Shown in pieces: positions 1-64,000 of a stretch of DNA of 64,000 nucleotides. The notes under the pieces are model-generated. The model saw nothing but the letters and a program-made list of their open reading frames with translations, had not been told where the DNA came from and did not search any database. The DNA lies in assembly GCA_047495785.1 (NCBI GenBank), contig JBLDXI010000029.1, positions 1,550,001-1,614,000 on the forward strand, written 5' to 3'. A program made the translations under genes and the position numbers. The number at the start of each line of letters is the position of its first letter. Within the stretch, counting starts at the first letter, position 1. The DNA comes from Lepidodermella squamata. Lineage: Eukaryota; Animalia; Gastrotricha.

Positions 1-2723
1 ATGACCATAGTTGCGGCCATTGCGACAATTGTCACTAAGCAGCCATATAAGCAAATTCTGGTATACTTGTTTTCTTTAATCACCGTAGGTTTCTAGACAG
101 AAGGGAACATGTGAAATTGATAGGTAGCCTTCGAAATCTCACTTACCGATCTGATGATGAAAACTAGAAAAACCGATCGCAAGATTGCGAGAGCATTCAT
201 GGAAAAAACTGCGAGGACACAACCCTGGGTGATGGGTGATCGCAGATTTGTTGAACAGGAGTAATAAGCATGTCTGTAAGCTACACTCGGTAACCGAGAA
301 GACGGCGGTAGCGGTAGCTCCACCAGGACAACACTTATCGGAGCCATAACCAGCCAAATAGTTAAGATACCTCCAACTAGGCAAATATAGCCGAATATGT
401 TGCAAACTCCTCTTTTCAGATATCCCAATGCCATTAGGTCCATTAGTTGGTCTACAGCAGGAGTTGGTGACTTCCTGTGACGCGAGTAGTCATCCGCGAG
501 TAACGATGAGATCTCAAGCCTAACATAAATTCCTGAGAAAACCAGCGAATAGCCAAGAAACAGCTGGCTGTATGAGACAACGCAGCTCCATGCTATTGCT
601 TTACCCCTCCAAGTGGGGGCGAAGAACACATGCATTTGAATCAGCAGACAGCCGATCAACACTACAAGACTTGAACCAGGCAAAACTCGGATTGATCCAG
701 AATAGGAACGTTTCGTTTGAAGGCCCAGCAAAGCAAAACTTGTTATCGATAGCACACACGCCGTAGCTTTTGAATTTTTAAACAATTAAATGTCTTTTTT
801 TGTTTTTTTCCTCACTCACCGTATAACGCTCCTCCAATAGTTGAATCAATCATTGGCCGGATAATGACCACAACTTGGAGACTGTCCGGGGGCGGATTGC
901 CGTCAAATGTGCTCCAAATAATCGGACGTTTCGCAACAAGTTTGTACCCATTTTCGTTGTCAAGTCTATAGGCTAGTACGGGGACGAGATTCCAGCCCCC
1001 GGATGAGTTTCGGCGCATTTGCGAGATTGCTGTTAGGGAGTAGCCCGATGACCAGCCTTTCACCTCCGTATCAGGGTCTAATGGATATTCGTTGATTAGC
1101 CCACGAAAACTGACGTTGTAGATGCTTTTCTCCATTAGGCGCATGAATTCTTCGCCGTGATGCTGTAGCTTTTCGGAAGAGATAACCCAGTCAGAAAGTG
1201 TCTGATTTCCTACACTCAGTTTTCAATCATAAAAGGATTAACTCGGGGTCTTTTGCCTTACTTAAGTTGAGTAGTCGCTCGGTCTCGTTAAGCCAAAACG
1301 CGGTGAAGAGAATGTTTTCATACATTCGAAGTGGATTGCTGATAGCAGTAGTAACGCGGGGCGGATTTTCGACCCGCTCCGCCATGATCGCCTCGAATTC
1401 GTTTGCCGTAAGTCCGGTAACGTCCGTAGCATTACCGTCCGCCAGTTCATTGTTTGTTAGAGCTGTGAGGAAAAAGGTATAGCGCATCATTTCGATTTGC
1501 ATCGCCACAGTGCACCAATTTCGAGTAAGCGGCGCATTTGAATAGTCGCCTGGTGTTGAAACTGAGGTGGCGATGAAAACGTAATTTGAACCGTAGGCGC
1601 CATTTTTGTACAAGAGACACAAATAATCCATGGAAAAATCTCCAGGTATCACAATGATTCGAGCGTCGTTTATTGTGGCCTCTTCAATCGCCGCAGCCAT
1701 TCGTTTAACAGCTTCGGCGTAAACGGCGTAATCGTACGGTGACAGATCAATTGCTGCGTAACCAATAAGGGACAATTCGAGTCTATCCATTTCGCGCAGG
1801 AGCCGCCTCTCGCTCTATAATTCAGAAAAAGGCATTGCAATAAACATTGCGTATCCCCGAAATTCTAAGCGGTTGTTAAACAATTGTTTCGCTTTCACCA
1901 CAAGGGTTCTTTGATAATGTTGGGACTGTAGCGCTTCTAATCATACAGAGTACTCTCACTACGACAATGCAATAGTGTTGATATATTTCGTATACTTACT
2001 GCTGGTTGGTTGTCAGCCGCAATTTGGTTGATGAATGCAACTTTTTTCCAGCCGTTGAGCTTCATGAAGTGCGCGATCGTGGCATGCCTATCAACAAATG
2101 TTGTCCCAAACGCAAAGAACCCTCTGTGAAGCGCCCGGTTGCTCATGATGTCGGAATTCGCGTAACATGCCGACTGCGAAAAAATAATCAACAAATAATT
2201 AATCACTTAATATCATGACTCACTCCGGCGTAGTTGAAATGATGTAATATGGGAGGTGTCTTCCGCCAGCCGCTGTTATACCCGGCAAATAATGGCAAGC
2301 GGTCTTTGCTGTCTTGGTCAGTTACGATAGACATGAGCCGCGGTACAGGATTCACAAAGTACTGAAAAATGCCTTCAATCCTAAGTAGTGGCATATTCAA
2401 AGACCTACAAATGGATTCTCTGCTTCGTCGTATAGATCGAGGACGAGTTCGTAGTTTGGCAGCAGGTTTGGCACAAGACGAATTCTTTCTAGAGCGAGCT
2501 GCATCGCAGATGTCCCCAATGGCCCTCTTGATACTAGCGGTGCTACAGGACTGACTGTCACGTTGTAGAAAAGAGATGCGGCAATTGCTATTCGGTTTCT
2601 AGCAGGTTTCGATTGGGCGTCGCTTGCAACTAACCTTCGTGGAAGCTTCGATGAAGTCATAGAAAGTTTAACGGCTTCACCGAAGTACAACATGGATAAG
2701 AGGCATATTAGATGTTTAATCAT
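1..2723 (-). CDS. GABA-B-like class C GPCR, group A copy 1 (multi-exon; 3' end runs off the window start)
   Basis: ORFs 2397-2723, 2203-2400, 1937-2206, 1227-1790, 812-1144 and 93-785 join through short GT-AG introns (e.g. 2408-2362). Signal peptide, AMQLALERIRLVPNLLPNYELVLDLYD flytrap N-terminal motif, WSTFDGNPPPD linker, hydrophobic TM segments. Colinear with three other copies in the window. Confidence 0.85.
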
Positions 2724-3237
2724 CTTGCTCTGTTATTCAAAAACGTAACTTTAGGAGCACTTGTACGCTAAGTGATAAATTCCTCTACTGATTCAATTCC
2801 TTAGTTTGATTGATTGGCAAGCATAGCAATCCTTTTAACAAGATAGAGCCGATTCATTAGTAAAAACATCTTTCATCGTTTCCTCGGACACTATCTTATT
2901 ATCTGCTTTTGCTCCATAATCCAGCTCCTCGAAGTTCACTGTGCGTATTTCGAAGTTGTTCCTACGAGTAAACTGAGAGGAGACAAAATACAAATGAAAC
3001 CCTTTCAAGCGGGCGCTGACCTCGCTTGAAACCAGTGGGATTTTTACCTTGAACTTCAACGATACAAATTAATCAGTAAGAGCTGCAATTCAAAACTTAC
3101 CGATTTTATCATGAAAACTGAAGAACGATTAGATACGACGATTAGATTACAGGTATACATTCTACCGAAATTTGTTTTCAGAAATTTAAAATATAATAAT
3201 GTGTTAATCGCATTCCAGCCATCCGGAATCCAGATCC

Positions 3238-5499
3238 TCACTTGGAAACATTCGAAACCTTTGGCGAGAATCTGGACTCGACAGTCGATTTCTTTGACGT
3301 TTGGATCGGAACAGGCCTGGGCTTTGGCTGATAAAACAAAATAGAACTGGTCATGATGGAGGTCACTAACATGATAACAGCAAGACTCAGGTCAAGGACC
3401 ATCGTCGTAGTCGACGCATAGCCGATCAAGATCGCAGAAGCAATAATCGTTATGTTAGCCACAATCGCAAGTCGCACTCGCTTCACTTCAGCATTCTTCG
3501 CTTGCGATTTCAGCTTCATGACATAGACACCTCCCGTGAGCATCAAGCTCATTAGAATAACTAGATATACAGCCAAAAATATCGTCTCGTTTTTTGAAGT
3601 ACAAGCTGTGTTTATATAGGCGATGTAGGTATCTTCTTCGTCGAGGTAATCAACCTGGTTCTCTCGGCTAAATCGCAAACCATAATTTTCGAAAACCATC
3701 CATGCGGCGTAGATCAAAATCATGAATAAAACGAATGACAAAGCTCTCAGTAAGAAGTGGCGTTCCGAAAATTTCCGAATAATGCTACCATATCCACGAA
3801 TTTTGAGATTGCAACAATTGTTCAGTCCATGAGCTGTACTAACAAGACCGCTGCATAAGAGTGAAACAGCAAACACAGAGAAGAATAGTCTCGCTTGGCA
3901 TAAAATTGTGGAACGAAACCTCGTCGGAGTCCCGAAAAGCACGGCTGATAGATCGAGAAACATGAATGAGATCCAAAATATTGGAATTCGAAAGGTCCTG
4001 ATTTTGCCTTTTGATATGATGAGCTTTCCAAAAGCTACGAATAACAAAATGCAGAAATGCATACCTGAAATAGCTGTTATCGCAATGAATCCTGAATCGG
4101 GTATTCCTCTGACAACAGTTCTCAAGTAAGCTGAGTCTTTCGGCACAAAATTACGGGTAAACGGTAGGACAGGATCAATTGAGAAGGAATCCGGACTGAA
4201 AATGTCCGTGGAATTTTCATGTAACGTGACGGCATATCTTGCGATTAAGCCTTTCCCTATCTGATAGGTGGTTAACAGCTGAGGTTCGAAGTCAACCTCT
4301 AAACGCTCGGAATAGCGAAATGAGCCAGATCGCATGTTATCATACATCAATTTCGCAGCACTCATGTTGGCGACCTTCATAACTTCTTCCTGGTTGAGTT
4401 TGTAGTCCGATAGGCTCATGTTTCGGGTTTGCAGTGCTTTTTCGGTCTGTGCGAGAGTTATGACTCCTGCAAGGGCTGAGTCATAACAAAAATGTCGGTA
4501 AATATCATCAGGTTGCGGGCCACTGACCCTGGTTGCCCAAAGACTTTCGAAATCATTGAAACTCATACCCAAGGAGTCACGACCGGATTTGGGTAGCATC
4601 ACAGGCTCAACAGTTCCGGAAAGAATAACTCGGGCTAGTTGCTCTGCGAAAATCTCTCGCGAACAGCCTGGGGGGTAGGCAGCGTTTGGCAGAGCGAACG
4701 GTTCCACAAAGGCAAGACTGGATGTGAAAATCAAGTACTTCGCACCTACCATGCCGTGCTTTTTCATCTGGCACAAAAAACCTGCTAGGAGTCTCCAATC
4801 AGCAATTTCCAACGAAAATATGCGGATATCAGACTTTTTCAGGGATTCAATGATTTCGTCGGTGAAAGCCATCACAGCTTCAAACCTCGCTACATCAAAG
4901 CCTACCTTAACCAAAGCTGCGTGAAAGAAAATTGCGGTTTCGGTATTGTACGGATTACCATTGAGAACGGTGAGTATGGCTAGTTTCCTCACAGATGAGT
5001 ACTTCTTGAGGAAATGAACCCTGGCTAGCAGGCTCATTTCAGCTGGTGCTCGAATTCTGTACATGTTAGGGTAGATATCCCGCTTAGACGTTTGTGATGG
5101 GGTGACGCAAGATGTTGCAATCATTACCATATTCAGCTGAGATGCGATAGATCCGAGGGATTTGCATCCAGGTGTAAAAATTGGTCCGAGAAGAATTGGC
5201 GATGGGAGGGTCGTAGAAGCAGCGTCCTCAAGGTACTTCCACGTGAATTTGACTCCTTCGCGTGCTGCTACTGCTGTGTTTGCTACCTCGTCTTGAACCT
5301 CGAGCTCAATTTGGTAACCGGGCAGCAAATCGCTTTTGCTATTGGCCAACTCGATTACTAATTCTTGGGCAAGCTGGCATCGGCGAAAATTGATACCATC
5401 GATCCCTGTGAATGGTATGGTTGAGAGCAACCTCAAAGTCTTTTGCGGTTCTACGAGTGCAACAGGCAGAAGCAAAAGAATTCGGAATATATTATGCAT
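3238..5499 (-). CDS. GABA-B-like class C GPCR, group B copy 1 (intronless)
   Basis: Within ORF 3238-5880. Likely start MHNIFRILLL at 5499 (signal peptide; matches MHTLFRTLL of the paralogue at 42156). AQELVIELANSKSDLLPGYQIELEVQD motif, YPNMYR motif, seven hydrophobic segments with Cys at the top of TM3 and in ECL2. Confidence 0.85.
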   Translation of the reverse strand: MHNIFRILLLLPVALVEPQKTLRLLSTIPFTGIDGINFRRCQLAQELVIELANSKSDLLPGYQIELEVQDEVANTAVAAREGVKFTWKYLEDAASTTLPSPILLGPIFTPGCKSLGSIASQLNMVMIATSCVTPSQTSKRDIYPNMYRIRAPAEMSLLARVHFLKKYSSVRKLAILTVLNGNPYNTETAIFFHAALVKVGFDVARFEAVMAFTDEIIESLKKSDIRIFSLEIADWRLLAGFLCQMKKHGMVGAKYLIFTSSLAFVEPFALPNAAYPPGCSREIFAEQLARVILSGTVEPVMLPKSGRDSLGMSFNDFESLWATRVSGPQPDDIYRHFCYDSALAGVITLAQTEKALQTRNMSLSDYKLNQEEVMKVANMSAAKLMYDNMRSGSFRYSERLEVDFEPQLLTTYQIGKGLIARYAVTLHENSTDIFSPDSFSIDPVLPFTRNFVPKDSAYLRTVVRGIPDSGFIAITAISGMHFCILLFVAFGKLIISKGKIRTFRIPIFWISFMFLDLSAVLFGTPTRFRSTILCQARLFFSVFAVSLLCSGLVSTAHGLNNCCNLKIRGYGSIIRKFSERHFLLRALSFVLFMILIYAAWMVFENYGLRFSRENQVDYLDEEDTYIAYINTACTSKNETIFLAVYLVILMSLMLTGGVYVMKLKSQAKNAEVKRVRLAIVANITIIASAILIGYASTTTMVLDLSLAVIMLVTSIMTSSILFYQPKPRPVPIQTSKKSTVESRFSPKVSNVSK

Positions 5500-6315
5500 T
5501 TTATGCTGCATATGAATTTCAGCTGGTTTGTTATATCTGAACTTTTTCCATTCAATAGACAAAAAGATGTCCAAACAGGATAGAATTTCATTTCGTGTTA
5601 CGAATTTCGGACAAAAAAGGTTCATAGATGTTTCCTGAGTACATAACTCAGATACGGGTTTTGACGAATACTGTCTTCCACGCTCTATTCTAGCAAGATA
5701 ACGCCATATTTCCGCCTGCTTGGACTTACAATTTTCAGAGAATAGACCATAATACAATTTGTAGCTAAACCATAGTTCAAACGCTGGATGACTATTTTCT
5801 AGGGCAATTTCAAATTTGCTAGCTCTCAAAAACAATAAGACCCAAGCTGTCGAACATATGTTGTCTGCGCAATAAAACAAACTCTTCCGGGATCGTGGAC
5901 AGTGATGATTCAGGCGTCACAAAGTGCATTTTCTTCGAAGAATAAATGCTCAACAATGTCGGCTACTTTAGCCTACTTCAGGGACATGTCGGAGTTAAAA
6001 ATGAAACTCGCAAACAAATAAACATAGATCCGCTAAAAACCAGGCGAGTTCGCTTTATTTGCAATATGAAGCCTGTTCCCTCCCCAGACTGTCAGCGAAT
6101 AAGGGACGTGTCACGCGAGTTTGGAGGGCGCTGCTTTTAAGAGCATTCTGTCGGAGTGAGGACGGACATTTGACGCGGCAACTTAAAAGAAGAAAAACGA
6201 CCACCGCGTGCTTGTTACTTCCTGCTTTTGCGAGATTTTGACAATGGACATTTGAGGAATACGGTATAAATGCATGCAAATCGTAGACAAAGCTAGCTAC
6301 AAATCTTTGACAGAA

Positions 6316-8613
6316 ATGAACTTGAACTCACTGACCGTTATCGGACTGCTTCTGGCTTCAGCAGACCTTGGAGGTTCTTCTAAACCATTCCGGCTGAGAA
6401 TGCTGTCGGTTCTACCATTCGTGTCGGGCATTCCCGGAGTGGAATTCAACCGCTGCTCACAGGCGCAAGACCTGGCTGTTGAGCTAGTCAACAACAGAAG
6501 CGACATCTTGCCAGACTACCACATCGAACTGAACCATCGTGATGAAATCGCGAATACCGCTGGGTCAGCTATGCAAGGTGTTCGATTCTCATGGGACTCG
6601 AGCGCATCTCCAGATGTCATCCCGTCACCAGTTGCGTTGGGACCGATCTTCACAGCAGGATGTAAAACGTTGGGATCCGTCGCGAGATATCTAGATATGG
6701 TTGTGATTGCAACTTCTTGCCCAGCCCCAGGCCTCACTCAACGGCGTGACTTGTTTCCTAATCTATACCGCGTTCGAGCATCAGCAGAAATCGGTCTAAT
6801 TTCGCGCATTCAGTTCTTGAAAAAATTCACCACTATTCGAAAAATCGCAGTCATCACAGTTCTGAACGGGAACAGTTACAACACCGAGTCGGCAATCTAC
6901 CTCCACAGTGCTTTGGTGCGAACCGGTTTTGACGTGCTGAAATTCGAGGCAGTGACTGAATTCACTGATGACTTCATCCAAACGTTGAAAGATGCCGATA
7001 TTCGTGTGTTTTCAATGGACGCCGGTGATTGGCGCTCTATCACAATCTTCCTATGCCAGCTCCACAAATTCGGCATGAAAGGGGATAGGTATCTCTTCTT
7101 CATTGCTAACATTGCCTATGCTGACCCGTACGGTATCGCAGTCTACCCGCCTGGCTGTACGAGGGACGTCTACATGACACAACTTACTAGAACAATAGTC
7201 TCTGGCCCAGCTGATCCGCTAGTCCTCCCCAATAATGGGATAGATGAAATGGGTCTGAGTTATAACGATTTCGAGCGTATTTGGACCGAAAAGACTCGAA
7301 CGAAAGAATACGGCGACATTTACCGCCACTTGTGCTACGACGCTGCTATGACTGCAGTGAGAACACTAGAGGCCACGGAGCGCAGACTTCAATATCTTAA
7401 AAAGAGCCTAAGAGACTATAGAAATGACAAATCTTTGATAGGCTCTGTTGCTAACAAAAGTATGACCGATGTTACATTCAAAAACATGAGAACAGGACAG
7501 TTCTACTACTCGAAGCGAATGGAATGGGACGGCGAACCTCAAACCCTAACAAGCTACCAAATCGGCGTAGGTCAAATTGTGAGATACGTAGTAACATTGA
7601 AGGAGAACTCGACTAATCTTTTGGACTCAAATGCTTTCGTCATAACAACAAAAAAGCCTTTTCCGGATAATTTCATACCAAAAGATTCGGCTGAGGAAAT
7701 CGAAGTGATCGCCTGGAATTCGACTGATGGATTCACTGTCATTGTCATTATATCTGGCTTACACGTTTTGGCTTTGGGGCTATTCCTCGTGCGTAGAATT
7801 CTGAAATCTTTGAACTCTTTCGAGAAGCTTGTTAAGGAAGATGCGGCATTCCTTCTCAGCTTTGTTCTACTGGATACCGCTTCTGCTCTGGTATCGACGA
7901 ATGCTGAGATGAAGTCAACAAATTTGTGCGGGGCGAGCCTGTTTTTCATCTTAGTAGGAGTGACCTTACTCTTCGCGTCTCTCAATGTTGAAGCATACGA
8001 ATTGGTAAGAGCATTGCGACCTATTTCAAGTAGAATCAAACGGAACCGCCAGCTCCCTGAGATCCAGATAGGCCGAATGTATGCTATGATCAAAACAGCT
8101 TTCGTAGCAATTATAGCAATAGGCTTTTACGTCGTATGGATGGCTATTGATCCCCCTCATGTTCTGACAACTGTCCGAGAAAACAAGTATTTCGAATTCT
8201 CCGATGCTTACGTAAAAACAATAGCCGTGACTTGTTACTCCGAATATGGTTCTGCTTGGATTGGCTCGGCTTTGGTCTACAACTTAGCCATTCTGTTGTC
8301 CGGAGTTCTGTCCATAATGAGGCTACGGGCTAAGAAAGGCATCAAACTGTTCCCTGAAATCAGAAGAATCGCCCTGTCGATTATTGTAGGCATTTCTATT
8401 TTCGTAGCTTCAATAGCTATTGGATTCATGAATTCGCCAGGTGGAGTTCAAGATTTGTCTATTTCAGTCGGGCTTTTGATGACGTCATTGGTAGTCAGTG
8501 CTATATTCTACTTTTTATCTTGGAAGCCGATGTATTCAGTGACGAACGTTGTAGATACGACAGTTCATCATTCTGTAAACTCTGGCTCAACGAATTCGAG
8601 AGCACAAACGTGA
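6316..8613 (+). CDS. GABA-B-like class C GPCR, group B copy 2 (intronless)
   Basis: ORF 6274-8613, likely start MNLNSLTVIGLLL at 6316. LAVELVNNRSDILPDYHIEL, FPNLYR, WMAIDP at the end of TM4, seven TM segments. Confidence 0.88.
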   Translation: MNLNSLTVIGLLLASADLGGSSKPFRLRMLSVLPFVSGIPGVEFNRCSQAQDLAVELVNNRSDILPDYHIELNHRDEIANTAGSAMQGVRFSWDSSASPDVIPSPVALGPIFTAGCKTLGSVARYLDMVVIATSCPAPGLTQRRDLFPNLYRVRASAEIGLISRIQFLKKFTTIRKIAVITVLNGNSYNTESAIYLHSALVRTGFDVLKFEAVTEFTDDFIQTLKDADIRVFSMDAGDWRSITIFLCQLHKFGMKGDRYLFFIANIAYADPYGIAVYPPGCTRDVYMTQLTRTIVSGPADPLVLPNNGIDEMGLSYNDFERIWTEKTRTKEYGDIYRHLCYDAAMTAVRTLEATERRLQYLKKSLRDYRNDKSLIGSVANKSMTDVTFKNMRTGQFYYSKRMEWDGEPQTLTSYQIGVGQIVRYVVTLKENSTNLLDSNAFVITTKKPFPDNFIPKDSAEEIEVIAWNSTDGFTVIVIISGLHVLALGLFLVRRILKSLNSFEKLVKEDAAFLLSFVLLDTASALVSTNAEMKSTNLCGASLFFILVGVTLLFASLNVEAYELVRALRPISSRIKRNRQLPEIQIGRMYAMIKTAFVAIIAIGFYVVWMAIDPPHVLTTVRENKYFEFSDAYVKTIAVTCYSEYGSAWIGSALVYNLAILLSGVLSIMRLRAKKGIKLFPEIRRIALSIIVGISIFVASIAIGFMNSPGGVQDLSISVGLLMTSLVVSAIFYFLSWKPMYSVTNVVDTTVHHSVNSGSTNSRAQT

Positions 8614-9249
8614 CATGAACAATGAACTATTCTGATATTTTCAATTTAATTATGAATATAGTTGCGTCTGTCAAATTTAATTTCTGAATTGAATCTGAAT
8701 AAAGCTTTTAAACCTTCAATATTTCGAATGTTGAATCACAAGTTACTGCTATATAGCCTCAGCGAATAGCGAATATGGAAAATGCGACTATAGCCCATAC
8801 TTGTTAATTGTTGACTTCGTAGCGTTGCGTGAGGCGTCTTACTAAGTTCGCACAAGAAATAGGAGCTGAAAGAGAACAAAGTTCAAAGCCGTCGAATTTC
8901 AGGATGTTTATACATTTCGCGATTTTCAAAATGTTCTGTCCGTTCATTTTGTCCATTATAGCATGAAAAATCTCGACTTTTGACAGGTATGATCTCCAGA
9001 CGTGTACGAACACATCGAACTCATGCACTCAGTGACCGACAAGTTCCCATCGTTTTATCAAAAAACATTCAATTGTTCAACCGCTTCCAAAATTTGACCG
9101 CTAACTAACTGTTTAACCAGTTAGTAATACTTTACTCTTTACTCACAATGGCAACATTTTGAGTATTGGGGACTGAACTCATGTGTCCATAGTTTTCAAG
9201 TCTAGAGTTGCATATTCCACGTTTTTTGAAGCTCGTCTGTTTCAAATTC

Positions 9250-12022
9250 CTATTGAATGCTGCTATGCTGTTGCGATGATAGTCCAAATCTGACGCTTCG
9301 CTTCAACGATTCTCGAATCTGACGCGTTGTCTGCTTCATCCTGCGAAATTCCAATTTTCATAGATCATCAATATATGTTGACGAAACTCACCCAAAGCTG
9401 AGAAAAATGCAAGTTAAATTTATGTAAGCTACAAGGAGACCGGCGCTGATTACAAGAAGCTGTAGGTTATGCTGTACGCTCGCTAACAACAGCGCAATCA
9501 GAACTGTCGCTCCAATCACAGTAATCTGGGAGTAGAACCTAATCTTAAGCACGAACGCCCCATCGCCAGTCTGGAAATATCGATAATGTGGCATTAATGA
9601 CATGCAAATCTCAACGTCATAGTAACCTACAATTTTGACAGATTTCATTGAAATTCTCAGTACCATTGCGATTTCGCTGGTCGCGAGAACTGCCAGCAAG
9701 ACTCTACTAGTAACCTGCTGCATGACGAAATCACACTGAAAACTTCTCGATTGAAATGCATAACTCGATGTCTGAGCGGAAGTCATCTTCAAGGAAGATG
9801 AGACATCTGTAGGTTCCGTGATAAGCCACGCAGACTGAGATATTTACGAACAACCACGGAATTAGAACCGCAGACGCTCTCAGAATATCGCCTTTCTCCG
9901 CTGCCGCCCCCATGCTTCCACCAGCTCTTGTTATTCGTGCAATCGTGGACTTCCGGTTGTGTCCTGCTGCCATCAAGTTGACATTTAGCGCTAAGCCAGC
10001 GATTGAAATAGAAAAACCGGAAAACAGGAATGCAGACACAACCACGCAGTTGCTTATAATATCAGGTCTGTTGTTAAGCGGCAAAGGAAGTGGCGAGAGC
10101 AGCAGGAAAATACTTCCGAGTATCGTTATCGAATTGCTGTAACTCCGCAGACGGTTAATTTTAGGCATTAACTTGATAACTATTTGAACAAGGAAGGCAA
10201 GACAAGTTCCAAGTATCGATATACCTGTTTATGTGATTTGAAAAGAATAATTTGATAGGGTTCAAAATGTAAGTAACTCACTGGCTAGAACCGCGTATTC
10301 AAGTATTGAGAATGGCGGTTCTTGCAAGACGATTATCTTTATCCTGTCCAATGGGGGCCGGCCGTCATGAGTTCGCCAAACTATATTATTCTCCCTTAAA
10401 AGTTTGATATACTCCTGTTTATCATTTGACTTGTAGTACGCAACTATTGGAGCGTCAAATCTCTGATTAGAGCGGCGCTTAAGTTGAGCCACAGTGATTG
10501 GCGAGAAGCCTTTCGTGTTCTTCATTGATCCTGCCTCGAATTGATACTCGCCTTTGAATCCTCGAATAAGAGGAGTCTCGTAAAATATCGCCCTCTTCAA
10601 CAGTGTCGAAAAGTCCAGATGGTCATGTAGCGCAGTCGTTTGATTGCCTATGAAAAAAAACAGATGAACAATATCTGGGATATCAAGAAATCGGGCGAAA
10701 AACTCACTTTCTTCTCTCAGGAGAGTTTTCGTAGCATTGAGAACACTACCAATGTAGATGATTTGATCATAGCACATGGTTCGCCAGTAATACCAAGCTG
10801 GGTTACTCTCAGGGTTTTTAAGCTTTCCCGACAGAGCACTAAGATAATCGCCATATCTAAGCCCAGTTGAATCCATCATGGAATCTCCTCCATTTATTGC
10901 CGCCATGGTTGAATCGCCGAAGAAAAACATGCTCTCTGAAACCTGATACGGCATTGCGACTAAGAGTTAGAGTATATTGGCGGCACTCACCGCAATCACC
11001 ATATCAACAGAACACCACGATATCTGCGAATCGGGTATTTTTACAGAAACAGGATCGAAATACGCCCATTGATCTAGGAAAAATACAAAGCTCGATCCGA
11101 CGAAGCCGAATCTATGCAGCCAGCATGACGTTGAAACTACTGAGTTTGAATTTATCATTATAATTCGAGGTTCTCGTCTAGCCATTTCCTCGAACGTCTC
11201 TCGTACTTCATCCTCGGCTTGGAGGTTGAAAGATAATTTTCCCATCCATACGATAGTGATGTTGTTCCTCTCCATGGTTTCGACGACATCTCGATCAACA
11301 GCATTGAAATATTCGTAGAGCTCGGAGATTATCGCTATGCGGGACCAGCCAATATTCTGCATGAATCGAGCCATTGCGATGTAAATCGAACCTGATTGCT
11401 CTCCGAGTGGGAATATAGAATCGCGGTGCTTGTACCTCGACAATTCGGGAACCTGATTTATTGAGAACTGTGGCGGGGAAAGAGGGCAACAAATTTAAAT
11501 AATTACTTTTTATTTGGCAAGAGACTTACGGCGGTATAGTTGTAATACTTAGCCAAGGAAGCTGTTGAAAAAAGTCCCCTCGACGAACACATCGATGTTA
11601 GTATGATTGGTAATCGCGAGCGCGGATTGTCTCCATTGCTCATCCTTGAAACCGCTTGGCTGATGGTTTTAGCATCGTCACACTTTAAAGACAGTTATTA
11701 AGATTGGATAAAAGGTTTTAAGGATCAGTTAAACCTCATCGTCGATCAAATCCACAATCATCTCGTAGCCTTTAAGCCAATTTTCCTGGGCTTTTAGCCT
11801 ATCCAATGCGATCTCCATTGATTTTGTACAGATTCCGCCAATTGGGAATATAAACCCACCGTAGTTGACTGATGCCGAAATTGATAAGACATTTTTCCGG
11901 GCTGAGTCACTGCCGAAGGTGGAAGATGTTACTTGAGTTGGCATAGGGGCGTTTATATCAACCTTCAAGCTATCAGTCCACTTGATGATTACTAAAGCCG
12001 TGAAATATAGAGTTGAAATCAT
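9250..12022 (-). CDS. GABA-B-like class C GPCR, group C (multi-exon; one apparent frameshift near 9832)
   Basis: ORFs 11729-12022, 10967-11443, 10262-10954, 9731-10168 and 9388-9792, plus a last exon ending at TAG 9250-9252. MEIALDRLKAQENWLKGYEM, IGWSRIAII and WRTHDGRPPLD motifs. TM4 reads ...FVNISV / AWLITEP across a frame change. Confidence 0.75.
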
Positions 12023-12530
12023 ATTTGGTTTCTTGAAGTGGTTGTTCCGTGGAGATGTGTACGCTTACTTCTTACTTTTATCGGTCTCGAGGAACACGTC
12101 ACGGAAGCTCAAGGTCATATTTCTTCAACTTTGCTCAATGATCCAACTTTTAATTCGACAGGGATTTGACGGAATCATTTCAATTTCCGCAGAAGTTTGC
12201 CTTGTTCAGTCTGCGGGGGCTGTAATCTTGAACACGAAATGTCGTCGTTTATTGTGTGTCATGTTCAAAGTTTAGTGCCTCTCGAGCGAAAGACTTTGAA
12301 CATGTACTACCTGTATTTCAACATTCTCATTGCATGTCACTTCTGCTTCTATTGAAAGCTATGACCATGTCTTCTGAAATTGTGCAGTGAATTGTCTCAA
12401 TACTCGATCGAAACAGCGGACCTCATTATTCAACTTGTGCAAAGAACAATAATTGTTTAGGAGGGTACGTAAGATTAAAAAGAGAGGAAACGATTATTCA
12501 AACCATAGAAGCGACACAAAGCTCGTCTAT

Positions 12531-15371
12531 TCATCTCTGCGACGAAGGAGCGGTGCTGTGGCCGTGTACGAAAGAATTCCATATTCTTTTCATCCGCGAC
12601 TGTATCTCGACAGAACTTCCATGGCTGTCAGCGCGAGAAGCCCGTATTTGGTAAACTTTCAACATCCGAGGCAAGAAAATCGTGCTGATAGGAATGGCAG
12701 AAAAAGCCAGAGAGTACCACGAGATGCTGGTCATCAACGCCGAAGGTTGTCTCCAGAAAATTCCTACTGTCGCGATTTCAGCAGCCGCCACTACCAAACA
12801 TCCGTACAAGCATATTTTCACATACTTTGTATCCGCAACCACTACGGGTTTCTATTCATAAAATAACAGTTTTTCAGCCATAGTTCGATATTGAAAGAAA
12901 TAAGAAATTTACCGTTCGAAGTACGAGAATCAGGAAGGATGACCTTAAAATAGCGATAGCATTGAAAACCAAAATGGTTGCTATCGAGCCCTGGGAAATT
13001 GAAGCGCTCAAATTCGCTACGCATGAGTAGTAAGCGATTTGATAAGCAACACTGGTGAATCTCGACGATGGAGGCAGGGGGTATTTCATTAATTCCGCAG
13101 TTATGGGTTGCATTCCAAACCAAACTGAAAGGAATGCCATAACAACGCAGCAGTAGCCTACGATGGCGTAAATGCCCCTTTTCATCAACTTTGAAGTTTG
13201 GTTACGGAAAAATACATTTGAAGAGCTAACAGATGCCATAGATAGCATGTAGCGATCAGCTAGGATAGCTGCGATTTCAAGCTTAATGTAGATCCCTCCG
13301 AATACAAGTGAAAAGCCAACGAAAAGTAGGATGTAAGAACACGTGCAACTCCATTCGATGCTGCCGCCTCTCCAAGTTGGAATGAAAAATGCGTGGCATT
13401 GAATAAGTAAGCATCCAATCAGAATTGCCAAATTAATTGCTGGTAGGATTCTAATGGAGCCGAAATAGCTTTTGCTAACAAGTTGAATGCGAAGTAGGCA
13501 TATAGTTGCAAAGACAAAGATAGAGCTGGTGGCTAGGAAATTAACCATTATTCGCGGTACTTCCTTAGTCTAACTAACAACGAACTTACCGTAGAGTGCC
13601 CCGCCAACGCCTGCATCGACTAGCGGCTGCAAGATGAGTATGATTTGGAGGCTGTCTGGTGGCGGATTGCCGTCGAAAGTGCTCCAGATAATCGTTCGAC
13701 TGGCGACGACTTTGTATCCCACCTCATTGTCCAGCTGGTAGGCCTGCACGGGTACCAAACCCCATCCACCATCGGGGTTCTGGCGCATTTGGGATATAGC
13801 AGTGAGAGAATACCCTGCGGACCATCCTTTTTCCTCCATGTCTGGATCCAGCGGGTAATCATTGATTAAACCGCGAAATCCAACATTATAAATGCTCTTC
13901 TCCATTATACGGACAAACTCGTCACCTGACTTCTTGAATTTCTCACCCCCAGTGACCCAGTCCGAAAGTGTCTGATTACCTAATGAAATACGATTGAATT
14001 CAATTTAGATTATGCACTCTGAATTTACGTTGATTGAGTAGGTTTTCCGTTTCATTAAGCCAAAAAGCAGTAAAAAGGATGTTCTCGTACATACGAAGTG
14101 GATTACTTATCGAGGTAGTGATGCGGGGCGGTTTTTCGATTCGATCTTCCATGATTAAATCGAAGTCACGAGCTGACATTCCTGTTATATCGGTCATGTT
14201 TCCACCTGCCAGTTCCGTGTTAGTGAAAGCCGTCAGGAAAAAGGTGTACCGCATCATTTCGATCTGTATGTCGATGGTACACCACTCTTTTGTCAATGGT
14301 GCGTTGGAGTAGTCACCAGGCGTAGCAACAGAATTGACAATAAAGACGTAATTAGGACCGTGAACACCGGCTTTGTAGAGTAGGCATAAATAGTCCATAG
14401 AGTAATCTCCAGGTATTATTATTATCCGCGCGTCATTCACAATTGCCTCTTCAATCGCTCTCTCCATTCTTCCAATGGGGTCTGGGTTTGGGACTGTTAG
14501 ATCAATGGCAGCATATCCTATGATATTCAGACCAAGACGGTTCATTTCGCTGAGGAGTCTTCGTTCAATCTTAAATCGAAAGAAAAAGAGGTGGAATAGA
14601 GAATCGAATAGAGGTGGAAATTGTTAGTTGTTTTGATACCAAAGGCTGTGTTTCCGCTATGATTTGGTTGATAAATGCCGCCTTTTGCCAGCCGTTTAGC
14701 TTCATGAAGTGGGCTACTGCCGCATGTCTTTCGACGAATGTTGTTCCAAAGGCGTAGAACGCTCGATTTAGAGCACGGTTGCTCATAACGTCAGCATTTG
14801 CGTAGCAAGCGGACTAGAAATAAGAGCGTGTATCAGACCTCGGACGCTATCTATTTGCTCACCCCAGAGTAATTGAAATGATGAAACATTGCTGGCTGAG
14901 TTTTACGCCATCCACTGTTGTAACCCGCAAAAACTGGCAAACGATCCTTTTTGCCCGGCTCCGATAGAATAGTCATCAATCGGACTATAGGACTGGAGAA
15001 ATACTACGGCAAAATATCGTCTGTTTCCGAAACAAAAAATAACTAACCAGCAGATTCTCAGCTTCATCATGAAGGTCCAGCACCAGCTCGTAATTGGGCA
15101 GGAGATTAGGCACCAAACGCACTCGCTCAAGTGCCAATTGCATTGCCATGGTACCAAGGGGACCCCGCGAGACCAACGGAGCGAAAATGTGCAGCGTCAT
15201 GTTGTAGAAGAGCGAAGCGACAATAGCTATTTTCGTACGCGGATGAGGACTGCTCACATTTGCCTCAATCCTTGATGGCATCTTGGTGTTCAACATTGAC
15301 AGTTTAGCTGCATGACTCGGGTAAGTAAGGATGGGCGAAATCAGGAGTATTACGTTAGCAACTTGAACCAT
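12531..15371 (-). CDS. GABA-B-like class C GPCR, group A copy 2 (7 exons)
   Basis: ORFs 14985-15371, 14571-14786, 14000-14545, 13570-13905, 12874-13548 and 12531-12842. Same intron positions as the other A copies. DTKYVKICLYGC and IFLPRM resemble the GABA-B ICL3/TM6 and TM7-end motifs. Confidence 0.87.
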
Positions 15372-16099
15372 TTTATTGCGTAAACTCGTGAAGCTTGCGT
15401 ATTGCGGATCAAAGTGTTTCGAAGGATAATATACTTTATCAATTTACGTAATGACATGGGTCCCAATTCATGCGCCACGCGGATGTCGGAATTACTTAAT
15501 AAGCCTCATGACTATGTCCGTAAATCACGAGATGCCTTATCGCTCAATCTTCGGTGTTTGTTTTATCGTATTACCCGAAATAAACGCCAGGTTAATAACA
15601 GTTGACAGACTCCATATTTGATTATGAGGCAGCTGTTCTGAACATTTAAAAAACAATGTGACCTCATAATTTGCCTTGCCTTCGCCTTCCTCAAAACCCG
15701 AAATGGTACTATATACCTTTAGTCGCCAGGATGAAATTATTTATTTGTGAGTATCAGCTCAACTATTCCCCATGTATATCTATAACCTCGTTTTCTTGCT
15801 GGCTATCAATCCCCTCGGCTATCCAGCAAAGAGAAATTAAGGCCGCCGATTTACAGAATGAGTGAAGTTGCTCCACCGCCTGCTCGCGTGCACGTAATTC
15901 AAAGCCACGTTTAATACTAATGAAATTACATCACGTTACATTTGCCGCAATAATCTTCTTAACCACACAACAGGTGCAATGTACTTCTAGTCAATGTGAG
16001 CATGCTATTATAAAGAACTTGAAGTGATTTCATATGCCTGTTTTAGAAAATTTCGAAGGTTTAGGCTCTCCTACAATTATGTGTTTTTGAATTAGAGAC

Positions 16100-19000
16100 A
16101 TGAAAATTTTATTTTTGCTCCATGGCGTTGCTTTTGTTACGCTAGCGCTCGTGGGGCAATCATTAGCAGGTTTGCTTTCAAAAATAATCATTACTACGTA
16201 ATGAGTGAACCATTCAGATGAACCGGTCCACCCTCCGGCTGAGTCGCCATTGGATTGCCATTTCGAGGATAACTTTTGCGGATGGGATCCAGCTGGAACT
16301 GGTTAATATTTTACCCTAAATATCCTCCTAGGTTCCCTTCCATTCCTTATAGATTCTTTTCAATGGCGAAGACGAGGATATCAAAATGACAGCTCTGATG
16401 AGCATTCAGCACCATCGGAAGGCTATATGAGCTGTAAGATTCAATTCAACACGCTTTTTAACTAAGAATAAGCCCTCAATTATTAGATAAGTATGCCTAT
16501 ATCGAGTCAACCCTTTGCAGCAAATCAGTGTGCCAAGCCGCTCTTGTTAGCCTGCCAATCGTGGTTCAAAACCAAAATCTCACTGTAGCTGAGAATTCAG
16601 ATTGGTGCTTCGAATTTTACTACTTTCTAGCGGAGAATAAATCGGCTATAAGGTTGGCTATTTCTCGCTGAATAATTATTTTATTTATATCATTTAGATA
16701 TGACATCGATGTTTTCGTCGACAAGCAGCCCGATCTCTCTCCCGATTCGAACGAACATTCCATTACCTTATCTGAAAACCCTGAATGGACCTTGAATGGC
16801 GCAGCGAGAGAAAACCCCAATGCACTGGCTTCATACGAATGGCGACATGCTAGTGTTAACTTGAAATTCATCACTGGGAAGCATCAGGTAGTCAATTACT
16901 AATGAAAAATCTCCTGTTCGACATATTGCGTGTCAAAATGTTCAGATCACTTTGTTGGCTCATGTTACGAAAGTTGGTGAAACCAAGATAAGTGACAGTG
17001 TTGTGATTGCCGTGGACAACACGAGGTTATACAAAGGCCAGTGTGTAGGTAGGTTGGGCTAATATCGAACTCCGACTGCTACTAATCAAATTTTATTTTC
17101 TGATAGATCTATTCGAACAGGACATTCTTACTAATCCTATTCCAATGACCGGTGATGCAACTGCGCAAGAGGTTAGCCTTGTTTATGTTGCATTGGGATC
17201 AGCTGGGCTTCTGTCCTCAGGTGTTCAACATTGCCGTGATGAGTGATGCGAATCTATGGTCCGGTGCTATCATACCTTACGTCATCAGTCAAGATTTCAG
17301 TAAGGCCCTGCCAAATAGCTATTCAAATTGACTATATTTATCCCGATCAGCGTATATGGAGGGTCAAACAGTTCGAAGATCTATGAAAGAATTCGAGAAA
17401 GAAACATGTATTCGTTTCAAGCCTCGTACCACTGAAATGGACTACTTGGACATCGTGAAAGAAAGCTGGTGCTATTCTTACGCTGGTCGCATCTCTCAAC
17501 CTGGCAAGCAAAAGCTAGCTCTTCATCCATCTTGCTTGAACTTTGGAACAGTGTTACATGAACTCAATGTAAGCTATCAAATAACAACACTTTTTAAATT
17601 CATTATCTCTAATTTTCACAGCATGCGGTTGGGTTTTATCAGTAAGTATTGAATTTTGCCCCTCATTTCGCAAAAATAACTTTTTTATATATCAGTGAGC
17701 ATAGCCGAGCTGATAGAGATGATTACATATCGATTGAGTGGGATAATATTGCTCCCGGATCATCAAACCAGTTTCAGAAGTACACGATGGACCAGGTCGA
17801 TCATTTAGGGCTGCCTTATGACTATGACAGCGTTATGCACTACTCTAGAACAGCTTATGCAAGACTCCCTGGTCTCACAACAATCCAGCCTAAATTACGA
17901 GGCGCCCAAATCGGTCAACGAGAGCGGTTATCTGAACTTGATGTTAAGAAAATCAACAAGAAATACCAGTGCCTTGACTTTGCAAGCCCAGATGATCGCC
18001 CGCTGACGAATTTAACCTGCAATTTTGAGTCAAACATGTGTGGTTGGACTCAGATGGAAGATGCTGATCCTCAATGGGTGGTTTTCGATCCAGCGACTGC
18101 GAATTTTGAGGCTCCTGTATCTGGTCGGTCAAACGGGGTCGCCGAGATCGGGAGGAAGTCTGCCACAGTCGATTTAACCGGAACTCAGAATACGGCTAGG
18201 CTCACCTCACCGCGAGCCTTTTCCTCTGGCTGCTTCAGTTTCGCCTATTTCTTCTCGAGAAATGGTCGAAAATCACTGAAAGTCATACTTATCGATAACT
18301 CAACTTCTGAATCGACCGTTTGGAAGGCGACAAGCGAAGGAGATGGCGGATCTACCCCAACATGGCTCAGAGGCCGACTACTGATTCCACTTTCAAGCTA
18401 CCGAATCGCCATTGAAGCGGAACCTATAGGCGGAACTGGTCGCGGAAGTATAGCTATTGCTAACTTGAACTTCACTCGGGGCCCGAATGATTGCGCTTTC
18501 ACGCCAGTTGAAGCTCGTAAGTCTAATTCGTCATTTCAAACTTCTCTAACATCCTATCATAGGTCCGATTATTGATGGAAGAGCAGCCCCTAGGTCTGCA
18601 TTTGAGCTGAATTGCACCTTTGAGAGAAGCAATTTCTGCGGATGGATTAACGTACGTCAAGTTGATGATTTCGACTGGACCTTGGGGAGCGGCAGGACTG
18701 CTACGCCATTCACTGGTCCTGAGTATGACCACACATTAGGAGGGTCTAATCCATGGGGTCTCTATGCCCTTGCCTCAGCTGTCAATAGATCATCCGGGAC
18801 AACTTCTAGACTTGTAAGCCCAGCTCTGACTGGTTACAGCAGTGTCTGCCTACGATTTTGGTACTTCATGCTTGGAGCAGACATGGGCGCCCTGAGGATC
18901 TACAGAAGAATTATCGGAGGAAGAACTCAGGGCGATGTATTGGCATGGGAAGTATCCGGGAATCAGGGCAACTCGTGGAAACTGGGGGATTTGAGAATTG

Positions 19001-19854
19001 TTACTAACCAGGATGACACTTTTCAACTTATCTTCGAAGCTGCGATTGGAAATGGGGCCAGGAGCGATATAGCCCTGGATGACATCAATGTTCTCCTGGA
19101 TATGCCATGCAACCGGCCGAGATCGTCTCCAGTAGATGACACAAGTAGACCTGTTGATGAAACCAGAGCCCCTACAAGATCTACAACCACTTTCCGAATC
19201 CCAACGAGGGCTAGTACTACAACCAAGGTGCAACCAACAAATCGTAATTTAAAATGATTTTACATTAATTCGTTAATTTGTTAAAGCTCTCTATCATCTT
19301 TAGAGCAACTCTTGTATTGCACTTTTGAGGCTGGCAATATTTGCAATTGGCTGCAGGATGGGACTCAAGACGATTCTGATTGGCTGGTGGAGCAAGCCAG
19401 CGTAATTTCCCATATATTCTCAACAGCCCCTTACACCGACCATACAACCGGCGTTAGCTCGGGTTACTTCATCTATTTAGACCCGAATAGCCCCCGTCAA
19501 CTGGGTGATCTAGCTCGGCTGAAGAGCGCACTTATTATCGATTTGCCGTTGAAAGGCTGCTTTCGCTTCTGGTACAATATGAATGGCCCAGAGATAGGAG
19601 AGCTTAAAATAGTAATGGACAGTGCTGCTGACGGATCGAGGCGACTTATCTGGAGGATAGCCGGAGACCAGGGAACAAACTGGAACCGAGCTCAGGTTCC
19701 GCTGGACCTAGAACCTAGTGGTGGCAAAGTTTATTTGGAGGGCGTAGTTGGGACGTCCGACTCTGCTCTCATCGCTATTGATGACATCAGCTTTTCAGCA
19801 GAAAGTTGCGATTACCTACCTGTTACGGCAGGAATGATATCTCCCGATGAATAA
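16100..19854 (+). CDS. Secreted astacin-family (M12A) metalloprotease with four MAM domains (SP-MAM-pro-astacin-MAM-MAM-linker-MAM)
   Basis: ATG 16100 MKILFLLHGVAFVTLALVGQSLA. CHFEDNFCGW (MAM start) near 16256. FEQDI propeptide motif near 17112. LWSGAIIPY. Spliced HELNHAVGFYHEHSRADRD zinc motif and SVMHY Met-turn. Three more MAM starts (CNFESNMCGW, CTFERSNFCGW, CTFEAGNICNW) with IAIAN/IALDDI/IAIDDI ends. Confidence 0.92.
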
Positions 19855-21222
19855 TAAAGCAGTTTCGGATTTTTTCACCGTCATTTTGCCTGTCAGCAAA
19901 ATAATACTGTAGGTAGGTAAGTCAAAGAGAAGGGCTACATTCTTACCGTATTTACAGCACTTCGAGTACCATGTGTCATGTTGTTATAAAATGAAACATA
20001 GGTTTTGAAACCCAATTCGAACTATCCTCATTTTAGTGGCATCAAACATCGAACTCGAAGTAATACGGTAATGCTAATTATTGACTGACGTCAGAGAGGT
20101 CGAAATTATTTATTTTCCAGAACATTTGAAATTATGTATGAAGTGAAAAAATAACACATGACGACATCGAAACCACCGCCACTCATAATTCAGGCGGCAA
20201 TGTCGTCTGAGAACGACTATCGCAGCAGCTTCGCTAATTTCAATGTGACAATTTATCCGCTTGCCCCTCGGACCTTTCGGGTACCTTTTGAGATGCAGCT
20301 TCTGTTGGAAAGAACGTATTTTGATTAGCCACAAAGTGCTTTCCCTTACGCTCGCAAATAAAAATTTACGTCATCGAGGTATCGGACATGAACGTAACAA
20401 GTCCAAGCTATTGTGTAAGTAGCTGCCATTATTCAAATTGAAAATTGAATTCTACTTCTCAAACTTCTTCGCCTTACGCGCTCCGTCTTCGTCTAAACTA
20501 ATCGAGGTGGATGATTCATTTTTTCACTCGGGTCTAGAAAAAACTGCCATCTATTAGCATTAACTCCGATAAATATATCCCGACGCTTTCGCCGTCATTT
20601 TCGAAGAACATCATGATCGCAGACTTTGTGCTAAGCATTGACGTCTTCCGAAGGCAATGGATCAGCTGCGGTCGAGGAGGTGTTTTGTTTGTGTCAGCCC
20701 TAATCCTGACATGATAGTTCACATTGGGCTTTTACAATCGAAAAAGCAACAGTCAACGATGCTCGACTAAAAACGATTGCGATCATTCTAAGGATTGCCC
20801 GCGTTGTCTTGCCAAAACAGGCAACTTTGGACGAAATCAGATGTTCATTATCGCCTATCCCAGTTGTTATTCGAACCCTTCAATTCAAACGCCTCAACCA
20901 AAGATTGGCGCACTCAGAGCATTGCAATCGATACATGTCCTTTCTTCCTTCTTGATTAAATGAAGCAAACAAGACCGACATGATGTCACCGAGCTTTCTA
21001 CTGGATATTTTTATTCTATTAAGCATCGAGATTCCCCCGCGTATCACTTCGACGAGACGCAACCCACTGCGCTAATACGACAGTATCCATTTTACTGCAT
21101 TCGGCTTAATGAAGCCAAGAGTGACTGTTCAATCAGCGTAATTTATCTGCTATTTCCTGTCGTCTCTGGAAAGAAAGAAGCTGAAAGGCTTAAGAGCTCA
21201 TTACCAGTATGACAGGGACACT

Positions 21223-21378
21223 CAGTGCGCGAATTACGGGGGGAATGAGGGGTATCGTTCACAAGGCCAAAGTGAAAAATCCCCCAAAAAACCACAGCTA
21301 TATTTTATGACCACCCTTTGGTCATACAATTTGAGGCCGAAGATACCCCCTAGCTCGAGGATCCCACTTCGCGCACTG
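21223..21378. mobile_element. hAT-like MITE (156 bp)
   Basis: TIRs cagtgcgcgaa / ttcgcgcactg. Flanks gggacact and gggacgct (8-bp TSD, 1 mismatch). Confidence 0.75.
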
Positions 21379-21556
21379 GGGACGCTGGCTCACAGAGGGG
21401 AGGTCTTTGACAGATGTGGGCAACAATAAGGCTATATATGCTAGACTTTGCCAGTTAGGTTAGCGATTTGAATTTGTACTTCATTAGATTTTAGATTAAA
21501 AATACAATTTCTTACTTTGCTATACCGCCTGCGTTGAGTGGAAAGCTATTTAAAAA

Positions 21557-24398
21557 ATGTTAAAATTAATCGGAGTTTGCGTGTGGCTCACCATCACCAT
21601 TCTCGTCACTGAGACAACAAAACTGTCGATGTTCAGTTCAAAGCTGCCGGCTAGACTGACAGCGCCTCTTGGTAATCGAACGTCACGTCCACGCAAGCAA
21701 ATAGCCATAGTTGCTTCACTTTTCTACAATATGACTGTGAATATCTATGCTCCGTTGGTGTCACGGGGTCCTCTCGGCTCCTTGGCGATGCAATTGGCTC
21801 TTGAACGCATTCAAATGATCCCAGATCTTCTGCCAAATTATGAACTTGTTCTTGATATGTATGACGAGGCTGAGAATAATCTGGTAGGTAATCTTTCTTC
21901 AAGTAAAATGAAGTGCGGAGGTGACCAAGTTTTTATATGTTCTAGTATTTCTACAATCCAACGGCCCGATTGATGTCGATACTGACCGAGTCAGGCAAAC
22001 CGGATCGGTTGCCTGTATTTACGGGTTACAACAGCGGCTGGCGTAAAACTCTGCCAGGAATGTTGCATCATTTCAACTACTCTGGGGTAAGCAAGTATAT
22101 TGCGTCCGAGGTCAGAATCAGAATCTTAATCTTATTTCCAGTCCGCCTGCTATGCGAATTCTGATATTATGAGCAATCGTGCTCTCTATCGAGCGTTCTA
22201 CGCCTTCGGAACAACGTTTGTCGATAGGCATGCAGCACTTGCCCACTTCATGAAGGAAAACGGGTGGCAAAAGGCGGCATTTATCAACCAAATCACAGCG
22301 GAAACAATGCACTTGGTATTACATCTACACGAATTCGTCTTCTCTAAAAATTGTAATTTCGATTCTAGATTGAACGAAGACTTCTAAGGGAAATGAATCG
22401 TCTTGGTCTGAATATCATAGGATATGCGGCCATCGATCTGACAGTTCCAAACCCCGACTCCATTGAAAGAATGGAGAGAGCGATCAAGGATGCAACTGTG
22501 AATGACGCTCGCATAATAATAATACCGGGAGATTATTCTATGGACTATTTGTGTCTACTGTACAAAGTTGGTTATTACGGTCCTAATTACGTCTTCATCG
22601 TCAATTCTGTTGCTACGCCTGGCGACTACTCCAACGCTGCATTGACAAAAGAATGGTGCACTCTCGAAATGCAGGTCGAAATGATGCGCTATGCTTTCTT
22701 CCTGACTGTTCTAACTAACACGGAACTGGCAGGTGGAAACATGACCGATATAACGGGAATGTCAGCGGGTGACTTTGATTCAATCATGGATGATCGAATC
22801 GAAAAACCGCCTCGCATCACTACCTCGATAAGCAATCCGCTTCGCATGTACGAGAACATCCTTTTCACAGCGTTTTGGCTTAATGAAACGGAGAAGCTAC
22901 TCAATCGACGTAAATTAACAGTAGACACATCCAAATTAATTTATTCACATTCGGTTGTAGGCAATCAGACTCTTTCGGACTGGGTCACTGGAGGTGACAA
23001 ATTCAGATCTTCAGGGGATGACTTTGTTCGTATAATGGAGGCGAGCGTTTATAATGTCGACTTTCGTGGTTTGATCAATGATTACCCGCTGGATCCAGAC
23101 ATGGAGGTGAAAGGATGGTCGACAGGGTATTCCTTGACAGCCATTTCCCAGATGCGTCAAAACTTGCTTGGCGAGTGGAGCTTAGTACTGGTGCAAGCTT
23201 ATCAGCTGGACAATGAGGTAGGCTACAAAGCTGTCGCGAACCGACCTGTTATCTGGAGCACATTTGACGGGGGCCCGCCTCCGGATAGCCTTCAAGTCAT
23301 TGTAGTTCTACAGCCTTTCATCACGCCAGGAATCGGCGGGGCGATCTATGGTAAGTTATTTTTTTTCCTACTTAACGAGCGTCAATTTAAATAAACTTGC
23401 AGCAACTGCGACAATTCTTGCAACAGCTAGCGCTATTTTGCTCGGCCTCCAGATGAAAAAACGATTCTTCAAATCAATCAAGACATTGCCTCTTATCAAT
23501 TCGATGATTCTGATTGGGTGTCTATTGATCCAGAGCCATGCGTTTTTCATTGCGACGTGGAAAGGCAAAAATATTACTTGGAGTTGTATGACCACTAACA
23601 TATTGCTGTTTCTCGGCTATTCACTAGTATTCGGCGCTATCTACGTCAAGCTCAAAATTTCTAATCTGCTAACTGCTCGATATATTCTATCCCTCCAATC
23701 TGCGACTTCGTCAAACATGTTTTTCCGGAAAGATGTCAGCGATCATATGCTGAGAGGGCTCATATATTTGGGGTCTCACATGTTCGTCGTAGCTCTAGTG
23801 ATAGCAGTCTGGCTTGGGTTGAGCCCGATTACTACGAAGCTGGTCGAGTCACCACTGCCACCGTCATCGAGATTCACGAGTTTCGCATTCCAATACATCT
23901 ACTACGCTTGTGACGCAAAATTGCATGAACTCGCCCCACAAGCTTGTATACTCTTCATCATAGGCCTGAATTTGTTCGTCATTTTGCGAAGCGTTTTCTT
24001 AGTTGTCGTCATCAGAACGGTATATCAGATTTGATTAACCTTTTCATTATATTTTCAAATTTCAAAAATTATAGAAAATAGCTGTCGTAGCAGATACGCG
24101 ATACGTTAAGGTGTGCCTGTATGGCTGTTTTGTGATTCTAGCGGCGGAAGCGGCATCAATAGCGATTTTCTGGGGCCAGCCGGCGCAGTTGAGTATCTGC
24201 ATCTCATTTTATTCTTTAGCATTCTCAATGGTTCCGATATTCACTATTTTCGTACCACGATTGATACAAAGTTTCATGTGGCGAATGGTGCAGTCGATGC
24301 GTAGTGATCCAACTGTTCCCTCTTCACGATTCAAACGGATGTGGCGATCGCTTTTGCCAAGCAGCACGGTATCAGCTGATGCTGAAGCCGCAGAATAA
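21557..24398 (+). CDS. GABA-B-like class C GPCR, group A copy 3 (7 exons)
   Basis: ORFs 21557-21973, 21970-22164, 22169-22387, 22393-23394, 23348-24034 and 24111-24398 joined by short introns. IFVPRL at the end of TM7. Confidence 0.88.
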
Positions 24399-25633
24399 CA
24401 TATGGTTTATCATTAACGAAAATTAATTGAGGGCATTTCGAGGGGCACAGCGTTGAAAGTCTATATACCTTAATAAGTGTACCCGGTCAAGGGTCCAAAG
24501 CCCAAGTTTTGAATTTGAAATTTGAAATGTTCCGGACTTCAACCCTTCAAACCATCTGTCAATGCGTGCCAATCAACAAAACAGCATCAGAGTGGCACGC
24601 GCTAGTAAAAACTTTGAATTTTTGGGAAAAAGCAGGCTGTTTGCAACTGAGCCGTCGAACGCAAGCTGATCATCCGTCGCCTTCCCCAAACGCGCAAGGG
24701 TATAAATGATAATGATAAATGTTGTTGATCATTTTGTTCTTCAACTGGTGGACGAAAATAAAACTGTCATTTTTTTCCGCTGAAGACCATTTCCGCTATA
24801 ACACGCTTCCACTATCAAGAGTTCCGCCAACTGACAGTTCCACTATGCACCTTTTCCGCCTTCAATTCTTTCCACCAAGGTGATTTTTCAGCTTGTCTTC
24901 ATTTCTTCGAACCATCATCGACTTTAGGACTGGACGAGGCCTTTAAAACCGCTCGACCAACGGCCTTGCATGCGGCTCTGTTTTGGGAACCTCTGTCATG
25001 CTTGGAAGATCCAGGATCGAAGATAGTTCCCCTCGTTGATTGTTACGCTTAAATTCGACTCACAAAGAACAACAAATATCCAGAAATATTTGAAAGCTGG
25101 GTAAAATTGGTATACTGAAATAACTGAAAACCTGTCGTTCTTATAAATCGTGAAATCATCAAGTGTCTCTGTTACGACTTACGACCCAAGTTCGAAAACG
25201 ACCACGTCGCGCTCTGGTCGACCGGGATGCGACGGGCCTACAATCTCTCTTATCAAATACCTTTGCCGGGCTTCTGCTCACATGTGTTGATCCAGGTAAG
25301 GTGGGTTCCAAATTGAGAACAATGGATGCACGCTCATTACCCATACTATACTCAACATCTTCTCATTACGCCAATCTTATTGGATGCACGGCGCATGGGG
25401 CTTGCAACGCCAGCAACGTCAGTGATGCTCGAAATATATACAGTTATTGCTGGCGACTGTTCAACGGAACGCCTGTGTCTCCTCGATAAGTTAGGTATAT
25501 TCAGGTATGGAAGACATTAAGCGTCGATAAACTCTGTCGCTTATCCCGATACTATTCGAACGCAATCTAAGACCAAGGATTAGCCTGCTCATTGCTCATA
25601 GCATCGTTTTTCTTCCGTTCCGACTAACAATGC

Positions 25634-25660
25634 ATTCTGATTCTGATTCTGATTCTGATT
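25634..25660. repeat. (ATTCTG)4 microsatellite
   Basis: attctgattctgattctgattctgatt read directly from the sequence. Confidence 0.9.
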
Positions 25661-26671
25661 TTATTATGCATTTTGTTTCACACAGTTAGCAATAGGTTAG
25701 TTCTCGGCGCCTCACCTCAGAGGTCGTAAAACTGCTGTCCACTAGTTCTGCATGACGGTGCATGACTGCATGACTCACGTCACGGGCTTTCTGCTGAAAA
25801 TTAGATGATTTTGTGACAGGACGCATCGAGGATCCCCGCCTTCGCTTCGATGATGAGCAATCGACTGCGCAAGTACGACAATCGATCAGATAGATGAAGC
25901 TTGCACGCCAATAGTTCAATGTTTAAGTTTTTAAGCTTTAAGATCAAGACAGTTTCCTATTTAACTGAGTTTGAATTAATTAAACTAAGCGACTGATCAA
26001 TCAGTGTAAGTGGTCTGCTCTTTCATTTTCTGAAGAAAAGAAGCTGGGAGACATATAAGGGAGTAGGTAAACCTGGGATGAGGCAGTAAAACAGCATGGC
26101 AGAAGCGAATGATCAAGTTCAAAACATAGTATTAAGGATTAAGAAATCTTGACGGATTGAGTTAGGTGTAGATTTCCATATATAGATATGGGCGAGCGTT
26201 AGATTAGGCAGTGGATGGTTTAACTCGCCAGTCTCTCATCATCATATTATTTTCCCTCCCATCTTTATGAGACTCCTATAGAATTCGAGATTTTTTCTGG
26301 GAAATTTGGTTACACGGGCTTTCTTGTTACATTGGCTATTACTAAAAACAAAATGGGGATGAATTTGAAAATTGGCCTAGATCTAGCCAAAATCTACAAG
26401 GTGCTCGCTGGACAATGATGACAATTTTTATTCATCATAATTCAAGCAAGCACAGGACTCAGGTAGTTCCTTCACACTAGCATTTCAGATCTGCATGATT
26501 AAGAAATATGATTCAATAACCGAAATTGATTTCTAACCCCCTGAACGCCAACTCGTTAGCTTTTTCAATAAAAAAATTTAAATTCACTTGATTAGAAATA
26601 CCGTTAGCACTTTTAGTATACACGTACTAATCTTACGTTCCCCCTGCATTGAGAGGACATGTTGTTTTAGC

Positions 26672-29600
26672 ATGATGTTGAAAATAGTCGGAGTTGGCGT
26701 GACGCTCGCCATCGCCATACTTTACACTGAGTCAACAAAACTATCGATGTTCAGTTCAAAGCTGCCTGCTAGACTGATAGCGCCTCTTGGTAATCGAACT
26801 TCGCGCCCACGCAAGCAAATAGCCATAGTTGCTTCACTTTTCTACAATATGACTGTGAATATCTATGCTCCGTTGGTGTCACGGGGTCCTCTCGGCTCCT
26901 TGGCGATGCAATTGGCTCTTGAACGCATTCAAATGATCCCAGATCTTCTGCCAAATTATGAACTTGTTCTTGATATGTATGACGAGGCTGAGAATAATCT
27001 GGTAGGTTATCTTTCTTTAAGTGACATTAATCGCGAAGTTGACCAAATATTATGTTTTAGTATTTCTACAACCCATCGGCCCGTTTGATGTCGATACTGA
27101 CTGAGCCAGGCAAGCCGGATCGGTTACCTGTGTTCGCAGGTTACAACAGCGGCTGGCGCAAAACCCCCCCATTATTCCATCATTACAACTTCTCAGGGGT
27201 ATGCATGCGCGTTTCAATTTTTTGTTTATTTCAATTTTTGCATACAATCATGTGCGTATATTGTCGATGACAGTCTGCCTGCTATGCAAATGCTGATATC
27301 ATGAGTAACCGCGCCTTGAATCGAGCATTTTATGCTTTTGGAACAACATTTGTCGACAGACAAGCTGCGGTTGCCCGCTTCATGAAGCAAAACGGTTGGA
27401 AGAAGGCCGCTTTCATCACCCAAATTACTTCTGAAGGAGGTCCTGAGGTAACGAACTAGGAAATTCATCTAAAATCCAAAACACTCATAGTAAAAAGGCT
27501 CGTATAAACGGGCAAACATTTTGTCAAACATTGACTTCAAACATGGATTATTGATGAAAATGTTTGAAGAGCATTTATACGATCAAACTTGTTTGTCAAA
27601 CATTGGAAAAGGTGAAAGGTCACTTCTTGAGGCTTCAAACATTTGTTTGTCAAACTTTCATTTACACGCTCAAACAATGTTTGCAAGAAAACTAGCAAAA
27701 TCTATGCAAATCATCAAGAAATTAATGAGCTAATTTGTTTAATTTATGCAAATTAGGAGAATAATTACCAATACGGGTAGAATGCTTTCACATTTTCGAC
27801 CGCTTTGATTTGATTTTTTTCCTTGCCACATGACCCGAGCGATTTAAGAATCAAATTGATCAGATTCTATCCATTTTATGAAGAAGCGCATGAAAAGTTG
27901 CGCAGATGTCGTCCCGGCTGGCAACTCCGCAGCCGCCACAGCGCCAAATGTTTGCATGTTTGTCAAACAAAATCGCTCGGCTAGGCGATTTTGTTTGAAG
28001 GCGTTTTCAACACGCCTCTCAAACATTTTCTTTCAAACACGTGCATTTAGACGGGCAAACATGTTTGAAAGCCGTGTTGGTCCCAACAATGTTTGAAGCA
28101 AAAGTTTGAACGTGTAAATGCAATGTTTGATCAAACAATGTTTGAAGCCGTTGTTTGGCAAACAATGTTTGAGGTCCATGTTTGGCAAACATGTTTGCCC
28201 GTTTATACGAGCCTTACTGTTCATCTTCAAGCGTGATCGAAGACTATTAAGCGAGATGGATCGCTTAGAATTGACCTTAATTGGATACGCTGCGGTCGAT
28301 CTGGTTATTCCAAACCCAGATCCAATGGGGCGGATGGCGACTGCTATTGAGGAAGCAACAGTAAATGGTGCCCGAATAATATTTGTGCCTGGTGACTACG
28401 CTATGGATTACTTATGCCTGCTCTACAAAACAGGCATTTATGGCCCGAATTATGTCTTCATTCTCAGCTCTGTGGCCACCCCAGGCGACTACTCTAACGC
28501 GCCACTTTCAAAGGAGTGGTGTACTATCGCAATGCAGGTCGAAATGATTCGCTACGCGTTTTTCGTCACTGTTCACACTAACACGGAACTGGCAGGTGGA
28601 AACATGACCGATATAACAGGAATGTCAGCGGGTGAGTTCGACTCAATCATGGATGATCGAATTGAAAAACCACCTCGCATCAGTACCTCGATAAGTAACC
28701 CACTTCGGATGTACGAAAATATCTTATTCACGGCTTTTTGGCTTAATGAAACTGAGAAGCTACTCAATCAACGTAAATTAACACATTTCATATCTACATG
28801 AATTTAGCCTTTTCGGTTGCAGGCAATCAGACTCTTTCCGACTGGGTCACTGGAGGTGAGAAATTCAAGGATTCGGGCGATGAATTTGTTCGCATAATGG
28901 AAAGGAGCATTTATAACGTTGGATTTCGCGGTTTAATCAATGACTACCCCCTAGACCCAGACATGGAGGTGAAAGGATGGTCAGCAGGTTATTCATTGAC
29001 TGCTATTTCTCAAATGCGTCAAAACTCGCTTGGTGAGTGGAGCTTGGTACCCGTGCAGGCTTATCAGCTGGACAAGGAGGTAGGTTATAAAGCCATCGCT
29101 GGTCGGCCTATTATCTGGAGCACCTATGACGGCAAGCCCCCTCCTGATAGCCTTCAAATAATTACCATTCTACAGCCTCTAGTCGAGGCAGGAATCGGTG
29201 GGTCGATTTATGGTTAGTATTATTCGTCCGCTTGATAACAAGCATGAATTGTGTTTATAAACTTTCAGCGATTGCAACAATTCTCGCTAGCACTACCTTG
29301 CTCTGCCTCCTGGGGAAAAATCGATTATTCAAATCGATCAAGACATTGCCAGTTATCAATGCGATTATTCTAATTGGCTGTTTATTGATTCAAAGCCATG
29401 CATTTTTCATCTTAACATGGAGGGGCAATAACATAGCGTGGAGTTGCATGATCTCTAACACATTGCTGTTTCTCGGTTACTCACTGGTATTCGGCGCTAT
29501 TTACGTAAAGCTCAAAATTTCAGATCTGTTAACGGCGCGTTATATTCAATCTTTGCAATCTGCAACGTCATCGAGCATGTTTTTCCGGAAGGATGTCAAT

Positions 29601-30255
29601 GATCATATGCTAAGAGGGCTCATATATTTGGGGTCTCACATGTTTGTCGTAGCTCTGGTGGTATCAGTCTGGCTTGGGTTGAGCCCAGCTACTACGAAAC
29701 TGATCGAATTACCACTGCCGCCGTCATCGAGATTCACGAGTTTCGCATTCCAGTACGTTTACTACGCCTGCGACGCAAGATTGCACGAACTAGCCCCACA
29801 AGCTTGTATACTTTTCATTGTTTCTTTGAATACATTCGTAATCCTGAGAAGCATCATTTTGGTAGTCGTCACACCAACGGTAGGCCTGATTTTATAAGTA
29901 TTGCCAGTTTTCAAGTTTTCAAATATTCTAGAAAATAGCCGTCGTATCTGATACGAGATACGTTAAGATGTGCCTGTATGGCTGTTTTGTGATTCTAGCG
30001 GCAGAAGCTGCATCGATAGGGATTTTCTGGAACCAGCCGGCGCAGTTGAATATCTGCATTTCTTGCTACTCAATAGCATTTTCAATGGTCCCTATCTGCA
30101 CTATTTTCGTACCACGACTGATACAAAATGTCATGTTGCGAATGGTGAGGTCGATGCATAGTAATCCAGCTGTGCCGTCTTCGCGATTTCAACGAATGTG
30201 GAAATCGCTGCTGCCGAGCAGCTCAGCATCGGTTGATCGTAACGCTGGTGAGTAA
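26672..30255 (+). CDS. GABA-B-like class C GPCR, group A copy 4 (7 exons; intron 3 expanded by a MITE)
   Basis: ORFs 26588-27088, 27085-27270, an exon at about 27274-27447, 28232-28773, 28798-29217, 29232-29897 and 29968-30255. Close paralogue of copy 3. Confidence 0.88.
27497..28213. mobile_element. MITE with about 50-bp imperfect TIRs (GGC termini, PIF/Harbinger-like), intronic
   Basis: Left ggctcgtataaacgggcaaacat..., right ...atgtttgcccgtttatacgagcc. Interior is rich in caaaca/tgtttg motifs. The equivalent intron in copy 3 is only about 54 nt. TSD is not clean. Confidence 0.85.
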
Positions 30256-30354
30256 CACACATTTTATGTAATCAACAATCGACTTGGTGAATAAGTTGGG
30301 GGAGACGTAAGAAAGTAATGTCTTAAAATCCTATCGTAATATTTTAGTGGCGAG

Positions 30355-31751
30355 TAAAGGACAAGGGGCGTTAACGCACAGGAATCGGCCCAAAGTAGGG
30401 CGATAAGATCGCATGCGGCAAAATATTCAGTTTTTGGCTGGAAAAAATCTAGAAAATAGTCCGCGAGCTGCAGTTTACGAATTAGGGCATGTCATCTTGA
30501 GCAGAGGAGGGCAAATGGGAGAAAAAAATTGCTGAAGATGACGAAAAATTCAAAAACCGTCCCCAAACGCCAAAAATGCGACTTTTGACGCGTCAAAATA
30601 AATACAAGACAAATTAGCGTACCGGTAAGACTTGGCTGGTTCAAAGAAGGCGTCGAGGAGAACCCATAGGCCAAAAATGGCCGGTACGGAAATTTGTCTC
30701 TAGACAGGAGAGCAACTGACATCACTGCAGAAAAGTAAACGGCCGGCTCACCCTCCATTTCGATTTTAAATTAGATAAAAAAACTTTAATGCACTTTACA
30801 AAATAATACTTAATTTTGCTGAATCTGATTTTCAAAATTAAATTAAATTCATGTGAAGGTATAAATGGCGCATTTTTTCTCAGTCTAGTTTTAACTTCAA
30901 GTTTGTCGCAACGAAAACCATCGCTTTTTGCTGCGCCAAGTTGTCAAATAGTTGCATCTTTACACGCTAACAGATAATTCTGAGAAGCTTTTACGCGATA
31001 GTGGCAATTGACAAATAGATTCATAATGAATAGCTCTAAAGGTTGTGTGCGAAAAGAGCAAGCGAAATAAGAGCAATGATATAAGAGCAATGACATGAGA
31101 GCAAAACGAAATAAGAGCAACGAGATATGAGCAGCGAAATAAGAGCAGAACGACATAAGAGCAATTTAATGTAAGAGCAATATTGTTATTTCTATTCGCT
31201 ATATAAATGCTATTCTTTTACGCGGCCATTTTTTCTGTCAAGCTTCCGTCCCACAACAATAAGTTCGCACGCGCCCAATCAGTTTTTTCTTCGAAGAATT
31301 GGCAACGAAACCCGCTTTTTTGGTTGGCTTGATTGGTTCGCTTTGGGGCTGCTAATGAAAAATGATGAGCAACATCGCGTGCTTGACGCCATTTTTTGCC
31401 ATATCAATGTACCAAAAAATTGCTCTTTTTATTGCATTGCTCTTATCTCGTTATGCTCTTATTTCGTTTGCTCTCATATCGCTGCTCTTTTTTCGCTTGC
31501 TCTTTATTCGCTGCGCTTTTTTCGCTTGCTCTTAAGTCATACATTCACAGTGTAAATCCAATATAATATAATTGCTCTTATGTCATCTTGCTCTTATCTC
31601 GTTGCTCTTATTTCGTTTTGCTCTCATGTCATTGCTCATATATCATTGCTCTTATTTCGCTTGCTCTTTTCGCACACAACCAAATGGTGGTATTTTTTTT
31701 ATTTCATTATCTTTTGGGCCGATTTTCCATCTTAACGCCCCTTGTCCTTTA
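30355..31751. mobile_element. Non-autonomous TIR element (Kolobok-like AGG...CCT termini), hosting a nested element
   Basis: taaaggacaaggggcgttaa at 30355 and ttaacgccccttgtccttta ending 31751, extended by aatcggcccaaa / tttgggccgatt. A TTAA target is only partly preserved (gtaa / ttat), so the superfamily is tentative. Confidence 0.7.
31041..31681. mobile_element. Fold-back-type MITE with about 125-bp TIRs built from about 15-bp subrepeats
   Basis: ggttgtgtgcgaaaagagcaagcgaaataagagcaatg... mirrored by ...cattgctcttatttcgcttgctcttttcgcacacaacc. A third subrepeat tract lies at about 31420-31535. Confidence 0.88.
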
Positions 31752-32033
31752 TTGCGATTCGGCCATGATGAGAATTTCTTGCTGTACGCCAAAACAGCTC
31801 GAATGTGCCGAATCACCGTTTCATGCCAATGTTAACCTCGGTACTAGTGTTCTACGTCGGATGGGTGCCCAGGCGCTATTCTCATCCTGAACCTTGAGTC
31901 ATTTTTTGCATGCAGTTCATAATACTGTTTTCAGATGAACAAAGTTATGATCACTGAACAATATTGATATAGATTATACAGGTGCTTGAATTGACGAAAC
32001 TATGAATTATGAAATATTGTGCAGTTTCCGGTC

Positions 32034-32267
32034 TGTTGTATTCAAAGGCAGTCGGTTTTCAATCCAGAATTTTATTCGTAATAAAGATCCCCTATCAGTA
32101 CACATTAATTGCTTAAAATCATCAATTCACAACAAATAATATCGACAGAAATAAAATCATGAAATGACGACGACGATGACGATGGCTACTGCTGCCATGT
32201 GGTGAGTGCGAGTAGCGACCACGTGGTTGTCTAAATGACCTAGTTGACGACATTGCACTCCACAACA
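32034..32267 (-). repeat. 3' LTR
   Basis: Direct repeat of 39610-39843; I see 3 substitutions in 234 bp. Confidence 0.96.
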
Positions 32268-32298
32268 CCTCCCCACCAGTCTTGAAAAGACGAGACAC

Positions 32299-32469
32299 TC
32301 AATTTCCATCCACACGTAAGCGCGGGCTTCTTCGTAAGCCAGTTGACATCTCAGGTACAGTCGGCACAGGAGGTTCAGAAATATCGCCACTCCTAGGACA
32401 TAACTGATCAACATGACGTTTCCAGATTAGTCCATTTGCAATAACTCGAACTTCATAACGACGTGGACC
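32299..32469 (-). pseudogene. Displaced C-terminal tail of pol
   Basis: Removing 32470-35666 plus one TSD copy restores the frame ...ERVCGPR|RYEVRVIANGLIWKRHVDQLCPR...LRRSPRLRVDGN*. Confidence 0.9.
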
Positions 32470-35400
32470 CATAGAGCGAAGTAGGACCGCGGAACTGAAA
32501 GGGATAAGGAAAATCGACATAAAGGAAGCATTTATTTATTGATTTAAGAGCTTAAGTCTGCTCACAACAATGTTAATCGGGCAATCCACTCATAGCCGGC
32601 TGAAAAATCAGAGTCAAATTCAGTCCGGTTCAAATTCCATTTGTCCATTTTGATATGATAATACAAAACAACAACAAAATTGGCTCCACATTAACGTTAA
32701 AATTTTTGAGCTTCTTCGAAAGTTCAGATTCTCGTTGAGTCACAGGCATAGATTCATTCCAGTTGGATATCGTTCATTCGTTAGAGGGATTCGGATTTTA
32801 GGATTACACCAAACCCACCACCAAATAAATGAGGATCAATTATCAGAATCATGAGAATCAATAAATAGGTACAGCTACTTTACATTTTATGACCCCACTC
32901 TTATTGGGGACAGTATTCGCCACGCTATCTAGGTGAGATTGGTAACATGGTTTGGAAGTATTTCCTCGCAGGTGGTGCTAGACATAGTGTTGATCAAAGT
33001 TTCTGTTAACGCTCCAAGTGCCCGGAATTTTTCGTAATATCCCTTGTATGTTTTCAGGAGGTCGAAAAATCTTAGAAACCGTGCGTCGAAAGCTAGCTCA
33101 GAACTGTGCGAACAATTAGAGAATAGAAAAGAGGGCGACTAGGGATCACGAGATGGGAGGACTTCCTGAATCAAAATGTTCACACAGTATACCTCGTTTT
33201 ATTCATTCAACGCTGATCATTAATCTGCTGACTATCAACAGCCTCGAGAATGAATGTTTACGATTTTATTCCCTTCATCCAAAATTTACTATCAATTTCT
33301 CGACTAAACTGCAAGCTGCTCCTCTTGTCCGATTCACTCCTCGACCTTAGCACAGGTGTACTCGTATCGGTGGTTGCCGCCAGGACCGCGCTTCAGTTGG
33401 AACTGTTGCAGCAACCTGCCGTCGGGACAGGTCGGGCGGTAGTTGGCGAGAGCAAACGTTTTGCCCTTGTGGTCGATTTCATCAGTCACATGGTTGGTAG
33501 TGGCGACCTTACCTGTGACCTGTAAACACATTTTATTAAAACAGTAGCAGTTTGAATTCTGAAATTCGCACCGAGCAGCAAGTGTAGTAGTAGGTAATTG
33601 AACCTTCGGCAATTGTGAGACGGTCGGTAACTAGGACAAATCGGTTCAGGACTTCGTTAGCTTTGCATATGACAGCTTGCCTGTCCAGAAAGTTGGTGTC
33701 GCCGTAGTAGCCAGGGGTCCAAGCGTTCTGGATTTCGCGGCACACTGGCACCATGGGGGCAGCGCAACACGTGTACGCGTACTGGACGGTGGTTGCGCTA
33801 GGCCTGGTCAGTCCGAAGGAAGTGATATAGTTCCTCTCGGGACATTGCACGGTCTGCAAATTGAGCTGGTACGTTTTGCCATCAGGGTCATCGGCCAGTC
33901 TGGTTTTCAGGGTGGCATTAGAGCACTTCTCGTACCACTTCGGAGCTACATAGAAGCAATATTTTTCAATTTAAACCTGTCTTGTGCGGATTGCAACTCA
34001 CGCAGATTAATTTTAGCGCATGTGTATTCAAAGCGCACCATACCCTGGTCTACATCGCGTTGCAGGTGCCACCTCTGCATGAGCTCACCGTCCGCGCAGG
34101 CGAGATTGTGGCGGTCTAAGGTCGTCGTTTTGTTACTTTCCTTGTCGTAATCGGTTGTTAGCGCCCTGGGAATAACATCGAATTCGCCTTCAATCTGGAA
34201 ATGAAAAATAAACATGTGAGATGGTGAGATGGCGCCTGATAATCTGAACGTTTCCTGGACTCTTAGGCCTTGGCCATCAGAAACCTCCCCCAAAGTGGGG
34301 GATCTCACCACACGCTTGTTTCAGTCGAACCTCACGAGCTCTTAGGTAAATTTGGTACACGATCTCGATACTAACCTGGCAGCATGCGTAGTTGAATCTG
34401 ATCTGACTCCACAATGCGGTCAGGTGGAAGCCTTTCAGAAACTCATTCGCGTTGCACTTGATATCCTGTTTTTCGAGGGAGACAGCAGCAAAGCCATTAC
34501 CATCCGTCAGGTCATTCGTAACCTGTCTGCACTTTCCGACAGACGGCGCCTTGCAGCACTTGTATTCATACTGGGCAGACGAAGCAGTCGCATTCGGAGT
34601 GAATTTGAGCTTCCACGAGGTCAAGTAGCTGCCGTCGGGGCAGTAGACATACCGATAATTGAGATCGTACAGCATGCCGTCGGTATTGAACGCGTCGGTC
34701 GTGCTCACTCCAGTCGAGCATTCGACGGTCTTCGCAGGGCTGACAGTTGTTTCTGAAAAGACGAAATCGACGTGAGCCTAGGAAGGATTAGAGAGACGGT
34801 AACTTACGACTAAATGCCTAATGTCGCCGCGATAACAGCCAGTCTGAAAGCCATAGCCAAGGTTTCAATTGACAATTTTAATTAAAACGAAAAGCAGATG
34901 AATGACTGGATGAAACTTTGGATGATCGAGCAGCTTGAGGATGTTTATGGACAGTTTTATTTTTAACTCGTCGACAACTGAGCATACATTCTATCCGAAA
35001 TTAGCTTGGTTGTGGGGGACGATGCGAAGCAATTGTTTGCTAGCACCAGTGGTAAAATAATAATGATAATTTTTAAATATTATTCTCGAACATCCCATAG
35101 CAAATAATTTTCTTATTATTATTATTAGGCATTAATGTTAAGTCGCCCACTGCTAGTGCGATTAGGCAGCTGGCCTGAGAGTTGTTCTAAGCTTTTGAGT
35201 GCAAAACGCTGCAATTTTTGTTTTGACCTCATTCATCGACAAACAGCCTCCATTCCCTCCTGAGCCTAGCCATGATCGCCGAGGTAGTTAGTGTAGCTGA
35301 AATCTTCATGATCCTGCTCGATAAGCTTGTTTGCAAATTGGCATGACTGTGGTGCTAAGCATCCCATATGCGATTAAGTCACCATTTAACCACTCAATTG

Positions 35401-35666
35401 ATTAGTGACAAAGCGCCGGTTATGGGCGGTCATGGACGACCAAGCGCCAGCAAGGGAAATGGCGAAATCGAAGACAAGATGGACCCGGCACAACTATGAA
35501 CATTTCTTGATCCATAGTGCGAACCATAGACCATAGAGCGAAGTAGAACCGCGGAACAAAAATCGGCATAAGGGTCCCACCTTTGGTCTTTGTCTGAGCT
35601 CACCTTGCGGACCGATGGAACTGGCAGGGATAATCCCTACCATCCCTAGCGTTACTTCGCTCTATG
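32470..35666. mobile_element. Non-autonomous TIR DNA transposon (P- or hAT-type) carrying host-like cargo, nested in pol
   Basis: 14-bp TIRs catagagcgaagta / tacttcgctctatg. Perfect 8-bp TSD cgtggacc (32462-32469 and 35667-35674). No transposase recognisable. A second copy of the left end starts at 35532. Confidence 0.93.
33334..34854 (-). CDS. Five-exon gene for a putative secreted protein with six Cys-rich repeats of about 55 aa (exon 1 appears frameshifted)
   Basis: Exons 34854-34808, 34752-34376, 34194-34002, 33945-33572 and 33519-33334 with GT-AG introns. Exons 2-5 splice in frame. Repeats end YEYKCC, FNYACC, FEYTCA, YAYTCC, YYYTCC, YEYTCA. Exon 1 (MAFRLAVIAATL...) hits TAG at 34810-34812. 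Confidence 0.8.
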
Positions 35667-38600
35667 CGTGGACCACATACGCGTTCAACAATCGCCGCTG
35701 CCCATTTGGGATCGCTATTAGATAAACGACCACCCAGAACACGAGCGTAGACTTCGTCACCAACCGAAAACTTGGTCGCAATAACGTCGGTTTCCGTTCG
35801 AGCAGTTTGTCGCTTTTGATCGCTTAGAATCGGATTCAAAACCAGAGTGTCGATCTTAGCGCGAATTTGACGACCGTTCAACAATTCACTAGGCGAATAA
35901 CCATTAGCCAACGGGGTACGTCGGTAAATCATCAGAAATTCGTTTAGCGCAGCAGTTTTCGACAGCGTAGACTTTTTCATGGAAGCTTTGAAGGTTTCCA
36001 CAAAACGCTCCGCCAAGCCATTGGTTTCAGGTTTGTAAGGGGCACCGGTTAAATGAATTATACCTCGATCTTGGCAACCTCGCTGAAACTCATCAGAAAG
36101 AAACATTGGAAAATTATCGGAAACAAGAACTTGCGGATAACCGAAATGAGCAAAATCTTGGTCTAACAATTCCAAGGTCGTTTTAGCCGTCAACGATTTC
36201 GTTGGATGAATGCAAGGGTAGCGAGAAGTAGAATCAACCAGAATTAACCAGTTTGAATCCAGAAAATTTATCGCATGATCAACATGAACTCGAGTCCAGG
36301 GCTTCTCAGGAATTGACCAAGGGTGAACGGGTGCTTTGATCGGATTGTTTTGATGTTCATTGCAGTTGGAGCAAGTTTTAGCCAGGTTAGTTATCGCATC
36401 ATCAATACCCGGCCAGTAGACAGCCGTTCGAGCCAGTTGCTTCATGCGTTGGATTCCAAAGTGACTCAGATGAATAACTTTGAGCACTTCGTCGCGTAAC
36501 TTTTTAGGAACCAACAACCTGTTGCCATAAAATACACACGGACCGTTAACGGACAAATAAGAGGACAGTTTTTTGAGGTCTCGGAGTTCTTGTTCTTCGA
36601 TTTTATCTGGCCACCCATTTCGAATGAACATCGCTGCTTTTGATACCACTGTATCGCGAACAGATTCTCGAATCACAGAGTTTGACTCAGCAGTAGATTG
36701 ATAGCCAATTGTTTTGATTGTCAGGACCATATCAACATCTTCACCACTTTCCTCCCCATCAAACTTCGGATCTTCACCGACTGGCAAGCGACTGAGTGCA
36801 TCGGCATTACCATGATCTTCTGTTCGACGGAACTCGATTTCGTAATCGTATTGTTGCAGCATCCAACACCATCTAGCCAGTCGATTTGCAGCCATTTGCG
36901 GCACGCCTTTCTTCGGATGAAAAAGTGACAACAGCGGTTTATGATCAGTGACCACTGAAAAATGTCGACCAAATACAAAATTATGAAACTTTTTCAACCC
37001 AAAAATTATTGCCAAAGCTTCCTTTTCGATTTGACTGTAATTGCGTTGGGCTGATGTCAATGTTTTCGAAGAATTCGCAATTGGACGATCGGAACCATCC
37101 GGAAATCGGTGAAACAAAACTGCACCAATACCAACCTGAGACGCATCGACTGCTATACCCACTGGCTTTTTCGGGTCAAAGTGAACCAAAACTTCGTCTG
37201 ACGCCAATAGACGCTTCACCTCGTCGAACGCAGTTTGCTGCTTATCGCCCCAATGCCATTGTTCACCTTGTTTGGTCAATTTATACAAAGGTTCTAGCAC
37301 AGTGGATAAGTTCGGGGGCAAAAATTTCGCGTAAAACTGAACTTGACCCAGAAAAGAACGTAAAGTTGGGACATCAACAGGTGGAGCCATTTTTAAAACA
37401 GCTTCAACTTTCAAACCTTTACCCAGACCTTCAGCCGACAGAAGATGTCCTAAGCAGGGCATAACCGGAACCGCAAAATCGAATTTTTCCAAGCGGCCAC
37501 GGAGACCTACTTCCGTCAATCGTTTGAGCGCTCCACGATAATTCGACAAATGATCTGCAGCATCTTTGCCAGTGACAATCACATTATCGAGAAAACAGGC
37601 AACGCCCGGAAGGTCGGACGTAATAGTTTCCATGATTCGCTGAAAATACCCGGGAGCTGACTTGATTCCGAAGGGTAAACGTTTCTGAAGTAGCGGACCT
37701 TGATGTGTGCTGAGAGCAAGTCGTCGTTGCGAAATCGGACCCAGTTTGATTTGGTTGTACGCGTCAGCCAGATCGATTTGACTGTACATGTAACCACCTT
37801 GAAGTTTCCGCATAATATCTTCCGGTAATGGTAACGGATGACGGTGAGGTTCGATTTGATCGTTCAATGACGCTGAATAATCGCCACAAACTCGCAGCTT
37901 TCGGGTAGTTTGACCTGGTAACAACGGTTTGATGATGGGTACGACCGGAGTGCCACATTCATTGAACGAAGTTCTTTCCCAGACACCGCGTTTAATACCA
38001 GCTTCGTAAGCGTTATTCAGGTCCTCAGTCAGAGCCAATGGTACTGGTCTTGGGCGACAAAACAAAGGTGTAAAATTGTCAACAAATTTCACTTCGAGTT
38101 CAAAATTTTTCAATTCACCCAGTTCCGGACTGAAGAATTCAGGGAATTCATCGCAAACTTTCCTAACCTGCTCCTGCAATTCAACATCGGGTTTGAGATG
38201 CTCAAAGACCTTATTAACCGGGACTGGAACTATGCCCAGTTTTTGATCGACAGAAATGCGAAGAGGTTTCATACCGTCAATACCAACCAGGTTCAACTTG
38301 GGAACGGGCGTAACGTAGAAATCCAGAGTACACGGACCGATAGATGCCGTAGATACTGGCAATTGAGTTACCCCTAGAACATTCAATTGATGTTTTGAAG
38401 CACTTTCGAATTTGTAGTTTGCTGGCGACATCTTCGGTGAGCCCAAAATCGTCCAATAATCCTCTGAGATGAAATTGACGGGTGAACCGCAGTCAACCTC
38501 AAAGGTGAATATTTGATCGCCGATTCGAAGATCTTCGTAAACAACATCTTTTGATTCAGCAACTTTGTTGAGTGCGATTGACTTGTTTTGACGAAGCGTT

Positions 38601-39583
38601 ATGACTTTAACTGGTTTCGCATCGGAATTGGTCGATCGACAAGCTGCAGCTATATGTCCATGCTTGCCACATGAGTTACAATCGTAGTCACGGTAGTGGC
38701 AGTTTTTCCGTGGATGACCCGACTTGCCACAAGATTGACAAGACAATTGATTGGGCTGGTTAGTCGGTGGCTGCGACGACTGTTGGTTCGACTTGTGAAA
38801 ATTCTTTCGTTGAAATTTCGTATTATTGCCGAACTTCTTCGGTTTTGTCGATATTTGATAGACGGGTTGCGGCGGTGGTGCGACTGTTTCTTTTGCTACT
38901 TTGGCAGCTTCCTCAGTTTCGATAGCCACCTCGATTACTTTGGAGAAGGTAAGTTCGTCGTCTTTGATTTTGAAGATGGCACGAAGTACATTTTCGTTTT
39001 TAATTGAGCCGATAAATCGAGACTTCAACGCTTCGTCGAGGGGATCTTTTATGGATTTAAAATCACAGGTAGCAGCGTCGGCTCTGATTCGACTGACTAA
39101 CTGCTGGATTGACTCCTTCGTTTTCCGACCCATGTTGCTCCAGAACTTGTGACGTTCACGCACTACGAACTTTTTCGGATCGTATTAAGTGGCCATGAAC
39201 GTGCAGATCTCTTCGTATTTGAGAGCGTTTAGTTCTTTGTCATGTTCTTGCTTGGCGTGAAGTTGTAGCTCTTTGTACAAGACGTCCGTTTGACAAGCCA
39301 AGAAGTAAGCGGCCTTGGTGTTGGTTTTACCGTGGGCACGTGCGTATGTATCAAACCGTCCTTTGTAGTCTTCCCACAGTTCGGCCTGTGGGTTGAAACC
39401 TGGGAACTCACGAGTCGCCTTTGATTCATTGTCGGCAATTAGTTTTTGAATTGCTTCGCTGTGTTCCTTGAGCGCCGTTTGACTCGAGACACTTAACGAG
39501 ACTAGTTGTTGCAGTAATTGAGCCAATGTAGGTTCGCCTGCGGTGATAGCCGGTGTCGCAGCTGTTGATGCTGGATCAGACAT
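35667..39583 (-). pseudogene. gag-pol: gag-pol polyprotein, main part; in-frame TAA at 39185-39187 and RT motif FLDN
   Basis: ORFs 39185-39583 and 35600-39163 are in one frame, separated by a single TAA. Two CCHC knuckles, VDCGS protease, RLPFGIKSAPGYFQ, NYSQIEKEALA, TDHKPL, GHPGI-like SHFGI zinc finger, VSDN and SNG-like TNGLAERFV integrase motifs. Confidence 0.93.
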
Positions 39584-39609
39584 TTAGTGCTTTTTCTGCG
39601 TCGCCAATT

Positions 39610-39843
39610 TGTTGTATTCAAAGGCAGTCGGTTTTCAATCCAGAATTTTATTCGCAATAAAGATCCCCTATCAGTACACATTAATTGCTTGAAATCATCA
39701 ATTCACAACAAATAATATCGACAGAAATAAAATCATGAAATGACGACGACGATGACGATGGCTACTGCTGCCACGTGGTGAGTGCGAGTAGCGACCACGT
39801 GGTTGTCTAAATGACCTAGTTGACGACATTGCACTCCACAACA
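39610..39843 (-). repeat. 5' LTR
   Basis: Direct repeat of 32034-32267; carries AATAAA on the minus strand. Confidence 0.96.
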
Positions 39844-39862
39844 CGGTCATACCGAGCTTTCT

Positions 39863-42156
39863 CTATTTTCCAATCGAAACATTTGAGGAGTATTTGGATT
39901 CGATATTCAATTGTTTGACCGTGTTGACTGACTGGTCCGTTCGAAGAATAAACAATATAACACTGGTCATAATGGAGGTGACTGCCATGATCATAGCAAT
40001 ACTAAGATCAAGGACCATCGTTGTCGATAAAGCGTAACCAATCACAATCGAAGATGCAATAATCGTTATGTTAGCAATAATCGCAATCCTAACTCGTTTC
40101 ACTTCGGGATTTGTGACATGTGATTTCAGCTTCACCACAAAGATTCCTCCAACAAGCAGCAAACACGCGAGAATTCCTAGAAAAATAGCCAAAAATATCG
40201 ATTCGTTACTCGAGGTACATGCCAATTTGAAATACGTGACGTAGGTATCTTCCACCTCTTCGTAAAATATCTGATCTTCCTTGCCGATTCGTAAGCCATA
40301 CGGCTCTGAGATCATCCATGTGACGTAGATAAGAATAATCAAAACTGAGAATCCCACGGTTCGAAATAAGAAAGGACGCTCTGAAAATGTTCGTTGCCTG
40401 CCCCATGTCCAAAGCTCTTGATGACGAAACATTTTCTCAATCCATAAGCGGCGTTTACTAAACCACTACATAGCAATATAACTCCTGAGATGGCTAAAAA
40501 TAGCCTAGCTTGGCATAACATTGTAGATCTCATCCGCGATGGGGTAACGAAAAGCACGGCAGGTAGATCGAGAAGCATGAACGAGATGCAAAATACTGGA
40601 ATTCGGAAGGTATTGATTTCACCTTTCGATATTATTAGTTTCCCAATAGCTACGATTAACAAAACGCAGAAATGGATTCCTGATATGGCTGCTGTCGCAA
40701 TGAATCCTGAATCTGGTATTCCTCTAACAACAGATTTCGAGTAAGCTGAGTCTTTCGGCACAAAATTAGGTGTGAAAGGTTTGACTTGATCGATTGAAAA
40801 TGATTCCGGGCTAAATATGTTCGTTGAATTTTTACGTAGTGTGACGGCGTACCTTGCAACCAAACCTTTCCCAATCTGATACGTGGTAAGCAGCTGAGGC
40901 TCCGAGTCGACTTCTAGTCGCTCGGAATAGCGGAATGGGCCAGATCGCATGTTATCGTACGTCAACTTCGCAGCACTCATGTTCGCGACCTTCATAACTT
41001 CTTGTTGGTTGCGTTTGTAGTCTGATAGGCTCATGTTACGGTTTTGCAGTGCTTTTTCAGCCTGTGCGAGAGTTATGACTCCTGCAAGGGCAGAGTCGTA
41101 GCAGAGATGTCGGAATATGTCATCAGGTTGCGAGCCACTGACCCTAGTAGCCCATAGACTTTCGAAATAATTGAAACTCATGCCTAATGAGTCACGACCG
41201 GACTTGGGTAGCAACACAGGCTCGACATTTCCCGAAAAAACTACTCTAGCCATTTGTTCAGCGAATGTCTCTCGGGAACAACCAGGGGGATATGCAGTAA
41301 TGGGCATAGCAAATGGATCGACAAATACTAAGCTGTTCGAGAAAACTAGGTACCTCCCGCCTATCATGCCATGCTTCTTCATCTGGCACAAAAAACCAGC
41401 TAGCAGTCTCCAATCACCAACTTCCACAGAAAATATGCGGATATCAGACTTCTTTAGAGACACCATTAATTCGTCTGAGTAAGTTGTAACAGCTTCGAAC
41501 CTCGCAACATCGAAGCCTACTTTAACCAAAGCGTCATGGAAGAAAATAGCGGTCTCGGTATTGTACGAATTGCCATTGAGCACAGTGAGAATCGCTAGTT
41601 TCCTGACAGATGAGTAATGTTTGAGGAAATGGACTCTGGCTAGCAGACTCAGTTCTGCCGTTGCCCTAATTCTGAACATATTAGGGTAAATATCCCGTCT
41701 GGAAGTTTGAGACGGAGCGGCGCAAGACGTGGCTATCATGACCATGTTCAGGTGTGATGTGATCGATCCGAGTGATTTGCATCCAGGCGACAGGATCGAT
41801 CCGAGTGATTTGCATCCAGGCGACAGGATCGGCCCGAGAAGAACCGGGGAAGGAAGTGTCAAAGAATACGGGTCATCGAGGTACTTCCACATGAATTTAA
41901 CGCCCTCGTATGCTGCAACCGCTGTGTTCGCTACTTCGTCTTGAAATTCAAGTTCGATCCTGTAGCCAGGCAAGATGTCGCTCCTGTTATTTGCCATCTC
42001 AACTACCAATTCTTGGGCTAACTGGCATCGGCGAAAGGTTAGACCCTCTAATCCCGTGAATGGTATGATTGATAGCATTTTCAGAGCCTTTCGCTGTTCT
42101 GTATGGCCATATGAGACCGAGGGCAAAATCAGGAGAGTTCGAAATAGAGTATGCAT
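39863..42156 (-). CDS. GABA-B-like class C GPCR, group B copy 3 (close paralogue of 3238-5499); 1-bp frameshift near 40402 and a 33-bp internal duplication
   Basis: ORFs 40339-42156 and 39863-40432 align end to end with B copy 1. The frame break sits in a C4 run (40401-40404), so this is either a pseudogene or an assembly error. Confidence 0.85.
41761..41826. repeat. Perfect 33-bp tandem duplication, in frame (ILSPGCKSLGS x2)
   Basis: gatcgatccgagtgatttgcatccaggcgacag occurs twice; single in paralogue B1. Confidence 0.95.
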
Positions 42157-43752
42157 ATTTCATAAAAATAAAGTCAAAATAAAGTAGTTTGCCTGACAGC
42201 TTCTTCAATCTAAAGCGCTAGACTTAAGCACCCATCTGCAACATCGAGCCTCGTTAAACATTATATCAATTAAGTTTTGTCTAAGTTCATGGAATCATAA
42301 TGCTATGACGCAAAAGTAGAACGGAATTTCTAAGCGAGAGATATTCGCTAGCCATAAGATTGCTGGTACTGTGGGTGGTCTGGTTTCCGGCTAATTTGCA
42401 AGTAATGGCTCGCAGCGGCTCAACGCAAATGCAAAGAAGCCACGGGGCTCCAGAAAATAAGTGACTTTATGTCCAGACTTCAAGCTGTCTCAAGTAAGGC
42501 TAATTATGGGCCGTAGATGCCGTAGGGGCGTGTCAAATTCCGAGGGATTTCAAATAACATACACCAGTTCTTCATTTTTTTCATTCAAGATTCAACTGGC
42601 ATTTCAAATTAAACCGGGTAATATCAGATCGCCATTTTCTCACTTCACCAATATTTCCTAAATTTGTATTTCTGGAAGTCGCGATAATGAACAATAAAAT
42701 AGTTCTTAAATTGTTGATATCTGTAATGGCCGGGCTTAAATGCTACGGTGTTAAAAAGACATCAGAATCAACTGCCCTCACTTGATGAGATATTCTCGTT
42801 TCGTTTCACTTCATAAAATCAGCCACCTACGAGCGAAGCGAGCTTTAGCTTTTCAATTTTAGGTCTGAAAATAAAGGTCCCAAAATGCCTGGCTTCTTAG
42901 TCCGGATCTGATATTGCCATCTGATGCCCTACAAGAAATTTGAAATTTCTCATAGGTACCTAGTACACGAGTGTCCTATAGGACACTGTTTGGGAAACGC
43001 TGCCGTAATATACCCGAAATCTAGTAGTGGCAGATGATAAAACCCATAACAGGACGTGGTCTAACTAGAAAAGCTGCTTCCAAACTTTCAAGAAATTGTT
43101 ACTCCACGACGTAGCAAGTCGAAAATGAATACATAGATCACTTCGTTCTTCGTTCTCTATGCAAGCCTGATTTCCGACTGGTGTTGATGGTTTTACAGGG
43201 GCCAGGAAAATTACATCCTATTGACTAGCTATCTTTATTCACGCTTATTAAAAATCGTATTTATATTTATGATACGCAAAAAATATGCGTTTCCATTGGA
43301 AAGTAAGCTTGAGCCAGGGGAAACCGCATACCTGATGTTTAGAGTTCCAAGTTCCAAGATCCCAAGCCATACTTCAGCAAATAACAGACAATGTATAATT
43401 CTCATCAATAAGTACATATCATTCTGATTTCGGTTTTATATCCTCTTGATTTGAATTTTATAAACGCGAAAAATTGCTATTTCACAAGCTGATCTGCGTC
43501 CCATTCAATGCTACCAAGGAAGTCCATCGTAAACAAAATTATCGGCCTTTTCACTGGCCCTAACTGACCCTAGATCATACCTTTCTGCATCACATAAAAT
43601 TATTTTGCAACATTGCTTTTATTGCTTGTTTGGAATTCTCAAAATGCTTGCCATGAATCAATAAGAATCATACACAATAATTTATCATCAAACAAGTCCT
43701 TGAAAAGTTCTCTTCAATGCTCATGTTGCTGTATTCGCGTTCTGGCACTCGC

Positions 43753-45014
43753 TTAGGCAGTCTTGACGGTGACGGGGCGGACGTTGTTGACGAGCTCGGT
43801 GTGGTAGGCGGGCAGGCGGGCGTTGAAGGCACCGGTCATCGGCAGGCCGTAGAAGGGCATGTGCGACATGGCCGGGCACTGGTTGATGATCTCCTCGGTG
43901 GTCATCTTCGGCAGCTGGCACTCGACGACCAGGTAGCCCTCGGCGGTCTGGTACGACTTGAGCTCAACCTTGGTCAGGTCGATCTTGGCAAGAGTCTGTA
44001 AAAGAAAACGAAAATGTTATAGCTCGAATAAAAGCGTTCATCGAAACTACGTACCTCGGGGAGGACGAACTTGCGCGAGTACTTGCGGCTGATCTGGTGC
44101 TCCTTGCCGTCCTTGATCTCGTGGGCGGCCTCAATGACGACAGCACGCTCGGCCTTGTTCAGAGTGACGGTGATCTCCTCCGGCTTGTAGCTCTTCAGGG
44201 CGAAGACGAGGCACAGCTGGCGGTTGCCCTCGGTGTCGATGACGCGGATCGGGTTCGACAGGGTGTACAGCTCGACCTCGGAAGACGGGCGGAAGGCGAT
44301 GTTGTACAGCTTGTCGTGGTGGACGGGAGCGTTGAACCAGGTGTTGGCACCGAAGGTCTCGGGGCGACCCCAGGTCATCCACGAGGCCGGGTTGACGCCG
44401 GTCCACTGGCGGGCGAAGATCTGAGCGGTGATGCGCTGGCAGATGTCGGCGAACAGCTCCTGGCCGATGCGGGCGGCCTGCTCGGTCTCGACCGGGCCGC
44501 AGGAGAGGCGCTGGGCGACGGTGGCGCCGAGGCGGGCACCCTGTTCGGCAGCGCGGATGACGCAGCGGCGGCTGGTGATCTCAGCGTCGACCGGGGCGAG
44601 GGCGAGCTCGACGGCGATCTGGGCGCAGATCTCAGCACCCCATTGGGCGGCGATCGGCTGGACCAACTGCGGCTGGGCGATCGGGACCATGCGGGCGGCG
44701 ATGATCTGGGCCAGCTGGATGCCAGTCTCGGCTCCGTAGGCGCGGGCAATCTCGACCGGGCGCTCGATCGGGCTCGAGTACGGGGTCGGGACGCGGGCGA
44801 ACGGGGTCGGCATAACCGGGGCGTTGATCATCGACGGAGTCGGGGCGACGATCGGCTGCGAGAAGGGGTTGTTGATGAGGCTGCGCTCGTTGCTCAGGGT
44901 CGAGTAGATGTCGACCTTGTTGCGGAGCAGGCTCTCGACGTTGACCGGGCTGGCGTAGCCGGCGACCGGGGCGACGGTCGGGTAGGTCGGTTGGAAGGTG
45001 TAGGTGGCGGCCAT
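43753..45014 (-). CDS. Small heat-shock protein (alpha-crystallin/HSP20 domain) with a long N-terminal extension, 2 exons
   Basis: ATG 45014, intron 44054-43996, TAA 43753-43755. LKSYKPEEITV...VIEAAHE...ISRKYSRKFVLPE...LKSYQTAEGYLVVE matches the alpha-crystallin domain pattern. C-terminal VTV (IXI/V-like) motif. Confidence 0.9.
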
Positions 45015-45499
45015 TTTAGTCGGAAGATTGAAAACACACGAAAGCGAAAGAAAAGAAAGCGAATAAGCTTGAAATGAAAATTTCAAATGAGCTAGTGATG
45101 AATGAATCGTAGCAAATCGTGCGTCTTAAATACGCTATTAGCTAAGATAGCGCGTGCTTCCAGCTGGACGGAACAATAGGCGCAGCAGCGCCGCAGCCAA
45201 GAAAACGTGTGCTTGTCCGCGTGAGTGTAGACGTGATTTTTCAATCTTTAATGTTAACGCAATTCTCAGAATTTTTTCATTCATTTTTTCATTATATTTA
45301 TTTCTGCCAGTCTCACACAGACAATTTGAATTTTACACTGAGCAATGGAATCAGATATTTTAAACCGTTCAGCCCTTATTCAACATATGCTCGATTTGTT
45401 CAAAAGCCAAGAAGCACGTTAATGAATAAAAGGATATTAAAACTCAAATGTGCTGGAACCTCCCTATCCTCGATTGTGGGCGTGACGGTACTATTGCCC

Positions 45500-45670
45500 G
45501 ATTTCCGTTATAACGGATTCGATGTAATAAGCTATGGGATGCCGAAGTGGCGAGCAAGAATGCAGTTAAAATGATGTCATATTGGAAACTTGGTGCCGTA
45601 AGGTAACCAATTGCGACCGCCGCACAGAACAGTGGTGCTGTAATTCCCATTGAAAAATGGTTAGTGCGTG
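45500..45670 (-). pseudogene. Possible TM6-TM7 remnant of a further receptor copy
   Basis: GITAPLFCAAVAIGYLTAPSFQYDIILTAFLLATS resembles NITIIASAILIGYASTTTMVLDLSLAVIMLVTS of group B. No upstream exons seen. Confidence 0.4.
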
Positions 45671-45993
45671 CAGTTAATGTCGCTTGTCACAGCTATAGCC
45701 TTTCATTAGTAGGCATTTGAATATAAGAATATAAGGAATGTTTTAACCTCAAATTATAACCTGTCTCCTTTGACATTTTACGTGATTGCTGGACTAAACA
45801 ACGCATGTTTTGCCCTCAGAAAGCAGGACAAGGAAAGCAAGAAACAAAACATCACTGGCTGCTGCATTGCAATCACTGAAGTTGTTGATTAGCTGTATTG
45901 ACTATTGACGCTAAATCCCAGCAGTCTTCACCGTCATAACCTGCATTCGATACCTAACTTTCTCAAAAAAAATTTAGCCTCAAAAAGGTCATC

Positions 45994-47790
45994 ATGTTCC
46001 TTTCAGCTTGCAACCAGATTCAAGGGATTGGAAAACCGTATCGTATGAAAATTCTGTCGATGATGCCATACTCAGCAGCTCGGCCATACCCATACCAACC
46101 ATGCGAAGCGGCGGGTCAAATAGCACTGGAAATTGTCAACAACCGCAGCAACATACTAAGGGATTACTATCTCGAATTTGAGTACACTGATGAAGGTCTA
46201 GCCTCAGCTCAAGCTCATGAAAAATCCATTCGCTTCTACAATGAACGCATGGAAAATCCGAAACCAAAACATTATATTTCTCCTATTGTTCTGGGCGGAA
46301 CTTTCAACCCTGGCTGCATAGCTCGGGGACCAGCTGCCCACTTCATGAACATGGTGTTGATAGCGTTCAGCTGCGTTGGCCCTGAGCAAACAGCAAACAG
46401 CTAACCGTAATTTTTATATCCAAACTTGTACCGATCAAGGGCGAGCTACGACCTTTCCCTATACACTCGGCTTCTGTTTTTGAAACGGGCTACAAATTGG
46501 CGAAAGCTTGGAATTCTCATCTATATCGACCAGAATCGGTTATCAGAGTGGGGTAATGTTCTACGAATTGCTTACGAGAAATAGGTTTGAAGTCGCTAAA
46601 TTTGAGGCCAGTAATAACTTTGACGACGAATTTATTGAGAATGTCAAAAGATCTGACATCGTATATTTTCCTTCGAAAGCGGTGAATTCTTCTACTTAAT
46701 TCACTTCCTTTGCCAAGCATACAAAGCCCGGTTATCCAACTTCACGGATCTTGCTTCATACATGATAAGAGATATTACACCCTTTGAACCGGTTGCTCTT
46801 CCTCGTGATAGAGCTTTGAAAATTCTCATCGAAGGAAGTGTTTCGTTGCCGACGTTTGCCAAGCTTTGTTCAATTACCCTCCTCACCTACCTGATACAAT
46901 GCTTTTCCATAAGGTCAAGAAAAATGTGGGATCTGATGTTTCTGCCCTCAACACCGTTAAGGATTCCTTAAATTCTCGCAAGCTTTACTGCGATCTCTGT
47001 AGGATCAATTGCTGTGATAACGACCTCGAGCTCGAAAACCCAACATATATGTGACGCTACCCTTGTTTCAATAGTCATCGGAATTTCGCTTTTGTACGGC
47101 GCTCTAGGGTTCCGACTTGAAGGTTGTAGTAGGTTTTGTTCAGCGTAATGTTGTCTGTATTCCAAAGCCTGGTACTGCTATGCAATATCCGCGAATCGTC
47201 CTCGAAGAGACTAGGATACTTCTCGCATCTACGTTGACCACTGCATTGAACTTAGCTATCGCTATTGCATGCATGTTGGATTGCCATAGATCCCACGAAG
47301 CCTATGGCTATAAATACTGATACTTCGAGGGCATACTACGAAGACATCGATACATATGTCAGCGAGTACTACGTCTACTGTACATACATCCAACTGGCCA
47401 TTGCGTTGGTTAGTAGGCCTAATCACTGTTAATTCGTTTGTCTTATTTTACGGAGTTCTGCTCGTCATCCGACTGCGAGGTGATGCCCTTCTAATTTTCT
47501 ACCCTGAAGTCAAGCGGTTGATAATCGCCATCATTTCAGTTACGCTGTTCATTGCAACTATTTTGTTGGCGCTGATAGCCGACACAAAATAGTTGCAATG
47601 AACAGCGTAACTGAAATGATGTCGATTATCAACCGCTTGACTTCAGGGTAGAAAATTAGAAGGGCATCACCTCGCAGTCGGATGACGAGCAGAACTCCGT
47701 AAAGTTCGCAGCTATGCGATTCTCAGACGCGAGGATCTCGAATAAGGCGCTAGCCATACGAGGGGCCAAAGTATAGCTTTAGATAGCAAA
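45994..47790 (+). pseudogene. Group D receptor pseudogene
   Basis: Homologous to 48188-50581 (YQPCEAAGQ, VLGGTFNPGC, RGDALLIFYPEVKRL) with a stop at 46402, several frameshifts, an internal deletion and an inverted duplication. Confidence 0.88.
47447..47703. repeat. Near-perfect inverted repeat, 120-bp arms, 17-nt spacer
   Basis: 47447-47566 is the reverse complement of 47584-47703, with one mismatch seen. Confidence 0.95.
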
Positions 47791-48187
47791 CTGCGAATTG
47801 CAGAAGCCAAGCTGTAATTGAATATGAGACGTATAGAAAGGGCCCTTGTTAAAACTGAATAAGAATTTGACAGAAGGGAATTGCGATAGTAAATTTATTA
47901 GAGCGTAGTCACTCCAGGACCAGAGCGTAGGGATGAAAAATGTGCGTTTGTAACAATAATAATGGGCTACTGTAATGGCATGAATTATAATCGCAGTTGT
48001 AAACATGATATTGTCTGTCATTCTTGGCTGAAGCTGCATCACGTACAGCCATGTCTCTTGTGCATTTGATTGATTAATTAGCCTCCTCGCATCTCGCATG
48101 ATTATCACGATTCTATAGTATAGCTGCCAGACTATCATTATGTCTGGCATTCAGTTAGCTGTGAACTGTAACCCCATCCGTAATAAA

Positions 48188-50581
48188 ATGCTGAAGTTTT
48201 TATTACTCATAATCTTAAAATTCTCCATCCCGGGCGCAGAGTCTAGAAAACTATATAAGATGAAAATGTTGGCTCTCATGCCATACACTGAAGCAAGGCC
48301 TTATACTTATCAGCCATGCGAGGCTGCCGGACAGATGGTACTGGACATAGTCAACAATCGAAGTGATATTTTACCCGATTACCATCTGGAATTTGAATAC
48401 GTCGATGAAGGTCCAGCTTCGATGGAAATCGCCGCTAGAGCTATTAGATTTCTTGACATCTCAATAAACTCAAAGGATTTCCTCATATCTCCGCTAACAT
48501 TAGGAGGAACGTTCACACCTGGGTGTAAAGCTTGGGCATCCATGGCTCATGAAGTGAATATGGTAATGCTGTCTTTTGGCTGCGCCGGCATTGAACAAAC
48601 AGCAAAAAGGAAGCCATATCCTAACATGTATCGAACCAGAACTAGCCAAGATCTATCTATCTATGTAAGGTATCAATTCTTGTTGAGAGCAACAAATTGG
48701 CGGAGGATTGGCATTTTAGTTTTTGTCGACGTTAATCCTATTGGCCTTCAAAGTGGAACTATGTTACACGAGATTCTCAGCAAGAATGGGTTTGAAATAG
48801 CAAAATTTGACGTCAGTGCTGATTTTAACAGCGAATTTATTGAAAACGTTAAAAAATCAGACATACGTATTTTCGCATTCGAAACCGGTGATTTTTTCTA
48901 CCTAATTCGTTTCCTTTGCCTAACATATAAAGCTGGTTTAACCGGTTCGAAGTACAGATTCATCACCTTGCTTTCTTACTACGTTGATCCAAAGCTCTAC
49001 CCAGATGCAGCTTTCCCAGAGGGTTGTTCAAGGCAAGATTATATGGAGCAGATTAAGTTGGTCATTTTCATTGGAGGAACATTGACATCAACGGTATCAG
49101 GTCAATGGAAAGATCAAATCGGAATGGCATTGCCTGATTTTGAGACAAAGTTTGCCACGTTAACTAATTACAGTAAAACCCCCGCTTTCACGTTCCGCCA
49201 CGCCTGCTATGACATGGTACTGCAAGGGGTCATGATTCTTCATGAGGCTGAGAAGTTACTGGCGAGGCAAAATTTAAGTTTGAAACATTACCATGACGAC
49301 CCTTATCGAATCATGCTTGCGACAAACGAAAGTGCCAGGAACATCAACTTTCGCTCTCTTCGTATTGGCCAGTTTCGATATTCTCCAAGGCTTGAGGTTG
49401 ATTATGAGCCTCAGTTCGTTGCAACTTGGTCTCCTGATACTGGCATTGAAATGCGCTACATGTTCACCGCTAAGCAAAAGGAGGTTCTAAATTTTACTGA
49501 TGCTGACTCCTTCACTCTGCAAGAAATGCTACCTTTTGACCCGAAAATGTTGCCCAAAGATCGAGCTTATGAAGTGACGATGCAAGGCGGCGTTCCACTT
49601 TCTGCGTTTTCAGTGATAACTACAGCGTCATTGGTCGCTTTTTTCTCCCAAAGTACCTTCATGTGGCTTAAATATGTGAAGGCACAGGAACCAAAAGGGT
49701 TGCGTGATTTCATATTTTTCATGTCATTTTGCTTCTTGACAATCGCTTCTGTCACTGAAATAACCGTTTCAAGCTCGAAAAGCAAGCGCATTTGTGAGAC
49801 TGCCTTATTTTCTACAATTCTGGGCGTTACTCTGCTCTACGGCGAGGTGGTATTTCGATTACATGCTTCCTATAGTTATATCAAGCGAAACGTGATTTGG
49901 ATCTCAAAAACAGGCCAGCCAACGAAATTCCCCCAAGTTGCCCTGAATGAAACGAAAGTTTTCCTTGCTTCTGTTATTTTTACTGGATTGAATATTGCAT
50001 TATTGATAGCATGGGTTTTATCAGACCCAGTGCGAGCTGTAGCTACAGATCCGAGGACATTTCGCTCATACCACGAGGAAATCGATACCTACATTAGCCA
50101 ATATTATGTTTACTGCACGTCGAAATATGCGGAAAATTGGCTTGCGCCTCTCATCATCATTAATTCCATCCTCCTTCTTTACGGCGTATTTCTTGTCATT
50201 AAAATGCGAGGCGATGCGCTGATTATCTTCTACCCGGAAGTCAGGCGATTGATGATTATTATCGTTGTTTCAGTCACGCTCTTCATAGCAGTTGTCGCGC
50301 TGGCGTACATCGCAACGTCTGCTTTGATGAGGGAGTTGGTAATCTCACTTGGGCTAATTATTCAGTCAGTGATAACTTGGAGTTTGATATACGTTAAAAC
50401 ACCGAATTACAACGAGCCACTTGTTATTCCGCAGTTTGCGGCTTCGCGGTTATCTGACTCGAGGATTTCAACAGCGTTAGCGCTAGAAAGGCGCAAGAGT
50501 GCTGCTTTCGTCCGCAATAATCGAAGTTCAAGCATTTATCGTGCGCCGATTGCACCCAGCAGAAGTTCTTTGGCGTTCTAG
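48188..50581 (+). CDS. GABA-B-like class C GPCR, group D (intronless, intact)
   Basis: ORF 48140-50581, likely start MLKFLLLIIL at 48188. LDIVNNRSDILPDYHLEF, YPNMYRT, WRRIGIL, WVLSDP, seven TM segments. Confidence 0.9.
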   Translation: MLKFLLLIILKFSIPGAESRKLYKMKMLALMPYTEARPYTYQPCEAAGQMVLDIVNNRSDILPDYHLEFEYVDEGPASMEIAARAIRFLDISINSKDFLISPLTLGGTFTPGCKAWASMAHEVNMVMLSFGCAGIEQTAKRKPYPNMYRTRTSQDLSIYVRYQFLLRATNWRRIGILVFVDVNPIGLQSGTMLHEILSKNGFEIAKFDVSADFNSEFIENVKKSDIRIFAFETGDFFYLIRFLCLTYKAGLTGSKYRFITLLSYYVDPKLYPDAAFPEGCSRQDYMEQIKLVIFIGGTLTSTVSGQWKDQIGMALPDFETKFATLTNYSKTPAFTFRHACYDMVLQGVMILHEAEKLLARQNLSLKHYHDDPYRIMLATNESARNINFRSLRIGQFRYSPRLEVDYEPQFVATWSPDTGIEMRYMFTAKQKEVLNFTDADSFTLQEMLPFDPKMLPKDRAYEVTMQGGVPLSAFSVITTASLVAFFSQSTFMWLKYVKAQEPKGLRDFIFFMSFCFLTIASVTEITVSSSKSKRICETALFSTILGVTLLYGEVVFRLHASYSYIKRNVIWISKTGQPTKFPQVALNETKVFLASVIFTGLNIALLIAWVLSDPVRAVATDPRTFRSYHEEIDTYISQYYVYCTSKYAENWLAPLIIINSILLLYGVFLVIKMRGDALIIFYPEVRRLMIIIVVSVTLFIAVVALAYIATSALMRELVISLGLIIQSVITWSLIYVKTPNYNEPLVIPQFAASRLSDSRISTALALERRKSAAFVRNNRSSSIYRAPIAPSRSSLAF

Positions 50582-51166
50582 AAAACGGATTATTAACAAT
50601 TTAAGTTTTTGAGAATTTAAGCGATGGTAATTGGTAATAAACCTCATTTATCTGAGTATAAAATATACGTTCGCTATATAAGGTCACGGGGGACAAGTAA
50701 AAACCGGCTTTTTAACGCGAATGAAGAGGTAAAAACTACAGGAATTTTTACTTGTCACCTATCTTCTTGAAAAGGAAGTAAACAAGCCTGAATCCGAATT
50801 ATTCAACGTTGCTAACGATATTACGATCTGAAAGGGCGAGAAGGCTACGGGTTGAAAATAAGCTCGTAATAATTTGGAAAAATCAAACTTGAATTCTGGG
50901 TTAGAAATATTGCCATTAGACTCTGTATCATTTCCCCAGGCTGACATGGATTCTAAGAGTATTCACATCTCATCAGATGGCAGAGTGAAAATGATGTCCT
51001 ATGCGACATGAGTGCACTTACTTTAATTTTGCGAAAACCAACAAAATGAACAGTTTGAAATCACAAGGGAAAACTATTAAAGCAGCATTAAGTATTTTAT
51101 CTGATTGATAAAAATAAATGCGACGGGTATCTGTCGCGTTACTCTTGCTCATGGTATTCTCTTGAC

Positions 51167-51535
51167 ATGAAAATCCTGATTCTTCTTATTTCAGTACTTT
51201 CGATGAGGCAACACGATATAATTGAGGCTTTAACTTGCCATGATTCAGATTCTGGTGTTTGTGCGATCGAGCCTGGGTTTTGCACGGTAAATGTGTAACA
51301 CCTATTTAGGTTTATTATCAAACTTCGATACATTTAGAAAACGATTGTTGGAGTTTTCGGAATCGGCTTTGTATCGAAAGACTGCGTCACACTGTGCTAC
51401 GAGGTTCACATCAGCTTACTGCGAACAATCGATGTATATTGCTGCAAAACAAGCGATACTGCTGTTAAAAAGGTGAAATACGATTGCTTGGCTCTAATGA
51501 TCGCTGTACTGCTTTGTAACTTTTGTCTGAGATAA
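51167..51535 (+). CDS. Ly6/uPAR three-finger protein, copy 1 (2 exons; lacks the terminal LCN motif)
   Basis: Exons 51167-51286 and 51338-51535 give MKILILLISVLSMRQHDIIEA-LTCHDSDSGVCAIEPGFCT-KTIVGVFGIGFVSKDCVTLCYEVHISLLRTIDVYCCKTSD-TAVKK...LALMIAVLLCNFCLR*. 12-bp in-frame deletion relative to copy 2. Confidence 0.75.
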
Positions 51536-51933
51536 ATTTCATGCATTCAGGAAACTATTTGCTTTTGAGTACTGATGGCTTAGAACTTGGAACTCCTACG
51601 TCCTACATCTAAACAATGTGGGGTTTCAAAAGTAGAAACTTGTTCCTGACAAAATCATCCCACGTTCGCTGAAAATTTTTAAAACTGATTTCCGGAGAAA
51701 AACGTTTTCATCAGACAACCAGAAATGTTGCAGGATATTTCAAGTATTAGGTTGTCGTTTAAATTACGGAATTTGACTGATAAAAGAAGGCATGACTGAA
51801 GAGAAAAGTAGCATCTGATTTTCATATCTGAGCATATTGCTTGTTTTAAGCCATTAGATGATAAATATTTGAGTTGCCCACATCCATTAGTCGCTAATTC
51901 CTCAACAGATAGGACAGTCACACACAGAAAAAA

Positions 51934-54220
51934 ATGATTTTGCCAATCGAAGCGTTATACTTATGGGGGCTAATCTGCTGCATGACGTTTAAATTATCGA
52001 CGGCGATTAAACCATACCGCTTGAAGATACCAGCCCATTTGCCGTTAACTGGTCTTCTTACTGATTTCAAACAATCGATATCAGCACAGCAAATGGCACT
52101 CGATCTTATTAACAACCGAAGCGACATCCTCCCAGATTACAACGTCGAAATCGAAGTGCTGAATGAAGAGTACGATAGCGTCCTTTCTGTATCAAGTATG
52201 ATCGATTTCATTCGACGTTATGAGCAACGCGAAGATGTATTCTTATCTCCACTAAGTCTTGGGCTTATATTCCCACTAGGATGTAAGGCCTGGGCTGGGG
52301 TCGCTCATCATCTGAAAATGGTGACTTTGTCTGCAAGTTGCGCTACTCAATCGTTAACTGCGAATCGGCGCCGCTATCCTAATTTTTATAGGGCGCTCAA
52401 TCCATTGGAAATATATGTAATGAGCCAACTTTATTTCGTGAAAAATATCGCAAAATGGTCGAATGTTGTGCACCTTAGCTCTACGTCAACATACGCCTTG
52501 GAAACTGCCAGTCTTGTTAACCAGTTATCCCAATCACTTGGGATTAATATCCAAACTTTTGAGTTCGCCTATGAAGTGAGTGACGAGCTGATGCAATCAT
52601 TCAAAACCAAGCACTATCGCATTTTCATTGTGCAAAGCGATGATTTTGCATTCAACCTCGAAGTTTTATGTCAAACATATGCTAACGCATTGAGGGGAGA
52701 TCGATACATGTTCATTCTGAATATGCTCCTGATATTCGACCCGAATTCTTTGCCTGAGTTTCTTTTACCCAAAGGTTGTAAATCTGAACACATCAAGCTG
52801 CAACTAGAGCAATCGGTATTCATAGGACTTCCGGCTGGCTTTATACTCCCCAATGATCGCAAAGACGAATTAGGCTTCACACTTCAAGATTTCGAAACCA
52901 AGTTCAAGGCGGAATATGGTGGTAATGATAAGCTCGTGGACTACTTATATCGGCACCTACAGTACGATCTCGTCCTAGAGGGATTACTGGCTTTGGATAG
53001 ATCGGAAAAGCTGCTGAGGGCACGAAATTTGTCGCTTAGAGATTACCAGAGTACTCCGGATGAAGTAATGCAAGCTGTCAATACAAGTTTGCTCCTAACA
53101 GATTTCAAAAGTCTTCAATTCGGCAGGTATCGTTATTCCCAGCGCGGAGATGCCGCCTACATTCCTCAGCTCATCGGGAAATGGAGTCGCTCATCAGGCC
53201 TGAACATTATGACGCAAATTAAACTGAGAGATAATAAAAACTGCAACTTCAAATTGGTCTTCATTTGCTGCAGAAATGCTGCGTAAATTCGAAAAGATTC
53301 CCAACGACTCGCCAAGTCTTTATCATGAAAAAGACGGCATAAGCGATGAAACCTTTGCTTGTCTTACGATTGTTGCCACTATTCCTATTTTTCTTCAGTT
53401 AGCTTCGATTGCCTTTAAACTCAACACAGATTGGTTCAAGGCTGTACAACTATTAGCAAGCGTTTGCATACAAGCTGTTGGATCGATTTTAATTACGCTT
53501 CCGCCGTATTTAAAATCCTCCAATTCCTGCCAAGCTGCATTCTTCTTAGTAGGAGTAGGCTTGATGACCGTTTACATACACCTAACAGTTGTTGCTCACA
53601 GCCAAGTATGTGAAATAAGGCGGATAGGAAGCTTGAATGCAAGACCGATATCCAGGCCTATTAATCGGCAGCATCCTGTCTTAAGAGGTATTAAACTGGC
53701 ACTGCTATTCGCTATTTTGACGTTCCTTATGCCCATAATTTGGCTCGCAATAGATCGACCATTCTTGCGGATTAACGAAGCCTTTTCTCATTTTGAAGAA
53801 AAGGAAGACATTCTCCTGTTTAAGAAACAGATTTACTGTCACTCCAATTACTTCATAGACTTTGTCACATCAACGCTTTTGTTACATGCCGTGACTTTGA
53901 TGACAGCTATGGCCTATGTTTTCAAAGTACGAGTTTTTCTCAAGAAATTATTGACTTCAAATCGAGCAAAACGCATTGCAATCTCTATCCTTATGTGCAT
54001 AACCATTTTACCTGCGACAATAATTATTGCATTCATCGTCAACTCCATCACGGCAGTTGAAATCACTTTGTCAATCGCGATTGCAGTACAATCGACAGTC
54101 GTTTGCGGTATGCTGAGCTTCGGAGTTTCTAAGCAGGCTGCTGACCAAGTCGAGATCGCATCATCATGTTTTTCGTTAAGCCCGTCTGTTTACCCTCGTC
54201 GTCCGCATCGCCTTCGCTGA
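51934..54220 (+). CDS. GABA-B-like class C GPCR, group E copy 1; +1 frameshift in an A-run at 53236-53240
   Basis: ORFs 51934-53286 and 53276-54220 are colinear with intact E copy 3. Removing one A restores the frame. Confidence 0.85.
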
Positions 54221-54572
54221 TATCTTGCTTTTCGTCGTTTTAATCATAGCGACTGTGGTGATCCCACCATACTCTGATATTCTAATCAGCACGAGAGTCT
54301 TTGACATTGTACAATTTCGTCGAAATCGTTTTCTTTTTGTGGCTTTTGCTTCATAAGTTTTTCGTTTAAAAAAGGCATCATTTTTTCCTTACATATCATG
54401 ACAAAATAGACATGACAGTGAGAGCGTAGTACATAATTAGCCGATAACGAGGGTCAATAGAGAAATCTTTGAGTAGGATCTGGTTTGACCCGTCTACGCC
54501 TTATATTCGTACATAAAGTTTCAAAGAAAGGTTCGAAGAAATCAAAGAATTATTCTTGCATCAAAGCGGAAG

Positions 54573-55339
54573 ATGCGATTAATACTTGCTACATTAATAC
54601 TTGAAGATGCTACCTGATTGCAATACTGGTTTTCTGCCGCGCTTTTGAAAATACACCGCTTGAAACTGCCGATATACCTCCCAGTAAGCGGGTTTGCAAT
54701 TAATTTCAAACAAGCTGTCAACGTCCTACAAATGGCGATTGATATAGTCAACAACAGAAGTGACATCCTGCCAGAATACCACATCGAGATGGCCATCTTA
54801 AATGAGGGATATGAAAGCGCTCTCGCAGTTTCTCGGCTGTCAATTTTCTCCGAGATCAAGAGGCGGACAGCAAATCTTACATCGCACCTCTCACAACAGG
54901 ACTCTTATTCACACCAGGCTGCAAAGCCTGGGCTTCGGTTGTTCACAACTTCAACATAGCAATGCTAGCCGGGAGTTGCACATCCGATTCTATGACCGCA
55001 AGACGTAATCTCTACCCGAATTTCTATCGTTCTCTCGCTCCCGGCGAGCTATCAGTGATGGCAACTTTGTTTTTCATACAGAAAGTCGCAAACTGGACAA
55101 CATTCGTCATTATCTCTCCCTCGGTGAATTCTTCTTTCGGAAGTGAAGCTTACAACCCGTTTTACGTTACAGCTTCAGATATGAAAAATCCTACATCATT
55201 CAGACTTGAGACTTTCCTACCAATGACCGACATTTCGCTACCAAGCGACTCCCCAAAAGAAGTTGTAACCAAGCCTAAAAGCGCAGATATTTTCGGCAAA
55301 TCCAACTTGAACGTGTCGACTGGAAATATTCCCATTTGA
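54573..55339 (+). pseudogene. Group F receptor pseudogene with two large internal deletions
   Basis: Matches the gene at 61937 up to FGSEAYNPFYVTA, jumps near 55175 to SFRLETFLPMTDISLPSDSPKEVVTK (about 63250 in the paralogue), then jumps again near 55275. Early stop and frameshifts. Confidence 0.88.
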
Positions 55340-55563
55340 CTCCGTATCATTTCCCCAGGCACAAGTGGATCCGATATCCTGCATGAGTTTCTTATGAGAT
55401 GGCTGGGCGAAAACTGTGTCCTATGCGACACGAGTGCACTTACTTTGATTTTACGAAACCCAACAACAAGAACAGAGATCGAAATCACAAGGGAAAATCT
55501 TGCAACTAGCGTTAAGTATTTTATCTGATTGATTAAAGTAAATGCCCCTTGTATTCTCTTGAC

Positions 55564-55943
55564 ATGAAAATCTTGATTTTTCTTTTTTCAGTACTTTCGA
55601 TGAAGCAACGCGATATAACTGAAGCTTTGGCCTGCCACGATTCAGATTCTGGGGTTTGCGCAATCGAGCCCGGATTTTGCACGGTAGATGTTCGTAAACC
55701 AAATTTAGTTTTGGCGTCAAACTTCGACATCTTTAGAAAACGATTGTCGGAGTTTTCGGAATCGGCTTCGAATCGAAAGACTGCGTCACGCTGTGCTACG
55801 AAGTTCACATCAACTTGCTGCGAACAATTGATGTCTATTGCTGCAAATCAAGCGATCTGTGCAATAACACTGCTGAAAAGAAGAAATTTGATCACTTGCC
55901 TACGATGATCGCTGTTTTGATATGTAGCTATTTTATAAGATAA
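55564..55943 (+). CDS. Ly6/uPAR three-finger protein, copy 2 (2 exons, 108 aa, probably GPI-anchored)
   Basis: Exons 55564-55683 and 55737-55943 (53-nt GT-AG intron) give a signal peptide, LACH...C...FCTK...SKDC...C...VYCCKSSDLCN (8 Cys), and a hydrophobic C-terminus TMIAVLICSYFIR. Confidence 0.87.
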
Positions 55944-56253
55944 ATTAAACGTATCAAAGTAAGCATTCGTTTTTGAGCACTAATAACTTGGGATAGTCTT
56001 TTTATCAACGACATCCAACTCTTCCATCTTACCTTTAAAATATGCGGGGCTGTCTGCGCGGAAACTTGCGCATAATGAAAATTAGACAAGCACATCCATT
56101 AACCACATCCATTAATCGTAAATAACCTCGAGAATGATTATCAAGTCTGAATTTATTGATTGTTGTAAGTCTTATGCTAATGAAATTGCAGGTAGCCACT
56201 AACAGTTAGTCGCTCATTCCTCATCAGATAGGACAGTCACATCCGGATAAAAT

Positions 56254-58579
56254 ATGACCTGGCAAAGCGAAACATTTATCTTTTTGGGCCTATTCTGCGC
56301 AGCATTCAACTTTTCTGTAGCAATCAAACCATACCGCTTGAAGTTACCAGTCCATTTGCCGTTGACTAGTCTTCTAACCGACTTCAAACAAGCGATATCA
56401 GTACAACAGATGGTAGTCGATCTTGTTAACAACCGAAGCGACATTCTTCCGGATTACCACGTCGAAATCGAAGTGCTGAATGAAGAGTTTGAAAGTGTCC
56501 TTTCTGTAACATCCATATTCGATTTCATTCGACGTTATGAGCAACGCGAAGATGTATTCATATCCCCACTAACTATCGGACTTGTATTCCCGCTAGGATG
56601 TAAGGCCTGGGCTGGGATCGCTCATCATCTGAAAATGGTTACTTTGGCCGCTAGTTGCGCTACTCAGTCCTTTACTGCAAATCGGCGCCGCTATCCCAAT
56701 TTTTATCGGGCCATTACTCCAACGGAAATATATATGATGAACCAACTTTATTTCGTGAGAAATATTGCAAAATGGTCGAATGTTGTACACCTCAGTTCTG
56801 CATCAGCATACGCGTTTGAAACTGCCAGTCTAATTAATGATTTATCTCAATCACAAGGGATCGATATTCAAGCTTATGAGTTTGCCCCTAAAGTGAGCGA
56901 TGAACTGATGCAATCATTCAAATCGAAGCACTACCGCGTTTTCATCGTGCAAACTGATGATTTTGCTTTCAACCTCGACGTTTTATGCCAGTCTTATGCG
57001 AATGGATTGCGAGGAGATCGATACATGTTTATCCTAAATATGCTCCTGTTATTTGATCCGAATTCCCTGCCCGAATTCATGTTGCCCCAAGGTTGTAAAT
57101 CTGAACACATCAAGCAGCAGTTGGAGCAATCGGTATTCATTGGGCTCCCGGCTGGCTTTATACTACCAAACGATCGCAAGGACCAATTAGGCCTCACACT
57201 TGGTGAATTCGAAACCAAGTTCAAAACAGAATATGGTGGCAATGATATGCTTATAGACTATTCATATCGGCATCTACGCTACGATCTTATCCTACAGGGA
57301 TTAATGGCTTTGGATAGATCGGAAAAGCTATTGAGGGCTCAAAATATGTCGCTGAGATATTATCGGAGTAACCCCGATGAGGTAATGCGTGCCGTTAATA
57401 TCAGTTTGCTTCAAACAGATTTCAAAAGTCTTCAGTTCGGAGATTATCGCTATTCCCATCGTGGAGAGGCCGATTACATTCCTCAGCTCATCGGGAAATG
57501 GAGCCGCTCATCTGGCCTGGGAATTATGACGCGTATTAGACTGAGGGATAATGAAACGGTAACTACTAATTTGTCTTCTTTTACTGAGGAAGGGTTGATG
57601 AAATTCGAAAATATTCCTAATGACTCACCGCGGCTATATCATGAAAAGGACGGCATAAGCGGCGGACTTTTTTCCTTTCTTACGATTGTTGCCACTGTCC
57701 CTGTTTTCGTTCAGTTAACTTCGATAGCCTTCAAATTCAACACGGATGCATTCAAGGCCGTAGAACTGTTGACAATCATTTGCCTACAAGCCATTGGATC
57801 GATTTTAATCATGCTCCCACCAAACTTAAAATCCTCCGCTTCATGCCAAGCTGCATTCTTTTTATTGGGATTAGGCTTGATGGTCCTCTACACACACCTA
57901 ACAATTGCTATTCACAGCCAATTATCTGAAGTAAGGCGGATAGGAAGTCTGAATGCAAGACAAGTATTCAGGCCATTGACAAAGCAGCATCCTTTCCAAA
58001 ACCATTTGAAAATATTAATCCTATTCGCTAGTTTGGGGTTTCTAATTCCCATACTTTGGCTCTCGATTGACCGATCATTCTTGCGGATTATCGAAGCCTT
58101 TTCCCATTTTAATGAGAGGGACGATGTCCTCGTTTTCACAACAAAGATGTATTGCCATTCGAATTACTTCTTAGAATGGATCACTACAACACTTTTGCTG
58201 GATGCCGTGACTTTGATGGTAGATGGTAGCTACGGCCTATGTTATCAAACTAAGAGAAATACTCAAGAAATCCTTGACGTCTCATCGAGCAATGCGCACT
58301 GCAATCTCGATCCTTGTCTGCGTAACTATTTTCCCAGCGGCAATACTGATTGCACTTGTGGTTAATTCCACCACGGCGGTTGAAATGACTTTGGCAATTG
58401 CGATTTCGGTGCAATCATCAGCCGTTTGCAGCCTGCTCAGCTTTGGAGAGTCTAAGCAGGCAGCTGATCAGGTCGAGAAAGCAGCGGGCTTTGTGTTAAG
58501 CCCGGCTCTTTCACCACGCCGTCCGCATCGGCTAGATCCGTTTCAGCTAGATTCCTCTCCTCGCCTTCAAATACCCTAA
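56254..58579 (+). CDS. GABA-B-like class C GPCR, group E copy 2; frameshifted in TM5 by a 7-bp duplication
   Basis: ORFs 56254-58365 and 58223-58579. gatggta is repeated at 58215-58228. Confidence 0.85.
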
Positions 58580-59345
58580 ATGAGATACAACTGAGTGCGT
58601 GAGGTTATCATTAGTGTGTGCAGTGAATCAAATTACGAGTGTATGCCAATAATTTACATTTTTGAGAGCGCATTTCGAAAATTTTAATTCTTGGTCGAAG
58701 AATTTGAGACTGTGTTTCTCGACAACCATGATAGCTACGAACGCCGTTCAGATATCAATTTACTCCTTGTGCCTTGATCTTTGCAATAATTATGACATTT
58801 CACCTGATTAATGTTTCTGATAAGGTCGCTAAAGTGTTTGCATTTGTAACTCTGATAACTCATGATACGAAATTGTCGGCATGGTGGGATTTTCAGGAAG
58901 CGATAATGCGAGAAAGGATCTATATGTCGCATATAATGAGAAAAAAAATATAAAACGGCCGATTTCAAGCTTTCGAAAAAATCAAAATTTGCATGTAAAA
59001 GTGCATGCTATGCAAGGTTGTCGAAAAATTTGGCATTTAGAATTAAGAAGGGGTTTTCATTTATTTTGTGTTACATTTCACATCGTGAGTGCGCACTCTG
59101 ATCACTACGTTCTCTATGGTCTTTGGCTTCGGTCATAATTTAAAAAGCGAATTCCAAAATCCAAACCTTAGCGGAATGCGAAATTCAACTAGTAAAGTAA
59201 GACAATGAGGGTAATCAATTAATAATTATTAGCCGAAAATCGTCACGCATACGTTCGAAGTTATTGATTACTGCAGGTAACGACGTCGCAGGTGGACAAA
59301 TTTCCACAGGAGACAACTCATAAACACCGAAAGAATTATTATAAA

Positions 59346-61580
59346 ATGAAATTGCGTAAAGTAGCATTCTACTTACTGTTTGGCTCCATGTATTGGAAGT
59401 TGATGGCTGGCAAGCCGTACCGCTTGAAGCTACCAGTTTATTTGCCGTTGACTAGTTTAGACTATGAATTCAAACAATCGATGTTAGCACAGCAAATGGC
59501 AGTCGATCTTGTGAACAACCGAAGCGACATTCTTCCGGATTACAGCGTCGAAATTGAAATTTTAAATGAAGAATTTGAAAGTGCACTTTCTGTATCTTCC
59601 ATTGTCGATTTCTTGCGACGTTACGAGCAAAGCAATGAAGTGTTCATATCGCCCCTAACAATTGGGCTATTATTTCCATTGGGCTGTAAGGCCTGGGCAG
59701 GAGTCGCTCATCATCTGAAAATGGTGGCCTTAATAGGCAGTTGCGGCACTCTATCGCTAACAGCAAATCGCCGTCTTTATCCAAACTTGTACCGACCTAT
59801 CACTCCAATAGACGTATCATTAATGGCTACACTGTTTTTCGTGAAAAGCATCGCGAAATGGTCGAGTTGTGTCATACTCAGCTCTGGATCATCAGCCGCG
59901 TGGGAATCATCTAACCTGTTTCATGGATTGTCCCAGAAATTCGGCATGAACATCCAAGCTTTTGAATTCACTACTGTATTAATAAGCGAAGAGCTGATGC
60001 AATCATTTAAAGCCAAGCATTATCGGGTTTTCATCGTGCACACCGATGAGCTCAGCTTCATTGTCGATTTTCTTTGTCATTCGTATGCTAATGGATTGCA
60101 AGGGAGTCGATACATGTTCATCATAAGTATGCTTCTGTTATTCGACCCTAATAACTTCCCTGAATCCCTTCTAACACGAGGCTGTCAATCCGAGCATGTT
60201 AAAAAGCAGCTAGAACAGACAGTATTCATTGGGATTCCGGCTGGTTACATTCCTCCAAATGATCGCATAGATGAAGTTGGCCTCACACTTCAAGAATTTG
60301 AAACCAAGTTCAAAGCGAATTATGGTGGGAATATTATGGCGCTGGACTATGCATATCGTCATCTACAGTACGATCTCGTCCTACAGGGCTTAATGGCATT
60401 AGATAGATCAGAGAATCTGCTGAAGGACCGAAATTTGTCGCTAAGAGATTTCCAGGCTAATCCGGATGAAGTAATGCAAGCCGTCAACATGAGTTTGCTC
60501 CAAACAGATTTCAAAAGCCTTCAATTTGGAAGGTTTCGATATTCCAACCGCGGAGAGCCCGATTACATTCCTCAACTTGTCGGGAAATGGAGTAGGTTGA
60601 GCGGCCTGCAAATAACAACTCAAATTAGAATGAAGGAGAATGAAACTGCAACTACAAACTTGTCTTCTTATGCGGCCGATTATCTCATGGATTTCGGGAA
60701 AATTCCCAACGATTCACCTGAGCAATCGCATGACCAAGGCGGCATTAGCGATGAACTTATAGCTGCTCTTTCTATTATTGCGATTATTCCTGTAATTATT
60801 GAGGTTTTAATAGCCGTGAAACACAACGGAGATGCATTCAGCTTACGTTTATTCAATACCAGCTTTCAAGCTGTTGGCTCAATAATGATCGCCCTGCCGA
60901 TACATCGAAAAAACAATTTAACTTGCCAGGTTTCAATCTTCTTAGTAGTAGCTGGCCTGATGTCCTTCTATTTGCATCTAACGCTAGCCGCTCACGGCCA
61001 GTTACGTGAAGTGAGAAAGATTGCAGCCTTGAAATCAAAACGGATATTCAGGCCGCTAAAACGAGAACCTCTCGTTCGAAAGGAGTTAAAGGTGGTTATT
61101 CCAGTTGCTATCTTGGCCTCTATTTTGCCCGTGCTATGGCTAACAACAGATCGACAATTTTTACGGATTTATGAATCATTTTCTCACTTCAACGAGAGAG
61201 ACGATGTTCTCGTTTTCAAGAAAAATACTTACTGCCACTCGCTATTTTTCATGGAATGGATCACAGCAACGATTACGTTCAATGTGGCAATTTTGTTGGT
61301 AGCCTTGGGACTTGTTTTTAGACTGCGGGGGTTTCTCAAGCGTTCTAGGAGGTTCAATCGAGCGAAACGCACTGCTGCATCGATCCTGATTTGCATTACT
61401 CTTCTGCCGGCGACAATACTTGTTGCATTTATCGTCAATTCCAGCACAGCTATTGAAATCACCGTGTTAATCGCGATTGCAATCCAGTCATCGGCAGTTT
61501 GCAGTTTGCTAAGCTTTAGAAGATTGCCGAAACGCAAACCTGGTCACAGTGAGCAATCATCGAATTTTATGCTAAGCTGA
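59346..61580 (+). CDS. GABA-B-like class C GPCR, group E copy 3 (intronless, intact)
   Basis: ORF 59292-61580, likely start MKLRKVAFYLLFG at 59346. MAVDLVNNRSDILPDYSVEI, YPNLYR, seven TM segments. Confidence 0.9.
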   Translation: MKLRKVAFYLLFGSMYWKLMAGKPYRLKLPVYLPLTSLDYEFKQSMLAQQMAVDLVNNRSDILPDYSVEIEILNEEFESALSVSSIVDFLRRYEQSNEVFISPLTIGLLFPLGCKAWAGVAHHLKMVALIGSCGTLSLTANRRLYPNLYRPITPIDVSLMATLFFVKSIAKWSSCVILSSGSSAAWESSNLFHGLSQKFGMNIQAFEFTTVLISEELMQSFKAKHYRVFIVHTDELSFIVDFLCHSYANGLQGSRYMFIISMLLLFDPNNFPESLLTRGCQSEHVKKQLEQTVFIGIPAGYIPPNDRIDEVGLTLQEFETKFKANYGGNIMALDYAYRHLQYDLVLQGLMALDRSENLLKDRNLSLRDFQANPDEVMQAVNMSLLQTDFKSLQFGRFRYSNRGEPDYIPQLVGKWSRLSGLQITTQIRMKENETATTNLSSYAADYLMDFGKIPNDSPEQSHDQGGISDELIAALSIIAIIPVIIEVLIAVKHNGDAFSLRLFNTSFQAVGSIMIALPIHRKNNLTCQVSIFLVVAGLMSFYLHLTLAAHGQLREVRKIAALKSKRIFRPLKREPLVRKELKVVIPVAILASILPVLWLTTDRQFLRIYESFSHFNERDDVLVFKKNTYCHSLFFMEWITATITFNVAILLVALGLVFRLRGFLKRSRRFNRAKRTAASILICITLLPATILVAFIVNSSTAIEITVLIAIAIQSSAVCSLLSFRRLPKRKPGHSEQSSNFMLS

Positions 61581-61936
61581 ACTTTGACAGTTCAGGTTTA
61601 ACTTGTATTTCGAAAATAAATGTCTAGGTTTTTCCTTTCAAAGCTATGTCTTTCTTCATTATCAGGTTATTTGAGCAGCTGTGGTAAACATTCACGCCAG
61701 ACCTTCGGAAGTGTGTGAGGCAATTAGCACCGCAAATCTTAACGCGAATCTTCGTTCATTTTTTCCCGCATATCATGACAAAATAGACATGACATCGGGG
61801 ACGTAGTGCATAATTGGCCGATAACGATCTTGAATATGTTTTGGACTCATCCACTCCTTAAATTGAGTTGCTCATAAGGTGGAAGGAAAGGTTAAAGACA
61901 TTACTTAAGCAAGGACAAATTTTCGCGGAGATTGCA

Positions 61937-64000
61937 ATGTTACTAAAATTCTTAATTTTAATACTATGGTTTTCCGCCTCGCATTCGAAACCTTACCGGT
62001 TGAAACTTCCAATTCACCTACCGGTGAGCGGATTTGCAATCAATTTTAAACAAGCTGTTAACGTCCTTCAAATGGCGATTGATATCGTCAACAATAGAAG
62101 TGACCTTCTGCCAGAATACCACATCGAGATTGCGATAATAAACGAAGGATATGACAGCGCTCTAGCGGTTTCCTCGGCTGTAAATTTTCTCCGAAATCAA
62201 GAGGCTGAAAACACATCTTACATCGCCCCTCTCACAACAGGACTCTTATTCACGCCAAGCTGCAAAGCTTGGGCTGCGGCAGTCCACCATTTCAACATGG
62301 CAATGCTAGCCGGGAGCTGTACAGCCGACTCAATGACCGCAAGAAGGAATATCTACCCAAATTTCTACCGATCTCTTGCTCCTGGCGAGTTATCAGTAAC
62401 GGCAACTCTGTTTTTTATTCAGAAGATAGCAAATTGGACAAAATTCGTCATTATCTCTTCTTCGGTGAAATCTGCATTTGGAAGTGAAGCTTACAACCCG
62501 TTTTACGTAACAGCTCAGAGATTAGGTGTGAGATTAGGTTCAGGCGTTTGAAGCCAAGTCAGAAATCGATAGCGAAACTGCTGAGCTATTTCTCTCTAGA
62601 CATTACCGCATTTTTGTTTTCGAATCTGATAATTTCGAGTTCAACCTGAAATTGATCTGCCAGACCTACAAACGTGGAATTCGAGGAAAGAGATACATGT
62701 TTCTGATGAAATTTCTTACATACCCGGATACAGATTCGCTTCCGGAGTTTTTGCTTCGGAATATCGGCTGCACTGCGGAGCACATCCGCCAACAACTAGA
62801 ACAATCTGTATTTTTTGGATCGCCAGCCGGATGGATCATTCCGAACAATCGAACGGATCACTTAGGTATCACATTGGCGAACTTCGAACGAATTTTTCTC
62901 TCCAATTATGGCGGAAATCCGAGAACTCCGGATTATGCGTATCGACACTTGTATTACGATTTGATACTTCAAAGCCTCGTAACGCTCGACGGAGCTGATC
63001 GGGCTTTGAAATTGAAAAATCGCTCGCTCAGAGACTACCAAACCAATCCTGAAGAGGTACTACACGCAGTTAATGTAAGCTTGAGGCATGTCAGCTTCAA
63101 TAGTCTGAGATTTGGTAGCTTTCGATACTCTAATCGGGTAGAGGTGGACTACGAACCACAATTTATCGGGACTTGGAGCCCTAGAGCAGGTCTCCAAATC
63201 AGGTTCAGCCTTCAGCTCAGTGAAAACGCTTCGGACCTCAAAGACTCTTCTTCATTCAGACTTGAGACTTTCATACCAATGACCGACATCTCACTTCCAA
63301 GCGACTCCCCAAAAGAAGTTGTGACCAAGCTTGGCTTATCGGTCATTGACTTTACGGTCATTAGCCTTACTTCCTTGGTCCCCTTTACAATGCAACTAGC
63401 ATGCGTCACTCGGAACGCTCGTAAGGAAAGGCATGCAAATCGTGTGATGGATTTAGTTCTGCTTATAAGCTTTGGTCTGGGATCAGTTGGTTCGATATGT
63501 TTAGTGAGATCTCCTGGGGAGATAATTTCAGGAGCGTACTGCCCCGTAGCTATTTCCGGCATTACAGCATGTTTGAATCTAATGTACGGAGTTCTGACTG
63601 TGAATCTTTATAACGAGTTCAACGCTCTTGAACGAGAAAGTTCGACTCGTTCTCATAAGCGACGATCTACGCTTCGCATCAAAGCAGTGCCCCGGAAGCT
63701 ATTGAAAAAGTCATGTATCATTTTCGCGCCATATTTCTTGGCGATTATCGCTTGGGGGATCGCTGACATGCCCTACTTAACGATATTTTACGACTTGCCA
63801 TACTGTGATGAATCGAATGACTTGATCACACATCAAGTCGTTTCGTATTGCACCTCGAATTACTTCATTTACTGGCTTATTGTCATGATGCTGTTCGACC
63901 TGTTACTTTTGATATCAGCTGTATTACTGATTTTGAAGCTGAAAAGATTCAAGGCTTTGAAATCAAGTGTCCGCTCGAAACAGCTGAGTTTTGCTGTCAT
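61937..64000 (+). CDS. GABA-B-like class C GPCR, group F; frameshift near 62530; runs off the window end
   Basis: MLLKFLILIL start at 61937. After gagattaggtgtgagattaggt the homologous frame continues QAFEAKSEID...HYRIFVFESDNF...DYAYRHLYYD... towards the window end; the ORF track misses it, consistent with no stop before 64000. Confidence 0.85.

Follow-up and report, generated by a model that had tools for sequence, protein, structure and literature searches.

Plant Pack-MULEs mostly carry gene fragments, frequently in chimeric form, and seldom contain a functional gene in full. The element described here likewise is bounded by terminal inverted repeats (TIRs), lacks a transposase, holds host gene sequence, and has been amplified by transposition, as is known for plant Pack-MULEs and Pack-TYPE elements (e.g., those of rice; PMC5861414, PMC8903248), but unlike the plant Pack-MULEs, it carries a whole gene together with its promoter and introns, resides in an animal, and shows hAT-like 8-bp target site duplications (TSDs). 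Pack-type TIR elements have already been catalogued in animals, where they are mostly single-copy and hold gene fragments, with few multicopy cases (Tan et al. 2021, PMC8277862), and the element is a further case of these animal Pack-TIRs rather than a new kind. Pack-hAT-N8_XT and other multicopy Pack-TIRs of frog and alligator (PMC8277862) are likewise animal elements with hAT-type ends that reached a few copies by repeated transposition; in the element here, by comparison, one end is an entire MITE and the opposite end a MITE stub of 55 bp. The differences from Ssk-FB4, a multicopy Pack-TIR of Drosophila melanogaster (PMC8277862), are larger: Ssk-FB4 has ~700-bp TIRs and 9- to 10-bp, MULE-like TSDs, its parent gene Ssk survives, and positive selection is described, whereas the present element has 14-bp TIRs, 8-bp TSDs, and MITE-derived ends, no parent locus is found, and the cargo appears to be under purifying selection.

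In the window, i.e., the whole 64,000-nucleotide stretch of Lepidodermella squamata DNA that was analyzed, we read positions 32470-35666 as a non-autonomous cut-and-paste DNA transposon of Pack-type or composite build, with MITE ends and a complete host-type gene inside, and put the probability of this reading at roughly 85%. Three traits of a Pack-TIR are present: (i) TIRs and a TSD, (ii) ends shared with a MITE family of the genome, and (iii) an interior of host gene sequence without transposase. The 3197-bp element has perfect 14-bp terminal inverted repeats, with CATAGAGCGAAGTA at 32470-32483 being the perfect reverse complement of 35653-35666, and is flanked by a perfect 8-bp TSD, CGTGGACC, at 32462-32469 and 35667-35674; an earlier note on this DNA had given the same length, inverted ends, and duplication. 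It had also seen no transposase, and inspection of the list of open reading frames (ORFs) agrees, as the element contains no transposase-like ORF and no ORF of note besides the cargo gene.

The left arm (32470-32525, plus strand) consists of the 14-bp TIR and MITE positions 1-55, with 96% identity to MITE positions 1-53/55, and joins directly the tail of a 5'-truncated LINE 3' end with an (AAATA)n-type tail (32526-32704, minus strand), common to 6/6 copies of the element. Relatives of this LINE elsewhere in the genome have the same 3' end as at 32526-32704 and variable 5' ends, and they reach ~1.29 kb, with a reverse transcriptase (RT) ORF bearing the YADD motif. On the minus strand, the 3' flank and untranslated region of the cargo gene follow (32705-33333, from an alignment of the four complete copies), where ~112 bp is missing at 32817/32818 in the window copy only, the segment being present in the other 5/5 copies. 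Beyond the gene itself (33334-34854, minus strand), its 5' flank and promoter region (34855-35531, minus strand) resembles the paralogs only in the proximal ~230 bp, and the full flank occurs only in the six copies of the element. The left end occurs a third time, at 35532, so the final 135 bp, the right arm (35532-35666, plus strand), amounts to an entire MITE (positions 1-26 and 41-148) bounded by its own two ends, the outer of which is the right end of the element. This third end, the LINE fragment, and a frameshift in the window's cargo gene, described below, were absent from the earlier note.

The element ends belong to a MITE family of roughly 135-148 bp with ends CATAGAG/CAGAGAGCGAAGTA and 8-bp duplications. 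The end word has 259 matches in the genome at ≤1 mismatch, compared with 24 for the control, and three other complete copies of the element carry the same ends with different TSDs; the ends are therefore not a product of chance. MITE insertions have the 8-bp TSDs CCTTCACC, AATTGAAC, AATCCTTA, and ACTCGGGG; over Pack and MITE insertions together, eight TSDs are perfect and one matches at 7/8 positions, and joints of MITE size are present in DNA contigs.

In hAT elements of the hobo, Hermes, and Tol2 type, the tip reads CAGAG, and by their letters and 8-bp duplications, the MITE ends look hAT-like. That they belong instead to the P or Mutator (MULE) superfamily is a possible, though less favored, assignment: 8-bp TSDs also fit P elements and some MULEs, the genome holds domains of both transposase types, and both ends of the window copy read CATAG, which departs from the YARNG tip of hAT elements and is nearer to the CATG of P. 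Set against this, about two thirds of the exact family ends read CAGAGAGCGAAGTA, of the CAGAG type (123, compared with 1 in the control), while 68 read CATAGAG, of the CATAG type; the TIRs, at only 14 bp, differ from those of typical MULEs; and among the end matches listed, none is adjoined by a P or MULE match. The target preference of hAT elements, nTnnnnAn, is absent in the nine TSDs. Searches for a source of transposase covered the hAT dimerization domain PF05699 (30 genome matches), the MULE domain PF10551 (97 matches), and the P-type domain PF12017 (6 matches), and none of these is located within a plausible element length of the end matches listed. Several candidates for an autonomous partner were rejected: two hAT loci with long ORFs on C2 are without the element's ends, a 2.77-kb end pair on C11 has neither a TSD nor a transposase ORF, and a 4312-bp end spacing on C63 is a tandem repeat holding an ordinary MITE; kilobase-spaced end pairs on C33, C10, and C50 yielded nothing.

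The insertion severs a Ty3/Gypsy element lying on the minus strand, whose 3' long terminal repeat (LTR; 32034-32268) and 5' LTR (39610-39844) form a 235-nt direct repeat and differ at 3/235 positions, in line with the near-identity reported earlier. The main part of pol (35675-39163, minus strand) encodes RT, RNase H, and integrase, with Pfam domains in the order RVT_1 (449-566), RT_RNaseH (663-772), Integrase_H2C2 (885-939), and rve (972-1045), and its C-terminal tail (32299-32461, minus strand; ORF 32299-32520) is located on the other side of the element. According to a scripted frame count, the two pieces form one open frame across a single copy of the TSD, and in a paralogous Gypsy on C15 they are contiguous and uninterrupted, so the earlier statement that excision restores the pol frame stands. 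This paralog, of the kind the earlier note had suggested looking for, is an empty site, matching over 346 bp at 99.7% identity with a single CGTGGACC; since its flanking DNA differs from that of the window Gypsy, it is neither an allele nor a haplotig. The empty joint 32461->35667, its two sides sharing 8 letters, is seen in DNA contigs as well. Because a near-identical paralogous Gypsy is without the insertion, the element must have entered after Gypsy integration, which bears out the proposal that insertion postdated retrotransposition.

The assembly contains six copies of the element and none further with the full 5' flank. Four of them (the window copy and those on C54, C4, and C66) are complete, and each has a different perfect 8-bp TSD (CGTGGACC, TTTTCGCC, ATCTGACG, and CTTCATTA, respectively), which points to repeated transposition; they fall into two subfamilies with 99.0% and 99.4% identity within and 96.8% between. 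In the C30 copy, precisely the terminal MITE and a further 8 bp are gone and a 7/8 TSD is kept (ACCACATT/ACCACAAT), which suggests that the right-arm MITE can also act alone. Segmental duplication does occur here, as C66a and C66b have a flank in common, and no listed short-read contig bridges either window junction with at least 31 letters per side, since contigs break at the high-copy MITE ends; support for the window copy thus comes from the assembly and the family pattern. To attribute the whole arrangement to segmental duplication or an assembly chimera is nevertheless highly implausible, given four different flanks with four perfect 8-bp TSDs exactly at the TIR tips, the precise empty site on C15, and a MITE family that behaves alike. 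The reading of the earlier note, a recently mobile Pack-type element that duplicates a cellular gene, is supported by the same-end copies with different TSDs and by the empty Gypsy; among the checks it proposed, other copies and an empty Gypsy were found, a parental locus and, near the end matches listed, an autonomous partner were sought and not found, and none went against that reading.

The cargo gene encodes a secreted protein of 393 aa that contains six Cys-rich repeats. Its gene model has five exons on the minus strand (34854-34808, 34752-34376, 34194-34002, 33945-33572, and 33519-33334) and four GT-AG introns, as the earlier note had reported, and since the introns are retained along with some 680 bp of 5' flank, capture took place at the DNA level, again as proposed. 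The gene is intact, with 393 aa, a signal peptide, GT-AG introns, and all eight splice sites, in C54, C4, C66a, and C30. It is broken in the window copy (C29), where the deletion of 5 bp after 34812 throws exon 1 out of frame and leaves a pseudogene, and in C66b, where 2 bp are deleted and codon 383 is a stop. Its relatives form a tandem-array family with the same exon structure and 52-73% amino acid identity, the nearest members of which have 66-76% DNA identity, and outside the six element copies, no parental locus of the cargo was found. A missing donor locus is what one would expect had a cut-and-paste element departed from it.

As for the protein itself, no Pfam family is assigned to it, and the window exons and 12 family members have no match to the DERM family (PF14704) up to an E value of 10; searches of solved structures in the PDB, by sequence and by fold, likewise returned no match. 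An AF2 model (pLDDT 75.6), a predicted structure, matches DERM-containing Atlas clusters with TM scores of 0.55-0.64, the language-model features of the protein are nearest to DERM-containing clusters (0.95, 214/256), and the repeats were compared with the dermatopontin pattern C-P-x-G ... aromatic-x-aromatic-x-C. The predicted protein thus resembles the DERM fold, a putative likeness as distinct from Pfam membership, and is probably dermatopontin-like in fold. Cluster names read only "hypothetical protein," and the nearest public full-length relatives have 28-30% identity, one of them being intronless on a metagenomic contig.

The coding sequence shows purifying selection as judged from the alignment of copies: the variable sites comprise 17 synonymous and 13 non-synonymous changes, where 77% non-synonymous would be expected (binomial p=5e-5), pairwise dN/dS between subfamilies is 0.14-0.21, and divergence is 1.5% in exons versus 4.5-5% in the non-genic part of the element. 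The cargo gene also appears to be transcribed and correctly spliced in X2, a public RNA-like data set whose RNA nature is only guessed. Contigs from this run match a C54-type allele, have exon 1 in its intact form with GTCGT, and omit introns 1, 2, and 4 exactly. Their k-mer depth is 78-89, compared with 0 for the intron 2 bin and, in the flanks, for 32776-33251 and 34918-35155; most flanking bins, like that of intron 2, are uncovered. A hairpin in the 5' flank, sought as a cause of low-depth, strand-switching X2 contigs, was not seen, as there is no significant inverted repeat.

It could be argued that the cargo copies are functionless passengers, with the low dN/dS inherited from a lost master gene or reflecting youth and the transcripts being read-through noise. 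Two of the six copies (C29 and C66b) are already broken, the counts are small (30 variable sites), the cargo is known from DNA and RNA-like contigs rather than from protein, and X2 is uncertified as RNA. We consider this unlikely, since the copy-specific, terminal-branch changes (8 synonymous and 7 non-synonymous by hand tally) depart from the neutral ratio of ~1:3.4, four copies keep all 393 codons in frame together with each of the eight splice sites, and splicing is precise at three introns with the contrast in depth given above.

We infer that the element is mobilized in trans. A transposase, most likely of hAT type, would bind the 14-bp terminal repeats and probably also subterminal AGGGAT motifs; the whole 3.2-kb unit would then be excised and pasted elsewhere, with an 8-bp duplication made at the target; and transposition during replication, or with the donor site repaired afterwards, would leave an extra dispersed working copy of the gene. 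The window copy inserted into the pol tail of a young Gypsy that had already integrated, and it has since decayed through the 5-bp exon 1 frameshift and the ~112-bp deletion.

In Ac/Ds macrotransposition in maize and in bacterial composite transposons, the outer ends of two copies mobilize the DNA between them. Besides internal capture, with the cargo between the halves of a single element, the layout seen here, MITE 1-55 on the left and a whole MITE on the right, also fits a two-MITE composite. As in those systems, the right arm is a complete MITE; unlike in them, the left copy is cut to 55 bp, so that just one usable end pair is left; a composite origin would be an interpretation of the layout. 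Such an origin, in which two MITEs came to flank a resident family member, the left MITE lost everything beyond position 55, perhaps at the LINE insertion, and the outer ends of the pair then moved the gene as a two-MITE sandwich, seems to us an even call. The right arm keeps both MITE ends (35532-35666) instead of the right half alone, the left arm has the LINE tail directly adjoining MITE 1-55, the loss in C30 is in keeping with the terminal MITE still being a separate unit, and the donor locus is gone, as cut-and-paste predicts. Yet the right half of the left MITE leaves no remnant within the element, neither donor site nor footprint was found, and the same layout could come from template switching, whether in gap repair or in replication, as in the FoSTeST model (PMC8277862). 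The choice concerns the origin step only, and the element's nature as a gene-carrying, non-autonomous cut-and-paste transposon is the same either way.

It is possible, and we suggest this tentatively, that a working gene is now solely transposon cargo, with no fixed home, kept intact by selection in several copies and dependent for its dosage and position on the continuing mobilization of a MITE-type transposon. If true, this would provide a natural system in which to follow, in an animal, how cut-and-paste transposition spreads a host-type gene family, and the loss of the terminal MITE in C30 would be a trace of recent transposase activity. The element is also a tractable one in which to ask whether such chimeras arise through composite ends or template switching, and whether the host gains from the carried gene or the gene simply travels along. 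Duplication of genes by DNA transposons has ample documentation in plants and little in animals. Here, the whole chain is present in one genome, including the MITE family, a derivative with a complete gene, four independent insertions, a precise empty site, selection on the cargo, and spliced transcripts, which lends support to the idea that, in animals, working genes can be dispersed by cut-and-paste elements.

The element that carries the gene constitutes a mobile family. Six whole-element copies, and no further copies of the element's 5' flank, are found in the 121-Mb genome (151 contigs), and four of them are complete, sharing the same 14-bp ends while each is flanked by its own perfect 8-bp target site duplication (TSD): the window copy on contig C29 (CGTGGACC) and the copies on contigs C54 (TTTTCGCC), C4 (ATCTGACG) and C66 (C66a; CTTCATTA). 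The complete copies form two subfamilies, C29/C54 being 99.0% identical and C4/C66a 99.4%, with 96.8% identity between the pairs. The second copy on C66 (C66b) has flank in common with C66a and is a truncated segmental duplicate. From the copy on contig C30, precisely the terminal 135-bp unit and a further 8 bp are missing, but a duplication that matches at 7/8 positions (ACCACATT/ACCACAAT) is retained; since at least 7/8 matches would arise at a fixed place with a chance of about 4e-4, this copy represents a fifth insertion whose end was lost afterwards, possibly through separate excision of the terminal miniature element (MITE). The window copy alone lacks about 112-115 bp of 3' flank at 32817-32818 (window positions here and below), present in 5/5 others, and has CCACC in its place, which may reflect either a plain deletion or a footprint left behind by a small element. 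The earlier note had proposed a Pack-type element duplicating a cellular gene, to be checked by other copies with different TSDs; C54, C4 and C66a are such copies, and all four complete copies hold a gene of a host family.

At the window locus, CGTGGACC occupies 32462-32469 and again 35667-35674, and the 3197 bp between the two duplications are bounded by the terminal inverted repeat CATAGAGCGAAGTA (32470-32483), a perfect reverse complement of 35653-35666 (14 bp). The host is a Ty3/Gypsy element on the minus strand, with 235-bp LTRs (32034-32268 and 39610-39844) differing at three positions and a pol domain order of RT, RNase H and integrase; the insertion site lies in the pol tail, past the integrase core. 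The pol pieces on either side share one frame, as counted across a single CGTGGACC copy, and on contig C15 another member of this Gypsy family is continuous across the site (346 bp, 99.7% identity), with a single CGTGGACC. Because its flanking DNA is unrelated to that of the window, the C15 Gypsy represents a paralogue without the insertion rather than a haplotig, and because it is empty at the site, the element inserted after integration of its Gypsy host, an order with which the LTR difference (1.3%) and the C29-C54 difference (1.0%) are compatible. Contigs of the DNA read run X1 hold the empty joint (32461 to 35667, with 8 shared letters) at a depth of 34 against approximately 70 in the flanks, which hints at the depth expected if one Gypsy copy is empty and the other occupied. 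The boundaries, the perfect TSD, the pol frame restored on excision, the near-identical host LTRs and the insertion after retrotransposition, all read earlier from the window by itself, are borne out, and the empty Gypsy copy named there as a check is the one on C15. That C15 Gypsy has insertions of its own: a 775-bp foldback-type MITE in its LTR (locus L033, G000:C15:2919229-2922606, locus positions 2219-2993), with long near-perfect terminal inverted repeats (approximately 80 nt shown per end), and a second insertion of approximately 772 bp in pol. Just upstream of the window's Gypsy LTR (31041-31681) there is also a 93-nt inverted repeat, 98% complementary and with 455 nt between its arms, which is made of approximately 14- to 16-nt tandem units (AAGAGCAA...) and resembles either a hairpin locus or a further foldback-like element.

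The cargo gene is read from the minus strand in five exons (34854-34808, 34752-34376, 34194-34002, 33945-33572 and 33519-33334), separated by GT-AG introns of 52-181 bp. It is intact in C54, C4, C66a and C30, where its 393-aa product comprises a signal peptide and six approximately 60-aa repeats, each with a terminal aromatic-x-aromatic-x-C(C) motif; in the window copy, exon 1 has lost 5 bp after 34812, which leads to a stop at codon 15, and in C66b 2 bp are deleted and codon 383 is a stop. Relatives with the same exon layout form tandem arrays on contigs C18, C106, C54 and elsewhere, at 66-76% DNA identity and 52-73% protein identity to the cargo, and this shared layout, together with the divergence, marks the cargo as a member, now diverged, of a host gene family. 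Upstream similarity to the array relatives spans only approximately 230 bp before the ATG. The gene was captured at the DNA level with its own promoter region and introns, as the earlier note had argued from the five exons and retained introns. The search for a parental locus recovered the host family but not the parent itself: no original locus is left in the genome outside the six copies, as is expected when a unit that moves by cut-and-paste departs from the donor site.

The cargo protein has no Pfam match, and none among solved structures. Language-model features of a 124-aa double repeat lie nearest to clusters with a dermatopontin domain (score 0.95), and an AlphaFold model (pLDDT 75.6) matches both DERM-containing Atlas clusters (TM 0.55-0.64) and giant-virus hypothetical proteins. 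A profile search returned 1375 proteins (E <= 0.001), some with PAN, lectin or trefoil domains added; the closest full-length relatives have 28-30% identity. The predicted fold supports a resemblance to dermatopontin, as resemblance and not as family membership, and we read the product as a dermatopontin-like repeat protein that is secreted and extracellular, perhaps with a role in binding or matrix.

Between the subfamilies, pS is 0.042-0.045 and pN 0.007-0.009 (ratio, 0.14-0.21), and the exons diverge by 1.5% versus 4.5-5% in the non-genic part of the element. The six copies hold 17 synonymous versus 13 non-synonymous variable sites, the neutral expectation being 77% non-synonymous (binomial p=5e-5); copy-specific changes alone comprise 8 synonymous and 7 non-synonymous (hand tally of the variable-site list). 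In X2, a public 2015 read data set tentatively classed as RNA, contigs cover the cargo exons at a k-mer depth of 78-89, depth is zero in the intron 2 bin and in the flanks (32776-33251 and 34918-35155), and, among the joints listed, introns 1, 2 and 4 are skipped exactly at the predicted sites; exon 1 is intact and the diagnostic sites are those of a C54-type copy. Positions 33504, 33746, 33808, 34417 and 34588 distinguish the copies. If X2 is indeed RNA, this coverage and the exact joints mean that one or more of the intact copies are transcribed and properly spliced. X2 depth reaches only 2-13 in the distal part of the 5' flank and in the terminal MITE, and several of the contigs at 35156-35750 (depth 3-13) switch strand, from 35207/35321 to 35522/35608. 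No inverted repeat accounts for the switches, which may stem from weak transcription in both directions or from faulty assembly.

Ends of the family carry CAKAGAGCGAAGTA. At 35532-35666 (135 bp) the element finishes in a whole MITE, which belongs to a family of approximately 135-148 bp whose other members have 8-bp duplications elsewhere (e.g., CCTTCACC, AATTGAAC, AATCCTTA and ACTCGGGG). The end word has 259 genome matches at <=1 mismatch versus 24 for the reversed control, and the variant end CAGAGAGCGAAGTA occurs 123 times versus once in the control. The left arm comprises MITE positions 1-55 only, and no further MITE-derived pieces lie inside the element beyond the two arms. Directly after the left arm (32526-32704) comes the 5'-truncated, antisense 3' end of a LINE, other genomic copies of which share the 3' end and (AAATA)n tail, vary in 5' start and reach approximately 1.29 kb with a reverse-transcriptase ORF; being present in 6/6 element copies, the LINE piece is older than the spread of the element family. 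The LINE family is young, L048 (G000:C9:3016196-3019382, locus positions 397-1688) and its relatives L050-L055 being 96-99% identical; the common form is approximately 1.29 kb, with a 349-aa RT-C-terminal ORF and an (AAATA)n tail, and several copies with the same 5' start suggest a discrete truncated subfamily. As for the MITEs, a 4312-bp unit at L021 (G000:C63:195500-204700) is present in at least four tandem copies with one ordinary MITE each, and the same TSD, AATCCTTA, in every unit indicates passive amplification by tandem duplication. At L022 (G000:C46:60000-61100), a right end (locus positions 511-524) faces a left end (562-575) 37 bp apart within 511-575, from MITEs inserted side by side or one into the other, or from a rearrangement.

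The 8-bp duplication, the short inverted repeats and a CAGAG tip, known from the hAT elements hobo, Hermes and Tol2, point to hAT; the tip of the window copy is CATAG, unlike CAGAG, and the hAT target-site preference is absent from the element and MITE TSDs. None of the transposase domains of hAT, MULE or P type lies within reach of an end among the end matches listed. The 8-bp TSD, which the earlier note had found to fit P and hAT, is confirmed, and the THAP-P or hAT partner with the same ends, named there as a check, did not turn up among these matches. We place the ends in hAT with a probability of roughly 0.55, P being an improbable alternative and MULE a slightly less probable one still. 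P-type transposase domains (PF12017; open frames of 413-419 aa) occur 3-7 kb from hAT dimerisation-domain matches on the same strand at two loci, G000:C46:546802-550046 and G000:C66:466188-473494, the latter between both C66 copies of the gene-carrying element.

A transposase serving the MITE family would move the gene-carrying unit in trans, and we infer that copies would be gained by either of two routes established for cut-and-paste elements: (i) the vacated site is repaired from the sister or homologue, or (ii) the unit moves ahead of the replication fork. The arms are asymmetric, with a 55-bp stub on the left and a whole MITE on the right. This fits a composite of two MITEs of which the left member was truncated, and it also fits a switch of template in the course of repair or replication, the route put forward for multicopy Pack-TIRs of animals (PMC8277862).

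The gastrotrich element belongs to the Pack-TIRs, a class already catalogued in animals (370 in 100 genomes; PMC8277862), although that study looks into just a few multicopy families. Ssk-FB4, from Drosophila, comes closest (PMC8277862): it, too, contains an almost complete gene and occurs at several loci with distinct TSDs. Compared with Ssk-FB4, the gastrotrich element has short, hAT-like, MITE-derived ends and TSDs of 8 bp, and the parent locus of its cargo has been lost; the cargo is under purifying selection, whereas selection is positive in Ssk-FB4.

Follow-up and report, generated by a model that had tools for sequence, protein, structure and literature searches.

Class C G protein-coupled receptors (GPCRs) have known protein partners, such as the MHC class Ib molecules H2-M10 for the V2R vomeronasal receptors and the RAMPs for the calcium-sensing receptor. 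For Ly6-family proteins, Belly roll of Drosophila has been reported as a cis-ligand of AstC-R2, a class A GPCR (bioRxiv 10.64898/2026.06.29.735401), and genes that fuse a three-finger domain to a seven-transmembrane (7TM) receptor are reported from molluscs, arthropods and starfish (PMC13719153). The window, i.e., the whole 64-kb stretch of DNA analysed here, contains about 11 receptor loci. Its sequence suggests two small genes new to the locus map, which would encode Ly6/three-finger-type surface proteins and lie upstream of duplicated class C receptor genes. Probably, these are real Ly6-type genes that were duplicated passively along with receptor gene E and whose products act on a receptor or channel encoded elsewhere.

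Two candidate genes and their receptor neighbours

A spacer of about 700 nt is present in two copies upstream of the receptor genes E1 and E2 (50873-51576 and 55292-55984, 76% identity, E 1e-149; direct-repeat search and blastn). By blastn, positions 50880-51576 and 55298-55984 share 75.9% identity in an alignment of 719 columns, and the direct-repeat families D9, D10, D14, D15 and D17 match copy 1 to copy 2. Each copy holds a candidate two-exon gene with a conserved block in front of it:

50873..51166, + strand: conserved block upstream of Ly6 copy 1 (candidate promoter or 5' UTR), about 79% identical to 55292-55563
51167..51286, + strand: Ly6 copy 1, exon 1; ATG start, 40 codons, hydrophobic N-terminus, Cys 1-3, donor GTAAAT at 51287, 87% nucleotide identity to copy 2
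51287..51337, + strand: Ly6 copy 1, intron; 51 nt, GT..AG, with an in-frame stop, acceptor ..TTTAG
51338..51535, + strand: Ly6 copy 1, exon 2; encodes Cys 4-7 and a hydrophobic tail up to the stop, last Cys-Asn absent
55292..55563, + strand: conserved block upstream of Ly6 copy 2, 79% identity to that of copy 1
55564..55683, + strand: Ly6 copy 2, exon 1; donor GTAGAT
55684..55736, + strand: Ly6 copy 2, intron; 53 nt, GT..AG, acceptor ..TTTAG
55737..55943, + strand: Ly6 copy 2, exon 2; encodes Cys 4-8 with CCKSSDLCN, then Asn-Asn-Thr and a spacer, and ends with 11 hydrophobic residues and a stop

In agreement with a preliminary description of the locus, the spacer is duplicated, the open reading frames and splice-site dinucleotides of a two-exon gene are found in both copies, the junction 55683|55737 lies exactly where it had been placed, and the product of copy 2 has eight cysteines with CCKSSDLCN at the end of its domain. 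Both introns (51 and 53 nt) begin with GT, end with AG and sit at homologous positions, and splicing of the putative transcripts would yield products of 105 aa for copy 1 and 108 aa for copy 2. Relative to copy 2, copy 1 carries an in-frame deletion of 9 nt that takes out Leu-Cys-Asn. Run searches found a single public run with the locus, and this consists of genomic DNA (contigs designated X1 here). At position 55630, X1 has A where the window has G, which changes Ala23 to Thr, the same residue as in copy 1. Assuming a similar 60-nt intron (GTAATT..CTTTAG) allows an adjoining astacin/MAM gene to be joined up; the best match of this gene, at 61%, is an ENA metagenome contig that carries no relative of the Ly6 or receptor genes. 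Rfam gave no match for the whole window.

With segments set on copy 2, the two copies are 79% identical over the 270 nt upstream, 87% in exon 1, 75% in the intron and 83% in exon 2, and identity drops to 56% in the 3' flank. The upstream block is thus more similar than either the intron or the 3' flank. Shortly 5' of the ATG, a 22-nt A/T-rich block is perfectly conserved in both copies and is separated from the start codon in copy 1 by a 27-nt insertion.

The receptor genes next to the two copies are arranged as follows:

51934..54220, + strand: receptor E1, class C-like (ANF_receptor flytrap by Pfam, plus 7TM), frame-broken
54630..55165, + strand: 5' fragment of a different receptor type, about 190 codons long, lying between E1 and the second Ly6 copy, similar to 61985-62536 by tblastn
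56254..58501, + strand: receptor E2, frame-broken near TM5 by comparison with E1 and E3
59292..61580, + strand: receptor E3, intact, closest paralogue of E1 and E2; ORF of 762 aa with the full set of hydrophobic segments, no Ly6 gene upstream

In E1, an extra base at 53236, within a run of A and absent from E2 and E3, splits the open reading frame into 450 and 314 aa. An X1 contig covering 53163-54073 does not differ from the window. In E2, a 7-nt tandem duplication within TM5 (58215-58221 repeated at 58222-58228) is found in neither E1 nor E3; the open reading frame stops at 58365 and lacks TM5-7, while similarity to the tail of E3 runs on in another frame to 58501. The best match of E2 is fish GABA-B R1 with 20% identity. 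The receptor fragment is matched to 61759-63330 by the direct repeats D5, D8, D13 and D16. The duplicated unit comprises Ly6 plus E and measures about 4.3-4.4 kb. The repeating order of F, Ly6 and E that had been proposed must therefore be corrected, as a receptor fragment and not an F gene lies upstream of copy 2.

Selection on the Ly6 domain and family assignment

When the domain codons 23-80 of the two copies are compared, differences at the first, second and third codon positions number 2, 2 and 14 (binomial p 1.1e-6). Fourteen of them are synonymous and four non-synonymous, corresponding to a dN/dS of 0.063 at a synonymous divergence of about 0.48 between the Ly6 copies. We conclude from the dN/dS of 0.06 and the codon-position skew within the domain that, judged by their sequence, the two copies are real coding sequence under purifying selection. 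Outside the domain dN/dS is higher, 0.65 in the tail and 0.41 in the signal, and these parts evolve more freely, as would be expected where only hydrophobicity is required. The case shows that very small spliced genes can be validated by comparing the codon positions of local duplicates where RNA and homologues are absent.

These values bear directly on the idea that the whole Ly6+E segment is out of use and that its Ly6 reading frames are intact merely for want of time. Decay would account for the broken frames of E1 and E2, for the lost Cys-Asn of copy 1 and the failure of the language model to recognise its exon 2, and it would fit with a sole public run made from genomic DNA. At a synonymous divergence of about 0.48, however, neutral decay should have left many more than 4 non-synonymous changes among 18, along with stops or frameshifts, and yet both Ly6 reading frames, both pairs of splice sites and the upstream block are intact. 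We therefore regard general decay as very unlikely; at most, the data would allow for function having been lost recently, with copy 1 the most plausible case.

The cysteines of the copy 2 domain are C24, 32, 39, 56, 60, 75, 76 and 82, with one further cysteine in the tail. Their frame, C-x7-C-x6-C-x16-C-x3-C-x14-CC-x5-CN, follows the canonical Ly6/uPAR order of eight to ten cysteines. Copy 1 has seven domain cysteines and, with its last Cys-Asn deleted, lacks the CC-x(4-5)-CN ending; in a six-frame translation of the 64-kb window this motif occurs only once, at Ly6 copy 2. When the spliced copy 2 product (108 aa) was scanned against Pfam, the best match was Toxin_TOLIP (PF00087) with an E value of 0.0031 and 18.7 bits, which is under the curated cut-off of 21.2. 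The alignment places residues 30-83 on positions 19-72 of the 72-position profile and reaches the terminal CN. PF00021 and PF17064 gave no match with the copy 2 product, and the Ly6 exons scanned singly gave no Pfam match. Language-model feature neighbours of copy 2 exon 2 (Atlas) are the QVR, UPAR_LY6, Toxin_TOLIP and CD59 clusters at 0.84-0.91, all of which belong to the three-finger clan, whereas exon 2 of copy 1 is no longer recognised in this search.

Sequence relatives were sought broadly. An exhaustive HMMER search with the 108-aa product against 1.84 billion representatives yielded no true relative, a word-index protein search with copy 2 exon 2 no candidate, and a scan of JGI metagenomes with exon 2 produced 289 pattern matches, none of them confirmed. 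Two HMMER matches (E 1e-8 to 1e-9) proved spurious: they are long repetitive metagenome proteins in which weak repeat matches were summed and the cysteines remained unaligned. Searches of the PDB with exon 2, the full-length product or a two-row profile returned chance matches only, and hundreds of redundant entries for coronavirus main protease (E 0.007-0.1) were dismissed as they showed no cysteine register. AlphaFold2 had no usable alignment to work with and reached a pLDDT of 43.8 for the full-length protein and of 36.7 for the domain with two rows, too poor for a fold search.

At the N-terminus, residues 3-13 form a hydrophobic core (Kyte-Doolittle 2.8-3.0). A charged stretch of 8-11 residues separates this core from Ala-Leu-Ala-Cys. 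Its length and charge, between core and first cysteine, are unusual for a signal peptide and make the cleavage site of the putative signal uncertain. At the C-terminus, CN is followed by Asn-Thr-Ala, a polar spacer of 10 residues and a hydrophobic end of 11 residues in copy 2 and 15 in copy 1, too short for a transmembrane helix. Taken together, these features are suggestive of the Ly6/three-finger family without proving membership, and we infer from them that the products may be secreted, GPI-anchored and folded and functioning like three-finger proteins.

A single adjacency with the receptors

A Ly6 gene is present at 2 of the approximately 11 receptor loci in the window, and both stem from the one duplication of Ly6+E. 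Near the roughly nine other receptor loci, no further Ly6-like exon was detected within the 64 kb by tblastn, blastn or a relaxed cysteine-motif scan, and no Ly6 remnant was found by tblastn or blastn upstream of E3 (58366-59291). We thus conclude that one ancestral adjacency was copied once; linkage to further receptors is not seen in the window. The recurrent, independent linkage of a cassette made of receptor and accessory protein is likewise not found there, nor are both partners intact: the frames of E1 and E2 are broken, that of Ly6 copy 2 is not. As invertebrate genomes contain from tens to more than 100 three-finger genes in all 22 phyla analysed (PMC13719153), chance neighbours are to be expected.

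The most probable course of events would then be the following. Each spacer would hold one spliced gene, and its product would be a small protein of the cell surface, of Ly6/uPAR type, with a secretion signal, one eight-cysteine domain of about 60 residues and a short hydrophobic C-terminus of the kind exchanged for GPI. The ancestral gene would have been a chance neighbour of receptor gene E, situated immediately upstream of it, and a single segmental duplication (about 4.3 kb) copied both together. Thereafter, purifying selection has kept the putative three-finger domain in both copies, copy 1 has lost its last Cys-Asn and hence the predicted fourth disulfide, and frameshifts have arisen in the two adjoining receptors. 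Like other members of the family, the Ly6 proteins would most likely be membrane-tethered modulators or ligands of a receptor or channel encoded elsewhere, and their place in the class C array would be due to hitch-hiking.

The preliminary description had instead proposed an accessory subunit, ligand presenter or trafficking factor. In a functional module of this sort, Ly6 would serve the class C receptors of the array as a chaperone, an accessory subunit or a membrane-tethered cis-ligand, and its position would reflect shared regulation. Both Ly6 genes indeed lie on the same strand as E1 and E2, about 300-400 nt upstream, and were duplicated with them. Purifying selection has acted after the duplication not only on the Ly6 domain but also on the receptors, as E1 and E2 differ with a dN/dS of 0.22 and were thus constrained over most of their divergence; a past partnership with Ly6 is therefore possible. 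The cis-ligand Belly roll (bioRxiv 10.64898/2026.06.29.735401) and the fusions of three-finger domain and 7TM receptor (PMC13719153) also speak for such a module. However, there is only the single ancestral adjacency, none of the nine other receptor loci in the window, E3, F and G (all intact) included, is accompanied by a Ly6 gene, and a full-text search of the literature for Ly6 together with class C GPCRs retrieved incidental co-mentions only. Broken E1 and E2 beside a Ly6 domain under strong purifying selection argue against an obligate pair. We consider a module of this kind unlikely. What stands of the earlier interpretation are two selected two-exon genes with Ly6/three-finger hallmarks that were copied with a receptor; the recurrent cassette and the accessory role are not supported, and passive hitch-hiking, which had been named as the alternative, fits best.

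The short distance between Ly6 and E on the same strand, together with the architectures of Ly6/uPAR (LU) domain plus 7TM in other invertebrates (PMC13719153), could also mean that E uses the Ly6 exons as optional 5' exons, with an alternative donor before the hydrophobic tail giving rise to a fusion receptor of three-finger domain, flytrap and 7TM. This is highly improbable, since both Ly6 reading frames have their own stop and hydrophobic tail, E1 and E2 begin with their own ATG and hydrophobic leader, and no frame reads through from Ly6 into E.

On a wider scale, a family of fast-evolving intronless class C receptors might have recruited lineage-specific three-finger proteins to serve it as chaperones or membrane-tethered cis-ligands, so that Ly6-E would be one case of a recurrent pairing, possibly with true fusions elsewhere in the genome. 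We give this conjecture little credence. If true, the partnership of Ly6 proteins with receptors, which covers ion channels and one class A GPCR, would reach class C receptors as well. The finding would be important only if recurrent and functional pairing with class C receptors came to light, and the evidence of the window, one adjacency with both receptors broken, is against this. As it stands, two small genes are added to the locus map, and one more three-finger pair is ordinary because all animal phyla examined have such proteins, frequently by the dozen (PMC13719153).

Comparison with described three-finger proteins and class C partners

With about 105 aa, a hydrophobic N-terminus and a single cysteine-rich domain, the predicted proteins resemble Lynx1, CD59 and, from Drosophila, Quiver/Sleepless and Belly roll (PF00021, PF17064). 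As in GPI-anchored Ly6/uPAR proteins, the domain of copy 2 begins with Leu-x-Cys and ends with CC-x5-CN, followed by a spacer and a short hydrophobic C-terminus. It differs from them in having eight instead of the usual ten cysteines, the extra disulfide of finger 1 being missing, and in a very short finger 1, where only 7 residues separate Cys 1 from Cys 2. In addition, the window protein has neither a match to PF00021 or PF17064 nor detectable sequence relatives, and its anchor and fold are predictions.

Snake three-finger toxins (PF00087) provide the best Pfam match and share the eight-cysteine frame, the terminal CN and, following Cys 2, spacings of x6 and x16. The secreted toxins lack the hydrophobic C-terminal tail of the window protein, and the score of 18.7 bits is below the 21.2 set for the family. 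Nothing suggests a venom role.

By analogy, the arrangement may be likened to the pairs formed by H2-M10 with V2Rs and by RAMPs, in that a small, here predictedly membrane-attached protein is encoded near a family of class C receptors. The Ly6 proteins, however, belong to an unrelated family, the linked receptors are broken and the linkage does not recur in the window. In the case of Belly roll and AstC-R2, the receptor is of class A and not of class C as here, and the two genes are not described as linked; yet this pair offers a precedent for direct action of a GPI-anchored Ly6 protein on a GPCR that shares its membrane.

The receptor array and neighbouring genes

The window comes from an animal, has a G+C content of about 43% and contains about 11 intronless genes or gene fragments whose products carry seven hydrophobic segments after an ANF_receptor (Venus flytrap) domain. 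By sequence, they are class C GPCR-like receptors that have diverged very far. When E2, one of these receptors, was used in a database search, the top match was fish GABA-B R1 (20% identity, E 2.5e-8).

Features of the window
17649-19854, + strand: gene for an astacin protease carrying three MAM domains, with several exons separated by short introns; also L001 10001-12576
33740-34558, - strand: Cys-containing module (..Y-x-Y-x-CC-x-AP-x4-C-R..), two copies in a single frame
35600-39163, - strand: uninterrupted Gypsy-type pol ORF, 1187 aa (reverse transcriptase, RNase H, integrase)
48140-50581, + strand: F receptor
51167-51535, + strand: Ly6 copy 1
51934-54220, + strand: E1 receptor
54630-55165, + strand: 5' fragment of a G-type receptor
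55564-55943, + strand: Ly6 copy 2
56254-58501, + strand: E2 receptor
59292-61580, + strand: E3 receptor
~61900 to end of window, + strand: G receptor

The nearest database relative of the astacin/MAM gene (61% identical) lies on an ENA metagenome contig (22.6 kb, 38.8% G+C) that also carries MAM and trypsin genes, which shows that the sample contains a related animal. The Gypsy-type element is possibly young, since its pol ORF is uninterrupted. The Cys-containing module has no relation to the Ly6 genes. A G+C-rich island at 43974-45086 (52.8% vs about 43%) bears long ORFs on both strands and yielded no match in Pfam.

Duplication and coding constraint of the Ly6 genes

Repeat detection and blastn identified 50880-51576 and 55298-55984 as homologous spacers (75.9% identity, E 1e-149), which confirms the duplication upstream of E1 and E2 noted in the preliminary description; the spacers form part of a larger repeat, about 4.3-4.4 kb long, which includes E1 and E2 as well. 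Both spacers contain an ATG-initiated ORF with one GT..AG intron (51 or 53 nt) at a homologous site and a TAA stop, and the junction in copy 2, 55683|55737, is exactly the one originally proposed. The intron size looks normal for this genome because a 60-nt GTAATT..CTTTAG intron allows two ORFs of the astacin/MAM gene to be joined. The 108-aa product of copy 2 starts with a hydrophobic N-terminus, followed by a short charged stretch, Leu-Ala-Cys-His and the cysteine frame C-x7-C-x6-C-x16-C-x3-C-x14-CC-x5-CN; after CN come Asn-Thr-Ala, a polar spacer and, at the C-terminus, 11 hydrophobic residues. Copy 1 (105 aa) shares this organization save for a 9-nt in-frame deletion of Leu-Cys-Asn, which includes the eighth cysteine, and is predicted to have lost one hallmark disulfide.

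The sole public sequencing run returned for the locus, X1, consists of genomic contigs spanning exons, introns and spacers alike. It differs from the window at 55630 and 55964, at full X1 depth, and is thus not simply the source consensus of the window; the difference at 55630 replaces Ala23 of copy 2 by Thr, which copy 1 also has. The gene call was tested by using the duplication itself for a codon comparison of the two copies.

Codon comparison of Ly6 copies 1 and 2 (synonymous/non-synonymous changes; dN/dS; changes at codon positions 1/2/3)
Leader, codons 1-22: 3/5; 0.41; 3/3/2
Domain, codons 23-80: 14/4; 0.063; 2/2/14
Tail (dN/dS from codon 81, position counts for codons 84-108): ~6/18; 0.65; 9/9/6

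The bias among codon positions in the domain is significant (binomial p 1.1e-6). As judged from the codons, this pattern marks a domain that is translated and under constraint, between regions needing only hydrophobicity, and the call of a two-exon gene in each spacer is well supported by selection. Synonymous divergence is alike for the Ly6 copies (0.48) and for E1 vs E2 (0.60), indicating that both genes were copied in one event. Conservation between the copies decreases from the 270 nt upstream (79%) over the intron (75%) to the 3' flank (56%), which suggests the upstream stretch as a candidate promoter or 5' UTR. A 22-nt A/T-rich block, TTAAGTATTTTATCTGATTGAT (55500-55525 and 51076-51101), is shared unchanged by the two copies, about 40-70 nt ahead of their ATGs, and may be a core promoter element.

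Family membership

In a six-frame translation of the 64-kb window, the motif CC-x(4-5)-CN is unique to the Ly6 locus, and the cysteine frame and overall build are consistent with a Ly6/three-finger protein. The top Pfam family for the full product was Toxin_TOLIP (E 0.0031; 18.7 bits, below the curated cut-off of 21.2), with an alignment reaching the terminal CN. A language-model search with copy 2 exon 2 retrieved three-finger-clan clusters only (QVR, UPAR_LY6, Toxin_TOLIP, CD59, Activin_recp; 0.84-0.91), which rank as leads by the search's own rating; copy 1 exon 2, which lacks CN, was not recognized. Word search, PDB sequence search, a metagenome scan and an exhaustive HMMER run against 1.84 billion representatives yielded no true relatives, and AlphaFold2, for want of an alignment, produced no usable model. 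Of the signal peptide, three-finger domain and GPI-like tail originally described, the cysteine frame and the hydrophobic ends are evident in copy 2, and pattern, architecture and the sub-threshold profile match make membership in the Ly6/three-finger family quite probable.

Linkage of the Ly6 genes to the receptors

Both receptors next to a Ly6 gene are frame-broken, as seen in a three-way nucleotide alignment of E1, E2 and E3. A private extra base at 53236 breaks E1 up into two ORFs, one of 450 aa with the flytrap and one of 314 aa with the 7TM part. As an X1 contig across 53163-54073 matches the window, this is no obvious assembly slip. The 450-aa ORF has a hydrophobic leader and the flytrap domain only, while the overlapping 314-aa ORF starts with ATG and holds the seven hydrophobic segments; a frameshift of this kind is one route by which secreted flytrap-only proteins could arise. 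E2 carries a private perfect 7-nt tandem duplication (GATGGTA x2, 58215-58228), absent from E1 and E3, within the fifth hydrophobic segment, which throws TM5-7 out of frame. The duplication appears to be either a recent inactivating mutation or a null allele carried by this haplotype.

The preliminary description had envisaged an F-Ly6-E cassette in which Ly6 might act as an accessory subunit of the class C receptors. Ly6 was indeed duplicated with E, but the unit does not include F: the region upstream of copy 2 holds a truncated receptor of the G type. Only the two Ly6 copies came up when the window was searched by tblastn, by blastn and with a loosened CC-x(3-7)-C pattern; E3, F and G, like the receptors at 3-9 kb and at 40-47 kb, showed no further Ly6-like sequence upstream. 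Since both copies reside in the duplicated repeat, the linkage amounts to a single adjacency, copied once. Intact E3 has no Ly6 gene, and the Ly6 domain is more strictly conserved (dN/dS 0.06) than the neighbouring receptors (0.22). Such stricter conservation, together with the survival of copy 2 beside a broken E2, would not be expected for an obligate pair. The evidence inside the window argues against a tie between receptor and Ly6, and an accessory subunit is not supported here. Passive co-duplication, the alternative already considered, in which a single event would have copied Ly6 along with the adjoining E, is the best explanation.

A literature search for Ly6 paired with class C GPCRs returned incidental co-mentions only. 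Three-finger genes occur in 22 of 22 animal phyla analysed, numbering from tens to over 100 in a genome, and a few of them encode fusions with 7TM receptors, in molluscs, arthropods and starfish (PMC13719153). The Drosophila Ly6 protein Belly roll has been reported to act in cis as a ligand of AstC-R2, a class A GPCR (bioRxiv 10.64898/2026.06.29.735401). By analogy with Belly roll and these fusions, a partnership between Ly6 proteins and GPCRs is conceivable.
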